Numbered from the stretch's first letter, positions 1 to 64,000 are shown. The stretch: 64,000 nt of DNA from Vairimorpha necatrix (GCA_036630325.1 CP142726.1:496001-560000); one strand, 5' to 3'. The notes: generated by a model not told the origin, from the letters alone. Numbers and translations are program-made.

Positions 1-52
1 AGCGAGGCCGTCAAGGTATGCTGGCGTGTAAACGCAATTATTGATGTTTTTC
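1..52 (+). repeat. Short structured motif, repeated partially at 146-161 and in diverged form at 2436-2490
   Basis: AGCGAGGCCGT occurs at 1 and 151 (150-bp spacing). ACAAGCGA...CAAG.TAT.CT.GG...ACGCAATTATT.ATGTTTT recurs right after the LINE at ~2436-2490. Confidence 0.7.
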
Positions 53-161
53 TTTATTGGTGGAGTTTTTGGTGGCTTGGTGGGTTTCTTCGTTTTGCTG
101 ATTCTGTCTTTTAACAATAAACTTTTTTATTTTATTTTTTTATTTTTACAAGCGAGGCCGT

Positions 162-2436
162 TGTGGCTCTAATTGATCACAATAAGCTTCTTCAGACTTG
201 CCGAGCAAAGAAGCTAGAAATAGCGAATAATTTTTACGCTGATTTGGCGTCAGAGAATGATATAGATGTCAATGTCTATGATAAAGTAGATCTTGTTGAT
301 CTTCCCCCAGAGATAACAGATGAAGAATTTCTATCCGCACTGAAGAAATGTGGAAATAACAAAGCTGCCGGTTCTGATGAGATTCCAACCGAGCTATACA
401 AACACTTACTGACTAGAGCAGTAGAAGATAAATTCTTTAAATTCATGCTACATGAATTTAATAAATATATTTGTGGAAATAGTCCTCCTGAATACTGGAG
501 CATGGCAAACATGATTTGCCTCCACAAAAAAGGAGATGAGACAGATCTGAATAATTATAGGGGAATCTCCTTAATTAACACAATTAGTAAGATCTATCTC
601 AAGATAATAAATGACGGGTTAACTCAATTTGTCGAAGAACAAGATATACTCTCTAGATACCAAGCAGGATTCCGAGCAGGTGAAGAGTGTATGAATCAGA
701 TTACATCTCTACTAGAAATAGTGAGAAGAAGAGAATTCAGAGGCCTGAACACAATAATGTGTTTCATTGACTTTGAAAAAGCTTATGATAATGTAAGTCA
801 TGACTTATTATTTGAAAAGCTTACAAAACTTAATATCCCATTGTACTAAATCAATACAATAAAGGATATTTATAAATATACCACCATGCGAATAAAAATC
901 GCCGGAGAAACATCAAGTAGCTATAGTTACAGAAAAAAAATAAGACAAGGGTGCCCTTGTTCTCCAATGCTGTTCAATATACTTATCAATGATATTTTTG
1001 ACGGCATAGATGGTATCTTGATCCCAAGATCAAACACGAAAGTTCCGGGACTGATGTTCGCAGATGATATCTTTGTCTTTGGAAACGACAATGATGATCT
1101 TAGTAATAAGATCAATAGAATTTCTAATTGGCGGTTAATAACAGGATGAAGATTAACTCCACAAAAAGCGGAGTCTTAGAAATGACTGCCCACTCTAACA
1201 TACAAGAAATCCGAAGTTTGTATTCTCTCAATACTAACTTTGGTGGGATTGAAGAAGTTACAGAAGACAGATATCTGGGTGTCTTAGTTGAAAGAAACAC
1301 GCTAGAAGAACACTTGGTCAAAGACGCAGCAATGCGTGGCAAGAAAGCCTTAGATTCCCCGATGTCCAAGTTGATGAATTACAGCATTAACCTCTATTTC
1401 AAGGCGATCTTAATAAAATGTGTACTAGTACCCACACTAATGTACGGCAGTGAATTGTGGGGAATGTCAAGTACAAGAGCAGGTAAGATTAACAGGATCT
1501 TAAGAAAGTCTATCAGAATGATATTCAAAAGAGTATTAGTTCCACTAGATAGAGTAATGGACGAGTTCAGTATTGAACGAATTCATATACAAGCAGCTTT
1601 AAGTAGATTTAGAGCATACAACAAGTGGAAACACAATAAAACAATCATATCGGATATAATCTCAATCCATCCGAAAGAAAGAAAAACTACTTGGTGTTCA
1701 AGAACACAAAGATGGTTAAAACGATTACGAAACGAGTTATAGTAGATTTATTACTACAAATATCTTTATTTACTAAGAAGTCGAACAACTCTAAATACTT
1801 CTTTAGCTGCATCAATAGCAAACCAATATGACATAAGAAATTCACAAATTAAATATGTCATAAACAAAATAAATAATAGGAAAATTAGAACATATACTAG
1901 ATTGAGATGTAACCTAGTAAAGTGGTCCTCAGCAATAGCCAATTCAAAAAGAATACCAATGAGTTATAGAAACAAATGCTTTTTGTATAATGGACCACAA
2001 GAAAATTTAGAACATTTTCTACTAAAGTGCATTAAATTAACTGACATTAGATCATCTTTTAAAAAACTGCCTCTACTGATATGCTCCATAACAAATTACC
2101 AAGAAACCTCCGAATTACTTCTTGGACTAAAATCTGATTAAAAAACAACTCAGATAAATTAAAAGAGCTTGGTTGTAGCATAGATTTCTTATATGTGAGT
2201 TTTCCCCGTGATATTATATTTTATATCAAATTTAAAGAGATAATAATGCCAAAATTAGCATAAAATAATCAAAAAAAAAGATCTAGAAATAGAAGAAAAA
2301 GGTTAAACTTTAACAAGAAAACTTTTTAAAATTTATTTGACCTGAAAGTTTAGGGCATGATACTGATGCAGAATTTTTATTTGTTAGCTAAGTTTTGTTC
2401 TATGATGTATTGAGCCAAGCGTTATCTTAACTTTCT
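162..2436 (+). mobile_element. 5'-truncated, decayed non-LTR retrotransposon (LINE) with RT and C-terminal Cys/His motif
   Basis: ORF pieces 163-849, 886-1149, 1128-1742, 1902-2141 carry RT motifs (NYRGISL, QAGFR, FIDFEKAYDNV, RQGCPCSP, FADD, YLGV) and a degenerate C..C....EHFLLKC tail. No N-terminal endonuclease is present. Confidence 0.9.
163..2141 (+). pseudogene. Non-LTR reverse transcriptase ORF broken by stops and frameshifts
   Basis: In-frame TAA at 847-849, frameshift near 1130, further breaks after 1742. Confidence 0.88.
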
Positions 2437-2894
2437 ACAAGCGAAGTGCCCAAGTTATACTTGGTAGTGACGCAATTATTAATGTTTTCTAAATTTTTTT
2501 TAGTATGACATATAAAATGTTGTATGTTCTATCTTTTAGTCGATAAGCTTGGCAAAATGACGTAAAACAAATATTATGGAAACTTCACTATCTCTCCTGT
2601 CAAAAATCATTTTCGTGTTTTACAGCTGTCAAAGAAAATCTACACTGATTGCTGCTATTAGAATATTTTTATTACAAGAGCTTATTTACACTACCAGATA
2701 ATGCTGTAAGCCATGGACCTAAATTACGGAATCATAACCTTTCACAACTTAAATATTTGTTAAGTGGATTATAACTTACAAAATGAAACCCAATTTTTTT
2801 ATTAAATCTTATTTTTAATTAACATGTTAAAAACGCGGTTATTTTTTAGGCATAACATTCAAATATTACATAATTATGAGACACTTTTGTTTTC

Positions 2895-2922
2895 TTATAA
2901 AAATTAATTTTATTATCTGCCC
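2895..2922 (+). promoter_or_regulatory. AT-rich tract plus CCC motif immediately upstream of ATG (microsporidian-type initiation signal)
   Basis: ...ttttattatctgCCC-ATG. The same arrangement precedes ATGs at 13354, 23089, 24355, 39220 and minus-strand 30272, 40894, 53213. Confidence 0.6.
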
Positions 2923-3882
2923 ATGATATTTTTCTTTTTTCATATTATAACAATACTTTGTACTTACAGTATATTTGTAATTCCGAATGGTGAAAATTTC
3001 GAAGTTTACATGGCCGTAAAACAGACGGATTTACCTGCAATTATTCTTATCACAGGGTGTGCAAACAAAAAACGACCAAACCCGCCTATAAACATCGAGG
3101 ATCAAAATTTAGTTTTAGTGAGTAAGGCTACGCCTTATTTTTTTAGTATAATTACTCCAATCGAAAAAAGCAGTATAGAACATCTTTTAAATTGTCATAA
3201 AGTTTTGAACACAAGAGATACAGACGAAGTAGGTTCATTCTTAAATAGTGAATATGTAGTAATGACGAAGATTCCACGTGTCAAAAATAAAATTTACATT
3301 GAAATACTAAAATCGAATAATAACTTAACTGTTGAGACGCATTCAAGAAGCAAAAAAATTATGTTTTTTAAAGTAATTAGTTTTTATAAAATAGAATTTT
3401 TTAATTTTTTCGTTTATACTAAAGATTATGTTCTTCCAAATGTATCATCCCTTTACCAAAAAAATATGTTAATTTTTTCGCAACCGGAAAATATGATTAA
3501 AGAATTGAATGATTTATCTTTCAACATAGATATGGAGACCAATAAAAATGAACATCGAGAATCTGAACCTAGGAAAGCGTCAGAGGAAGCAGCTAGAGGT
3601 CATATTAAAAATAAAAGATTTGAGAATGTCTTAAGTGAGGATAAACTAAAACCAAAGCTTATTAATCAACTTAAAACCAGAAATTCTAAAGATTTCCCAA
3701 AAACAATAAAATATCAAGAACCAGAGGCATTTTATAGACAGAAAAAATTTGACGAGATATGCGAAGTTCCCAAAAGAAACGAAATTACAACTGAAGAGAA
3801 TCCAGAATACAACAATGAAGTCAAGAACAGAAATAAAAGAAGTTCTAAGATATTTAAAAAGAGAAACAGTTATAAGTTTTAA
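2923..3882 (+). CDS. Hypothetical 319-aa protein with signal-peptide-like N-terminus and Lys-rich C-terminus
   Basis: Intact long ORF, hydrophobic start MIFFFFHIITILCTYS, CCC motif before ATG, AATAAA just after the stop. No recognisable domain. Confidence 0.75.
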   Translation: MIFFFFHIITILCTYSIFVIPNGENFEVYMAVKQTDLPAIILITGCANKKRPNPPINIEDQNLVLVSKATPYFFSIITPIEKSSIEHLLNCHKVLNTRDTDEVGSFLNSEYVVMTKIPRVKNKIYIEILKSNNNLTVETHSRSKKIMFFKVISFYKIEFFNFFVYTKDYVLPNVSSLYQKNMLIFSQPENMIKELNDLSFNIDMETNKNEHRESEPRKASEEAARGHIKNKRFENVLSEDKLKPKLINQLKTRNSKDFPKTIKYQEPEAFYRQKKFDEICEVPKRNEITTEENPEYNNEVKNRNKRSSKIFKKRNSYKF

Positions 3883-6800
3883 CTAATAAATAAAATCATA
3901 TTATTAATAATTTGTATAGTTTTTTATAAAAATGAAAAAAAAATTGCTGGTGAATCAACCTAAATTATTTGAAAACCAATTACTGTCTAATTTACAGCTA
4001 ACTAAACAAGCGAAAGCAATTATTTTTATATTATAATATAATTGTAAATGATGTTTCTGAAATACATTTAATTTTTCGATCTCATTTGAAAAATAATAGC
4101 GTATTTTTGTTCATAAATATTTTTATACATATGCGTATAAGAATGCGACCGCCTTATTTTTACCATTATCAATAATTGTACTTTAATTCCTTAATTTAAT
4201 ATTAAAATACAATACAACAAATTTTATATATATATATCTAGACACATTTATTAGATTATTGCATTAATTTTCCACTTTTTACTTTTGATGGTCTATTTTT
4301 TAGAAAAATTACAAAAACAAGTAGGATATACGAATAATAAAGTATCAGTAAAGTAAAATTGAAAAAAAATTAAACATAATTCTTCAATCAAAAGAAATTA
4401 GTTTCACATTATAAATTCTGGCTGTCTTATTACATTAGCATAAAATGCTCAAAGGTGCAAGTAAAAATCTTGTCAGTCCCCTGTTCTTAATCCATTTGAC
4501 TGTATTATGTGAATTACATATGCACAGACCTCGACTTGTCATTATAAAAAATTCATTAATAAAATTTAGCTTTATAGAATATTAAGGTAAAAAGAATAAA
4601 AAATGACCAATTCTCTTTTCTTGCATAAACTTCTTTAAATCATGAGATCTCTTATTATCCTCAAATGAAATCTTTTAAAAATTTACAGAAAAGGCAAGTT
4701 TCTCTAGATAAACTTGATACATAAAACTTTATATGCACATTTTTAAATGTGTATGTGTTAAGTCTCAATTAAAAATTATGCAAATACGATTTAAATTTTT
4801 TGAGTTGGTTTGGAGGTCCAGTTTTGTTATTTTTATCTTGTATGTAGGGTTAAAGGCTTAAATTAACATTAAAATCAGATATTTCTAACAAACCCTTTTT
4901 AGTCAAGGGCTTTTAACCTAGTGATCGAAGGATGCTTCAATCGAGCAATGGCTCTAATCGAATCCCGGGGTACCAAAATTGTTTCTACTTTCTATGATGC
5001 TGTTTGAACACTGAAACTTTTGTATGTTCAGCCACAAGGGATTAGCATCTAGTGATGAAAAGCACCAAAAGGCAAAGCAGACATCAGCCTCGGTGTGTAT
5101 TAAGGTTACATTAAAGTACCTGATGGACACAACCATGTTGGAGCTAATAAGAGGTCCCATCTAAAGTGAGATCCTAAAACTGGCTAAGACGTTTTATGAA
5201 AAAAAGCAATAAGAAGTCTCGTAAACTCTGTCCTACACGATTTTGTAACATGGTCCTAATACTACTGGTAGACTGGTTGTCAACGCAGTCCAATAAAAAC
5301 CCTCGTCTTAGAATGTTGCAATGTAAGAAGTCGTGTGGGATGCAAAGAATTGTAATTATGTTTGAGTTAGTACGATAATGTCTCTTTTCGGGGCAAGATG
5401 GCCATGCCTGTTAATATAATAACTGAAAGGTTACTCTTGGCGCGATTTGAGGCATAAATCGGAAAAGTTCTCCTGGAACCAAATTTTAAAAATACGCGGA
5501 ACTTGCTGCACCGTCAAGTAATATAGATGGAGTTCTAGTAAGTAATAATTTACAGTACCTATAAGTTGAGATCATACCTAATCGGCTTCACCGCAATGTA
5601 AAGTTTATTTCGACTTATTACTTGAAACAAAAATTTGAAAAAACTAAAATAACGATAAGTATTAACTATTTTCTTCCGATAAAAAAGCTTTATGAATAAG
5701 AAAAAATCGAATCCGAGTAATATATAATATTTTAATTTTTCTGGATAGTCGACAACGACAATAAAATACTAGCCTGTATATTACATTTTTCTTTTATAAT
5801 ACCAAGACTCATTTATAAGCGTTGCATTACGTTTTTAAAAAGATTTACTAGTTTTTATGCCGTGGAGGGGGGTTATCGCAAATTGCAATGTTTATGTATA
5901 AACTAATTTCTTCTTGTAACATTTTTATGTGAATTCACAATACTATTTTGTAAATACAAATACACAGATTCAGCAATGATATTAGAAAACATATTTAAAT
6001 TTCTTAGATGTATTTCTTTTTTTTTGAAGATATTGGGTGCGTTTTTGTTGTTACTTTTAAAGCACTAAATGAGCTTAAAAAATCTTTTGAAATTAAAGAA
6101 AATGTATTTAGAAATGCAAAATTTGAACAAGAAAAATTTCTTGAAATGTAAAAATATTTTTTGCATAAACTATTGAACTATGTTTTATTTTGCTGCCATT
6201 TTAATATATTATGATTTCGCTTATAGCGATTTAACTAATATTTTATAATTTTTTTGGCATGTAATGTTTTTTCATTAAATATTTTTTTACATGCTTTTCA
6301 TAACAATACTAATAAATATTATAAGATAGTAGCGTGCTGCACAGAAATGCGACTTGTTCTAAACTTATACTCTTAAGAACTATATGTTTGCCTGTCTGAT
6401 CCTGGCAGGCTTTATAAGTTTCATTATAAATATTTTTATTAGGGTTCATATCCTTTGTATTCATCGTGAGCTAAAATAAAATAATTTAAAAATAAAAAGG
6501 AGAGGAAAAATTGAAAATCGTAAAATACATCCTATGAGAATATAGATGTTATATGATTATAATACCACAGATAGGTACATTCTTTCAACTTGAACTTTGA
6601 TATAGATTTTAAGTAGATTTGGTTTTAGACCCCGCATTAACCACTAAATAATTCCTAAAATAAAAATGCGAAAATAATTTAATTTTTTTTTAATATATGA
6701 AAATGGTAATTCACAAAAGAGACTGAAATTCAAAATATCTTTTTTTCAATTACAGTATAAGTGTATTGTTACCACCATTAAGGCGGCCTGTTTGTAAATA

Positions 6801-7759
6801 GCACTCGATGGAGCTCCTCCTGAAATATGTTTTTGATTGTTAATAAATTTGTATTTATTATCTATTCTGTGAGGCTCCTCTTTTGTCCTTCTCATCTTCA
6901 TCCTAAAAGTGGGGAGGGGGGGTAAAATAAAAACAAAATATTTATAGCAGAATATTTTCTAAAAATTCATTTGGAGAAAAAATAAAATTATGTGGTAAAT
7001 TGTCATGCAGTGAACTTACGCTGACCGTCAGAATTACCACTCATAATAAATTCTGCTAGTGCCTGGTGCAAATGGAGATATTTGGCATTCCCATAAATCA
7101 TATAATTATGTTACAAATATGCGTTCAACGCATATTCTTACAACCTTTGTTCTACTTTTATTTCCCGCCCAAAGTGCTACATTTTGGAGGGAAGCGTTTT
7201 CAAAAAGTATTTAAGCTAATTGCACCAAAAAGGGCATAATGAGTAATAAACTATTAATGCATAATTCATCTTCTTTTAAAAACCCACTATTTTTTGTCTC
7301 GAGACTAACTCGACAACATAAATAATATTACAAAAAGCTATTATGATGAACAAAAAAATATTTATTTTGTGTAAAATGTATAGACCAAGCTATTATTTGT
7401 TAAACACTGTCAACAATACTTAAATAATTTATATGTTTTTTTTTAAATAATTCAAAAATTTAAATGTATTTGTTTGTCTAATATTATATTCGATTTATAT
7501 TCTTGGTATGTGTTAAAATATTGGTTTTAAGATAATGATAAATTTGATAATAATATTTTAATCATAGTAGTCACATAGTTGCAATTTCCTCAAGCTTTTA
7601 GAGCCAAAATACTCAAAAGGACGAAGTTTTGGAATTCTAACGCGTGTACGTTATTTACAAACTTATAAAGGTAGAAATAATCAACTCATAATATTTTGAT
7701 TAACTATTTTTTACCTAGGCGATTAACGCAACGAATCTCACAATCATAAATACATGTTG

Positions 7760-8065
7760 GCGTGTTTGGGGGAGACTACCAGTGGCAAGAAAGCAATCGA
7801 TAATGCTACGGTAGTGAGTACCGTGAAAATCGTAGTTTGGATAATTGCAAGTGAAAGATTGTTTATTGTTAAAGTAAGAGTATGCATTGTCTGATTTGTT
7901 GTGGGAAGAATGTTTCTTTGAATTTGCATGTTGTACCATGTTGTTTATGGAATTTCTTTATATATACACAGAGAAAATAATAGAAGCAAATACGATAGAA
8001 CTGACCTATCATGGCCGATCATAATTGATTGTTTCAAAGAAGCATCTGCGGTTTAGCAATTATTA
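7760..8065 (-). repeat. Dispersed ~300-bp repeat, copy 1 (probable decayed gene family)
   Basis: Alignable by eye with 14560-14855. Minus-strand peptides RSIIDCFLATGSLP and RSIIEYFLVTGKLP are conserved. Confidence 0.7.
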
Positions 8066-8507
8066 TTTCATTATCAAAACATGTGATACGATAAATTATA
8101 CTATGAATTCCAATAAAAAATAAAATCCAGTCGAATTTTATATATTCAGAAGTAGCTTCTCTGATTTACGTCAGTATACGGCTTTAAAAGTTTTCTGTTG
8201 TTTTTTTTTACATTCATGTAGATTTAGTCATTCTGTCATGTAAACATCTTTTTCGTATTTCAAAAAAATTTTCGACTAATAACATTTAATACTACCCTCT
8301 TACACATTAAAATACAAAATTTTTATTTTTTAAAAAAGACTCCAAAATGTCAAAAAATTAATAATTATGTACATCCTTTGTTTTCCAGTCTTGCCTTGTG
8401 AAAAGACTACATGATAGAGACTAGAATCATTAATCTGACTAGTTGATGCGGTTCTTGTGATCATGTTGTAGCAAAGCTTGTAATATAATTGTTAAAGGAA
8501 AATGAAA

Positions 8508-9173
8508 GGTACATAACCGTTTGGAATCCGCCTTGGAAAAATGAACCCGCTTTGAAATTATAAATGACCCCCGTTTCAAAAAAAGGCAAAATTGGCAAAA
8601 CAATGTTTGTTGAGGCAGATGAGCTTTTTAGTGATGATATGTATTTATGTAAGGAAAACAAAGAAAAATTTGTTTTGAAAATATTTGAGGCTGAATCAGC
8701 GTGCGCCTTGCTCGTTTCTGTAACTAGTAGAAGTACTGATATTTCCTTGGGGTAATACAAGATAATATATAACCTGTTTCTATTATGATCTCTGACCAAT
8801 GAAAAGCATATGAGGCCACAATAGACAAGCAAAGGGATAGAGCACAGTACTATGAATACTATATCAATGCTGTAACCCCTGGCGATTCCAGCACAATACC
8901 AAATAATTTGGTTGGTTTTGGCTCGTTTCTATAAGAAATATTAGATCTATACATGGAAAAAACCAGGACGAACACCAGAGCTCCTTACAGTTGCTCTGGG
9001 CTTTCCAAATCCAAATTAACAACGAATAAATCGTCTTCTTTCATTATAAATTAAATCGTTAGGTCTCTTTTTTAAAATTTATTTTTATTTTTCCCTTTTG
9101 AATTTTTAAAGCAGGTTCATTTTTCTCAATGCGGACTCATTTTCAAAAATTGGATTTCAAACGGTCATTTACC
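8508..9173 (+). mobile_element. Short Merlin (IS1016/ISXO2-like) element, decayed, catalytic region only
   Basis: Imperfect TIRs GGTACATAACCGTTTGGAATCC / GGATTTCAAACGGTCATTTACC; 8-bp flanks AAATGAAA/AAAGGAAA; peptides KIGKTMFVEADE and ISDQ*KAY. Confidence 0.8.
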
Positions 9174-9389
9174 AAAGGAAAGATAGGTTTATAGGTGTTC
9201 GATACGAGAATGCAGGGCAATGAATAGCTTTTTGCCTGGCATTAAGTTATCATTTGCAATTTATCATTTTGTTGTGTTCTTAGTCCTTTGCAACAGCAAT
9301 TATAGATTAATTATAAGTTTAACAGGTGTGTCAAATGACACATTTTAAAAATGAAGCTTAAATTTGTGAATTATTAAAAAAAATGGAAA

Positions 9390-9900
9390 CCGAATGCAAA
9401 ATCGGTGTCTCGGGAGTTCAAGTCGGATCGATGAAACTGTAATGTATAGAAGGGGAAGTATAAGATATCCATCTAAAACTTAAGATGAAGCAAAAATTAC
9501 TTTTTGGATTCTGCAGTTGATAGAAGCTGAAAATAGAAAAAAGGTTGTATTCTACAAGTTCCAGATCGAAAGATAAATGCTCTAACAAGAATAATAGGAG
9601 ATTGAGTCATACTGAAATTAGTTCTTATTTCTGAAGGACATCTTAATTATCCTGGTGTAGCAGCAAATCTAAAACTTTAACACATTATTGTAATTATTTA
9701 ATAGGATTTACTAATGAAGAAGGATATCATACTATTACATGAAAATTTTTGGAGTGGTATGAATTCAGAAATGACTAAACAGCACTGAGTTAAGCTTCAG
9801 AATATTGTGTCATGGCCTGAAGAATTTCTTTTTAGAAAAAAATTTATGTATAATCTGAGGAATAACGAACAAATGGAAATTTTAAATGATTTTATTAAAT
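9390..9900 (+). mobile_element. Highly decayed Merlin transposase remnant
   Basis: KIG..GVQV-IDET, VPDR, ISEGHLNYPGVA and H..VN..GFTNEEGYHT motifs across frames. Ends not defined. Confidence 0.65.
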
Positions 9901-11089
9901 TTATTTTTGACACCGATTTTTGAAATTCGAGTCGTAGAAAAACTGGAGAGCCTCCCCAAAAAAAAATTAAAACTATTTTTAAGTATTAAAAAAGGAACTT
10001 TCTTGTTATTATATTTCAAGCATGTACTTTAATATGGGGCGAAATAAGATTTTTTGGACTAGATGTTTAGTAGTTTGTCGTTTAATAGCATCCGTATATT
10101 GTTCTCTAGTATTGGTAATAACCTTAGTTATTGTATTTTAAAAATAACCTCCAAAATGCGCTGGCGTGTTTTTTATATACTTCAATTTTATTGTATTTTT
10201 TTGCGCGTCAGAGAATAATGTGTAATTTCAATCAATACATGACGTTATTTTATTTTTATGAATAATTTCGTTGTATTGTAGGCAGGAAGTAGAATTAATA
10301 TTCATTCTGTTGTATTTCGACCATCTTAAATATCCTTCCTTCAACTTAAATCATACGTATTTTAAGGCTTGCTAAATTTACTTTAACCAATTTCGACAGT
10401 GGATTTTTATCAACCAATGTTTTTGATTTTCTGTATTTTGAATACGCCTCTTTTGAATAAATTGTTTGATATATCTAGTTACAAGATGGGGGTCTATGTA
10501 CATCAATTTGTCATGTGATTTAGCTTTATTTTTTACTCTGAATTTTGCAATATCTAACATAAAGATATTGTAAGAGCGGGGTTGCAAAAGATCTCTTTCT
10601 TTGCAGAATTTTTTATAAATACACTTTACAACATATTTTTTATTTGATCAAATTATAACAGGAGGTCTACGGGTAAAAAAGGAATGACCAGTTTAGATAA
10701 AATTTTTCAATATATTTAATTTTTTTATTCTTATGGTGTCTAAAAAAAGGAGGTTTACGAAAATATAATATGTTGAAACTTATTATTCTTTTAAAATCTA
10801 TTCGTTTTTGATAGATTACACCCATATTCTTAATATTTTGATTATATGATACTTATTGCTAAAAACTAAATTTTCAACTTAAAACATAAGTTTTTAGAGT
10901 TTGTACAAAAAATTCACACTTAAAATCCGATATACGGGCTTTTACTTTGAATTTTTTTTGATTTGTACTTTTTGCTAATCCGCCCTTTTCCGCTCAACTT
11001 TCAAAATTGCTGATAAAAATACAAAATTCTGTGTTTATTTTTCGTTTGAACTGGTATGAGAATGTCCCGATTTTTTGTATTGATTTTTT

Positions 11090-11460
11090 TTGTCATCCCC
11101 TATAAATGTATCCACTTGTATTTTTCAAAAAACTTTTATTACGATATTTGACTAAATCCTTTTTCTTATTCAATTTTACTCCTTCTTTATCCCTTTGGAT
11201 TTTTAATTTTTATTTGTATTTGCCGAATAATGAGAGCATGCCCATGTTAAGTCTCTTTGATAGCTCAATCCTTCTCCTTTTCTCTTTGTTATTTGTTAGT
11301 TTCGTTTGCGTGTGTTACTTAGATCTCTTAATTGGCCTACCCGAGCTTCCATATAGCACTTATGTCGCTTTTTTCTTAGATTTCTTTTACATCTTGATTT
11401 AAATTTTTTTTTTATCTTCAAATATCGTACTGTCATTTTCCAAGATAGCACATGATGTTT
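11090..11460 (-). mobile_element. Possible decayed Gypsy integrase C-terminal fragment
   Basis: Weak motifs (NQDVKE, SSGRP, MGMLSLFG, KYRNK) on the minus strand, abutting the Merlin at 11463. Confidence 0.25.
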
Positions 11461-11462
11461 TT

Positions 11463-12597
11463 GGCGCTACTTCATTTTCTTGCCCCTCTTTGAAAAGGCA
11501 TCGATAAAAGATACAAGTTCTTGTTATTTTTCAAATCTAAACATTTTTTTTTGGGGGGGGGGGTGAAAGAAAATAAAGGTAAGATATATTTGTCGATTTG
11601 AGAATTGAGAATTGATTCCTTAAGATTTAACATTAAGAAGGCAATTCTGGAGATGCAATCTATAAAGATATGTGCTTTTAAAACAATGAAGCAACAATAT
11701 TTTTTAGATTATGGTCTTCTAAAACGTCGATTGTTTGCAGGCATTGTTCGACATCCGAATGAATTTTTCTTATGAACATTGGTGGATGTTCTGGCCACAC
11801 TGACGGCAAAGCTTATCGTTACGTTAATAAAAAAAAGTAGTTAGAAGAGCTCACTTCAAAATGATGCTAAGTTTAAACGTATTAGGGTTCCATTTCACAA
11901 AACCCTTGGAGCATTCTATTGTCGGGCATTTGATTAACCACTTAAAAAGCAATAGATCTTTGTAAAATATGCGAGAATTCATGTATTAAAATCGAGGTTA
12001 TAGCGATGGAAGTCATTGCTACCAAATTGAAGGATCTTCTGTTTGCGTCAATTTGATGAAACCGCAATATGCAATATGGTCATTGTATCCAATCCTTCTT
12101 AAACTTTTGGTTCTATCCCTGTCATTTAATGGATTTTTGACGGCATTATAGAAGGGGATTTTATAGACTTTGTTCTTAAATAGTTACCTAATCGAACATC
12201 AATTACTATTATAGATTTTTTTAGGAGCCGAGCAAAGCCTGGCTCAATAATTATTACTGATGGTTACCCTTTTATCCTCGGCCTCTAGAAATTTTGGAAG
12301 CGAACATTTTATAGTAAATCACTCGCTTGGCTTATTAAAAGCGGATGGAGACCACACAAATCATATAGAAAATTTGTGGGCCCATTTTAAGAACGAATAT
12401 AGATTGAGAGGTGAACCTAATCTGCATAGAATTAATTTATTTTTTAAGAAATTTCATAAAACATATAAATTATAATCATTGCACCAATTATGATCTTAGG
12501 CTCTTCTTTATTAAATTTTTTGAACTTTTAGGTCGATGGAATAATAAATTTCTTCTAAATATTTTTTTTTAGGGGGACATAAAAACGAAGTTGCGCC
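11463..12597 (+). mobile_element. Decayed Merlin element
   Basis: TIRs GGCGCTACTTCATTTTCTTGCCCC / GGGGACATAAAAACGAAGTTGCGCC; QFDETAIC, ITDGYP, VNHS, HTNHIENLW motifs. No clean TSD. Confidence 0.85.
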
Positions 12598-13176
12598 GAT
12601 GAACTAAATTAGTTTAGAAAAAATCTCATGTATATCTTTAGATCTACATTTGTAATTAATTTATGCGCTTTTTGATTAATAAATGATAAAAGACAATACA
12701 TTTGAATAAGTCTTTTACTTATTTTATTTTTTACCCCCCCCCCCACAAACCAAAAAGATATCTTAGGATGTTAAAAATGAGGAAAATACTACAGACTATA
12801 CTCTTTTCAACTAAAAATCTTTGGTGAAAAAGACACACAAGAGAAAACTAAAATCAGATCAAGCATATAGAAAATGTTACATTATTTTGAGAGGAATAAT
12901 AACCCTCTTATTAAAAAGCAACATTGTATAAGTATAGGTGGGCATCTGCCGCCAATAACATCATAAAACACTCTTATTTTGTCTACACAGGCGCCTCTCG
13001 GCGTGAGTCACTTTGTAAAAAACACACATTAGTCAAAAAATACCGCGTACATTTTTTAAAACGTCTCTTGCTCAATAAAAGATGGGGATGTCAAGAAATT
13101 ATATATTTTTTAATTGATTTAACGATTAAAGGAATGCCTAAAACCATTTGTTTTCCGAGAAACAATTAAAAAATTT

Positions 13177-14479
13177 GGCGCTACTTAAAAATTCGCACCC
13201 CCCTAAAAAATACGTTCACTGAAAAAAAATTATTTGGTATAAAATGAGATAAAATCAAATTTTAAAGGATTTTTTTTCCGGGGGGGGGGGGTGCGAATTT
13301 TTAAGTAATGGTATTTTGAACGTGAAATTTTTTTATTTTATCTATCCCTTATAATGAACAGGATGATGGACGAAATGCTTCAATTCAATCCATACAATCC
13401 TATTTTCACTGATAATGACAGGGCAATCGACTACGGATTGAAGAACAACTTGTTATATCCTTGTATTCCCTGTACTAATGATCAGTGCAAAGGAATTATG
13501 TTTATTCAAAACATATCTTTGTTTTCTCAAGGAAAGGGGTACAAATGTAGCAAAAAAATTTGTAAACGAAGATGTTCATTAAATAAAGGTTCTAAATTTG
13601 AATCTTTAGATATTGAATTTAAAAAAATTCTTCGTTGCATTTATTGTTGGTGTCTGTCATATACTAATTTTCAGGCCATCAACATGTGTGAAACTTCTGA
13701 ACCAACATATATTTCTGTAAAAGAAATAATAATGGAAACAATTTCCAAGTGTTCTACTGTTGTTACAACGATAGGTGGAGTTGGTCAGAGGATACAAATA
13801 GACGAAACAGCTATTTGTAATGGAATTATAGTATCGAATCCGTCTAGTCGATTGGATTCTGAACCTGGAATTCAGTGGATAATAGAAGTTGTATTGGAAG
13901 GAAATTGTAGAGAGTTTTTTGTGGAACTAATACCCAATAGAAAATGGGAAACGATTTTACTAATATTAAAAAAAATATGTAAAAGTAGGCACGGATATAG
14001 TAACTGATGGTTATCCATCCTATCCACGTGCTATAAGTGAATTTGGTTCTCACCATAGTGTGGTAAATCACTCTATGGGATTTTGTAATGAAGAAGGACA
14101 AAATACAAATTATGTAGAAAATATGTGGTCGCATCTTAAGCATGACTATAGAAAGCGTGGAGGAATAAATAAAATAAGAATTAAATGTTGGTTAGATGAG
14201 TTTAAATGTTAAAATAAAATATAGAATATTCAAAACCATTTACAATCAAATTAGCCTTCGTAAAAATAATTGATATTTTTTCTATGTTAAAGTAATTAAA
14301 TTTTTGAACTTATAATATGTTATAACTGTTTTTTTAAATATTTTAACTTTTGTAAATTCATATTTTCATAAAAATAATGTTTTAAATATAATTTTAAGGG
14401 TTAAAAATATTTTTTTTTTATATAAATTTAATTGGTCAATGTAATTTTTTTAGGGGGGTGCGAATTTTTTAGTAGCGCC
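13177..14479 (+). mobile_element. Full-length Merlin element
   Basis: ~34-bp TIRs GGCGCTACT(T/A)AAAAATTCGCACCCCCCTAAAAAA; exact 8-bp TSD AAAAATTT (13169-13176 / 14480-14487). Confidence 0.95.
13354..14295 (+). pseudogene. Merlin/ISXO2-like DDE transposase, frameshifted near 13970 and broken near 14210
   Basis: N-terminal Cys cluster and QIDETA, then TDGYPSYP, VVNHS, TNYVENMW in another frame. Confidence 0.9.
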
Positions 14480-14559
14480 AAAAATTTCTAATTCAAATTG
14501 AAATTTTAAAATGCACCATGTTATCATTTTATGATAATGCGTTAAACATTGAGATTTTA

Positions 14560-14855
14560 CCGGGAAGCTTGCCAGTAACAAGAAAGTATTCAATAATGCT
14601 ACGGGTTGGCTGTCGTGAAAACTGGAGTTTATATGGATAGAAGGCAAAGATTGTTTTGTTAAATTTAGAGTATGGGTTTTCTGAGTCGAGAAGGAAGAGT
14701 GTTTCCTTTTATTAGCATGTAGTATTATGTTATGAATGGAATTCCTTTATTTATACTACAGAGTAACCAATAGAAGCAAATATGATAAAACTAAACAATC
14801 ATAGCCGAACATAAATGATTGTTCCGAAGAAGCATCTTCAGTTTAGTTGGTATTA
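14560..14855 (-). repeat. Dispersed ~300-bp repeat, copy 2
   Basis: Same orientation as, and alignable with, 7760-8065. Confidence 0.7.
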
Positions 14856-14899
14856 GTTATTTATAAATCATGTGGTAAATTCCATTTTACAACAATCGG

Positions 14900-15570
14900 A
14901 AACATTAAACATAGAGTTAAACCGATTATTGAACAAAATTGCTATTTCAACCTCTGGTCTATAGTAAAATGAACTTATTTTTAACTTTTTCGCTTAATTT
15001 GTAGCCCCAAAATACTTTTTTAATATCACATTATCACTATAACAAAATCATCGATAGAATTTTATACACATTTTTTGTCAATTCTTAAGAGATATTTTCC
15101 GTCTACCATAGATTTTTCGATGCCCAAACTCAATATTCAAGTCTTCATTGGTAATTTTTTCATCGTTAGACTGCTTTAAACGTATTATATCCCTTTATTC
15201 CTTAAAGAAATCAAATGGAGATTTTTGTTTTGTTGCAGAATGTACTACGATGTTTTATTAAAAAACAACTGGGGTAAAATTATGACCAAGTTTTAATTAT
15301 TTGGACCAACTCTGCTTAGAGATGTTTTTGTCTTATCGAGTAAGAGTTTAATTTAACCTCGCAACTTAGTTTTGATTCTGAGGGTGTCTGGGTCGCCATG
15401 GACTAGTAATTTTTATTCTATGTGCAGAATTCGAACAGAAGAAAATTTTTAAATTCTCTACCATTATCACACTGAAGTTCACTTGAAAGCCTATACCGAT
15501 ATAAAACACAGTTCAAATGTAGTAAAACCCCCGTTCCCGTTTTAGATTTTATAACACCAGTAAAAGTATC

Positions 15571-15606
<36 letters not shown>

Positions 15607-16100
15607 CTGTTAGTAACCAACTATGTCCTTTGTTTTTGTCGGCATAACCCTTCATATCTAACAGGTCGACGATAACCCCCAAAGAGCCCTTAAGCAAATA
15701 TATACTTATATGTTTTAGTTGTATTTATAGTTTGCTCCAGTATTCAAACATCGCACTCTTTGCAAACCTCTTGCATAAAATTTCGTGGAAATTGCAAGAA
15801 GAATTACTGGCACAACTTATATAAATGATTGTCCATGGTGATATTTACTATGTAGAGTTTATATTTACAATTTTATAAACTGTACCATACTCTCTACAAC
15901 TACCCTTTCAAGCAATCCAGAAACATTTCTCAGAAAGAGTATATATCTACAAGAGGAACTTTTTGGCTTTTAGCCCATACCCCTTATATTTGTCGATTTT
16001 TGGCCAAATCATTTCCTTGCAGTAATTAAACAAGAAGATCATCCTCTTCTTAAGTTTTGATTCTTTCATTAAAGAGATTAATAAATTATTTATAAAATAA
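14900..16100 (-). mobile_element. Decayed LTR retrotransposon fragments
   Basis: CA|TGGCGACCC (LTR end plus PBS-like) on the minus strand near 15390-15399; CKECDV integrase-zinc-like remnant near 15750. Confidence 0.3.
15574..15605. repeat. (TA)n microsatellite
   Basis: Direct reading. Confidence 0.95.
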
Positions 16101-17541
16101 GTTCGTCCATTTTTATATTTTACTATTTTTTATCGCTCGGCTGTTTAGTTCAGTGGTTTGTCTTGTGGTTTTATCCTGCAAACATTTGATTCGAGTCGCA
16201 TGTGTGTAAATTTACGTACAAAAATAAAAAAGTTTTCTGTAAATATTATTGATCAATATTGGTATAAAATTATGAAAATATATTTTATAGAATATAAATA
16301 AAAAAATGATCTAAAACATAAGAGAAATGCCAGTAACAAAATCGGCTCGAAACCCCATGAGAGCTTGCGATGTTTTTAAAAAGTTATTTTGTTTCTTTGA
16401 TATTTTATATCTTTCAAAACAATTTTTTTTCATTGTAGGCATGTTGTTCTAATATCCAAATATAAGTTTAGAATAAAAGATACCTTCTAACTTGGAAATA
16501 TATATAACATGGCGGAGAATACATAAAACAAAGATACCATAAAGTCATAAGCTAACCTATTTACATTAATCTTTTAAAGAAATTAAGCCAAAATTAGCAG
16601 CTTATAATTGCAAAACGTTTCTAAATTATTATCAGATGAGAACAATCAGAAAGATCTTTACGAAGCTTTAATAAATTTTCATAGCCATAAGCAGTACGGA
16701 ATAATTTTCAAAAAATAGGCCACGAAGAATAAAAGGAATTTATGTTTGCTAATTTGAAAGTAAAGGTTTTAAAGGATAACTCTTAAAAAAGTTTCGGAGG
16801 AAGGAAGAAACTTGTTTTGAATTTTTATAGATAATGAGAAATTTTTGAACCACTATAATTGAGGTTAAGAAATGATCTTGTTAATTGTTCTTTATTGGGT
16901 TGCGTAGGATGTTCGAAGAAATTGAAAAAGATACTATAGATTTTTTAAAATTACTGAGTTTTTTTTTGAAATATTTAAGATCAGAAGAAATAAAATGAAG
17001 CAATTTATAGGAAGAAATCTAATAAATTCTCAATAAAAAAAATGAGTAACAATTTTTTAAAACATTGATGAAGTATTTAAAAACAATTACCCATACAAAA
17101 GTGGTGTGCTACACAGGAATGCGGCCTGTATAAAGTATTATTCTTTAGAACTATCGGCTCTGTCGTCGGTCACTGGCAGGGGTTTGCAAGTTTCAACATT
17201 AATATTTTTATTTTCCGAGTCATCCTTGAAATTACATAGTGTTAGAGATAAATATTTTAAAAATACGCAGAAGGGGAAATATTTGAAATGCATAAAATAC
17301 ATCTTTTAAGAATTGAGATGTTTATGTGGCTGTGATCCCACAAAAAGATTTCAGCCTTTAAACTATATTGATACAGGCTTAGAATAAAATATTTTTAAGT
17401 ATAAAATTTTAAATAATTATAAGGAAAATTTTTGCAAACTCAAGAAACTAATTAGTCTTTATACCTGCTTCTAGAAGTTTGGATTGAGAATATGTATGGT
17501 TGTTTTTTTTTACTACAAATAAAACTCTTAAAGAGCAAAAT

Positions 17542-17564
17542 TATATATATATATATATATATAT
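17542..17564. repeat. (TA)n microsatellite
   Basis: Direct reading. Confidence 0.95.
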
Positions 17565-17699
17565 CCGAAAACGACGGACTTAATATTCATCATAGGAAGA
17601 ATTTTTTTTCTCTGATTTTAGAAGGTTGAAAAAAAACAGAAATTTGTAGTCATAATAAAGAAATTTTTTGCTTTGTATGGAAACCAGAAGGAATAAAAA

Positions 17700-19600
17700 A
17701 TTCGTAGAAGAATCGACATTAAAAAACAGAAAAAAGATTGTCGGAAGTTCATGTAGAATTCATTTGCTTGGGAAAAGAAAATAAAATTTAAAATAGAGAT
17801 TAGTACATAACAAAATCATAGAGTGTCTAGTCCTACGTGGGTTAAAAATATGAAAGCTGATTAGAAAAGATATAGCGTTTGATTAACTTTTAATATGATT
17901 TTACCAACAAAATAGTACAATAAAATAGTAATACGTTGCCTAGAATTGAAGATCTAATAAATCAAAAGTTAAAAGAAAATATTTTCATAAAAATATTAGT
18001 TAGAAGCATTTTTCAGGTAATATTACATGTTGCTGACAGAAAAAGGGCTTTTAAAATCAAAAATATAACATATGAATATGTAGAAATGCCAATTGATTTT
18101 TTTATTTTTTAGTAATGTTTTATGTGATAATAAGTTCTAAATGATTAAATTGACAAGACAAGTTTTACATATGCCTATGTTGCTTTTTCCAAAATTATTG
18201 AAATACAGATAAAATTTTAGCAACCGTTGTTAAAAGCTTTATAGAGCAGGCTTTTTTATACGAATTAAGAAAAAATAACACTTTAAAAAGAGAAAGTTAA
18301 ATTGTTGCATAAATTTTCATACCAAAAAATACGACTTAAATTAGACTAAACAAAAGTAACCAGTACGCACAAGACACTAGAGAATGCAAATGGCATATTT
18401 ATTGATAAAAGTTGATGTTCTTAAAAATTTTTCAATTAAATTGTGGAGATATTTGTAATACTTTGATACGTTTGTTAAAGAAAAATCGAAACTTTGTGTG
18501 GGACGAAACCTTTAAAAGGCATTGAACAGCTTAAAAAAATATTAAAAATATAAATATGTTTATACCAATCATATAAAATATAGTTTTTTTAAGATCGATG
18601 CGTCAAACATGGACTAGGCGCAATACAGGGCCAGATTTGTGTTGGAAGAAAATAACCGACAGCATTTGGATCAAGACAACACGGAGAAGCAGAACTATAA
18701 AGACTATTACTAAGAAGTATATGTTGTTTTTATTTTGGACCATCAAACACTAAAATATTAATTACTTTTTGGAATTTTACAATATAGAAAGATTACAGAG
18801 CACACCAAGCGGCCAACACAGACAGCGAAATTAAGTATTTACGAACTATTTATAAGGTAGGGAGTATCCGGATATATGCTTTGAATCATGAAATCCAAAA
18901 ATCAATCGAGAATATACAATTTTGAAGAATCGAGAAATATAAAGAAATGAATTAAATAATAAGCTATCTAATCAAGAACACAGTAATTTGTTCATATAAA
19001 GATTAGATACAAAAATACCAAAGGCAGTCAAAATTTTAGCTGTATTTAAGACTGGGCATACTATATAACAATACATATTTAATTAATGTCGTATGTAAGG
19101 TCAATAAAAGGACATCGCCCAGTTTAGTAAAATAAAAAAAATAAATCTTGTCTATATGTAGAGGAAAAGGAGGAAATAACTAGAGCGTGCACGTTGAGAA
19201 TTGAATATCCAAAGATATATTTTATAAAAAAATGCCTCTAACTTCAATATATCTATTAAGACACGTATAGCAAATTAATTTGGGCAATCCTTTTGCATTT
19301 ATAAACTTATTGAAAAGTTGTCTTATGTTTGTTTATTAGCGCATTGAAATATCATTAATTAATCTTTGACTAACGATACTTTTGATATATGCTCTTGTGA
19401 TGTAGTTATTAACATCACAGTTATAGTACAAACAAAAGGACCCATCAATATGTTAAACAATAAAGAAAGCCGATATTTTTTCTTAGGACGTAAAAAAAAT
19501 TTAAGATGATAAAGAACATATGTTAGGAAAATGTAAAAATATAGACATCAAAGTTCTTTTTTTTATATACTCAAGCGTAGATTATACATATCTTATATGA
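17700..19600 (+). mobile_element. Heavily decayed Ty3/Gypsy pol remnant
   Basis: LPRIEDLI, FFQV.L..ADR, YEYVEMP (RT) and DASN.GLGAI, PTAFGSRQ..EAE (RNase H) in Gypsy order, with many stops. Confidence 0.75.
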
Positions 19601-20061
19601 AGATTTAGGTTCTATGTTTAGACTGAAAATATGATAGAACAATAAAATATATATAAATAATTGTTTCATATGGGATTATATTAACTTAACCCCACTGCTG
19701 ATAAAGAATGATGTGAAATGAAGACATTCAAACTGTGAAGCTTATGATCACGAATTTTTACACAGTAATTTAAACACGTAAAGAGTTTTTTAAGACATTA
19801 AACATGGAATGTCAATATTAATTCAAGAAAAAATAATAAATGCTTAAAAATAACAAAATTAATTCTCACATGTTTCAGCCTTTATCTTTATACTTATTCT
19901 ACTTTTCCCACAAAACTCAGTATTACTCGTCTAAAATATATTCAACAGAAGTTTTGGTGTTTATTAATGATGTTTTTATAAGAAAGTTAAATGATTAAAG
20001 TAGGAGTCAAAGAGAAACGTAAACATATGGAACAGTACTCTTAAAATAGTTTTACTTTGTT

Positions 20062-20643
20062 GGTACATGACCGTTTGTAACCCACATTGACAATAAAAAA
20101 AGGGAAATAAAAAAAATTATAAAAAAGACTTTACAATTTTTTTTAAATAGTAAAAGAAGATATATAATACGTCGATTTTTCAGTTTAAAATACCAGAGGA
20201 ACTATAAAAGGTTCTCAAAGTGTTCGTCCTGGTTCGTTACATGTATAGACCGCATATTTCTTTGAAAAGAACACCAAATCTCTTAATTGTATGTTTTTGT
20301 GTCTCGAAGTTGTTGTAGTTTACTAAATTGACTCGTGATTCGCAGTCCTGTACTACATTTCAGTAATTTGTACAATGCAGCATCATACACTTTTTTGAAC
20401 CGATCACATTAGAACTAGAAATACATTATCCTGTATCACTATTAGGAGAAAGCAGCATTTCTACTACCCAAAGGACGTTTAAGGCACACACTGGTTCTGT
20501 ATTTTGCAAGTTTTTAGAAAAAACTCTATTTTATTCCATATTCATAAACACCCCTTTTTAAGAAATGTTGTTCTTACCAATTTTGTTGTTTTTTTAAAGA
20601 AGTCCTTTCAAATTTTCAACGCGAGATCCAAACGGCCATATAA
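20062..20643 (-). mobile_element. Short Merlin element, same family as 8508-9173, opposite orientation
   Basis: TIR GGTACATGACCGTTTG; exact 8-bp TSD ACTTTGTT (20054-20061 / 20644-20651); internal GTGTTCGTCCTGGTT...CATGTATAGA matches the reverse complement of ~8945-8980. Confidence 0.85.
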
Positions 20644-23088
20644 ACTTTGTTTTATGACCGATTTTAAAAGATAAATTGTTTGTAAGAACACAAAATTGTC
20701 ATTTTATAAATTAGTATATATTTAGAAACCATAATTATTAGTAATAATAAATTTTATATTTGTAATTCAAAAGTATTTCGTAAATCGATTTTTCCATACT
20801 CTTTATAGGTAAATTTAATCATGCTTATTAATTTCATTGATATATATATATATATAAAGAACACGAAACGGAACTGGCACGAAATAATTTTATACATGTT
20901 ATAAATTTAAAAAATTAATTGTAAGACGTCTGTTATTGAAACGTAATATAAAACACAAATTGATTGCCCCAATATGTCAGTCTATTGCTCATATTATCAT
21001 TTTTATATATAGCAAAACAAGGTTTCTAATAATCAAATAATTGTTAAAAAAAGTTTTTTTAATTGGTAAGTATTTAGTTTAAGCCTCAATTTTGCGGGAA
21101 TACAAATAATATATAGGAATATGTAGAAAAATTAAATGAGCAAATAAAAAAAACATGATATGCGTACAATAACTAGTGTATAATTTTATAATGATTATTG
21201 AGGTTAAATTAAAAAGTTTCATACTACTTTTTAATATATTTAAATATTCACTTTCGTAGGTTAAATCCCAATGTTTTTATTTAATTCATTTATTAAAGAT
21301 TGTTTTAAACAACTTAAAAATATAAAAATTGCGAACTACAATATAAAATAAATTTTAAGAACTTTGGCCGTTAAATATTTTAAAAAAATGTAAGAATTTT
21401 CCTTAACCTTTTAAGTGGAATTTATAGATAATCACTAAGCACATAAATATTGGAATACCTCAAATACATGCACAAAATTGTTCATATATTGTTTTTATTG
21501 CGTTTGAAAAAATATATTAGGGCGCTAAACTTAATGTCTACATCAATAATTTATAGGTGCCATGTCAATGATTCACTTAATTAGACTAGATTAAATTAAT
21601 TCACCATACACCTCTAGTCTTCGAGAAGCGAGATAACCTTAGATCGGGCATAAATTTAATTTCATAGAAAAAAAAGTATCAATAGGTGTTGAGGCAATAA
21701 AATCTGGTTATTTTACAAAAAAAATGCTAATTTTAACTGTACAACGCAGCAAAACATATGGTTAATTCCTTACTTAAGAAGGTAACAATATTTTCTAAAA
21801 GGAATTAAAACTTGTGATAAAAATACGGTGAAAATGATGAATAGTTTAAAAATAATCCCGTATTTATCTTTTATGAAAGAAAACTCAAAAATATTACTGG
21901 TCACTAAATACCATTTTTTGATTAAATTATTATTTATTGAAACAACTACATGGAACTCTAACAGTTTTATGTAAGATAATATAAACATGCAGAATTCCTT
22001 TTAAATGTTTAAATCCCTTATATTCAATCCTTCCGATGATTTCATCTATAAAGAATACGGCAGAAAAAAGAAAATTATTTGTATTACAGGAATGGCTTCT
22101 ATTAAAATGGTGAAAATGCAATATCAATTACATTTAAAAGACTAGAAACTATCAATAAAATATTCTGCATAGACTAAATAAATATACAGCATACTTTTGT
22201 TTCACAATATATTATTCTTAAATAAAATGCTTCTACGAATTATTTATATTTTGTATGTGTGGTATATATTACCACATCATTTCTATTTTAGTTTATTTCC
22301 CCTCAAAAAGAATTTTCTAGAATTTATTTTCCTATACAAATTTTCTTTTATATTTGAGCCTAGCTAAAATGTTGAAAAAACAGAGAAGTATCACAAACAG
22401 CGTCAATAACAGCTGTATTCTTAGAAGAGAGAAAACAATGTTGATGAAGGCTATTTAAATAAAACCAATTTTATTAAAAACAATACTCTAGCACTCGGAA
22501 GAAGCATCATAGAATGTTATTTAAGTATAGCTAACACCAGGGAATGCCGGAGTATGAAAACATAAATATCTTCTAAAATTAATTTTTGGTAATTTATAAC
22601 GATAATGTTGGCATTATATTATTTGTATGACCTCATTTTTAATATTCCAATAACCTTATTGTTGCATAGAATTGATCAGTATTAATTTGGAATAACATAT
22701 TTTGTTGATACTTTTCTCAATTATTCTCAAAAAATTGATATTCTTTTATTCATTTTCAATGCATCACAATTTTTCGACAGTCGATAAAAATATCACAAAT
22801 GGCGGAGTATACCACAAAACGGTAAACTGCCAAAACGACGTGCGTCGTGAAGCATATAAAAAATAAATAAAAATACGTTTTATATTTTTTATTATAGTTA
22901 GTTGATTGTCGCATTGTTATGATTGTTATATATACAACTGATCGTTTGTTTTGTTGTCTAAAATGACTAATTTCGAATTCTCTCAGTTTTTTTTATCATT
23001 GAGAAAATTATTACATTTGAATTTTCTTAAATTTTAATTCTGTTTACTTTCTCCTCCTTTTTATTTTTGTTTTTTTTTCACCCCTTAA

Positions 23089-23545
23089 ATGGACTGGATA
23101 ACTTCTTCGATTCTTCTCTAAAAGCAAGGACAGAAAGATTCCGAAAAGAACTCGCCCAAAGAAAGGGCGCAATTCTTTCTATTCACAAAAGCCTAACATT
23201 GCTATAACCAGGCTAAGAAGAAAGTAAAGAAGTCTACTTCTACTGTTTTAAAATAGATGTAATTTTACCAAAACTGCACTCTATTTCATGTAGTTGCCCC
23301 TTTCATCAGGACTGTTTTGAATAATTGTTAGTTAAGGGGGAAATTTACTAATATATATTCTCAACATACGCGCTAAATTTAGAACAAAGTGATGTGATTG
23401 TCTTTACTCCCTTCTACGACCACAACTCAGCTAACAAAATAAAAGTGAATTTTTATGTTAATAACCATGGTCTGTGCTATACTCTTTCGCGTCTTACTAA
23501 CCCTTCTTGTATTAAGTTTTTACGGTTCTTTCTTCTCCTGTTATA
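23089..23545 (+). pseudogene. Decayed histone H3-like gene, paralogue of 52784-53213
   Basis: CCCC..ATG start; identical 20-mer CTACTTCTACTGTTTTAAAA (23234-23253 vs 53074-53055); STSTVLK*M*FYQ and VCAILFRV remnants; shared upstream TGTTTACTTTC and TGACTAAT. Confidence 0.6.
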
Positions 23546-23689
23546 ATATATATAGTCCATAAGCCTAAAATTTTTCTTTACACGTGTCGTCATAACAATG
23601 GAGTCGAATTATACGTCTATCTCATTCTTCAACTAAAACACAGTTCCTTTTTGGTTTTTTATATATTTAAGTCTCTCTGGATTTTTGGA

Positions 23690-24118
23690 CACTTGTGGTT
23701 CAGCTGCCCTAACATAACACCTTTAAATGTGAATAGTGGGATGTACCACTACACACAATCGAGACATTACTTATGCCAGTTCTGCTTACAGTCAATACTG
23801 TTCCTCTGCTACTCCTCATAGCTCCTCTACCTCTTCACCTATCCTGGCCCATCGGCAGATGCAACATCGCCTTCTCTTCTGTTAGACAACCAACTATCCC
23901 CATTCTAACCTCACTGCATCTTTTCACGTCTCGTGCCTTGACGAAACTTTCAACATTTATTTTGTTTTTTGTTTAGGTCCGATAATTTTTCTTCTCCGCC
24001 ATGTTAAAATAATTGTAAGTAAAAGGTTAAATTTATTATATATATTCTTAACAAGGACAATTTCGAGTTATTCTAAAAATATAATGAATACACAAATATT
24101 TAAATGCCTCGGCTTACA
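23690..24118 (-). mobile_element. 5' remnant of an LTR retrotransposon (putative ~117-bp LTR at 24002-24118, PBS, decayed gag)
   Basis: Minus strand TGTAAG...TTAACA followed by TGGCGGAG and purine-rich RGRG-type sequence. No partner LTR seen. Confidence 0.45.
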
Positions 24119-24321
24119 TCACTGTCTCTTGTGATATCACCAGTTGTATTCGAGACGCATCTTACTTCTTTGATGAAGATTTCTAATTAAGGAAATAAGC
24201 AACCGAAGAGGGTGACTTATCGTATAGTTTTTTAAACCAACGACAAAGTAAAAAGGATTACCAGAACATGGGAGATGAATATAGTTTAGAATATTTATAA
24301 TTGTATATTTTTATTACCTTA

Positions 24322-24370
24322 TGTTATAATCAGTAATAATATTAAACCCCAATTATGTTAAGCACTTATA
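24322..24370 (+). repeat. 5' LTR (49 bp, TG...TA)
   Basis: Identical to 27414-27462. Confidence 0.93.
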
Positions 24371-24930
24371 TGGGGGCGATACCTAAAGAAGAGTTCACAA
24401 GAGAGGACTGTGGCCAAGTGGTCAGAAAGAGGTTACAGGAGTTAGAGCGTACATTGTATGAATTGGATTTGAGAGATGTGGATAGAGAGAAATGGAAGAG
24501 TGAGCTGTTCAAGTTGGCTTCGATGGATTTAAAAGATTTTATTGTGAGAAATATCAAAAAGGAAGAAAATATTGAAGGAATAAGGAAGAAGCTATTGTTA
24601 AGGATTAAGGAAGTAGAGGAGGAAGAAAAGATATATAAGGAAATGAGAAAAATTATTTCTAGGACTATAAATGAAGAAATTAGTAGAGAACAACCAAGAC
24701 AAAAATCGAGAGTACCGAGATGCTTCTATTGTGATAGACAAGGGCATAGGGTGTTTGAATGCAGACTGAAGATTAATAGAGATAATTATTATAAAAAGAA
24801 TAACAAGGATAACAGTTGCAAAATGGAAGTAGGTAGTGAATCAGAGTCAAGTCAGGAGCGAGATTTTAGAAGATCAAAAAGAGGACTTAGAGTCAAATTT
24901 GAGAAAAATCAAAAAGAATATGCCGTTTAA
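24355..24930 (+). CDS. gag: Short Gag with CCHC zinc knuckle; ATG lies inside the LTR
   Basis: CFYCDRQGHRVFEC; N-terminus similar to the ORF at 39220. Confidence 0.85.
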   Translation: MLSTYMGAIPKEEFTREDCGQVVRKRLQELERTLYELDLRDVDREKWKSELFKLASMDLKDFIVRNIKKEENIEGIRKKLLLRIKEVEEEEKIYKEMRKIISRTINEEISREQPRQKSRVPRCFYCDRQGHRVFECRLKINRDNYYKKNNKDNSCKMEVGSESESSQERDFRRSKRGLRVKFEKNQKEYAV

Positions 24931-24965
24931 GAGGAGAGTAAGAGAATCAGATTAAATTTAGATAA

Positions 24966-27397
24966 GTATGCAAGAGTTTTGGAGAGGTTTTTAAGTTAGG
25001 AAAAGAGGAGATAGAAAATTGTAAACTGGAAAAATGTAAAATTAATACTGAAGCGGGTATGAAGGTATTTAAAAAGGGACAAATGGTTCCGCAGGCGTTG
25101 ATAAAAGATACAGAGCTACATCTAGAAGATTTATTAAAAAGGAAAGTGATAAGAGAGTCAAATTCAAGTTGGAAGAATCCTATAAGGTCAATCAGAAAGC
25201 CCAATGGTGAGATAAGACTGGTTAGTAATTTGATGGCATTGAACGATATTGTAGAAAAGGACGAGTATAGATTGTCTAACATAAGAGATGTTGTAAGAGC
25301 TACACAAGGTGCAAAATATATGACGGTTTTCGACTTAAAAGAGGCCTTCTATAGTATTGAGATAGAGGAGGAGGATAAACATAAGACGGCGTTTGATTTT
25401 AATGGCAAGGTTTATGAATGGAACTCTATGGTTATGGGATATAAGAATAGCCCGCAGATATTGCAGAGAATTATGGATAGGATTTTTAGAGATATGAAAG
25501 GCAAAGGAGTAGAGGTGTATATGGATGATATTGTGTTGTACAGCCGAACGATAGGAGAACACGAGCAATTAGTGAAAAGGGTATTAAATAGACTGAAGGA
25601 AAACAATATGAAGCTGAATGCAAATAAAGTTCAGTTTTGTCAAAGGGAAGTTAAATTATTGGGAGTCACTTTAAATGGAGAAGATATAATACCGTCAGAG
25701 ATAAAGAAAAATAAAGCCCTAGAGTTTCCGATACCAACATGCGTGTCAGATGTAAGAAGATTTTTAGGAATGACGGGTTGGTTCAGAGATTTTATTAAGA
25801 ATTACGCTGGATTGACAGTTAGGTTGACAGATAGTTTAAAAGGGAAGAATGATAATTGGAAGTGGACGGATGATATGAAAAACGAGTTTAATAATTTAAA
25901 AGAAGTATTGAAAGGCCTAGGAAAGCTGCAAATAGCAGACTATGATAAAGAGTTTTTGTTGAGGACTGACGCTAGTAATGTAGGCATGGGCGCAGTACTG
26001 TTACAGAAAAATAATCAAGGAGAATGGGTGCCAGTACAGTGGGCGTCTAAGAAGTTTACCGTTACGGAAGTTAATTATGGTATATCAGAAAAAGAAATGT
26101 ACGCAGTTTTTTGGGGCGTTAAAAAGTTTGAATATGAATTAAGAGGTAGGAAATTTAGAATAGAAACTGATCATAAAGCGTTGGGCGAAATAAGAAACAA
26201 GCCCGACTTTAAGAATGCTAGAATTAATAGATGGGTCGAGAAGATTCAGGAATTTGATTTCGTGATAGAATATAGAACTCCAGAAAATATGGTCGTAGCC
26301 GATGCGCTAAGTAGGGTATATACAAAAGAAAAAGATGCAAAGAAAAAGAGAAATGAAACACGCCGTGATAGACAAAAAGAAGGGAAAAGAAATAAGCATG
26401 TAAAAATTGTAGAAGGTAAAGAATACTGGGTATTTGATAGTGGTAGAGAAGGCGAGATGCCTTTGGAACAAGACAGAGAGAGATTAATAATGGATTGTCA
26501 TGTAAATTTGAGCCACAGAAGCAGAACAACGGTATATTATGAGTTGAGGAAACAGTATTATTGGCCAGGAATTAAGGATCAGATCGAAAAGGTCCTTAAG
26601 AATTGCGAGACTTGTCAGATTTTTAATAGAAAAACGAGTGGCGGTACTGATTTAGTGAACACGACAAGATATTTAGAGAAGGTTGGCTTAGATTTAATAG
26701 AATTTAGGGATGAGAAAGCGTTTATTGTTTTGGCAGTTGATTACTTTACAAGGAGATTATGGGGCAGAGTATTGAAGAGCAAGCACGCATCTGGAATTGC
26801 CGAATTTATCAAGGATTTGTGTAAACAGGGTAGAAAACCAGAGGAAATCATTACGGATAATGGTAAAGAGTTTTGCAACGAAAAAGTTACCGAGCTATGT
26901 AGAAATTTGATATTAGTCATAGAAAGGTCAGCGTTGAGTCGCACAGAAGTAATGGAAGAGTAGAAAGAGTTATTAGAACTGTAAGAGATAGTATTTTAAA
27001 GAGCCAAAAAGAGAAATTCGAGAACAAGGTTTATGAAGCTATTGAGAAATATAATTTAAGTTTTCATGCTGGTATTAAGTGCACACCAGTAGAAGCTTTA
27101 ACCGATAATACAGGAAATGTTAGTATGGAGAATAGTCCAGAGGGAAAGTATGCGCAACAGTTCAAAAGTTGGTTTAGAGAAAAGTTCAAAAGGAACCAGA
27201 TAGTTAGGGTTGCCAAGAATGAGAATTTAAAGGGATGTAATAAGTATAGTAAGGGTCGATTTTTAGACATGGGAAGAGTGATTGAGCTATGTCCAGGGGA
27301 TTCATATATAGTGAGATTAGAGAATGGAAGGTTGGTGAAAAAAAGGCATTATGATCTTAAGGGTGTAGTTGATTTAAAGTATGTTGAAGGAGACTAA
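24966..27397 (+). pseudogene. pol: Pol (RT, RNase H, integrase), one frameshift near 26910
   Basis: YMDD, TDAS, ETDHKAL, HHCC, LD...TDNG. After the shift it reads SHRKVSVESHRSNGRVER to the stop at 27397. First ATG is 25059. Confidence 0.93.
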
Positions 27398-27413
27398 CCG
27401 TCTGGAGGGGGGA

Positions 27414-27462
27414 TGTTATAATCAGTAATAATATTAAACCCCAATTATGTTAAGCACTTATA
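27414..27462 (+). repeat. 3' LTR (49 bp)
   Basis: Identical to 24322-24370; preceded by PPT, followed by TSD. Confidence 0.93.
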
Positions 27463-27467
27463 CCTTA

Positions 27468-30400
27468 TTTAAAAAAGGGGGTAAAGAGAGAGCAGGAGGA
27501 AAAAACTGAAAAAATTACAAAACAAACATCTAAAGCAAATATGGACAAAAGACAACAGAAGAGAAAGAACGGAGCCAGAACACACCAGTGTGCCCACTCA
27601 ATCCACTTCTGAGACTCTTGCAGCAGTACTTGTGAGTACTGAGGCGAGTGAAGAAGAGTGGCCTCAAAGAGTATTTCTATCAATTATAAGAGATTTGGTA
27701 GAATGCCAAGAGGGGGGGGGGTGGAATAAAACTACCGAGTTCTTCTGTGAAAATTTTGGGTCTATCATGAGTTCACTAGGATTCAAGGGCAAAGCGAAGA
27801 AAGCGCTCACTAGTAATAGTGGTAGACAAATGACGGCTCGTGAATTCTTAATGAATTCTATTAAAAGAAGAAAAGCCGAAACTGGCTCGAAAGAAGGAAA
27901 TAGTCTCTTCGAAACCGAGCTCTTCCTGAAAGCACAAAAATTGTTCTTGGAGAAACTACGTTGTATTCAGGACACATGTGTGGACCAGGTAGAAAGAACA
28001 AGGAAGATTTCTTCCTTGAAGGGTGATCTGTTGAAACTTGATGCTACAGTCAAGGCGGTAGATAGTCATGTTAGATACCATATCCCTCATAACATGACAG
28101 AGATGGCAAGGATACTGCAAGCTGCACAGATCTGTCTTCAGGAAATGACCAGTAAGAAGCCTAAACTTCGTCTTGGAAAGAAAGTATCTTGAAAAAGATT
28201 ACTGAGATCGAAGACAAGGTGGTGCTTATCAAAAAGCCAGGGCTTTCGATAAACTATCAAATGAGGAAAAGCGTGAAGTCAAGATGTAATGCGTGAACTC
28301 AACATGCTTGCATGTTTGCACCGAGACACTTCTGAAGCTATAGCTATACTCAACGAGAGGAAAGCCATATACTAAAGGAAGCTAGAGGTCGCAGACCGAC
28401 GCGGAGAGCATAGGCGTGAAAATCAAAACTTTGAGCTATATAGAAGCAATTTCTATAGAAAACTCAAGTGTGCCAATAAGGTACTCAAAATGTAAGCAAA
28501 GAAGATATTAGTTCATTCTGGTCTACCATGTGGAATAAGAAAAAACAATTCGAAGACTGCAATAGTTTCGAGGAGTATCTTCTAGAATACATTCCTGATA
28601 GCCAAGATAAGATCACTTTCCCAACCTTCCAAGAATTTGTAGATATTATTAAATATTTACCAAATTGGAAGGCTGCGGGCTGTGATTGAATCTTCAATTT
28701 CTTTATTAAGAAGTGTGAAGCTCTACATTCATTCCTTTACAAGATTGTTAAGGAAGTATGCCTGGATGGAAAGAACTTGAAGCTTGGTTCTACAAGGGGA
28801 TAGCTTATTTAATGCCCAAAGGTACCTCCGCTAGTGGTAATGAATTCGGGCCCATTACTTGTATATCGAACCTCTACAAGCTTACAACGAAATGCACTAT
28901 GAAAGTAATGCAGCTAATTGTAGAAAGTAGAGGACTACTAGCAGAGAACCAACTAGAGACAATTAGACAAGTCCAGGGAGCAAAAGAACAAGCTATGATT
29001 AATATTTCAGTCAATATGGAGCATGGAAACAAGCTGAAGACCATGTGGATAGATTTAAAGAAAGCCTACGACTTATAGACCATTCTTATCTATTAACATG
29101 TATTAGCAAGTTGAATCTCCCTCAATGGATAAGTAAATTCTTAGAAGTCACGGTTAAAAGATGGCACATTGAGATAAAAACAGGATCGGAAACGATACTG
29201 AATAAGAAGATTGGGATCAAGTCCATTATATGCCCAGAAAAAACTTAAGTCCATTATGTGCCCAGAGTTTGTAGTTAAGTCCATTATATGCCCAAATCTT
29301 TATAAATCGATAATTTTAAAGACAAATATCCAAAACGAAAAATATAATGAATAATTTTAATCATGTTTTGCTGCCAACAAAACTGCTAGACTTCCCAACA
29401 AATTTTCTACGAACTCATTCTTAAACATGACCTCTTCCAAAATTCTGGTAATTGGCTTTTCTTTATCCCACACATTGCCTTAATTTTTCCTTTTATTCTG
29501 TTCCATAACGACTCGACTGTCTGTGTGTTAATTCCAGTCTTGGGATTCACAAAATAAAATTTATGGTTGACCATCTCATGATTAAACCCGGAGTATATTT
29601 TGAATTTCAACATAAGCAGCCCCGCTGTCGGAATAAATAGTTGTGCCGGGCATGCATACATCGGTGATTATTGGATATAAAGTATTTCTTGTTCTATTAG
29701 AAAAAATTTTTTAACTGAATCTTGCAGGGCTGATGCTTGTATCAACAATTCCGAATACCCATACCTGCCCACTTAGCCACCTACCGCGATTATATATTGT
29801 TTTGTGTACAAACAGGCTTTCTTCAATTTGGCATATTTTGCCTGAACCACCTAGTCTAAATATGGTTCTCAACAAAATATTTGCCCACAAGAGTTCTTAA
29901 TTTTCAAAATATCTTTTTGATCAATATTTTCTGAATGCAAAAGTCATTAGCTATATCCATAAACTGTTTGTCTGCTGCCCAAAGATAAATGACAGTAAAA
30001 ACATCGATTATGGGCATTCTAAAATCCTTAAAAAAGGAACCGTGTCTAATGCTTAAAGTGATGCTATACTTCGGAAACAACTTATTTTTGCATGTCCAAC
30101 AGCGACCATCTATAGTTTCTTTTGGTCTTTCAACCATTTTCAATCCACAACCGCAACAAGACATTTCATTGAGAAGCATTTCCCCCCCTGTAGGTATTGT
30201 ATGTGCTTCTCTACACTCATTTGTTGGAATATCATATTAGTTTTCGAAGTCAGAAAGTTCTCTTCGACTCATTAAAGGGTTAGCAACTTGCTTTTGAAAA
30301 TTCAAAAAATTGATAAAAAACTTAAGTCCATTATATGACCAGAGTTTTGAGTTAAGTCCATTATATGCCCAAAATTTCTAATCCTGGGCATATAATGGAC

Positions 30401-32225
30401 TTGATCCGAAGATTGAAAGAGGCATATTACAAGGTGATTCCTTGTCGCCGCTTTTGTTTGTACTATGTATGGCCCGTTGAGCGGGAAACTGAATTCAACT
30501 TACCCAAAAGTAGGAATACAGACTCACTAAAGTGTTTATGTAACAAACCATCTTCTATTTATTGATGATCTTAAGCTCCTCGCAGAGAACAATGACGTTT
30601 TAAAACTGATGAATGAAAAAACACAGAAGGTTTTCTAAGCTGTAGGTTTAGAAATGAACAGGAGTAAGTCTGCAACAAACTGTAATGATTGTAGTGAAGA
30701 TGTAGTAGTACTAGAAGGGCATCAAGGATACAAATCCCTAGGAATAACAGAGGATGCCTCTAGTGCTGTCAAAAGAGAGACTTTTGAAAAAGTAAGAAGT
30801 GAGATCCTACAGAGGGTTGAAAAACTGTGCAAGACTCAATTAAATGGTAAGAATATGATTCGAGCTATAAACGAGCATGCAATATCAGTAAAAAACTATC
30901 ATGTAGGATTATTAAAATTAGAACCAATAGATTTCAAAAGTCTCGATTTTGATATCCGACAGGTACTTATCAAGTACCAGGTTCATCTACGGCCAGCCTG
31001 CAAGGAAAGACTATACCTCCTAGGTGCGAAATGGGTAGAGGCCTCATAAGTATCGAAGATAGAGGCGAAAGTATGCTTCTGAATATTTTTAAAACATTAG
31101 ATGGGTCTAGAAATTGCTCACTAAGACGGGCAGTGATACTTAGTAGAGGCAAAAAACAATTTCCTTTTATTTACAATTAACGAGTATCTAAGGATCAGGT
31201 ATAGCTTTGTAGGAGACATAACCCAGAAGATGCTAAAAGAATCCCAAAAAGAAGCGCTTTACAACAAAATTAACATAAGGATAAACCATGGAAAGTTGTT
31301 TAAAGCTAGGGACAATGATTTAGTAAGCATTAGGGACTCTTCTGCCTGGCTAGTTAAAGGAAACAATCAGGCTAGATCCGAAATATCTTCTGTGGATAAG
31401 AGGGACAATGTCCCCATTGTAAATCTCATAGGAAGACCGTGGATAATTTGGATACCAAGTGTGATCGAATGCTGGGTTTTGATTATATGAAAAGACACAC
31501 GAGGTAGTTAGATGCATTCATCTCTTACTATGTATTAAATATGGGTTTAAGAAGACAAAGAAAATACGTGGACACTCAGTACAAGAGATCATGGAAAATG
31601 ATCGTGCAGAAATAAGACCAGAATCGAGAATATCACCTAATATAAAGGTGACTCATAATAAGCCTGATATTCTTGTGTTTGACAAGAAGAAAGAAATTTT
31701 AATAGTTGAAGTTAATATAACCAACCAGGATCGACTTACTATAGTTGAGAATGAAAAACTATGAAAATATGACCTTCTTGCAAATGTACTGGGACTAATA
31801 CATAAATCCAGGACAAGAATAGTTCCTTATGTAATAACATGGGATGGGGGGATCAAATATCACAGAAAGTACATCAGGGAGCTAGAAATCCAACCTTCCT
31901 GGAAGCATATATCTAGTCTATTGTGATGAAGAAGACTCTAACGTTCAACTCTTTGGAACGACGACGAGGAAATGATCAGGAGGATGCAGGAGAAGAAGAA
32001 GTTGTCTGAGCTGTAAGCGCACTAGCGAATATGGCGACTGTTAAAGAAATGGTGTCGGCAAAGAAGAATGAAGCTGAAAAAGTGAAGTTGGAAAACATTA
32101 ATAATTCCACAGAAACCAATGTCTGTGAAGAGCTGAATGCCATGAGCGATACCGTGGAAGGCTGTGCTATGAATATCTAATCTTAATGACAAATTAACTC
32201 AATAAATCTTTTAAAATTTCATCTA
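27468..32225 (+). mobile_element. Near full-length decayed non-LTR retrotransposon with C-terminal restriction-like endonuclease (R4/Dong-like), interrupted by a Merlin
   Basis: LPNWKAAG.D, PITCISNLYK, WIDLKKAYD, RGILQGDSLSP, FIDD, YKSLGI; then CPHC zinc motif, NKPDILVFD and KYDLLAN. Confidence 0.9.
29214..30407 (-). mobile_element. Merlin element inserted in the RT of the R4-like element
   Basis: Perfect 24-bp TIR GGATCAAGTCCATTATATGCCCAG; exact 8-bp TSD GAAGATTG; broken transposase ~30272-29360 (QIEES, VNH..FVNP.TGINTQTVESLW). Confidence 0.95.
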
Positions 32226-32449
32226 AATAAAAATTAGAATGTATAATTTATACAGTTAATATGTTTAATATAGTATTAGTTCGGGTTGGAAGATGGACCT
32301 TTGGATCGGTTCTAAGAGGCAAAAAACCAAGAAAAGTACCAATAAAAGTTATAATGGCAAATAAAAGTAATTCAAAGTGACTGTTTTTAATAACCCTTCT
32401 GAGGTTCTCGATATTTTTTAGATGTATATTCGGATTTACTTTTTACAAC

Positions 32450-34130
32450 GTTGGGAAGTGACAATGAAAAAGGAGAAAAATCCAATATACAGCTTTTAAG
32501 TACATTATTCCATAGTAACACTGTAACTAGTACATATTTCAGCTATAAAAATCGTATTTACATGTTACTTGCCAAAACTATTTTGTTGAATTATCTTATG
32601 TATATTACAATATCGACATCTGTGTTTAAAAGTACAAAAAATTGTACTCTAATATTTATGTCATTGTTCAAAAGTTCTAAAAACATTTCTATACCATATT
32701 ATAAAATCTAAAAAATCATTTCTGCACATCTCTTTGCATTTTCTATCTGCAGAAGTTTATGCATGGGTCCTAACTGCATCATTATAAATTTCATTCAAGA
32801 AAAAAGTTGAGTCATTTAAAGCATATAGGTCTATATTTTCAGAATCATTTGCGTTTAAAACATCTGATAACCTTTCCAATCCTATTTCTTCTTCCTCCCA
32901 TTTTTGTTCATAATTTTCATTATTAATCAAATACATGCTACCACCAATTCTATATGCGTTTATTTGAACTCTGGTGTATACTAAACATAAAATATGCGTT
33001 TTTCTGCCAGTAATGTACGATAAAATGGTTATATGACGTTATAGCTTTATATCGTACTCTGGTTCATCGTCGCAACTGCTTTTGGCCATTGTTTAGAAAC
33101 AAACTTTAATTTTATAGTTTGATTATATTGTTTTATTGGGCTTTGCATTCATGGACATCTTGCTCTCCCCTTACATGTCTTTTTTCGTATTCTTGTTAGA
33201 CCGAATAGTACTTGTTTCACAAATCATTGTCAGAATGTAGAAGCATAAGACAAGGTGTGAACACCAAAAGCTTAGGTTGAAATTCTCTTCGTTATCATCA
33301 CATAAAGCGGTGTAATCGTCCAACAAAGCTTTTGTGTGAATCAATTATATTAAATTACAATTATATTCTTCTTAGTTTATGACACATCAGTTATTCAATC
33401 TAGTCAGTAACATAATCATTTAAATATTTAGCGACAAAAAGAAAAAACCTGGGGGTATTGATGAATTTCTCTTGCATAGTCTTTTGTAGTCATAATTTAA
33501 TAGTCAGATGCCGATACGTTAAAGGCTCGGCTGGAAAAAAATCTTTAGGGCAATAAAGTTTTCTTTGTATAACGTAATCTGAACAACTCTGATCAAGGAG
33601 GTTTCCGCGATAATATTAAATTTGTATAAGGGAAATATGTTGCCTAAAGTCATGAAGTATTGAACATCTAGTGTAGAAACGTACCTTAAGGCCAAAAAAT
33701 ACTTTTTCGTGGCGATTTATCAATAGCATAAGTAACTTTCTGATATGGCTCTGTTAATGTAAAATGAACTTCATACCACATGTTATATAATGACAAATAA
33801 ATGACGAAATTCTGTTCTAATCTTATACGCGTCAAGCAGCTCTCTCAGTTAGTCAATTCGCAACACTAACTTCTTTTGGTTGCCCACAAATATAAATAAC
33901 GAAATTAAACGCTAAACACGATGCCTAAGAATTTCAATGGCCGCGCTTCACCCCAGGCCTATGACGGTTTTAACAATGAAGCAAATTCAAATACATTGAC
34001 AACTACACTGAAAATTCACGAATCTCATAATTGTAGCATCATTGAATGCTTCTTGCTCTGGTATAATTTCAGGTAAACACGCCAGCTAAAATCAGCGTTA
34101 GTGTAAAAAAGATAGAAGTAAATTTTTTAA
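32450..34130 (-). pseudogene. Possible decayed host gene of unknown function
   Basis: Signal-peptide-like FFTLTLILAGVFT near 34100 and protein-like stretches (ENYEQKWEEEEIGLERLSD) broken by stops. No family recognised. Confidence 0.25.
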
Positions 34131-35390
34131 AATTTTACTGTTTTTTGAAAACGATTAGGAATACTAAGCAATGAAGAGATAAAGATTTATGTTTTTGTTA
34201 CTAAACAAGAAGAATAAACCGAAATGTTTTAAAGATGGTGGTATACGGGCAAAGTAAAACTGAAATGCTTTATGTTTATGCCAATTTCCAAAATGCAAAC
34301 ACAGACTTTTCAATTTAAAGTAATTCTTTATTTTTAATAGTGTGATAGGTCATTTATTATGTTAAAAAATATTAACTTGTGGATCTTACAGATTATAGTA
34401 ACTCATATTTCAAGAGTGCTAGCCGTAACAAACAAATTCTAGGCTACTCCTTAAAAAATTTAAAAGGAATATTTGAATAACCCAGGACAAGAGGAGCGGT
34501 TAACCCGTTTGTAATAATAGACAAAAGTAAAATTAATAAAAAAAATAAATACCATAGGAGCAGATTGATCAAAGTTTTTGATTCGAAAATACGATAAGAA
34601 CTATAATTAAAATGATAGTCATCGACATCAAAAAAAAGAAACAAGTATAGGAATTTTCGATTTATTTCAAGCACCTAAAATATAGATCCGTCATTCCTTC
34701 TCATGTAGAAAGTCCTTAATGAACATGACATACTTTTATAGAGATCATAAAATTGCAAAAGCGGGTCAAATATTTCGAAATAAAAAAAAAACAGGAGTAT
34801 ATGCAAACTCCATTTAATTAAAAAAGTGCCTTTAAGGCCCTATCTTAATAGTTTTAGGGCATATTGTCTTAAGATATATATATATATTTGAGTCATAATA
34901 TGATTTAAATAAATGCAGTGAAAAGAGTAAACAACATTAAAAACTTTTTTTTGATTTACTAGTCTCATTTTATATCTTTGCATATCATTCTTACATCAGC
35001 ATTAGAATTTATGGGGGTTCTGATATTTTATCTTCTTTTCCGTTTTTTAAAAAGGGACATTTTTTAACAATTTTGACCAATTCATTTTTTACACTAATGC
35101 TGACTTGGCCCAAAGATTTTTACATACTTAATTTATAACATTGTTAGTTACCTGTAATAAAATCCATATCGCACATGTCATTTATTTACGCTTAAATTTT
35201 AAAGTTCAAAATATAATCAACAAAAGTACTAACAAAAAAAAAGAATAATATAAGATTAAGTAGGAAATGATGATAAATGTTTTGTTTTTTGGTAGGATTT
35301 TATTTTGATTTATAAGTGTCAATAATTTTATTCTTATTTTCCGTCCCCTCTTTTGGAAATGATTTTAAATACTTTTTGTAGCCAATCAAA

Positions 35391-35765
35391 ATCTACAGCA
35401 AGTAGAAAACGATAAGTTAAGAAAGTATGATGTCCTTGCGAACGAACTGGGCCTAATATATGGTTTTAAAACAGAAATAATTCCCTACGTAATCACTTGG
35501 GAAGGTATAGTGACTAAGTTTCACAAATCTTATACCACAAGACTTGAAATCCCTAAGAAGGTAGAAGCGTACATCCAGATGATCACGCTAAAGAAGACGC
35601 TAGAAAGCATTTCTCTGGACTACCGAAGGAGAGGAGACGAAGCCGATGTGGAAAGAACTATGGAGACGAGAAGCCACCTACAAGCAGGAGACGTTAACGC
35701 GGAACCTATCCTTGTTAAACTATAAATATAAACTACAATAAGCATACCCTAATTAAATTCATTTA
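35391..35765 (+). mobile_element. Severely 5'-truncated R4/Dong-like insertion (endonuclease C-terminus and 3' UTR)
   Basis: VENDKLRKYDVLANELG...IPYVITWEG...KKTLESIS; 16-bp TSD TTTGTAGCCAATCAAA (35375-35390 / 35766-35781). Confidence 0.9.
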
Positions 35766-36012
35766 TTTGTAGCCAATCAAATCTGTCCATTTGTAAGAAG
35801 ATGATTGGTCAGTATTTAATCGCCTAGGACACCCCCCTCAATTAATCTTTGACGTATCCTTTTTTATATGACCTTTATTTACCCTAAATTCCCCAAGGCA
35901 TTTTTTATTTCACTAAAAACGCATCTTCGCTTAATATTTTGACGATGGCATAACCGTATCCATTTAGCTTCCAATTTATTGCAGCCTAGGTAATCTCTAA
36001 ATATTAATGTGG

Positions 36013-36181
36013 TATCCACCACTGAGGAAAGTATTTAAAATATTTTTATTATTCATTTTATGCTTCCTTTCCATTATTCCGTACCCCTCTCCAGATAAAA
36101 TATTTAAATAAATGTTGGAGGGAAAACGGGTCGAATTTGGAGGGAAGATTTTAGAAATATATTTTATGATATTTTGTATAT
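36013..36181 (+). repeat. Partial copy of the MITE-like repeat at 54091-54561
   Basis: TATCCACCA.TGAGGAAAGTATTT...CCCCTCTCC.GATAAAATA...GTTGGAGGGAAAA shared with 54091-54260. Confidence 0.85.
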
Positions 36182-36232
36182 TATAATTAAACGTTTTCGC
36201 CAGCCTTAAACTTTTCTCTTATTTCTATTTTC

Positions 36233-37449
36233 GGTTAAATTGCGATGTTACCCCCCCCCCCACACCCCTAAAAAAATAAAAAATGGGGGAAAAAATAAAA
36301 AAGGAATAAAATTGTACCCCTAAAATGAGCATAAAGAATTTTAGAAAATTAATATAAAAAAAAGAGGAATAATTTTTATTTCTTCTTGAAAAAAATATAT
36401 TAATGGTACCAACGTGCAATAAATGCATGACACCCATGACCAAAATTAGAAATAATTTGGACAAATATCGTTGTTTCTTACGACGAAATAGGAGAAAATG
36501 CTCAAACAAAGGTAACATTTACAAAAAAAGCATTTTTAAAAGTTCTAGATTAGATATCGAAAATCTTTTAATTTTGCTGTGTGAATGGGTTAAAGGTGTA
36601 AGCAATGATTCGGATACTATCGAATTGGATATAGATAATAGTACCGTATCTCGCGGGGTTACGCGTTTTAATAACGCTGTATTCTTATCCTATTTCAACT
36701 ACCTTCAAACAAAACCATAGGAGGTTTAAATTACGTAGTTGAAATAGACGAGACATTGCTTGTTAAAGTAAAAACCATAACGGTAGAATCCTTCAATACC
36801 AAGTTTGGGCCGTTGGTGAGGTTGTACGAGGAGACAGCAATTCTTTTTTTTCGAAATTGTTGAAAATCGATCAAGAACTACTCTTGTCGATTTAATAAAA
36901 CGGAAAATCGCACCTGGATCTACAATTATTACTGATTGTTGGCGGGGTCATGAAGGGTTTTCGGAACTATGTCCGGATTATAACTATTTACATTTAACTG
37001 TAAATCATAGCCAAAATTTTGTAAATCCAACAACAGGCGCCCACACCTAAACAATTGAGGGAATGTGGTCTGTAATTAAAAGGGAATTGCGCAAAGAAGG
37101 AACAAGCCATGGTTCTTTAATGAATCTCATTCGAAAACTTTATATAGCTCGTTTTAAATTAATTTATAGAGAATCACTACTTGAAAGAATGTTATGCTTT
37201 TTTGAGATTGATATATATCATTTTTAAATTACGATTTAGCGCCCGAATTTGATTTTGAATTGATTGAATAAATTTTGTTTCCCCTTTTTTTTATTTTTTC
37301 CCCTTTTTTTATTTTTTTCCCCTTTTTTTATTTTTTTCCCCTTTTTTTATTTTTCCCCCTTTTTTTTATTTTTTCCCCTTTTTTTATTTTTTCCCCCTTT
37401 TTTTTATTTTTTTAGGGGTGGGGGGGGGGGGTAACATCGCAATTTAACC
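36233..37449 (+). mobile_element. Merlin element with broken transposase and subterminal tandem repeats
   Basis: TIR GGTTAAATTGCGATGTTACCCCCC; ORF from 36403 (CNKC) then VEIDET, TDCWRGH, VNHSQNFVNP, IEGMW; ~19-bp CCCTTTTTTTATTTTTT units at ~37280-37415. No TSD. Confidence 0.92.
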
Positions 37450-39219
37450 GTAAGACCTTTTTTTTGAGTTTCTTCTCCAATCACATTTTTCTCCTTAGCA
37501 TATTATTAGCGTATTGTTGTCTTAATTATTAATATAGCCTCTAATACTTCTTACATCAGTATAGTACGGAAAGTCATATGTTAAAGAACTTTTAACTGAT
37601 TTACAGACTTGTATAGAAAATACAAAAATTATCAATTTAAACTCGTTCTATAATATTCACCTCCTATCTCTTAGTTTTTGAGAACTTAAAAATATTTACG
37701 GGATTTAATATGCTCATCTGTATGAAACGAATTTACAATTTTTTTTCATAATTCCGAAAATAATTAATAAAAAATTACTATTGTTATGGCTTTTTTGTTT
37801 CTGTTCGATTCCACCCTCTTCTCGAAAACCCCGTTTTCACTTTTTTTATACTAGATTTCGTTATTAGTTATACATCATCTAACTGTTAATTTATATGTAT
37901 TTATAAACATATTTCTAAGTGATCTCTTGATTATTTGTTTTTTTCATACGATGTCTCACCATTGATGAAATATTTTACACGTTTGATTTTTATAATTTCT
38001 ATTGGGATGTAGATACCTATATCGCAACTACATTTATGAGTATTACATCGATCAAATAAACATTTTTTCTAGTTCTTCATTTTAAATAGAAACCCGAATA
38101 ACCAGTATAAATAAGAATCCATTCCATTTTAATATGGCGAAGCATAACTAAAGATCTGAGAAAACTTCCTTTCGATTAGTACTTGTACATTTCTTAAGTT
38201 CTAAACTTCATCATAATTATCTTCGTAATACATAATATTTGAAATTGCTTTTGATTTTTAAATTGATTTATAAATACGGCTAAAGTAAGCATTAGCTACA
38301 AAAAATCGATATAGGGTTTTTTTGTTTTTTTTTGCCCCTTTTTTTTAAAAATGGAGGAAAGAAAATGATGAGGAAGGAACAAAAATAAAAACTAGAATAA
38401 ATATTTTAATAAATCTTCAAACACTGAAGTTGTGGAGTTTCTTTGGATCATATATCTAAATAAATAAAGTTTAGCGCTATTTGATGATCTATTTCTATTT
38501 GGTATAGATTGTTTTAAAGATCTCCAATTACCTTCTATGGTATTGGTATGTACTCCTGTATTCGGATCTCTAAAATGTAATGTATGATTAACCATATGAT
38601 GTTGGTTAAATATTGTATTTAAAGAATGATACGCTCTCCACATATCGCTATATATAATACTGCTTCTACTTACATATTTTAAAAGAAGTTCAGTAAGTGT
38701 CCTTTTGTTTCTTTTCTTAATATATACTACTATGATTCTACGTTGGATGGTACGTTCAACCATTCCAAAACACCAAAATCCTTTTACTAACTTCCCTCTA
38801 TTGTATTTATTCTTCCCAATCTTAGTCTCATCAATTTCCACTATAGTATTATCGCCTCCAATAGTCCCTATACTAGATAAATACTTATCATAAAGACTCA
38901 TGTGTTTTAACTTTTTTAGAATGGAAGATATAGAAGATTTAGTACAACCTAAAACTTGAGAAATGGACTTACGTGAATAACCTAAAATCCATAAATTTAG
39001 TATTTGTAATATTGTAATGTGATTTATCCTAGACTCCTAAAAGAAAGTTCCATTCCAAATTGAAATTGTGTTTTTACATGAACTCCATGGACACCTTATG
39101 AGACTCCTTTGCTCCCCTCTTTGCTTCATTTTTTGATTACAGACGCTACATTTTTTATTTTGTTTCTTTATTATTAGATCATTATATGTTATATATCCTT
39201 ATTATTTTTACCCCTCATT

Positions 39220-39480
39220 ATGGAAAATAAACACATGGGGGCGATACCAGAAAATGGGTCTACAAAGGAGGACCGTGGCCAAGAGGCTAGAATAATATTA
39301 AAAGAGGTTAAAAGGATTGTTTATGAGTTGTTTTTAGAGAAAATTGATGAGTGTGGATTTAAATTAGAAATTTTTAGGAGAGGTTCTATTTTATTGAGAA
39401 ATTTTATTGTTGAGAGGATCTCGCAAGAGGGTAGTTGGAAGGAAATTGAGGAAAAATTAGAGTTGCTAGCTAATCAGTGA
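39220..39480 (+). pseudogene. gag: Truncated gag N-terminus starting within the LTR
   Basis: MGAIP.....ED.GQ shared with the gag at 24355; ends at the deletion junction ~39472. Confidence 0.8.
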
Positions 39481-39487
39481 GAAGGAG

Positions 39488-40771
39488 ATGTATGCAGTCT
39501 TTTGGGGAATTAAAAAGTTTGAATATGAACTACGCGGAAGAAGATTTAGGGTAGAAACTGATCATAAGGCATTGATCGAGATTAGAAATAAACCAGCATT
39601 TAACAATAATAGAATTAACAGGTGGATTGAAAAGATTCAAGAGTTCGACTTTAGCATTGAATATAGAGAGCCTAGTACCATGGTTGTAGCAGATGCACTG
39701 AGTAGGGTACATGAAAATGAGAAAACGCTAATGAATAAGGAGAGAAGTATTAAACAGGCACAGGGTAAATGGGACAAGCATGTTAAAGTTGTTGATGGGA
39801 AGGAAATTTGGGTATTTGACTCTGGTAGAGAAGCGGAGATTCCAAAGAAAGAATTGCGTGAAGGTTTAATTGTCAATGCTCATGAAAATTTGGGACATAG
39901 AAGTTTAGGATCAGTGTACTATGCAATGAAGTTTGAATTTTATTGGCCGGGTATGAAGAAGGATATCGAGGATGTTTTAAAGAAGTGTGAAGTTTGCCAA
40001 ATATATAATAGGAAAAAGAGTGGTGGTTGTGATTTTGTTAGTTCAAGATTTTATTTGGAAAAGGTTGCTTTGGATTTGATTGAGTTTAGAGATTTAGGGA
40101 AATATGTGTTGGTCGTGATTGATTATTATACTAGGATCGTTTGGGGAAAAGTAATAGAGGACAAACGCGGAAGCTCGGTTGTAGGATTTTTAAAACAGTT
40201 GTGTGGATCAGGAATGAAACCGGTAGAAATAATTACTGACAACGGTAAAGAATTTAGTAATGAATATATGAGGAATTGGTGTTCAGAGGAAAATGTATTA
40301 CATAGGAAAGTAAGCGTAGAAAGTCATAGAAGTAATGGAAGAGTGGAAAGGGTAATAGGAACCATAAGAGAAGGAATATTGAAAGATGATGCTGTGAATT
40401 TTGAAGCCAAGGTTAATAGATGTATATGGCGTTATAATAACAGCTATCATGAAGGGTTGAGATGTACACCGTTTGAGGCCTCAAGAGACGAAACGGGCCA
40501 TGTTATGATCGAGAATGGACCTGAAGGATTTTATAGTAGGAGGTTTGTGGCTCGCAAAAGAGAGAAATTCTATAAAGGTCAGAGAGTTAGGGTAGCGAAG
40601 AAAGAGAACTTATCGGGTTGTAGTAAGTATGAGAAAGGAAGGTTTTTAGGATATGGTGTTATCAAGGAAGTTTGCGGAGGTGACTCGTACTTAGTTAGTT
40701 TGGAAAATGGTAGGATCGTGAAAAGGCGGCATTATGATTTAAAAGGTCTGCTTGGGATTAATGAGTTCTAG
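39488..40771 (+). CDS. RNase H C-terminal half plus uninterrupted integrase (427 aa)
   Basis: ETDHKAL, H..LGH...C..C, ALD, TDNGKEF, SNGRVER. Confidence 0.85.
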   Translation: MYAVFWGIKKFEYELRGRRFRVETDHKALIEIRNKPAFNNNRINRWIEKIQEFDFSIEYREPSTMVVADALSRVHENEKTLMNKERSIKQAQGKWDKHVKVVDGKEIWVFDSGREAEIPKKELREGLIVNAHENLGHRSLGSVYYAMKFEFYWPGMKKDIEDVLKKCEVCQIYNRKKSGGCDFVSSRFYLEKVALDLIEFRDLGKYVLVVIDYYTRIVWGKVIEDKRGSSVVGFLKQLCGSGMKPVEIITDNGKEFSNEYMRNWCSEENVLHRKVSVESHRSNGRVERVIGTIREGILKDDAVNFEAKVNRCIWRYNNSYHEGLRCTPFEASRDETGHVMIENGPEGFYSRRFVARKREKFYKGQRVRVAKKENLSGCSKYEKGRFLGYGVIKEVCGGDSYLVSLENGRIVKRRHYDLKGLLGINEF

Positions 40772-41673
40772 TATGAGACTACCGTCTTGGAGGGGGGATG
40801 TTATATATCCTTATTATTTTTACCCCTCATTATGGAAAATAAACACATTATATATGATCTCCAATTCTTCTCTTGTCCGAATTCTTTCCTCCATTTTTAA
40901 AAAAAAGGGGCAAAAAAAAACAAAAAAACCCTATATCGATTTTTTGTAGCTAATGCTTACTTCAGCCATAAATACTGTATTTGTAATTATTTTTATCACT
41001 ATACTGTTCTACCGTCCCATATACATTTTTTTCTAGTAAATTAAGTAAGATGTCAAGTTTCAATTTGTGTACAAACAAAAATTTGACAGGCATGAAAAAA
41101 AAACAATAATAAAAACATTTAATTATGCAAATAAATGATTCTGTAAATTATTGTTACAGATTGAGAAGTTTTAAAAAACGAGTTTTTGACATTGAATTAA
41201 ACAACTTTTAAAAATTTACAATAATTTTACCCTTTTATTATTTCTCATTCTAGGAGAATAAAAATTTTTAAATTTTATCATAACTCAATATAATGAAAAT
41301 ATACGTTGTTTTTTGGCCCAATGTTGTGTATAATGTAAATTTGGTGTATTGTACAAAGTAAGTACCCCTAAAATTATAGCTTTTTAAATAAGAGGTGGCT
41401 TTGTATAAATCGTATAATTCTTATAAATAAGACTAAATAAGTTGTTTTTTATTAAAATATTTTAAATGCACCGGTTAAAACTTTTCCCCGTTAAGAGCTA
41501 CAATCTTACGTTTCATTTTGGACAATAAAAATATTTCTTTTTATTTTGCCATTGTATTACGATCCCCCCCCCTTTTTCGTTTTCTAATAAAAATACCTGT
41601 TCCGCTCTAATAAACAGTTTTCTAGTCCTTGAAGGTTTTTAAGATTTTAAATCACGTTGGCTCTAAATTTTAC

Positions 41674-41871
41674 TGTTACTGCCATCACTTGCGGCACCAA
41701 TAAAGGACTGAAACAAGATATTAAACGTTTAATCTCAACCCAAACAATCATGTTTTAGGTTGAGAATGAAACTATATAAAGAAATTATATAAATAAATGA
41801 TATATCTCTTAAAAAGAATTCTTTTTCAAATACCAAGCCTCAGACTACCCCATCTTCGCCTTCAGGTAACA
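41674..41871 (+). mobile_element. Solo LTR (198 bp), same family as the LTR at 61104-61304
   Basis: TGTTAC...GTAACA ends, 5-bp TSD TTTAC, alignable with the reverse complement of 61104-61304. Confidence 0.92.
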
Positions 41872-43099
41872 TTTACAATTCCCAAATTACATTTCATAGA
41901 AATTGAAGAAACCCCCACAATACAAACATCTAGTTCGACAAAATGACTCTTTGTGTTTAAAGCGTTGCAAAAGCTTGAATTTTATTTTAGTTTTTTAAAA
42001 ATATCGAGTGAGAGCTTCTCGTTTTTAATTTCTGGCCTCTCATGCCCACTTTATTCCCCAGAATCAGGTCACTACTTAAAATTTTGACACAAATATCTTC
42101 TATCAGATTTTTATTCGCCGTGACAATGCAGGATACCCCGATTACTTGTTTTTCTTCATATATATTCTCTGTAGGAAATCCTCAAATTTTGCCCATATTA
42201 TCTAAGAAACAGGTATATCTTCGATGGATTTTACTAACTTGTTGATTGATGTATTTAAAAATATTTTTTAATTCTAGACATTTTTATTAAAGAATAAATT
42301 GTTATAATTACACTAGCTATATTAAATTCAAATTTATCTTTTTTTAAATATATCCGTAGAAGAAATAAATGGTGTTTTATCCTGGTAATATATAATATTA
42401 TCTTCTAAATATTCATCAATTGTTTTATCACTCTTATTTCATGTGCAATGATACTATTCCATCTCATTTTATTTATGAGCACAAGTTCACATTTGGTACA
42501 TATAGATCAAAAACTTTTTAAAACCATTATACTATACTAAAGAGAACTCAAATTATTCTATATAAATGTATTGTATGAAAATGATATTTTATGAAGATAT
42601 GTTTTATTCGTAGCTAAAAAACAAATACACGTTTTAAAAGAAGTCATGTTTTTGTATTAGTACGTACTTTGGTATTTTATATTTCTTTTTTTTCAAAATG
42701 GCATGTTTCTTGTACACTTACGGCGGGGATATCATCTCAAAATTTTTGAAAATATTATGTTTTTTTTTGTAGAAAAAAGTAGCATTGTTCAGTGCGTCAA
42801 ACAGCACATTATAGCATTTCTGGATTTCTTAAATATTCTTCTTTCGGAATAACTGCATAATTACATATACGCTCACGGCTCGTTCTATTTTATGTGCAAC
42901 ACTCAATAATCACTTATTTAAATAAAATTTCATTTGAATATTTACCCATTAGTTCTAACTTGATTCTTAAGTTTTAACATTTCTTTAGTACAACAAAGCT
43001 AAGTATAATTGAACAGAAAAATACATGCCTGTGAAAATGACCTTCTATTTTATCGACCCCTCCTAGTGCTTTATGTATTGTCATAGAGCGTGATATACG

Positions 43100-45560
43100 A
43101 CAGAAAACTGCCCTCTTTTGATTATAAACCGAAGAAGAATGTCACTTATCATAATACCTATCTTTATTGTAACATCCGGGGCATCTTCACATTCCTGTTA
43201 CTATTTCATCTAAGATGTAATATTTTCCGCGACTTTAATTTTCAATATTGTCCAAAAAAATTCATTTTCTGTAAACATTACGTAGCAACATCACTATTGC
43301 CCATATTTTAATACTAACTTTTCTGAAGGTCTTCCTGATGGTTGCTACGTATTTAAGATTTAAGAGTTATTCTTAGTTTCTTTATGACTTTCTCTTATTC
43401 CTAGAATTAAAATTTACATATCTTCCAAATGATCCATTAATAAAGGTTAACACTTTTGTATTTAACTCAGTTCCATGTTATTTTTGCTTTTAAAATGATC
43501 TTATTCATATAGAAGTATCAATTCCATCAAAGGTGTTTATTCGTTAATACTGTCGACTTCAGACTATCCTTAGATATCTTCACACAGTCGTCAAAGTCGC
43601 TAGTTCGCCCCTCACCATACTTAACAACCCCATATTAAACTTTATTTTATATGAGATCTCAAATGGATTTTAAGCTTTAGTTTATAGACGTGTACCCCAA
43701 TTTAAATCCTATTTATGGGCTTCTCGACGATTTCATTAGAGTACCCCTCATTACTATAATTGATGACATCTTATTGTCACCCTTTAGTAATAGAGACTTT
43801 TCAATTAAAATAGCGTTCTCGCTACAGACTACTTGAACTTCTCATCTGTTGCGTTCAATGGATATTTGAACATTCCGAAATTTTAACTATTAGCAATAAA
43901 GAGCCCGATGTTATTTTCTCTGCTTCCAAGTATTTTTAGTCTAGATACAATATCTCAATCAAATGGATAAAAAGCTTTATAAAGCTATGCATTGTTCTTT
44001 CATATTTCGATATGTCTGCAGCGGCACCTGTAATGGTCATTTGAATTAGAAACCTTTTATTATAATTTATATGCTCGACCAAGACAATATACAAATATGT
44101 TTTTTTACAATACAGCTGGTCTAACTGAGAAATATATATTGCGCTTTTATTTATATTCTGGTTATTATATTAAAGCTTTTGTTTACATTTAATTTAAAGA
44201 GAATATCATTTGATCTAGATCATGTTCAAATTCAGATACAGTTCTTTTCTTCTTGATGTGGTTAATTAACAGATCTAAACTTCAAGGCATTTAAACTAAA
44301 TCTAGAACATAAGCTGTGTCTTTTAGTATGCTTAATGCTTCGTTTGCTTTTGTGATCAAGATGACAGAAAAATCTTACTGATACTTTCCAAGGAGCTCTT
44401 TGTTTTTTTGGCTTATTCAAAGCACAAGTACATAGATATTATACTCTTATTCTTAATCAGAACTCCGCTGCTTTTACCATTCTTATCAGCTTATAAAAGT
44501 CCTTTTTATGTCAACACCTAAGCAAAATAATTTAATTACACCATTTGCAGTTCTTAAATCATCATACGACTTAGCCCCCTTTACATTGATCAATAGAAAT
44601 CTGAGACTAAATTGTTTTGACCCTATAGGAGATACAGAACATAGTCTATAACTATCTTATTAAATTTACTCTTTTTTTGTGAATATTTTTTTTTTGAAAT
44701 GTATAATGATATGGTTTTTGGATTACTAAACTTGATGTGCTTCATAATCAAACAAAATTTAATTCAAGTATACTGAAAGAGGAGTTATTTAAAACAGACA
44801 ATCCATCAGCCTATCCCATTTACCTTGTCTAAAAACAATTAATTGTTCTCGTAACATGCGTCAAAGTCTATGGATCTTATAGATCATTCAAAAAACTTGT
44901 ATTCCGTAATCATCCAGGTATACTCTGGTGCCAAGACATGCCTGTAATTAACATAAAGATTGTTTTTATTATTGTCAGCAATTTACATTTTCGACCAACC
45001 AAATCCTTTTTAATGCACATGAAAATATGCTTAATTAGTAAGATCGAGTAAAAACTTATGTTTTAACGCGACAACTGTGTTTTCATCGAACTACCATTAT
45101 AAGAAACTACGTTGTCATTACACATGGTAGCTTTTACACAATACTCGGACCCTCTTAATAGTTTGTTCAAGACATCTGCCATTGATGATATTCGTTCTAG
45201 TATCATACTTCTTTAGTATTTTTCCGTGCAGACATTCTTTTTCCATACTTGAAAATGTCAAGTTACTGAGCCAACATGTCACTATATATATGTTTTATTA
45301 TACAGTTGTCTAACATTACATTTTCCAAAGACGAAATTTTCTCTGCACTAACATACCTATCTGTATACTAATATTCTTAATTTTATCTTTTAATATTATT
45401 AATATGTGAACATGGGGATGATACGTTCTCTAAAACTACATATGATATACATGAGCTACGGCTTCCAGAAGAAATCTTTCCGACAAAAACATCTCCATCA
45501 TACTTTAGATAAATTTTTAATACCTTTACTCCTTATCAGTTCTATCAACTACTGTTTGTC
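43100..45560 (-). mobile_element. Decayed Helitron (Rep plus Pif1-like helicase)
   Basis: PHVHIL (HUH motif, ~45410), VVSYN, LRFLLINVKGAKSYDDLRTANG (~44550-44610) and eroded helicase motifs downstream. Confidence 0.85.
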
Positions 45561-46024
45561 TTTTAAATAGTTTCCTTTATTCTTTTTTCTAATTTAATCG
45601 CAAGTGATAGTTTAAAGGGTCGCGCTTGCCTACACACACAAAAAAGACATAATATATAATAATTTCCATTAGTTGTTTCTCTGAAGTTTTTAAAAGTTTG
45701 ATGGTAAGTTCTCGGGCCGACAGTACTTTCAGATCAATAATTTATTGAATATACTGAGCTTTTATAAAGATCTAGCTTCAACATTGAGGTGGTCACGAGG
45801 GATGAACCCTCGTTTAAAGTAGGCCTCTAGTAAACTACTTGTAAACGGCTCCTTGGGCCTTGTTTGTTTATTATTATAAAAATGTTTATTGTTACTTTTC
45901 TGCATTTGCTTCTTCTTTCTTTTTGTTGGGGTAGAAAAATAATATTTTTTTAAAAATTTTTAAGAAATTCCATTTTGGGAAAATGGAATTTTACATGTGG
46001 TTGTAATACCACATTCTGCCACCC

Positions 46025-49000
46025 TTAGAGTTTAATGTTCTTAATATGCGTCCATCCACTATTTCCTTTCAGTTTAATCCAGTACCCTTTATTGCCGACA
46101 CATAATACCTTCTTCCTCTTGCTCCATTTTGGTCCTAATTTTTTAGCATTATATATTCTTTCCCTACAAATGTCTCCAACTTTTACCAAATAGATTTTTT
46201 CTTCTTTTAAGACACTAATATGATTGTAATCTCTCTGTAATGGGTCATGAATATTAAATCCATTAATAATTGAAAATGGAGAAGATTTAATCGTTCTATT
46301 ATAATTGAAATTAATCGCATTTTCTGCCTTCATAACGACTTCTCGTATATTTAAACCTTTGTTGAAGCTCAGGGCAAATGAAATTGTTTTATTTATTGCT
46401 TCCGATACACCATTAGAGCTTGGTGTGTATGAGGGTATCAAGGTATGTAGGATTTTTTCTTTTATTAAATAATCTTTAGTTGTTTTACTTATAAACTGGC
46501 GTCCATTGTCTGATATTATAGATGACGGTTTCCCCAAAGTTGTAATCCAATTTTCAAAACATCTTAACACCGAGTCTGAATTTATAGTGTATAAGAAATA
46601 AAGTTTAGTATATCGGGAATATATATCCGTCATGGTAAGGATATATCCTACCTCTTTCCTTTCTGAAGTAATAAAATTATCAAGACTAAAAGGGCCGAAA
46701 ATATCGGTACTTACCTTTTCAAATTTTCTTTGTGCTACTATATTACCAGTGATATATTTTTTAGGATGCTTATTTTTATAAATTCCACAAATTTTACATT
46801 GGCTAATGGTATTTCTTATTTCTTTAAAGATTCGTTTTATATAGTAATAGCGCTTTATATTGTAATATAGGGTATAAATTCCTCTATGAAGTCCAAATTC
46901 ATGCATAAATGATATAAATTTTTTTACTTGGTTAAATTTAACTATGTAGCGCTTTTCTTTATCAAATATAAAGTTACCGTTTTTGTCTCTGAGACAACAT
47001 TCTTGGTTTAGTTTAATAATTTCTTCGTGATTATTGTTTTCATTATTACCGATTCCAATAAAATTTCTTGATAGATTATCTGCCATACAATTTTTATTTC
47101 CATCTATATGATTTAGTGAAAAACTAAATTCATTTAACAACAATTTCCATCTATTAATTCTTGATGTTTCTATTTTATTTTCATAGATACAATTTTTACT
47201 ATCAGTATAAATCTCTACATAAGATCCTTGGATTATGTTTTTAAAATTGAGCATAGATAAAACTATCGCCAAAAATTCCTTCTCAACAATATTGTAATTT
47301 AATTCTGGACCAGAAAATTTTTTACTATAATATCTAATGATTTTATCCCTTTGTGTTAGCGTACTTCCTAAACCTATTTCACTCGCGTCAACGTGTAAGG
47401 TAAATTTACTATTGTAATCGGGAAATGATAACTTATGATTACCTAAAATCCACTCTTTAATTCTGTTAACTTCCTTTCTCATTTCGGTCGTTACTTTGAT
47501 TTTATTTTCATTCTTGTTTTTTAACATATCGGTTAATTTATTAATCCTTATCGATAGATCTGGAATAAACTTTCTGTACCAATTTATCACTCCTAACAGT
47601 TTTTGTAAATCATTTTTCGTTTTTATTTCTTTCTCAAATATTCTGTCATTTAAATAATTAGTTTTTGGAAAAATTCCTTCGTGATTTATTTTGTAACCCA
47701 AAACTTCAATTTCTGGTTGAAAAAACTTCGATTTTTCGAAATTTATTTGGAAATTTTTGCTATATAATGTTTCTAGTATTTTTTCTACGGAAATTAAGTG
47801 ACTTTCCTTTGTTTTATTATAAATCACAATATCATCTATGAAAACAAATAAATTATCGAAATCTCCTAAAATGTTTGAAATATTTCTTTGAAATAATTTT
47901 GGACCGGGCTTAATTCCAAAGGGAATTCTCTTGTATTGCCACTGTTGTCCTAATAAAAAAAACGATGTATATTTCTTGCTTTGTTCATCTATTTTTATCT
48001 GATTAAATCCGTTACTTAAATCAATCTGCGTAAAAAATTTGTTAGATCCCATTATTGTTAGACAATCCTCAATTTGGGGCAATATCCATGGGTCATCTTG
48101 TAAAGCTTTATTTACTTCCCTATAATCTACTACTAAACGTAAATCTTTATTTTTCTTTTCTATGAAAAATGCAGGGCTTATTATATCAGAAGAACTCTTT
48201 TCAATTATATCTGCATCTAAAAGTCTTTTAATTTCCATTTTCGCTTTTTCAATATATTTAAATGGAACTGTATAGGTAATCTTCTTTGTTTTTATAACTG
48301 GTTGTATTACATTAAACGAAGCTAGGTTTGTTTTCATAGAGGTAAATTTTTTGTTTTCTTTAATATAGAAGTCTAATAGTTTATTAAATCCTTTGCTTCC
48401 GCTAACCTGACATAATTTATTAACTATTTCTTTATCTAGCAATTCTTCAGCATTTCCCTCTTTATGTACCATGTCAATTCGTAGTCCATCTAATTCTACC
48501 GCGTCTTCGGCGTAATCTAACTTTGCACAATGCATGTCAAGAAATTCGTTCCCTAGAACAAAATTAACGGGTAATTTTTCTAAAACGCAAAATTTTACTT
48601 CAAAAGGTTTTTCTTTTATCGTAACAACAGTATTGACCATTTCATTGGATTCTTCTGTTATATTATTTCCAAAAATGGTTTTAATTCTAGCACATTCTTC
48701 TTTCTTTAAATTATATTCATTAACTGCGCTTTTAGTAATATAATTTCTCCTTGATCCGCTATCTAATAACATTTTCACATCCTTATTACCTATTTTTCCT
48801 ATTACAGTAATGTCTTCGGGACATTGGCTACGTTGTTTTATAATCATATTTTTATCCTTATGATCTGCAAATTCAGGCAATTTTTTTTTATTCTGTAAGG
48901 CGTAACAACGCCTGGTATCGTGAGTATAGTTACTCTTATGAAGTGAACACCATTTCGGGTTATTAAATTGAGTATTTCTGTTATTATCAAATTTTTCTTT

Positions 49001-49159
49001 TTCATAATGGGTATTGGGTTTCTCGACTTTTGTTAAAATTTCATTTTCTATTAGAACGAGGTAATTATAAATTTCATAAATTTCCTTACTTATCATATTT
49101 TGTCTTGTTAATTCTAAATGTGTGAAATCTCCTAGTCCCTTTAAAAATACTTCTTCCAT
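46025..49159 (-). CDS. pol: Gag C-terminus/Pol polyprotein: CHHC knuckle, protease, RT, RNase H, integrase
   Basis: WCSLHKSNYTHDTRRC, LLDSGS, FIDD, VDAS, HEFGLH...CKIC, TDIFGP, SDNGRQF, SNGVSE. Confidence 0.95.
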   Translation of the reverse strand: MEEVFLKGLGDFTHLELTRQNMISKEIYEIYNYLVLIENEILTKVEKPNTHYEKEKFDNNRNTQFNNPKWCSLHKSNYTHDTRRCYALQNKKKLPEFADHKDKNMIIKQRSQCPEDITVIGKIGNKDVKMLLDSGSRRNYITKSAVNEYNLKKEECARIKTIFGNNITEESNEMVNTVVTIKEKPFEVKFCVLEKLPVNFVLGNEFLDMHCAKLDYAEDAVELDGLRIDMVHKEGNAEELLDKEIVNKLCQVSGSKGFNKLLDFYIKENKKFTSMKTNLASFNVIQPVIKTKKITYTVPFKYIEKAKMEIKRLLDADIIEKSSSDIISPAFFIEKKNKDLRLVVDYREVNKALQDDPWILPQIEDCLTIMGSNKFFTQIDLSNGFNQIKIDEQSKKYTSFFLLGQQWQYKRIPFGIKPGPKLFQRNISNILGDFDNLFVFIDDIVIYNKTKESHLISVEKILETLYSKNFQINFEKSKFFQPEIEVLGYKINHEGIFPKTNYLNDRIFEKEIKTKNDLQKLLGVINWYRKFIPDLSIRINKLTDMLKNKNENKIKVTTEMRKEVNRIKEWILGNHKLSFPDYNSKFTLHVDASEIGLGSTLTQRDKIIRYYSKKFSGPELNYNIVEKEFLAIVLSMLNFKNIIQGSYVEIYTDSKNCIYENKIETSRINRWKLLLNEFSFSLNHIDGNKNCMADNLSRNFIGIGNNENNNHEEIIKLNQECCLRDKNGNFIFDKEKRYIVKFNQVKKFISFMHEFGLHRGIYTLYYNIKRYYYIKRIFKEIRNTISQCKICGIYKNKHPKKYITGNIVAQRKFEKVSTDIFGPFSLDNFITSERKEVGYILTMTDIYSRYTKLYFLYTINSDSVLRCFENWITTLGKPSSIISDNGRQFISKTTKDYLIKEKILHTLIPSYTPSSNGVSEAINKTISFALSFNKGLNIREVVMKAENAINFNYNRTIKSSPFSIINGFNIHDPLQRDYNHISVLKEEKIYLVKVGDICRERIYNAKKLGPKWSKRKKVLCVGNKGYWIKLKGNSGWTHIKNIKL

Positions 49160-49738
49160 TTTATGCAGAGCTTCTCTTTTTTTTTAGATCATTATAATAT
49201 GAATAACTGTTAAGTCTTTCCTCGATTGTTTCTTTATATTCTTTGATACTAAAATAACTTATTTGGCTTGTATTATCTAATTCACGTATAGCATGTCTTT
49301 TTTGTTCCGGTGGTTAAATAAAATTCAACAGTGACTTTCTTAATGCAATATAAGAATCTGATGGTAAATAATCTTTTCTTAGATCGTGTATACAATCCAT
49401 GTAAATCAAAGCCATTTGTTCGTCATTCCAATCATTTGCTTTAGCTAACATCTCAAATTTTTGGAGTTGATTTATGGTTAAATCTTGTTGAATATCATAA
49501 ATGTTATAAATTTTTACTTTGCTCTTAACTGCAGTTCCTTGTATATTTTTTTCAAATTCTGTATGTTCTTTTTCTTTCTTTTCATCTTTGATATGAGTTT
49601 TCCTAGTTGAATTCAACTTGAGCTGGTCACGAGGGATGAACCCTCGTTTAAAGTAGGCCTCTAGTAAACTACTTGTAAACGGCTCCTTGGGCCTTGTTTG
49701 TTTATTATTATAAAATGTTTATTGTTACTTTTCTGCAT
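49160..49738 (-). pseudogene. gag: Gag N-terminal region, frameshifted; starts inside the 5' LTR
   Basis: FEMLAKANDWNDEQ gag-like motif. With the 3' LTR allele (one extra base), ATG 49738 reads in frame into ORF 49616-49314. Confidence 0.8.
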
Positions 49739-52012
49739 TTGCTTCTTCTTTCTTTTTGTTGGGGTAGAAAAATAATATTTTTTTAAAAATTTTTAAGAAA
49801 TTCCATTTTGGGAAAATGGAATTTTACATGTGGTTGTAATACCACAAACATAATATATTAAAATTTTTTTAAGTAAAGGTATTTTGCTTCAAATTGTAGA
49901 TATGACTTAACAATGAATTGTCGAAACAATTTTGCTCGACAAAGAAAAAACGTATCTACCTTTAAGCATAGATATCTGCGATGCTTTATATTGTAACAAA
50001 TTTATATTCTTTGCCTTTCCAAAATAAGATCTATTCTTATATTTATATTTCCTCCAACTTTACTACGTGAAAGAACCAAGTACATGTTATTGGACCTAAA
50101 TGAGAACCATAAATATTTTGATGTAAATCGCCCGAGTTAATGTTTTTTCTGTATACATCAAATCTTATATATTGTATACTCATTTCGATCATTATATCGA
50201 TGCGATTTCTTTTATAGAAAGTACATTAAGCCTTCTTATCTCTTTCTAGTTTCTAAAGACCATTGTAAAATTTTAAACTTCTTTTTGCCTCCTGTTGCTT
50301 CTTTCTCTACTCAGACATATTCTTGTGCGATAAGTATGAATTTTCCGATTTTATAAATTCATCTCATTTGCTTATGATACTAATATCGCAATTTATATTA
50401 AGTGTCTCATTGGCCATTGAAATTTCGCGATGTAACTATCCCCTAAATTTAATAGACAAACTCTTTAATGTATAGGCACAAATAATAATATCATAAGTGT
50501 TATGATATACTTTTACCTGTCTTGAAATCAATGAAACGTTACACAGAGACTTAACCTGATTGACAAGAGAGTCAAAAGAAAAAGCAGAATTGCTGGCCAA
50601 ACATCTTCTAAAGTTAAACAACGTTTTATATCACAATACATAAATTTTTTGTCATCTAAGCAGCTTATTGTTCTTTGTAATTTGACTTTTATAAAATACA
50701 GCAAATTCTGTATGAACCATACTGCTCGCTTCGCCAAAAATGTAATGCGATACATCAACCACAAAAATCTTTAAAATCCCATATAATGCTAAGCATGATT
50801 ACTAGTATAAATTTTTTGAATTCGATCTATAAAATATATTAGACTGCTATTGTTTGGATCCTTTTGTCGCGTTGATTATTTCTGTTTAGTTAGCTGGATT
50901 GTTTTTGCCGGAGAAAACAAGTAAAGGAGTCCTTTTTGTATCTCTAGCATTTTTATATATTTTTTGTGTTATCAACAAATATATTGACTTCATAGAAAAT
51001 AGCATTGTCATTTTCAGTATTAATACTCATCTTCTGGTAGATGGTATAGTTGGTTGGGATAACATTATAATTGTTTTTTCTTTTTTTTTGCAAACATAAT
51101 GAGCAACAAGAAAAAAATTATATAGTTCTTAAATTTTATTTATGAAGACAAGAAAACAAGATTTCTTTTTGAGTGTATAATATTCGTTTGGTTCGGAGCC
51201 TTAATAAAAATATTTATAATGTTGTTAAAAATTATTGCATTATATGCAAGAAAGGAGCAGAGCATAGACAATTTTCCATAATGCTTCTTCATATGCCTAC
51301 ATAAATAGGGGGATCGAAATGCTTTCTAGAATTGCTGTTATTAAGAAGATTAGGATTGTTAAGGAAATTGTGAAAATACAGTTGTTGCCCCTATCAATTT
51401 GTATGTTATGTATCACTATGCAATTTTTGGATTCAAGAGTTCTTGGAGAATTTATGTTTTAGATCATCATCAATTGTATCTTTACTTAGTTGCATTCTCA
51501 AAATTGATCGGGAAAACATTAGTAAAAATTATGTGAAGTTTTTTGCCACAATAACTCAAAGAAAATTTTTTTAATCATCTCCCACTGTTTATTTCTTCTG
51601 ATATTTTATTATTTGCAATTGGCATTTTAGAAAGCGACAATTCAGAAATAAGAAAATAACTCTAAAACGTAGGTATATACATTTTAGGTTAAATTTCCAC
51701 AAAAAATATTTTATAATTATTAGAAATCAACTTATAAACGTTTGTGTATTTTGATACAACATTTCTGAAAGGAAAAATTAAAGTAATTTTCAAAGAAAAG
51801 AAATTATATTTGAGTAATACATTATAAGTTAAATTACTCAAAATTAATTCCATATTTCATTGGAATAATTTATATACAATAAAAGTTAAGGTAATATTTA
51901 TTCTTCATTGTTTTTGTTTCATAATGCATAAAGGAACCATTTAAAAACGAGAAATCTATATTTCTAAGACTATTTAAATGGTTTTAAGTAATGTGTGTGT
52001 TGTAACTCTAGT

Positions 52013-52105
52013 TACCAATCATTGGTTGTAATCATATACCAAACTGTTTTAGCACAAGTTTGACCAATCCAACATGGTTATCACAAACCATGGTTTCAAA
52101 CACAA
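52013..52105 (+). repeat. ~95-bp direct repeat, copy 1
   Basis: TACCAATCATTG...TATACCAAACT...CACAAGTT...CAACATGGTTATCACA shared with 53971-54062. Confidence 0.8.
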
Positions 52106-52783
52106 TATAAAAGATAAAGTTTTTAAATAAATATGCAATTTCATTCAGACTCGTCTGCTATTTTCAACATTGTGAAAAGTGTAAGGGTTATAAAACTCCA
52201 AATTAATAAATCTTGTTTTTACATATCAATTTACAAATTTTATATTTTATTCTTTTCTACATTAAAGGGTAAAAAAAATCTTTCAAATGTATGACTAGCT
52301 ATAGCCTTTTAGCAAAAAAAAACATTGATGGACTTGATATACTCTTTATAGCTTGTTTTATTGTATACTTCCGCAAGAAAGAATAAGGTCGTCTAGTAGT
52401 ATTTTTTCGGCGACAGAGGAACCCCCTTTATGAACTAATGTAAATCTTGAAATCGATCGCAATTTCGCTAGAATATAATTTTATAATTGTTAATATTTTT
52501 AAGTCAACTTTGAGACGATACATTGTCTGATTTGCAAAAAGGGGAAAATTAAAAACTGGTCGTTTTATTGTCATTATTTAATTGTGTAGAAAGGTCGATA
52601 ATGATGAATTATACATCTTATATTAGATTTAGTCATACATGTTTGTTGGGTTGAATTTATTTTAGTACAATATAATATCCTCGCATAACTATAATTACTA
52701 TATATATTAAATCTAACGTTAAAACGTTAGTGATAAAATAAAAATAATATTATGTTTTAAGTAAATTTAATTCTTGCAGAAGT

Positions 52784-53213
52784 CTAGTCACGCCCTTTGA
52801 TTTTGTTTATAGTTTTATATCGTTGGGCAATAAAGACATTTTTTCGCATGCTTACACACCAGGCAAGAAGTCTCCGACGTAGAAGTACGATGTGTCTCAT
52901 ATACATCTTGTAGTATTATAAAAGACTGAGATGTAAATCGAGGCGCACGACTATATGTGCTCTTCGCTATATCCTCAGAAATATTTCTCATCATCCTATC
53001 AAAGGGCAGTCTACTACATAAAAAAGTAATGCTCTTTTGGTAAAACCTTATTTTTTTTAAAACAGTAGAAGTAGGTCTACTCATTTTCTTTTTGGTCCGA
53101 CTATGAGTAATTAAGGTATTTTTCATGCCGAAAAAACATAGCCTAGACTTGGTATGAGATCTTTTTTGGCTTTTGTCTTCTGCAATAGAAGTGTAGACAC
53201 GAGTTATAGCCAT
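52784..53213 (-). pseudogene. Divergent histone H3 variant (CenH3-like features), two C-terminal frameshifts
   Basis: VLKKIRFYQKS..LCSRLPFDRMMRNISED...RFTSQS...LQD...CKHAKK; shifted frames give MSLLPNDIKL and INKIKGRD*; CCCC before ATG 53213. Confidence 0.85.
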
Positions 53214-53970
53214 AAAAGGGGAATAAAATAAAAAAAATAAAAAGCAGGGGAAAGTAAACAAAAGAAAAAATATAACCATAAAAATACAACAATAAAATTA
53301 AGTGATAGAAAATTAATATTAGTCACGGGGAACAACATAATTAGTGAACACTGTAACCATTTTACCGCCTAAGCTTACAATCGAGCAATTAAGAACCAAT
53401 TAATACGCACCTTCATTTGTTTTGTGTGTTTTTATACTACATATCGCTTTGACAGTTCTGCGTTGATGAATGTCAAACTTTTCTTTTATGATGTTTTTGT
53501 CAGCTGTCCAATTCTTTTATTCATTGATTTTGAACGCAACTGGTACAAACGTGTTGCACACGCCGATAATAAGACAAAAACTATAAGATGAAACAGTTGA
53601 TAATGATTTGAAACAGGTTGTTTTCAGATACGAAATTAAAACTACCTAAGAAAAATTAAATATAAAATATGTCAATTAAAGATAGTTTATTTCATATTAA
53701 AACCTTCTTCGTTATCCAGCTCCCCTTCTGAAACACAAACAACAAGGGAATCTTAATTTAATGACTAAATTTTGCAAAGTTTTAACAAATAAAACTTTAG
53801 AATTGAAAATTAATAACTATTATCAAAAATATGATGTTATTTTTTTTAGAATATCAAAACAAAAGTATTACAGTAAATATAATACAGGCATCAAAACTAC
53901 AAATTATTAAATACTAACATGTAAAGTATTTTTCATAAATTTTACAATTAGTTAAAATTGTCTTTTAAGG

Positions 53971-54062
53971 TACCAATCATTGCTTTTCATCTTATACCAA
54001 ACTATTTCACACAAGTTCATTCATGTCAACATGGTTATCACAGATGATTGTTTCAACCACAA
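53971..54062 (+). repeat. ~95-bp direct repeat, copy 2
   Basis: Matches 52013-52105. Confidence 0.8.
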
Positions 54063-54090
54063 AAGAAATGTTTTTACAAACAATGTGTTG

Positions 54091-54561
54091 TATCCACCAA
54101 TGAGGAAAGTATTTGAAATGTTTTTATTTTTGATTTCATTCCTTCTTTCCATTGCTCCGTTCCCCTCTCCGGATAAAATATTTTAATAAATGTTGGAGGG
54201 AAAATTGAACGAATTTGGAAGGAAAGATTTTATAATATATTTTATGATATTTGGTATATCATACCATGCAATTTCTTTTTAACTTGTTTACTGTTTTCTA
54301 TAAATTATCTGTAGAAAAATTTTAACAATTGTATATGCGTTTGTAAACTAACTAGAATATTCTCCCATTTTTTGTTCTGGAAAAAATAATTTATTGACAA
54401 TTTCTATCCTTGTGTATTATCCTTGAGAGTTTTATTTATTTTCCTTATTCTTGGTATGATGTACTATGATATCCTAAATATCATAAAAATAGTTTATGAA
54501 TATTTTCCTCCAAAATTTATTTGATCATTTTATCCCGAGAGGGGTACAGAGTAATGGAAAG
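54091..54561. mobile_element. MITE-like element with long imperfect inverted repeats
   Basis: ~54146-54265 is inversely repeated at ~54460-54561 (CTTTCCATT.CTC.GT.CCCCTCTC / GAGAGGGGTACAGAGTAATGGAAAG). No coding capacity seen. Confidence 0.7.
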
Positions 54562-55124
54562 ATGGTCAAATTCCACTTTACAACCCCCCTTACATATGTA
54601 AATACCAAAATTAAAAAATATCTCTTTTTTTATAAAACCAAAATGCAAAAAAAAGGAGGAGAAAATAAATAATTTTTAAAGCACAAAAAATAGTTTTATT
54701 AAGTTCTAATTTGATCATATTATATGTAAAACATAAGAATAAAACAAATTTAAGTATCATTTTTTCTAAATTGTGTTAAAATAGATGTCTAAATACATGA
54801 AAATATATTTATTTTCTTATGTCATTATAATTAGATTCTAATGCTTATAATAATGTTTACATTGTTTTTATGCTGTTTAAAACAGATTTTAGATTTGTTT
54901 ATGATTATTTTTACTATATAAAAAAAAATTAGTTTTTTTGTTAATTTATTAGTTTTAAAAGACAGAAGAAGATTCAAAAACTCATATTGATGTTCTTTAA
55001 ATCATTCATATGTATTAGATAACATTAAAATTGTAAACTATAATTAATAAACTGCTTTACAATTAACTTCATTGATTAATATTAATATATGATTTTACTT
55101 ATTTTTAATTTAAAACATTATAAT

Positions 55125-55780
55125 TTAGTTGTGTTTGTCAAGGGACAGATCCCCAGTGGTCCTAAGATTGCCCTGGAGACCAGAGAATACCATGCTGTAG
55201 GTATTCTTCTTCTTCTCTCCAATTATGTTTTGGAGTGAAATACTTTATTTTCCCTCCCACAAACATAAAAGAAAATCATACCCATAAGGAAATGAAGAAG
55301 TTAAATAAACCATTAAGTAAAACTAACTCTTCTCGGACTGCTGGGCAACCAGTAGTCCACAGTGTTAAATGTTCATTATATATATATTATTATTTCTATT
55401 TATTATACATAAAGTATATAATAAGTACAGATTTAATCAAGTAGATAGAAAAATGAAATAACAATTAAAATTAAAAAAACGAAAAAATAATTTATTTATA
55501 GTTATTATCTTATTGTGGTATTATCCATGTTAAATAAAGTTTCTCTTCCTTTTCATAATATTTTTAGATGGGTTAAATATTTATAGTAAATATTTTACAG
55601 TAGATACTTTGGGTAAGTATTTACAATAAAGTAATTACAGGATAATCTCAGTAACTAGATTATCATCCCATAACAACGACAATTAATATCTTCGTGGGGT
55701 CATATCTATAAAAACAAAGAAACGGGGATTATTGAATGCTGGGGCAGATGTGAGACTCATTGGACAAATAAATATACTAA
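55125..55780 (+). ncRNA. Candidate large structured ncRNA of unknown class
   Basis: About 12 mostly nested helices enclosed by 5'/3' pairing, a GCAA tetraloop hairpin, and repeated G-U wobbles that pair only on the + strand. Confidence 0.55.
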
Positions 55781-56499
55781 CTCATCTGTATAAACATATA
55801 TATATATTTTGTATTCTAAAGAAATGGACAATGACACGCTAAAAATATTAAACAGTTAAATAATATGCTATATGAAGAAAAAATAAAAATATAACCTGTA
55901 GACGGTGGATAGTCCAGATATCATGATTGGTAATTCTAATCAGTAAAACGTCTCAATCTGAAACAATGTTTCAGAAAAAAATATAATGACCTTTTTGGTT
56001 AACAATCATGGGTAAAAATAAATATAATTCAACTTAATCTCATATTTCTTCTAACATTAACAATAACCTTTTAAATACTAATAATGCAAAATACGAGAAC
56101 TGTAATATTAAAATCAAAATTAATAAACCACATTAAATTTAGTTCTTTAGTTTTTGGTAATATGTATCCTACCACATGTTATGAAATAGGCCTTGACTAT
56201 AACGAGATGTTTCTTCTTATCTGTAAATTATTGGCAGCTATTATTGCTCAGTTTTATTACATTTGTTTTTATTTTATACTATAATATAATAAAAAAAATT
56301 CCATGAACAGCATGGAGCAACGTTTAAATACTAAGAAAAACTCTTTCTTCTCCAATTATGAAAAGCCACATTCTGACTACCAAATAAACAATCTATTTCT
56401 TGAATTTGACCATACATGGGGGTTTACTTCCTGCTGTTGCATTTCTGAATGCTCTTGCCACAGGCAAAAACTGGTTTTCACAAGAGATATTTTTGTAAA

Positions 56500-58915
56500 T
56501 ATCTCTTAATGTCCAACAAAAAGTTAAATACTGTAACGACACAATTAAATCAAAACTAGAGGAAGAACATGAATTTTTTCTAAGACAGAAATTGGTAGAT
56601 TAAATCTATGCCTGGGAGCGAAACACAACATTCAAGTAAATAGCGAAAAAGTATCTGTTTGTTAAAAGAGTTGGATAATGTTTAGCAAGAAGATATAATA
56701 GAAAAGAAAATTTAAAAATTAAAAAGAAGGAATCATCGGGGACAATAAAAGATCTGGTGCAGTATGATAGTCATGGTTAGAAATTGGATGTCCCAGAAGA
56801 ATGTGTAATCATTATAAAGAATTATACTATATTACAGTCACAGATTCATATATTTTTACTAAGAATTGACTTAATTTTTTAGTTGTTGTAAAGCTTCATC
56901 TTTATGATCCTAGACGCCACAAGTAAATTTAACAACGTCCTAAGGAGAAAAAAGACTCAGAACATACAGATTTTATTATAAGGGCACTATTCGTAAAATA
57001 GGATGCATTTTGAACTTTGAAATAATCCGGCCGTATTTGAACGTGCGAAGGACAAAAATTTAAGGTGCGATATAGAAAATTTATCATACCTCGTTAGATA
57101 ATATAATGATTTTTCTTAAAACCAAAGACAAACATAATTAACACTTACAAATAGTACTGGGTAAAATTTGAGCTCCCATATTATTCATTGATCTAAAAAA
57201 TGCAAATTTATAAAAATGAAATAAAAATTTTGGAACTATCATAAGAAGTGGATAAATAAAAGTTGACCCCGAACGAATTACTTAAATAAAGTCCCACCTA
57301 ATATCTCTACTATTAAATAACTTCGAGGCTTCTTGGGACTATTAATTATTGTAAAGACTTTATTTGAGACATAGCAATCCTCACTGATCACATATGATAT
57401 CCCGAAGAGAGAAAACAAAAGTCAAATAAAAAGTTTAATCTGAACAATAAGGAATTTGAAGTTTTTAATGATACATAAGTTGAAACAAGGAGAAATACCA
57501 TTAGATTTTAAGCCGACCTCAAAAGAAATTAATACTCATATTGAATCCTCAGATACATGAATAGGAATCTTTTTTTGCAAGATAACAAACAGGGGATAGA
57601 ATAAATGATTGCAGCATGCAGTAAAAGATAGACAAATGTCAAATTATCATTCAGTAACAGATAAAGTACACAAGGACCAGTAAAAGAAACAGCACACTAC
57701 AGACAATATCCAATATGTAAAATTGCCTTTAAAACTGACTACAAGGCAGTCATCTACTTAATGCAAACAAAATCCTTGTCGTGCAGACATTAAAAATAAG
57801 TAATAAAACTTACCGAATACGATTTTAGAATAGAACATGTAAAGTTAGTTGATAATATGGCAAACAAATTGGCAAATTTTTTCCGCAAGTAAAGATTAAT
57901 AACATAAACACACAACTACTTAGTGAAGAGGATAAAAAACACATATCGATGGGATATCATAAGATCTAGGACCTTGCCTCCGCAAACCCATAAAATTTAT
58001 GATTTCTAAAACTTTCGAGGGAAAAGCATAAAGAACTAGATAAAATATGCATCCAATTTCCAAAGTGTCTTATGGCGAACGGACCAAAAACTTAACCTGA
58101 AAACAAAGTAATCATATCGGACCCCAATAAACTCTAGGAAATTATTCATTGAAAAAAAATGTACTATAGTACGGAATCAAAGTATGTATTCTTAGCCTTT
58201 GATCATTAAACAAAATGGAATGAGGCTGAAATTTTGTTTAAAAAAAGCTTAATATATGTATTTATCGTGAAATAGAAGGGTTATTTTATAAGAAACACGA
58301 AATGCTAGAGAAGATTTTCACAGATTTAGGATTATAATTTAGTAATAAGAAAGTAATCTAACTACACAAAAGTAAAATATGGATTGAGAATTCAGTTCTC
58401 CGATCATCACAGACACATGGGCAATTGTAAAAGCATATAAACCTTTTAGAAACACGTTAATGAAATTGTCACTATTCTAAGAATAAGACTAAAGCCTCTT
58501 TTTTAAAAAAGCAACATTGGCTTTCAAAATTAAACTTAATTGGGCCGTAGGAACTCCACTCCCGTATATAATGAAATAGGACATCGGATAGAAACTGAAA
58601 TAGATAAGAAACTTCAAATCCTTTTTAAAGATTTATAAACAGACTTGTTAGATTAAAGAAACAGAAACTTTATTAAATATAAATAAGATGTAATTAAGGG
58701 ATAAAGAATTATCAAGGAAAAGTTGGAAGTTGGAGAACCAGCAATCATCTATAGAAGCTTGGCTAGAGAAGAATAATTAGGTCAAAATGGTTTGTTGGAT
58801 ATAAAACGCCCGAAATTATTATTTAGGAACCTAACCGAGAGAAGCCGATGAATAACAAAGGATAATTGAGAGGCAACAGAGTCACGTAAAAAGATATTCG
58901 TCAAAAACTGGGTAT
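56500..58915 (+). mobile_element. Heavily decayed Ty3/Gypsy pol remnant
   Basis: LRGFLGTINYC, KTDYKAVIYL, LTEYDFRIEHV and integrase remnants (LAFDH.TKW.EA, FTDLG..FSN) in Gypsy order. Confidence 0.75.
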
Positions 58916-59439
58916 GTTATAGCCCATCAAAACTGAAATCATCTTTTGACAAATGGTAGTATTTGATTGGCCCTAAAACTATTTGAAGTCATTTCCGCAA
59001 GCAAAGCTGGTCCATTCTCGTGAAATGTTAACACGAACAATTAAACCTTTGTTATCTTCTCTTTAATGTTTTGCTTATCAAAATCATCAACAACAATAAC
59101 TATACTTTAATTTAAAAAAACAATCAATACAATTGTTCTGAGGATAAATTTATTTTCGGACAATAGAACGAAAGAAAGAACACATCTAAAGTATTTGTCG
59201 CTGGTATGAACAGAAAACAAGCCAATGCCATATAGAGCGACAAATTAACCCTTTTTTGTTTTTTAATAATTTTAAGTAACAGAGTGGCGTTGGGGGGGGG
59301 GTAGAAAATCAATGCCTTTATAATAACAATCGTTGGCGCCAAGGGCTTTTTTTGATATAAACGTAAAAAGACGACTTTTTCGGAAAAGGCTCTAAACTGG
59401 GAAATTTTGAAACCCCCAAAGTTGAAAAATTTCGAGAAC

Positions 59440-60330
59440 CGAGAAACTCAAGATCTAATTTTTTCTTCAAATAAGCCATGGCCTTTATTTAAAGGCCATG
59501 GCTTATTTGAAGAATTTAAATCATGCTTAAAATGATACTAGTGTGTGGTTTTGGAGCATGACGTTACATTTTCTTACAGTTTTTAATTTAGATTTTCTAA
59601 CTTGTCTTGTAGAAAATCAAAATCTGTTTTTGAGGGGTTAAAAATTTTAAGTAAACGATAGACATATGCGAATACTTATTTATAATGTATTCATGGCATG
59701 AAAAAAATTAAGAATACAGCATTAATAAAAATACATTGTTTCATTAAATACTATTAAGAGAATAAAAAGGACTATCATAGATGTTATATTTGAAGATAAT
59801 AAGACAACGTGGGAGAAATAAGGGCCAGAATGCCCAATACAAGTAGACGAGAGTGTAATAATCAAAGGAAACCTTTAAAGTCACCATATGAAATCTGCGA
59901 TTCAATTAGTTTAACTACTTGAATAATTGGTGCAGTTGAAGAAAAACCAGAAACTAGCTCTTAAAGTTATCTCAAATAGAAAAAGGAAACTTTTTTTAAC
60001 CTTTTCTCTGAAATTTTTTTTTCTAACGTCTGTAATAAAAACTGATGGACACAGATCCTATCCATACGCCGTTGCTAGAATTGGCGGAGTACAAAAAAAA
60101 CAGTGAATCATGGAAAAGAATTCACCAATGCTGATAAGGACCACACCAATTTAATAAAATGTGAGTGGCCTCATTTTAAATCGGACATTAGAACGAGGAA
60201 TAAAATACCAGGTCTTTCAATGTCAGGCTTTATAGAAGAATATGTTTGGAGGCAAAGAAAATCAAACCCCGTGATTTGGGGCCTATAAAAACGCCTCTTA
60301 ACAATTTTAAATAAAATAAGTAATTAAAAT
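59440..60330 (+). mobile_element. Decayed Merlin element
   Basis: GPECPIQVDES, TDGHRSYP, VNHGKEF, HTNLIKCEW. Ends not resolved. Confidence 0.8.
59463..59514. repeat. Perfect palindrome, 25-bp arms with 2-nt spacer
   Basis: TTCTTCAAATAAGCCATGGCCTTTA-TT-TAAAGGCCATGGCTTATTTGAAGAA. Confidence 0.95.
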
Positions 60331-60479
60331 TTCTTTTTTTTTCTATCATTTTTTTTAAGTGACCCTTTTTAACCCCCCTCCCCGGAATAGGCTCTATTGC
60401 CAGATAATTTAAGAAAGAACCCCATGACATCTTAACGAAGAAAGTTTGTCAAAGGAAATTTTAAATTGTATATTACTAA

Positions 60480-60720
60480 AAAAATCTTCCTTTAAATCCC
60501 TCGATCAATTTATCAAGCCCAAGTCCCATTGGCTGGGAGTTGATCCGGTCTTTCGCTTCTTCTTTTAAAGACATTACAAAAAGGAGTATAAGCGTACCCT
60601 CTCTGTACTCCTGCAACCTCCCTACCTCTAGCAAGTCCTCTAAAACTGCTGTGGGTCGATTTTCTCTTCATTTCTGAAAAAAAATGTCCTTGTCGCCAAA
60701 TTGTTGGAGTGAAAACATAT
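60480..60720 (-). mobile_element. Possible 5' remnant of an LTR element (PBS plus gag start)
   Basis: Minus strand ...CCAACA-ATT-TGGCGACAAG followed by purine-rich RGR-type sequence. Confidence 0.3.
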
Positions 60721-61103
60721 GTTTATTTATTATAGAATATTTAAAAATTGCCCTGTCAAATGTCTCAAGATGGACACTGTTGAATTTGACATGTGTCACA
60801 CTTTCTACATTTTTATATACAAAATTATATTTTTGTTAGACATATCCAAGTTGAGGGGTATTTAATAATAAAAAAATAAAGTAAACAATGACATGAGAAT
60901 GTCACAACAATTTTAAACCAGTTTATTACCACCATAAAAGTTGGTGAACATTTTAACTCTTCTTATTTTTATTGAATTGGGCCCAACCCCTCCCCTTCAG
61001 AAGGTGTCCACTTTTTTTTTGACCCTAAAAATGAAGGGCGTATCTTAAATTCAAAATCACAGGGGTTAAAAAATTAAAAAAAACCCAAACCATTTATTCT
61101 AAC

Positions 61104-62208
61104 TATTACCTGAAGGCGTTGATGGGGTAGTCTGAGGCTTGGTATTTGAGAAAGAATTCTTTTTAAGAGACATATTATTTTTTTATATAATTTCTTTATA
61201 TAGTTTTATTCTCAGCCTGAAACAATCATGTTTCAGATTGAGATGAAACATTTGAAATATCTTGTTTTAGTCCTTTATTGGTGCCGCAAGTGATGGCGGT
61301 AACACTCTTCTAATTGAAGCTGTCCGTCTAAGATCGACTGGGTATTCTCTGACAAATTTTCTTCTGTCTTGAATGTTACGAAATCACTGCGGTTAATGAG
61401 ATGTTCTGTGTCATTTTCCAAACTTTTGATTAAATCCGCACCTTTAGTTTTGTTTTCTTTAACTATGTACGGTCCGATGAACTTCTTATCGAGTTTACTT
61501 CTCATATTTCTGTTTCTCATAAATACTATAGTTCCCTCCGGTACAGTATCAGGTCGATCGTTTCTTTTAGATCGAATGTCTTCCTTTAAAATGTTTTCTC
61601 TATTCCGGGTGTTAATAATATCCTGAGTGTTTTCAGCTATCTGTACTCTCGTAGCTAAATACTCTGACGGATCAGTAAACAGCATCTCGAAGTCATTGGG
61701 CAGGTCTTGTATTATACTCGGTAATACTGCTTTTCTTCCATACAACATTTCGAACGGTGACATTCCAAGTTTCCCGATCGGGGACAAGCGGTATTGCATA
61801 AGAGCAAAAGGCAAGGCCTTGTCCCAATGAATTGGGTAATCCGATACAAATTTAGATAGTTTTAATATGAAACTCTGGTTAGTTCTCTCCACTGGGCCGT
61901 TAGATTGCAGATGATAAGGACTAGAATATCTAAATTTAGCTTTGAATAGCTCAGATACTCTGTTCACAATCTGATTCTTAAATTTTAATCCTTGGTCGCT
62001 CCTGATCACGTTAACAGGCCCATGTCTGGTAAGATCTCTTCCATGATGAACTTAGCAATTTCATATGCCGATTTATGTTTGATGGCCTTCGCTTCCACCC
62101 ATTTAGTTACATAATCAGTAGCTACTATGATAAATCGTTTTCCAGAGGCGCACTTAGGCAGGGGTCCTATGCAGTCGATTCCTATCATTTTGAATGCTGA
62201 CTCAAGAA
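61104..62208 (-). mobile_element. 3' part of a Ty3/Gypsy element: frameshifted integrase plus 3' LTR (61104-61304)
   Basis: GIDCIGPLP, DYVTKWVEA, SDQG, SNGPVERTN, FIGPY; purine tract AGAAGAG then TGTTAC; cut at ~62208. Confidence 0.92.
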
Positions 62209-62288
62209 CCGTGGGGAAAGATCGAAATTTTTTTCGTGGCTTCTAATGTTTGATGCATGTCTGGCAGCCTCTAACAACCTTCCGAATG

Positions 62289-63962
62289 GGTACCCTAAAA
62301 TTCGCCTACAGGCGAATTTACGGGGTTTCGCCAAAAGTTCAAAAATGGTTGTTTTCGCCAAAAATTTTTCCTTTTTTCGCCGAAAATCTACCCTTAAAAA
62401 AATAACCGACAACTTGAAATTTTTAAAGGTCAACGGGAGGGCAAAATCTTATCTATGAAGATCAGATATACACTTTAGACTACAATAAGGACGGCACTGG
62501 GCGATGGAGGCGCAATAATAGGTCTTGTAGAGGAGCCATTACAATGAATGAACAAAACGAAATCGTTAAAAAAGTTACTCATTCACATGAACCAGTACCT
62601 GAGAAATGCATGTTTAAAAGAACTATCAAAAAAATAAAAGAACAAGTTGCTACAAGTAATGAAATACCCTAGAAATAATAAAAAACAACTCCCAGAATTG
62701 TCAACCAGCTTAGATATTAATAAAATGCCTTCCATAGAATATTTAAGAGATACAATTAAACGAACAAGAAATTCAAGACTCGGATTTATAACTGGTTGCA
62801 TTATGGATATACCCGAAGTCTTGCAAGTAGATTCTAAAAATCGTTAAATTAGATTTGATAGTGGTATGCAGGATAATGATATATTTATAATATTTTTTTC
62901 AGAATTCAAAAAAAGTATGATTGAAAAAATAGACACGTTTGTTGTCGATGGAACGTTTAAATCTTCTCCTCGGGGGTTTTACCAAATTGTTGTCTTTCAT
63001 GAACATATATTTGGCAAAAGTTTTCCATACATTTATATTTTACTTAAGGGAAAAAGTGAAAGGTCATATTCTAGAGCCTTCGATAAATGTAAGGAATTAG
63101 TTACTCTGAATGTTGAGAACTTTGTGACTGATTTCGAGAGAGGATTGGTCAATGCATTACGAATGTCTTTCCCTGAAGCAAACTGTAATGGATGCTTGTT
63201 TCATCTTGGGCAGGCAGCCTATAAAAGAGTCGGGGCAATAAGGGACATAAAAAAGTTTAAAAATGATTCTAACTATAATCTAGTTTTCAAAAAGATTCTT
63301 AGATTAGCTTTTGTGCCAATACGAGATGTTCGGGTTTTTTATAAAGATATTAAGATATTTATACAAGATAATTCAATTACAACCACAGCTAACTTTCAGT
63401 TATACTTTAAAAATAATTATTCTGTTTTCTATGTAACAAGAGAAGATAATGGTGGGAGAGCTGTCGCCAATATAAATTTTTGGAATGTATTTGATAGGGT
63501 AAAAAATGAAATTCCTCGGACTTCTAACATTGCAGAAAGCGGGAATAAAACCATAAACAAGAGGATGGAGACAAGAAATCCAAATATCGCTCTTTTTATT
63601 TCAAGAATACTCGATTGTGAATAAATGGATATATATAATCTAAAACGTTATAAAAAAGGATTATTTGAAGCTAAAAAAACCCAAAAAGCGGCGGAAAAAA
63701 ATAGAATAATTATTAAAAATTATAAACATTATTCTCGTGAAGAGTACATGAATGCTTTACTGCAACACGTAAATTTCAAATGCGAATAATTTCATTCTCT
63801 AAACCTATTTTAATTTAAACGCTTTTTTTATAACCAATAAATTTTTAAATTATAATAAAGCTTTTAAAATCTTTTATTTCTTTCTTTCTTAATACCAATA
63901 AATTTTTTTTATATTTTTTGGCGAAAACCGTAAATTCGCCTGTAAGCGAATTTACGGTTACC
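62289..63962 (+). mobile_element. Mutator-like (MULE) DNA transposon
   Basis: ~47-bp imperfect TIRs GGTA.C..AAATTCGC.TACAGGCGAATTTACGG..TTCGCCAAAA containing an internal palindrome. Confidence 0.88.
62430..63789 (+). pseudogene. FLYWCH-like domain plus MULE DDE transposase with stops and frameshifts
   Basis: WRRNNRSCRG...HSH; VDGTF, TDFE, GCLFHLGQ, RTSNIAES; premature stops at 62845 and 63622. Confidence 0.9.
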
Positions 63963-64000
63963 GCCGTGGGGAAAGATCGAAATTTTTTTCGTGGCTTTTG

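Follow-up and report, generated by a model that had tools for sequence, protein, structure and literature searches.

Two probable defective copies of ultra-compact Ty3/gypsy elements with 49-bp terminal repeats in Vairimorpha necatrix

Introduction

Can a repeat of only 49 bp be the complete long terminal repeat (LTR) of a retrotransposon? The question is raised by two elements in a 64-kb stretch of Vairimorpha necatrix DNA (the window, analysed over its whole length of 64,000 nt). Our analysis suggested, with a probability of about 75%, that both are defective copies belonging to two related families of ultra-compact microsporidian Ty3/gypsy (Metaviridae-type) elements, and that the 49-bp repeats are complete LTRs. 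Such a lineage shows how far a retrovirus-like element can shrink: its LTRs, of 49 bases, appear to combine the ends needed for integration with a promoter of host type and the initial codons of the gene.

Results and Discussion

Structure and Boundaries of the Two Elements

The features of the two elements are as follows.

Element 1 (24322-27462)
24317-24321, no strand: 5' copy of the target site duplication (TSD) CCTTA, repeated at 27463-27467
24322-24370, plus strand: 5' LTR, 49 bp, exact copy at 27414-27462
24355-24930, plus strand: gag part of the polyprotein (ORF list; tblastn with P0001 residues 1-208 over 24370-24972)
24371-24383, plus strand: primer binding site (PBS) TGGGGGCGATACC, identical in element 2
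~24721-24762, plus strand: CCHC knuckle in gag (ORF list)
24978-26909, plus strand: reverse transcriptase (RT), RNase H and the N-terminal two thirds of integrase (Pfam; tblastn)
26906-27397, plus strand: C-terminal part of integrase, in the third frame (tblastn with P0001 residues 854-1014; ORF list)
27395-27397, plus strand: stop TAA closing integrase (ORF list)
27397-27413, plus strand: ACCGTCT context and polypurine tract (PPT) GGAGGGGGGA (27404-27413), same in element 2 and similar in the relative L007
27414-27462, plus strand: 3' LTR, exact copy of 24322-24370
27463-27467, no strand: 3' copy of the TSD CCTTA, matching 24317-24321

Element 2 (39187-40847; 1661 bp)
39182-39186, no strand: 5' copy of the TSD TTATA, repeated at 40848-40852; empty site in X1 and X2 contigs
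39187-39235, plus strand: 5' LTR, 49 bp, exact copy at 40799-40847
39220-39477, plus strand: N-terminal 86 residues of gag (tblastn, 94% identity to P0007 residues 1-86)
39236-39248, plus strand: PBS TGGGGGCGATACC (window search)
39473-40771, plus strand: C-terminal part of RNase H and complete integrase (Pfam; tblastn, 98% identity to P0007 residues 593-1024)
40782-40798, plus strand: CCGTCTT context and PPT GGAGGGGGGA (40789-40798), the same PPT as in element 1
40799-40847, plus strand: 3' LTR, exact copy of 39187-39235
40848-40852, no strand: 3' copy of the TSD TTATA, matching 39182-39186

The two copies of the element 1 repeat showed 0 mismatches, a third match was absent from the window even with 3 mismatches allowed, and 2 matches were reached in 0 of 100 shuffles. 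That of element 2 was likewise exact, with no further match in the window, and a second match was absent from the shuffled sequences. The PBS lies directly 3' of each 5' LTR, and with up to 2 mismatches allowed the window held just these 2 matches, against 0.10 expected by chance; the PPT abuts each 3' LTR and is preceded by ACCGTCT or ACCGTCTT. All of the features reported in the initial annotation, namely two related elements with exact 49-bp LTR pairs, 5-bp TSDs and a common PBS and PPT, were recovered, as was the divergence of the two LTRs, which are identical at 29 of 49 positions without gaps. The LTR ends are TG...TA in element 1 and TG...CA in element 2 and in the relatives L008 and L009.

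Class and Relatives

Pfam identified RVT_1 (2.2e-36), RT_RNaseH (1.6e-32), Integrase_H2C2 (2.7e-14) and rve (1.9e-08) in element 1, in that order, and its RT-to-integrase part shares 77% identity with residues 211-854 of P0001 (tblastn). The domain order RT-RNase H-integrase, with integrase last, holds for element 1 and its relatives. A 14-member family profile matched the Ty3 Gag-Pol structure 7q5b, its best solved relative, from RT to integrase with an E value of 2.6e-109, and the Ty3 structure 4ol8 with 1.8e-94. Intact relatives, including P0001, P0003, P0004 and P0007, comprise a single gag(CCHC)-RT-RNaseH-integrase frame of ~1000-1040 aa in a total of ~3.1 kb, with ~100 nt of noncoding sequence outside the frame. 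Full-length relatives range over 996-1156 aa on contigs of ~3.0-3.6 kb, sizes that bound the noncoding internal part and not the LTR, and dozens of full-length frames were present among the matches listed. Gag is ~140 aa long with a CCHC knuckle, and the preceding ~120 aa are helical in the AlphaFold model of P0007. The domain order, Ty3 as best solved relative and the ~3.1-kb relatives agree with the earlier proposal of a miniaturised Ty3/gypsy lineage.

The best named matches came from Nosema granulosis, V. necatrix, V. apis, Pseudoloma, Enteropsectra, Nematocida and Pancytospora. The "Tf2 polyprotein" labels that some named relatives carry in their source are transferred names. The clade itself is not new: microsporidia-specific single-polyprotein Ty3/gypsy elements are already published, and the main-text passages of Parisot et al. 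(2014; PMC4202319) give no LTR length and mention neither "protease" nor "PBS". LTR lengths may already be on record in Xu et al. (2006), in Repbase or in the supplements of Parisot et al. (2014).

Defects and an Empty Target Site

Element 1 is interrupted by one stop and two frameshifts. The stop, a TAA in frame at 24928-24930, ends the gag part, and the frame breaks at ~24972-24978 and ~26906-26909; at position 24928, A instead of T was found in all X1 and X2 contigs covering the stop. To judge from these lesions, element 1 is dead. Element 2 lacks ~1.5 kb, corresponding to residues 87-592, with a deletion junction at ~39470-39477. A 3165-nt X1 contig (record 7) matches 39186-39477 and 39472-40827 and has, between them, 1517 nt that are absent from the window. 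The Pfam RT_RNaseH match of element 2 covers profile positions 50-105 only, and Integrase_H2C2 and rve were also found. Element 2 is therefore short because of an internal deletion and not by design; the longer X1 contig and tblastn contradict its earlier description as a second miniature design. The defects of both copies had been missed at that time.

Any movement of element 2 would have required proteins from intact copies. In two runs (X1 and X2), Logan contigs join 39179 to 40846 and represent its empty target site; they skip 1666 bases, equal to the 1661-bp element and one 5-bp duplication, the sequence between being "not known" by the caveat of the tool. Since both window copies are defective, we infer activity of the lineage from intact relatives and from this one empty site. 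The integrase would make 5-bp staggered cuts.

A Reading Frame Entering the LTRs

In both window LTRs, positions 31-36 read ATTATG, in the gag frame. The ATG (positions 34-36; 24355-24357 and 39220-39222) is also in frame with a second ATG formed by the last A of the LTR and the TG of the PBS, and the PBS would therefore be translated; in element 1 this last A and the PBS read ATG GGG GCG ATA CC (M G A I P). If an ATG overlaps TGG, an M-[G/A/V] start is expected; by eye, 25 of the 30 relatives with 990 aa or more have an N-terminus of the form M-[G/A/V] or M-x(2-6)-M-[G/A/V]. At the other end, the frame of L008, which opens with the final base of the 5' LTR, stops 18 nt inside the 3' LTR, that of L007 ends 14 nt inside the 3' LTR, and in P0002 and P0014 the C-terminus reads through the PPT region as TNRLGGG and INRLEG. 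The predicted frame, which is new here, opens inside the 5' LTR or at the LTR/PBS ATG and, in some relatives, closes inside the 3' LTR.

A Promoter Within 49 Bases

In Encephalitozoon cuniculi, 5' UTRs are <7 nt long and a CCC-like motif lies shortly before the ATG, and examples from Nosema ceranae show the pattern A/T-run, ACCCC, 3-5 nt, ATG (PMC2803860); CCC is over-represented near N. ceranae start codons (PMC2685015). AAUAAA or AUUAAA is located ~20 nt ahead of the cleavage site. The LTR of element 1 starts with TGTTATA, has ATTAAA at 20-25 and CCCC at 26-29 (24347-24350) and ends in TA; the LTR of element 2 starts with TGTTATA, has CCCC at 25-28 and AATAAA at 40-45 and ends in CA. With an A/T-rich run, CCCC and ATG, both look like minimal promoters of microsporidia, and the LTR may be so short because microsporidian promoters are tiny. 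The window itself lends the promoter rule little support: of its 7 non-element ORFs with 150 aa or more, only 2 have CCC within 18 nt of their first ATG. Positions 1 to ~29 would constitute U3, with the att end TGTTAT, an A/T-rich stretch bearing ATTAAA or AATAAA, and the CCC motif; the RNA would begin a few bases upstream of the position-34 ATG, and the remaining 15-20 bases would be R (with minimal or absent U5), serving the first strand transfer. TGTTRNR is an att-type start in Mag-clade elements (PMC3601003). The earlier idea that 49 nt pack att sites and promoter thus keeps its signals, att-type start and host-type promoter-like motifs alike, and loses its fixed length.

It is also conceivable, though improbable, that the repeats are true LTRs without a promoter, that RNA arises by read-through from neighbouring genes, a frequent event in microsporidia, and that the repeat is R only. 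Transcription overrun and long multi-gene transcripts have been described in E. cuniculi (PMC2803860), and the LTR of L009 is devoid of a CCC run. Against this, a CCC or CCCC run precedes the first in-frame ATG by 4-20 nt in both window LTRs, L007 and L008, which is the arrangement described in host genes. Furthermore, a neighbour-dependent element would rarely yield many intact and widespread families such as the dozens of full-length frames listed.

Priming

Priming at the PBS would fall to a host tRNA, possibly tRNA-Pro, implying an RNA whose 3' end is complementary to TGGGGGCGA. The 64-kb window contains no tRNA gene. Matches in two contaminated MAGs fell in bacterial genes.

Priming by something other than a tRNA 3' end, whether Tf1-like self-priming or another RNA, with the 13 bases kept mainly as codons, is improbable. 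It would suit the lack of a matching tRNA in the window and the two MAGs, the transferred Tf2-type labels and the fair conservation that the 45 bases 3' of the PBS likewise show from one family to the other (10-12 identical positions in each block of 15); moreover, at the 11th-12th PBS base the near-identical P0007 encodes T and element 2 encodes I. However, all four LTR/internal junctions (elements 1 and 2, L008 and L009) are A|TGG, fitting the CCA end of a tRNA, and GGG GCG are G+C-rich codons for a window of 30% G+C. By direct reading, PBS and LTR are complementary over CCCC(A) against GGGG(G), 4-5 nt at most, whereas Tf1-type self-priming pairs ~11 bases of the transcript 5' end with the PBS.

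LTR Length in Relatives

Short LTRs recur, as far as boundaries can be inferred, in relatives of the two elements. L008, whose relatives include V. necatrix proteins, has a 58-bp LTR pair 3306 bp apart, flanked by AATAC and GTTTG and thus by no TSD. L009 has 47 nt (TGTTAT...ACA) directly 5' of TGG, and L007 possibly 38 bp; each of these two offers a single LTR with its far boundary set by motif, so that pairs were seen directly in three cases, elements 1 and 2 and L008. This recurrence is new here. It does not fit a length constrained to exactly 49 bp, as originally claimed; roughly 40-60 bp fits better. In line with the expectation that standard annotation would miss the lineage, the default minimum LTR length of LTRharvest is 100.

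That the repeats are stumps of longer LTRs, or products of chance or assembly, was raised since LTRs <100 bp are unusual, found no evidence in its favour and is very hard to credit: in two families TSDs adjoin the repeats outside and PBS and PPT inside, L008 has the same layout, contigs of independent runs end or branch in the same repeats, the full-length 3165-nt contig spans the ends of element 2, and shuffles gave no second match.

Absence of an Aspartic Protease

As far as its sequences tell, the 49-bp lineage is without an aspartic protease, a finding that is new here. An aspartic-protease Pfam family was listed for 0 of the best 93 matches (precomputed column), and protease Pfam matches at E<=1 were found in 0 of 5 intact relatives, against six such families for a control element in the window. 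Pfam negatives alone are weak, because Pfam also missed the protease of L008 with its LLDTGA motif, and the case rests on three other observations. First, residues 141-213 of P0007, from the zinc knuckle to RT, are disordered in the AlphaFold model. Second, D[ST]G occurs in the gag-RT spacer of 2 of 33 relatives. Third, the protease-bearing profile A2 aligned with profile A1 from the RT N-terminus on (A2 342-1080 to A1 239-1017, E 1e-163), and the A2 protease (invariant D208 and G210) had no partner in A1. Without a protease of its own, the polyprotein might function without cleavage or be processed by a host enzyme; cleavage might also come in trans from elements that carry a protease, for example the one at 45784-49846.

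Comparison With Known Systems

The microsporidian groups of Parisot et al. (2014; PMC4202319) and the Nbr elements of Nosema bombycis (Xu et al., 2006) share with the 49-bp lineage their microsporidian hosts, one polyprotein, the RT-RNaseH-integrase order and LTRs at both ends, the clade link to the former being drawn from host names of homologues. A protease is present, according to Gill et al. (2008; PMC2474625), who cite Xu et al. (2006), in nearly all elements of N. bombycis, unlike in the 49-bp lineage.

The L008 group (A2), of ~3.3-3.5 kb and with V. necatrix homologues, resembles the lineage in its short, 58-bp LTRs and in a frame that opens with the final base of the 5' LTR and extends into the 3' LTR. 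It differs in its longer Gag and in a retained protease (invariant D..G of LxDTGA, and ILG); identity is ~33% over RT-integrase, and the PBS of L008 is TGGTGGAGAACA.

Ty3 of Saccharomyces cerevisiae is alike in a PBS starting with TGG, a PPT, a 5-bp TSD and RT, RNase H and integrase. Ty3 has ~5.4 kb, 340-bp LTRs, separate overlapping GAG3 and POL3 frames and its own protease, whereas the 49-bp lineage has 3.1 kb, LTRs of 49 bp, a single frame and a ~140-aa Gag and lacks a protease. Tf1 and Tf2 of Schizosaccharomyces pombe share the single gag-pol frame; Tf1 possesses a protease and LTRs of ~350 bp, and its self-priming uses 11 bases from the element's 5' end.

Mag of Bombyx mori, an animal element, has an LTR of 77 bp. 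Elements of the Mag clade share the TGTTRNR start and comparatively short LTRs with the 49-bp lineage, and mean LTR lengths in Mag training sets are 174 and 213 bp (PMC3601003). The LTRs of the 49-bp lineage are shorter still.

Structure of the short-LTR elements

The two Ty3/gypsy copies in the window represent a kind of autonomous LTR retrotransposon that may be more reduced than any seen so far, a tentative reading to which we give a probability of about 35%. Such elements would be some 3.1 kb long, and their LTRs, about 40–60 bp each, would contain little beyond the integration ends and a minimal promoter of the host type. A single frame would start within the 5′ LTR and read through the PBS, continuing in some members through the PPT and into the 3′ LTR, and one lineage would lack a protease. 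The structure reported for the two copies by the initial annotation (49-bp LTR pairs, TSDs, PBS and PPT) is confirmed throughout:

24322–27462, element 1, 3141 bp, exact 49-nt repeat (LTR1) at both ends, CCTTA on both flanks
39187–40847, element 2, 1661 bp, its own exact 49-nt repeat pair (LTR2), TTATA on both flanks

Sequence reading and repeat search agree on the identical LTR pairs with 5-bp TSDs. Each 49-nt repeat has exactly two occurrences in the window with up to 3 mismatches allowed, no shuffle yields two matches, and the repeat search found no solo LTR of either element in the window. The LTRs have indeed diverged between the elements, as had been claimed, with 29 of 49 positions in common; the conserved blocks comprise the initial TGTTATA, a CCC(C) run at 25–29 and ATTATG at 31–36. 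The PBS and the PPT context are common to both copies as well: TGGGGGCGATACC lies directly 3′ of each 5′ LTR, with no further site in the window even when 2 mismatches are tolerated, and GGAGGGGGGA adjoins each 3′ LTR, preceded by ACCGTCT or ACCGTCTT. In contrast, an ordinary Ty3/gypsy element lies in the same window:

45784–49846, minus strand, protease-bearing element of about 4.06 kb, the bases adjoining its 5′ LTR having no TGG start
45786–46013 and 49620–49846, its LTRs, about 228 bp, 99–100% alike
46025–49183, minus strand, its 1052-aa frame with protease (LLDSGS), RT, RNase H and integrase

One contig each from two public sequencing runs (X1 and X2) links 39179 with 40846 and omits the 1666 bases between them; 7–8 bases fit either side, and the letters between the sides are not known. 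Since 1666 equals the 1661 bp of element 2 plus one 5-bp duplication, these contigs would represent the unoccupied target site. An ORF at 38392–38901 (minus strand), 280 bp upstream of element 2, has an ISXO2-like/Merlin-type DDE transposase domain (E 1.5e-17); element 2 may lie in or beside a Merlin element, and the contigs could derive from other Merlin copies. Another X1 contig, of 3165 nt, covers both ends of element 2 plus 1517 middle bases absent from the window.

Coding content and defects

Both window copies are defective. The coding parts of element 1 are spread over three frames.

Coding features of element 1
24721–24762, CCHC knuckle of Gag (ORF list)
Reverse transcriptase (Pfam RVT_1, 2.2e-36)
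RNase H (Pfam, 1.6e-32)
Integrase zinc domain (Pfam, 2.7e-14)
Integrase core (Pfam)

Alignment with the intact single-frame relative P0001 (77% identity over pol) places an in-frame TAA at 24928–24930 of element 1 and frame breaks at about 24972–24978 and 26906–26909. Position 24928 is A instead of T in all X1 and X2 contigs covering the site, which indicates that the stop is private to that copy or strain. Element 2 is no distinct small design; it is a deletion copy of an element like P0007, a second intact relative, which it matches at 94% over residues 1–86 and 98% over residues 593–1024, and so it is a copy without residues 87–592 (the bulk of gag, the RT and part of RNase H). For a profile of 14 family members, the best solved relative was the Ty3 Gag-Pol structure 7q5b (E 2.6e-109, from RT to integrase). 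The elements fit the structural definition of Ty3/gypsy LTR retrotransposons, protease excepted.

Host range and LTR length across relatives

In the homologue search, 8000 candidates were scored and 379 proteins were obtained at E ≤ 0.001, and the best 120 of the 379 were used. The microsporidia named in these 120 are Nosema granulosis, Vairimorpha necatrix, V. apis, Pseudoloma neurophilia, Enteropsectra breve, Nematocida minor, N. ausubeli and Pancytospora philotis, and a few matches bear bacterial "MAG" labels. The host is taken to be a microsporidian of Nosema/Vairimorpha type. The full-length relatives among them are single frames of 996–1156 aa on contigs of about 3.0–3.6 kb, lengths that show a tiny internal non-coding part and set no bound on the LTR. 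The elements probably belong to a clade of single-polyprotein Ty3/gypsy elements already recognised in microsporidia, for which the main text of Parisot et al. (PMC4202319) gives no LTR length and contains neither "protease" nor "PBS".

Direct DNA support for short LTRs in relatives is limited to three contaminant contigs in bacterial MAGs. L008 (33% identical), a protease-bearing locus with V. necatrix proteins among its relatives, carries two 58-bp repeats at a distance of 3306 bp; the start codon of its 1088-aa frame is formed by the final A of the 5′ LTR and the TG of the PBS TGGTGGAGAACA, and the frame stops 18 nt inside the 3′ LTR. No target-site duplication was found in the L008 flanks, and the Protein Atlas returned generic Ty3 clusters only, with no taxon. 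In L009 (41%), 47 nt of the form TGTTAT...ACA directly precede TGGCAACACC; an in-frame ATG lies within this stretch, six codons further upstream. L007 (50%) shows ACCCGTCTGGAGGAGGGGA followed by an LTR beginning TGTTGG, into which its frame extends 14 nt; if the ACA preceding the next TG marks its end, this LTR would be 38 bp long. The C-termini of two further relatives, P0002 and P0014, are a translation of the same PPT context and LTR start. LTR length is therefore about 40–60 bp in at least two microsporidian groups and, contrary to the length constraint proposed in the initial annotation, is not fixed at 49 bp, given the 58-bp pair of L008 and the probable 47 bp of L009. The broader proposal of a miniaturised lineage with very short complete LTRs is upheld by the window elements together with these three loci.

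L007, L008 and L011 come from one MAG and L009 and L010 from another, the two labels being Clostridium sp. and Turicibacter sp. All five are short A+T-rich contigs encoding microsporidian-type retrotransposons, and they look like eukaryotic contamination of bacterial bins. A metagenome scan with P0001 confirmed no relative; a scan with A1, the alignment of the protease-less group, rested on generic motifs and gave at least 80 loci at 23–37% identity, which were ordinary Ty3/gypsy elements of other organisms and were left out. The viral-contig scan gave 6 loci (23–29% identity), and the PPT-context pattern had no match in viral contigs.

Other features of the window

The window has 30% G+C and also contains Merlin-type and MULE transposases. 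The ORF with the MULE domain (62866–63624, E 1.4e-12) lies between the copies of an exact 34-nt direct repeat (62209–62242 and 63964–63997, 1755 bp apart), and the window ends 3 bases past the second. About nine tandem copies of a 19-nt T/C-rich unit (T-run, CCCC, T-run, A), with a G-run at the end, occupy 37256–37431, and X2 depth is very high at about 35900–37600. A motif of about 30 nt with AAGTCCATTATATGCCCA forms three copies at 29208–29297 and two at 30313–30374, in clusters about 1.05 kb apart; X1 and X2 contigs join across these clusters with skips of about 1202–1206, which suggests a deletion or insertion polymorphism. An ORF at 52815–53279 (minus strand) encodes a core-histone fold (Pfam Histone, E 4.9e-12), apparently one of the few host genes in this transposon-rich window.

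Loss of the protease

No aspartic-protease family occurs in the precomputed Pfam column for the best 93 of the 379 matches, and such families matched 0 of 5 intact relatives at E ≤ 1, negatives that are not decisive alone because Pfam also misses the L008 protease (LLDTGA); the positive control, the frame at 46025–49183 (minus strand, LLDSGS), matched six aspartic-protease families. In the profile–profile alignment, A2, the alignment of the L008 group, matched A1 over 342–1080 and 239–1017, respectively (E 1e-163), and the A2 protease (invariant D208 and G210, plus ILG) had no counterpart in A1. The search patterns located both the CCHC and the WRNP landmark in 33 of 40 relatives with 850 aa or more; in these 33 the spacer measures 101–179 aa (249 in one Nematocida protein), about 55 aa of it belonging to the conserved N-terminal part of RT, and the spacer of two of the 33 contains D[ST]G. 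An A1-based AlphaFold model of P0007 (mean pLDDT 73.5) has a helical Gag part (residues 20–121) and pLDDT below 50 from knuckle to RT (residues 141–213).

A protease-less lineage is at odds with the statement of Xu 2006, as cited by Gill et al. (2008; PMC2474625), that nearly all N. bombycis elements encode protease. Either the N. bombycis elements are other families, like the 4-kb element of the window, or their protease was assigned by position.

Reading frame and proposed working of the LTR

In both window LTRs, an ATG at positions 34–36 is in frame with gag, giving the N-terminus M-L-S-T-Y-M-G-A-I-P for element 1 and M-E-N-K-H-M-G-A-I-P for element 2. The second M in both consists of the last A of the LTR plus TG of the PBS, and as the PBS starts with TGG, the codon after this boundary M must begin with G. 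Counted by eye, the N-termini of 30 relatives of at least 990 aa comprise 17 of the form M-x(2-6)-M-[G/A/V], 8 of the form M-[G/A/V] and 5 of neither; that of the A2 group is MxxMVE. P0039 and P0040, relatives of element 1 in the protease-less group, begin with MVEN, like the L008 group with PBS TGGTGGAGAAC (L008 286–300), and the primer site may therefore be common to both groups.

The sequence upstream of the LTR ATG is ...AATAATATTAAACCCCAATT-ATG in one window LTR and ...TTATTATTTTTACCCCTCATT-ATG in the other. For E. cuniculi, Peyretaillade et al. (PMC2803860) give 5′ UTRs shorter than 7 nt with a CCC-like motif immediately 5′ of the ATG; their N. ceranae examples show the order A/T-run, ACCCC, 3–5 nt and ATG. 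They also describe leaky termination and set the AAUAAA or AUUAAA signal some 20 nt upstream of the cleavage site, and Cornman et al. (2009; PMC2685015) describe CCC as enriched near N. ceranae start codons. This layout and the host signals on record lead to the following scheme. U3 would comprise LTR positions 1 to about 29, with the att end TGTTATA, which matches the att-type motif TGTTRNR (PMC3601003), an A/T run with ATTAAA (LTR1 20–25) and the CCC motif. Transcription would start a few bases upstream of position 34, and R would be the last 15–20 bases of the LTR, leaving little or no U5. The 3′ ends would lie close to the end of the 3′ LTR in the element 1 family and beyond it in the element 2 family, where AATAAA is at positions 40–45. 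A tRNA would prime at the PBS, with which the TGG start in all four junctions seen is consistent. Minus-strand strong-stop DNA, about 20 nt long excluding the primer, would then find its acceptor in the same 15–20 bases of the 3′ LTR. Of the earlier proposal that promoter, att ends and U3-R-U5 are packed into 49 nt, the att end stands, and packing of the promoter is plausible from motif likeness.

TGGGGGC is typical of tRNA-Pro sites, and tRNA-Pro is a candidate primer. The sequences with which the 3′ end of a primer tRNA would pair are:

TGGGGGCGA
TGGTGGAGAAC
TGGCAACACC

In the two MAGs with L007 and L009, matches to the reverse complement of the PBS core were no commoner than in the control; the three exact ones sit within bacterial genes, in their coding sequence. 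ARAGORN predicted no tRNA (0) in any of the 20 loci. The Rfam search of the window gave 0 matches. Self-priming was dismissed, as complementarity is lacking.

Comparison with known elements

The LTR length of these elements is not stated in the available parts of PMC4202319, PMC3614468, PMC2474625, PMC3749934, PMC13174016, PMC2685015 and PMC5012567, and terms for it are absent from PMC11592040. The texts searched yielded no mention of 40–60 bp LTRs, a start codon in the LTR, a translated PBS (in some, PPT) or protease loss. These lengths may well already be on record in Xu 2006, Repbase or supplementary files; the N. ceranae paper (PMC2685015) mentions Repbase entries for Nosema gypsy elements.

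If the main reading is true, R is perhaps only about 15–20 bases, the lower bound on necessary LTR content moves down, and the architecture has so far had no explicit description. LTR size would then be tied to host promoter architecture, the tiny promoters and near-absent 5′ UTRs of microsporidia allowing tiny LTRs. How Gag-Pol matures is a further question raised by a Ty3/gypsy lineage that is complete apart from the protease. As for annotation, the expectation that standard tools miss such elements holds for LTRharvest, whose default minimum LTR of 100 (PMC2253517, Table 1) exceeds these LTRs and makes structural calling impossible; annotation of microsporidian genomes is therefore probably incomplete as to their counts, ages and solo LTRs, and the bacterial MAGs holding such contigs are mislabelled. 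In the Ty3/gypsy training sets (PMC3601003), mean LTR length is 174–695 bp, compared with about 40–60 bp here.
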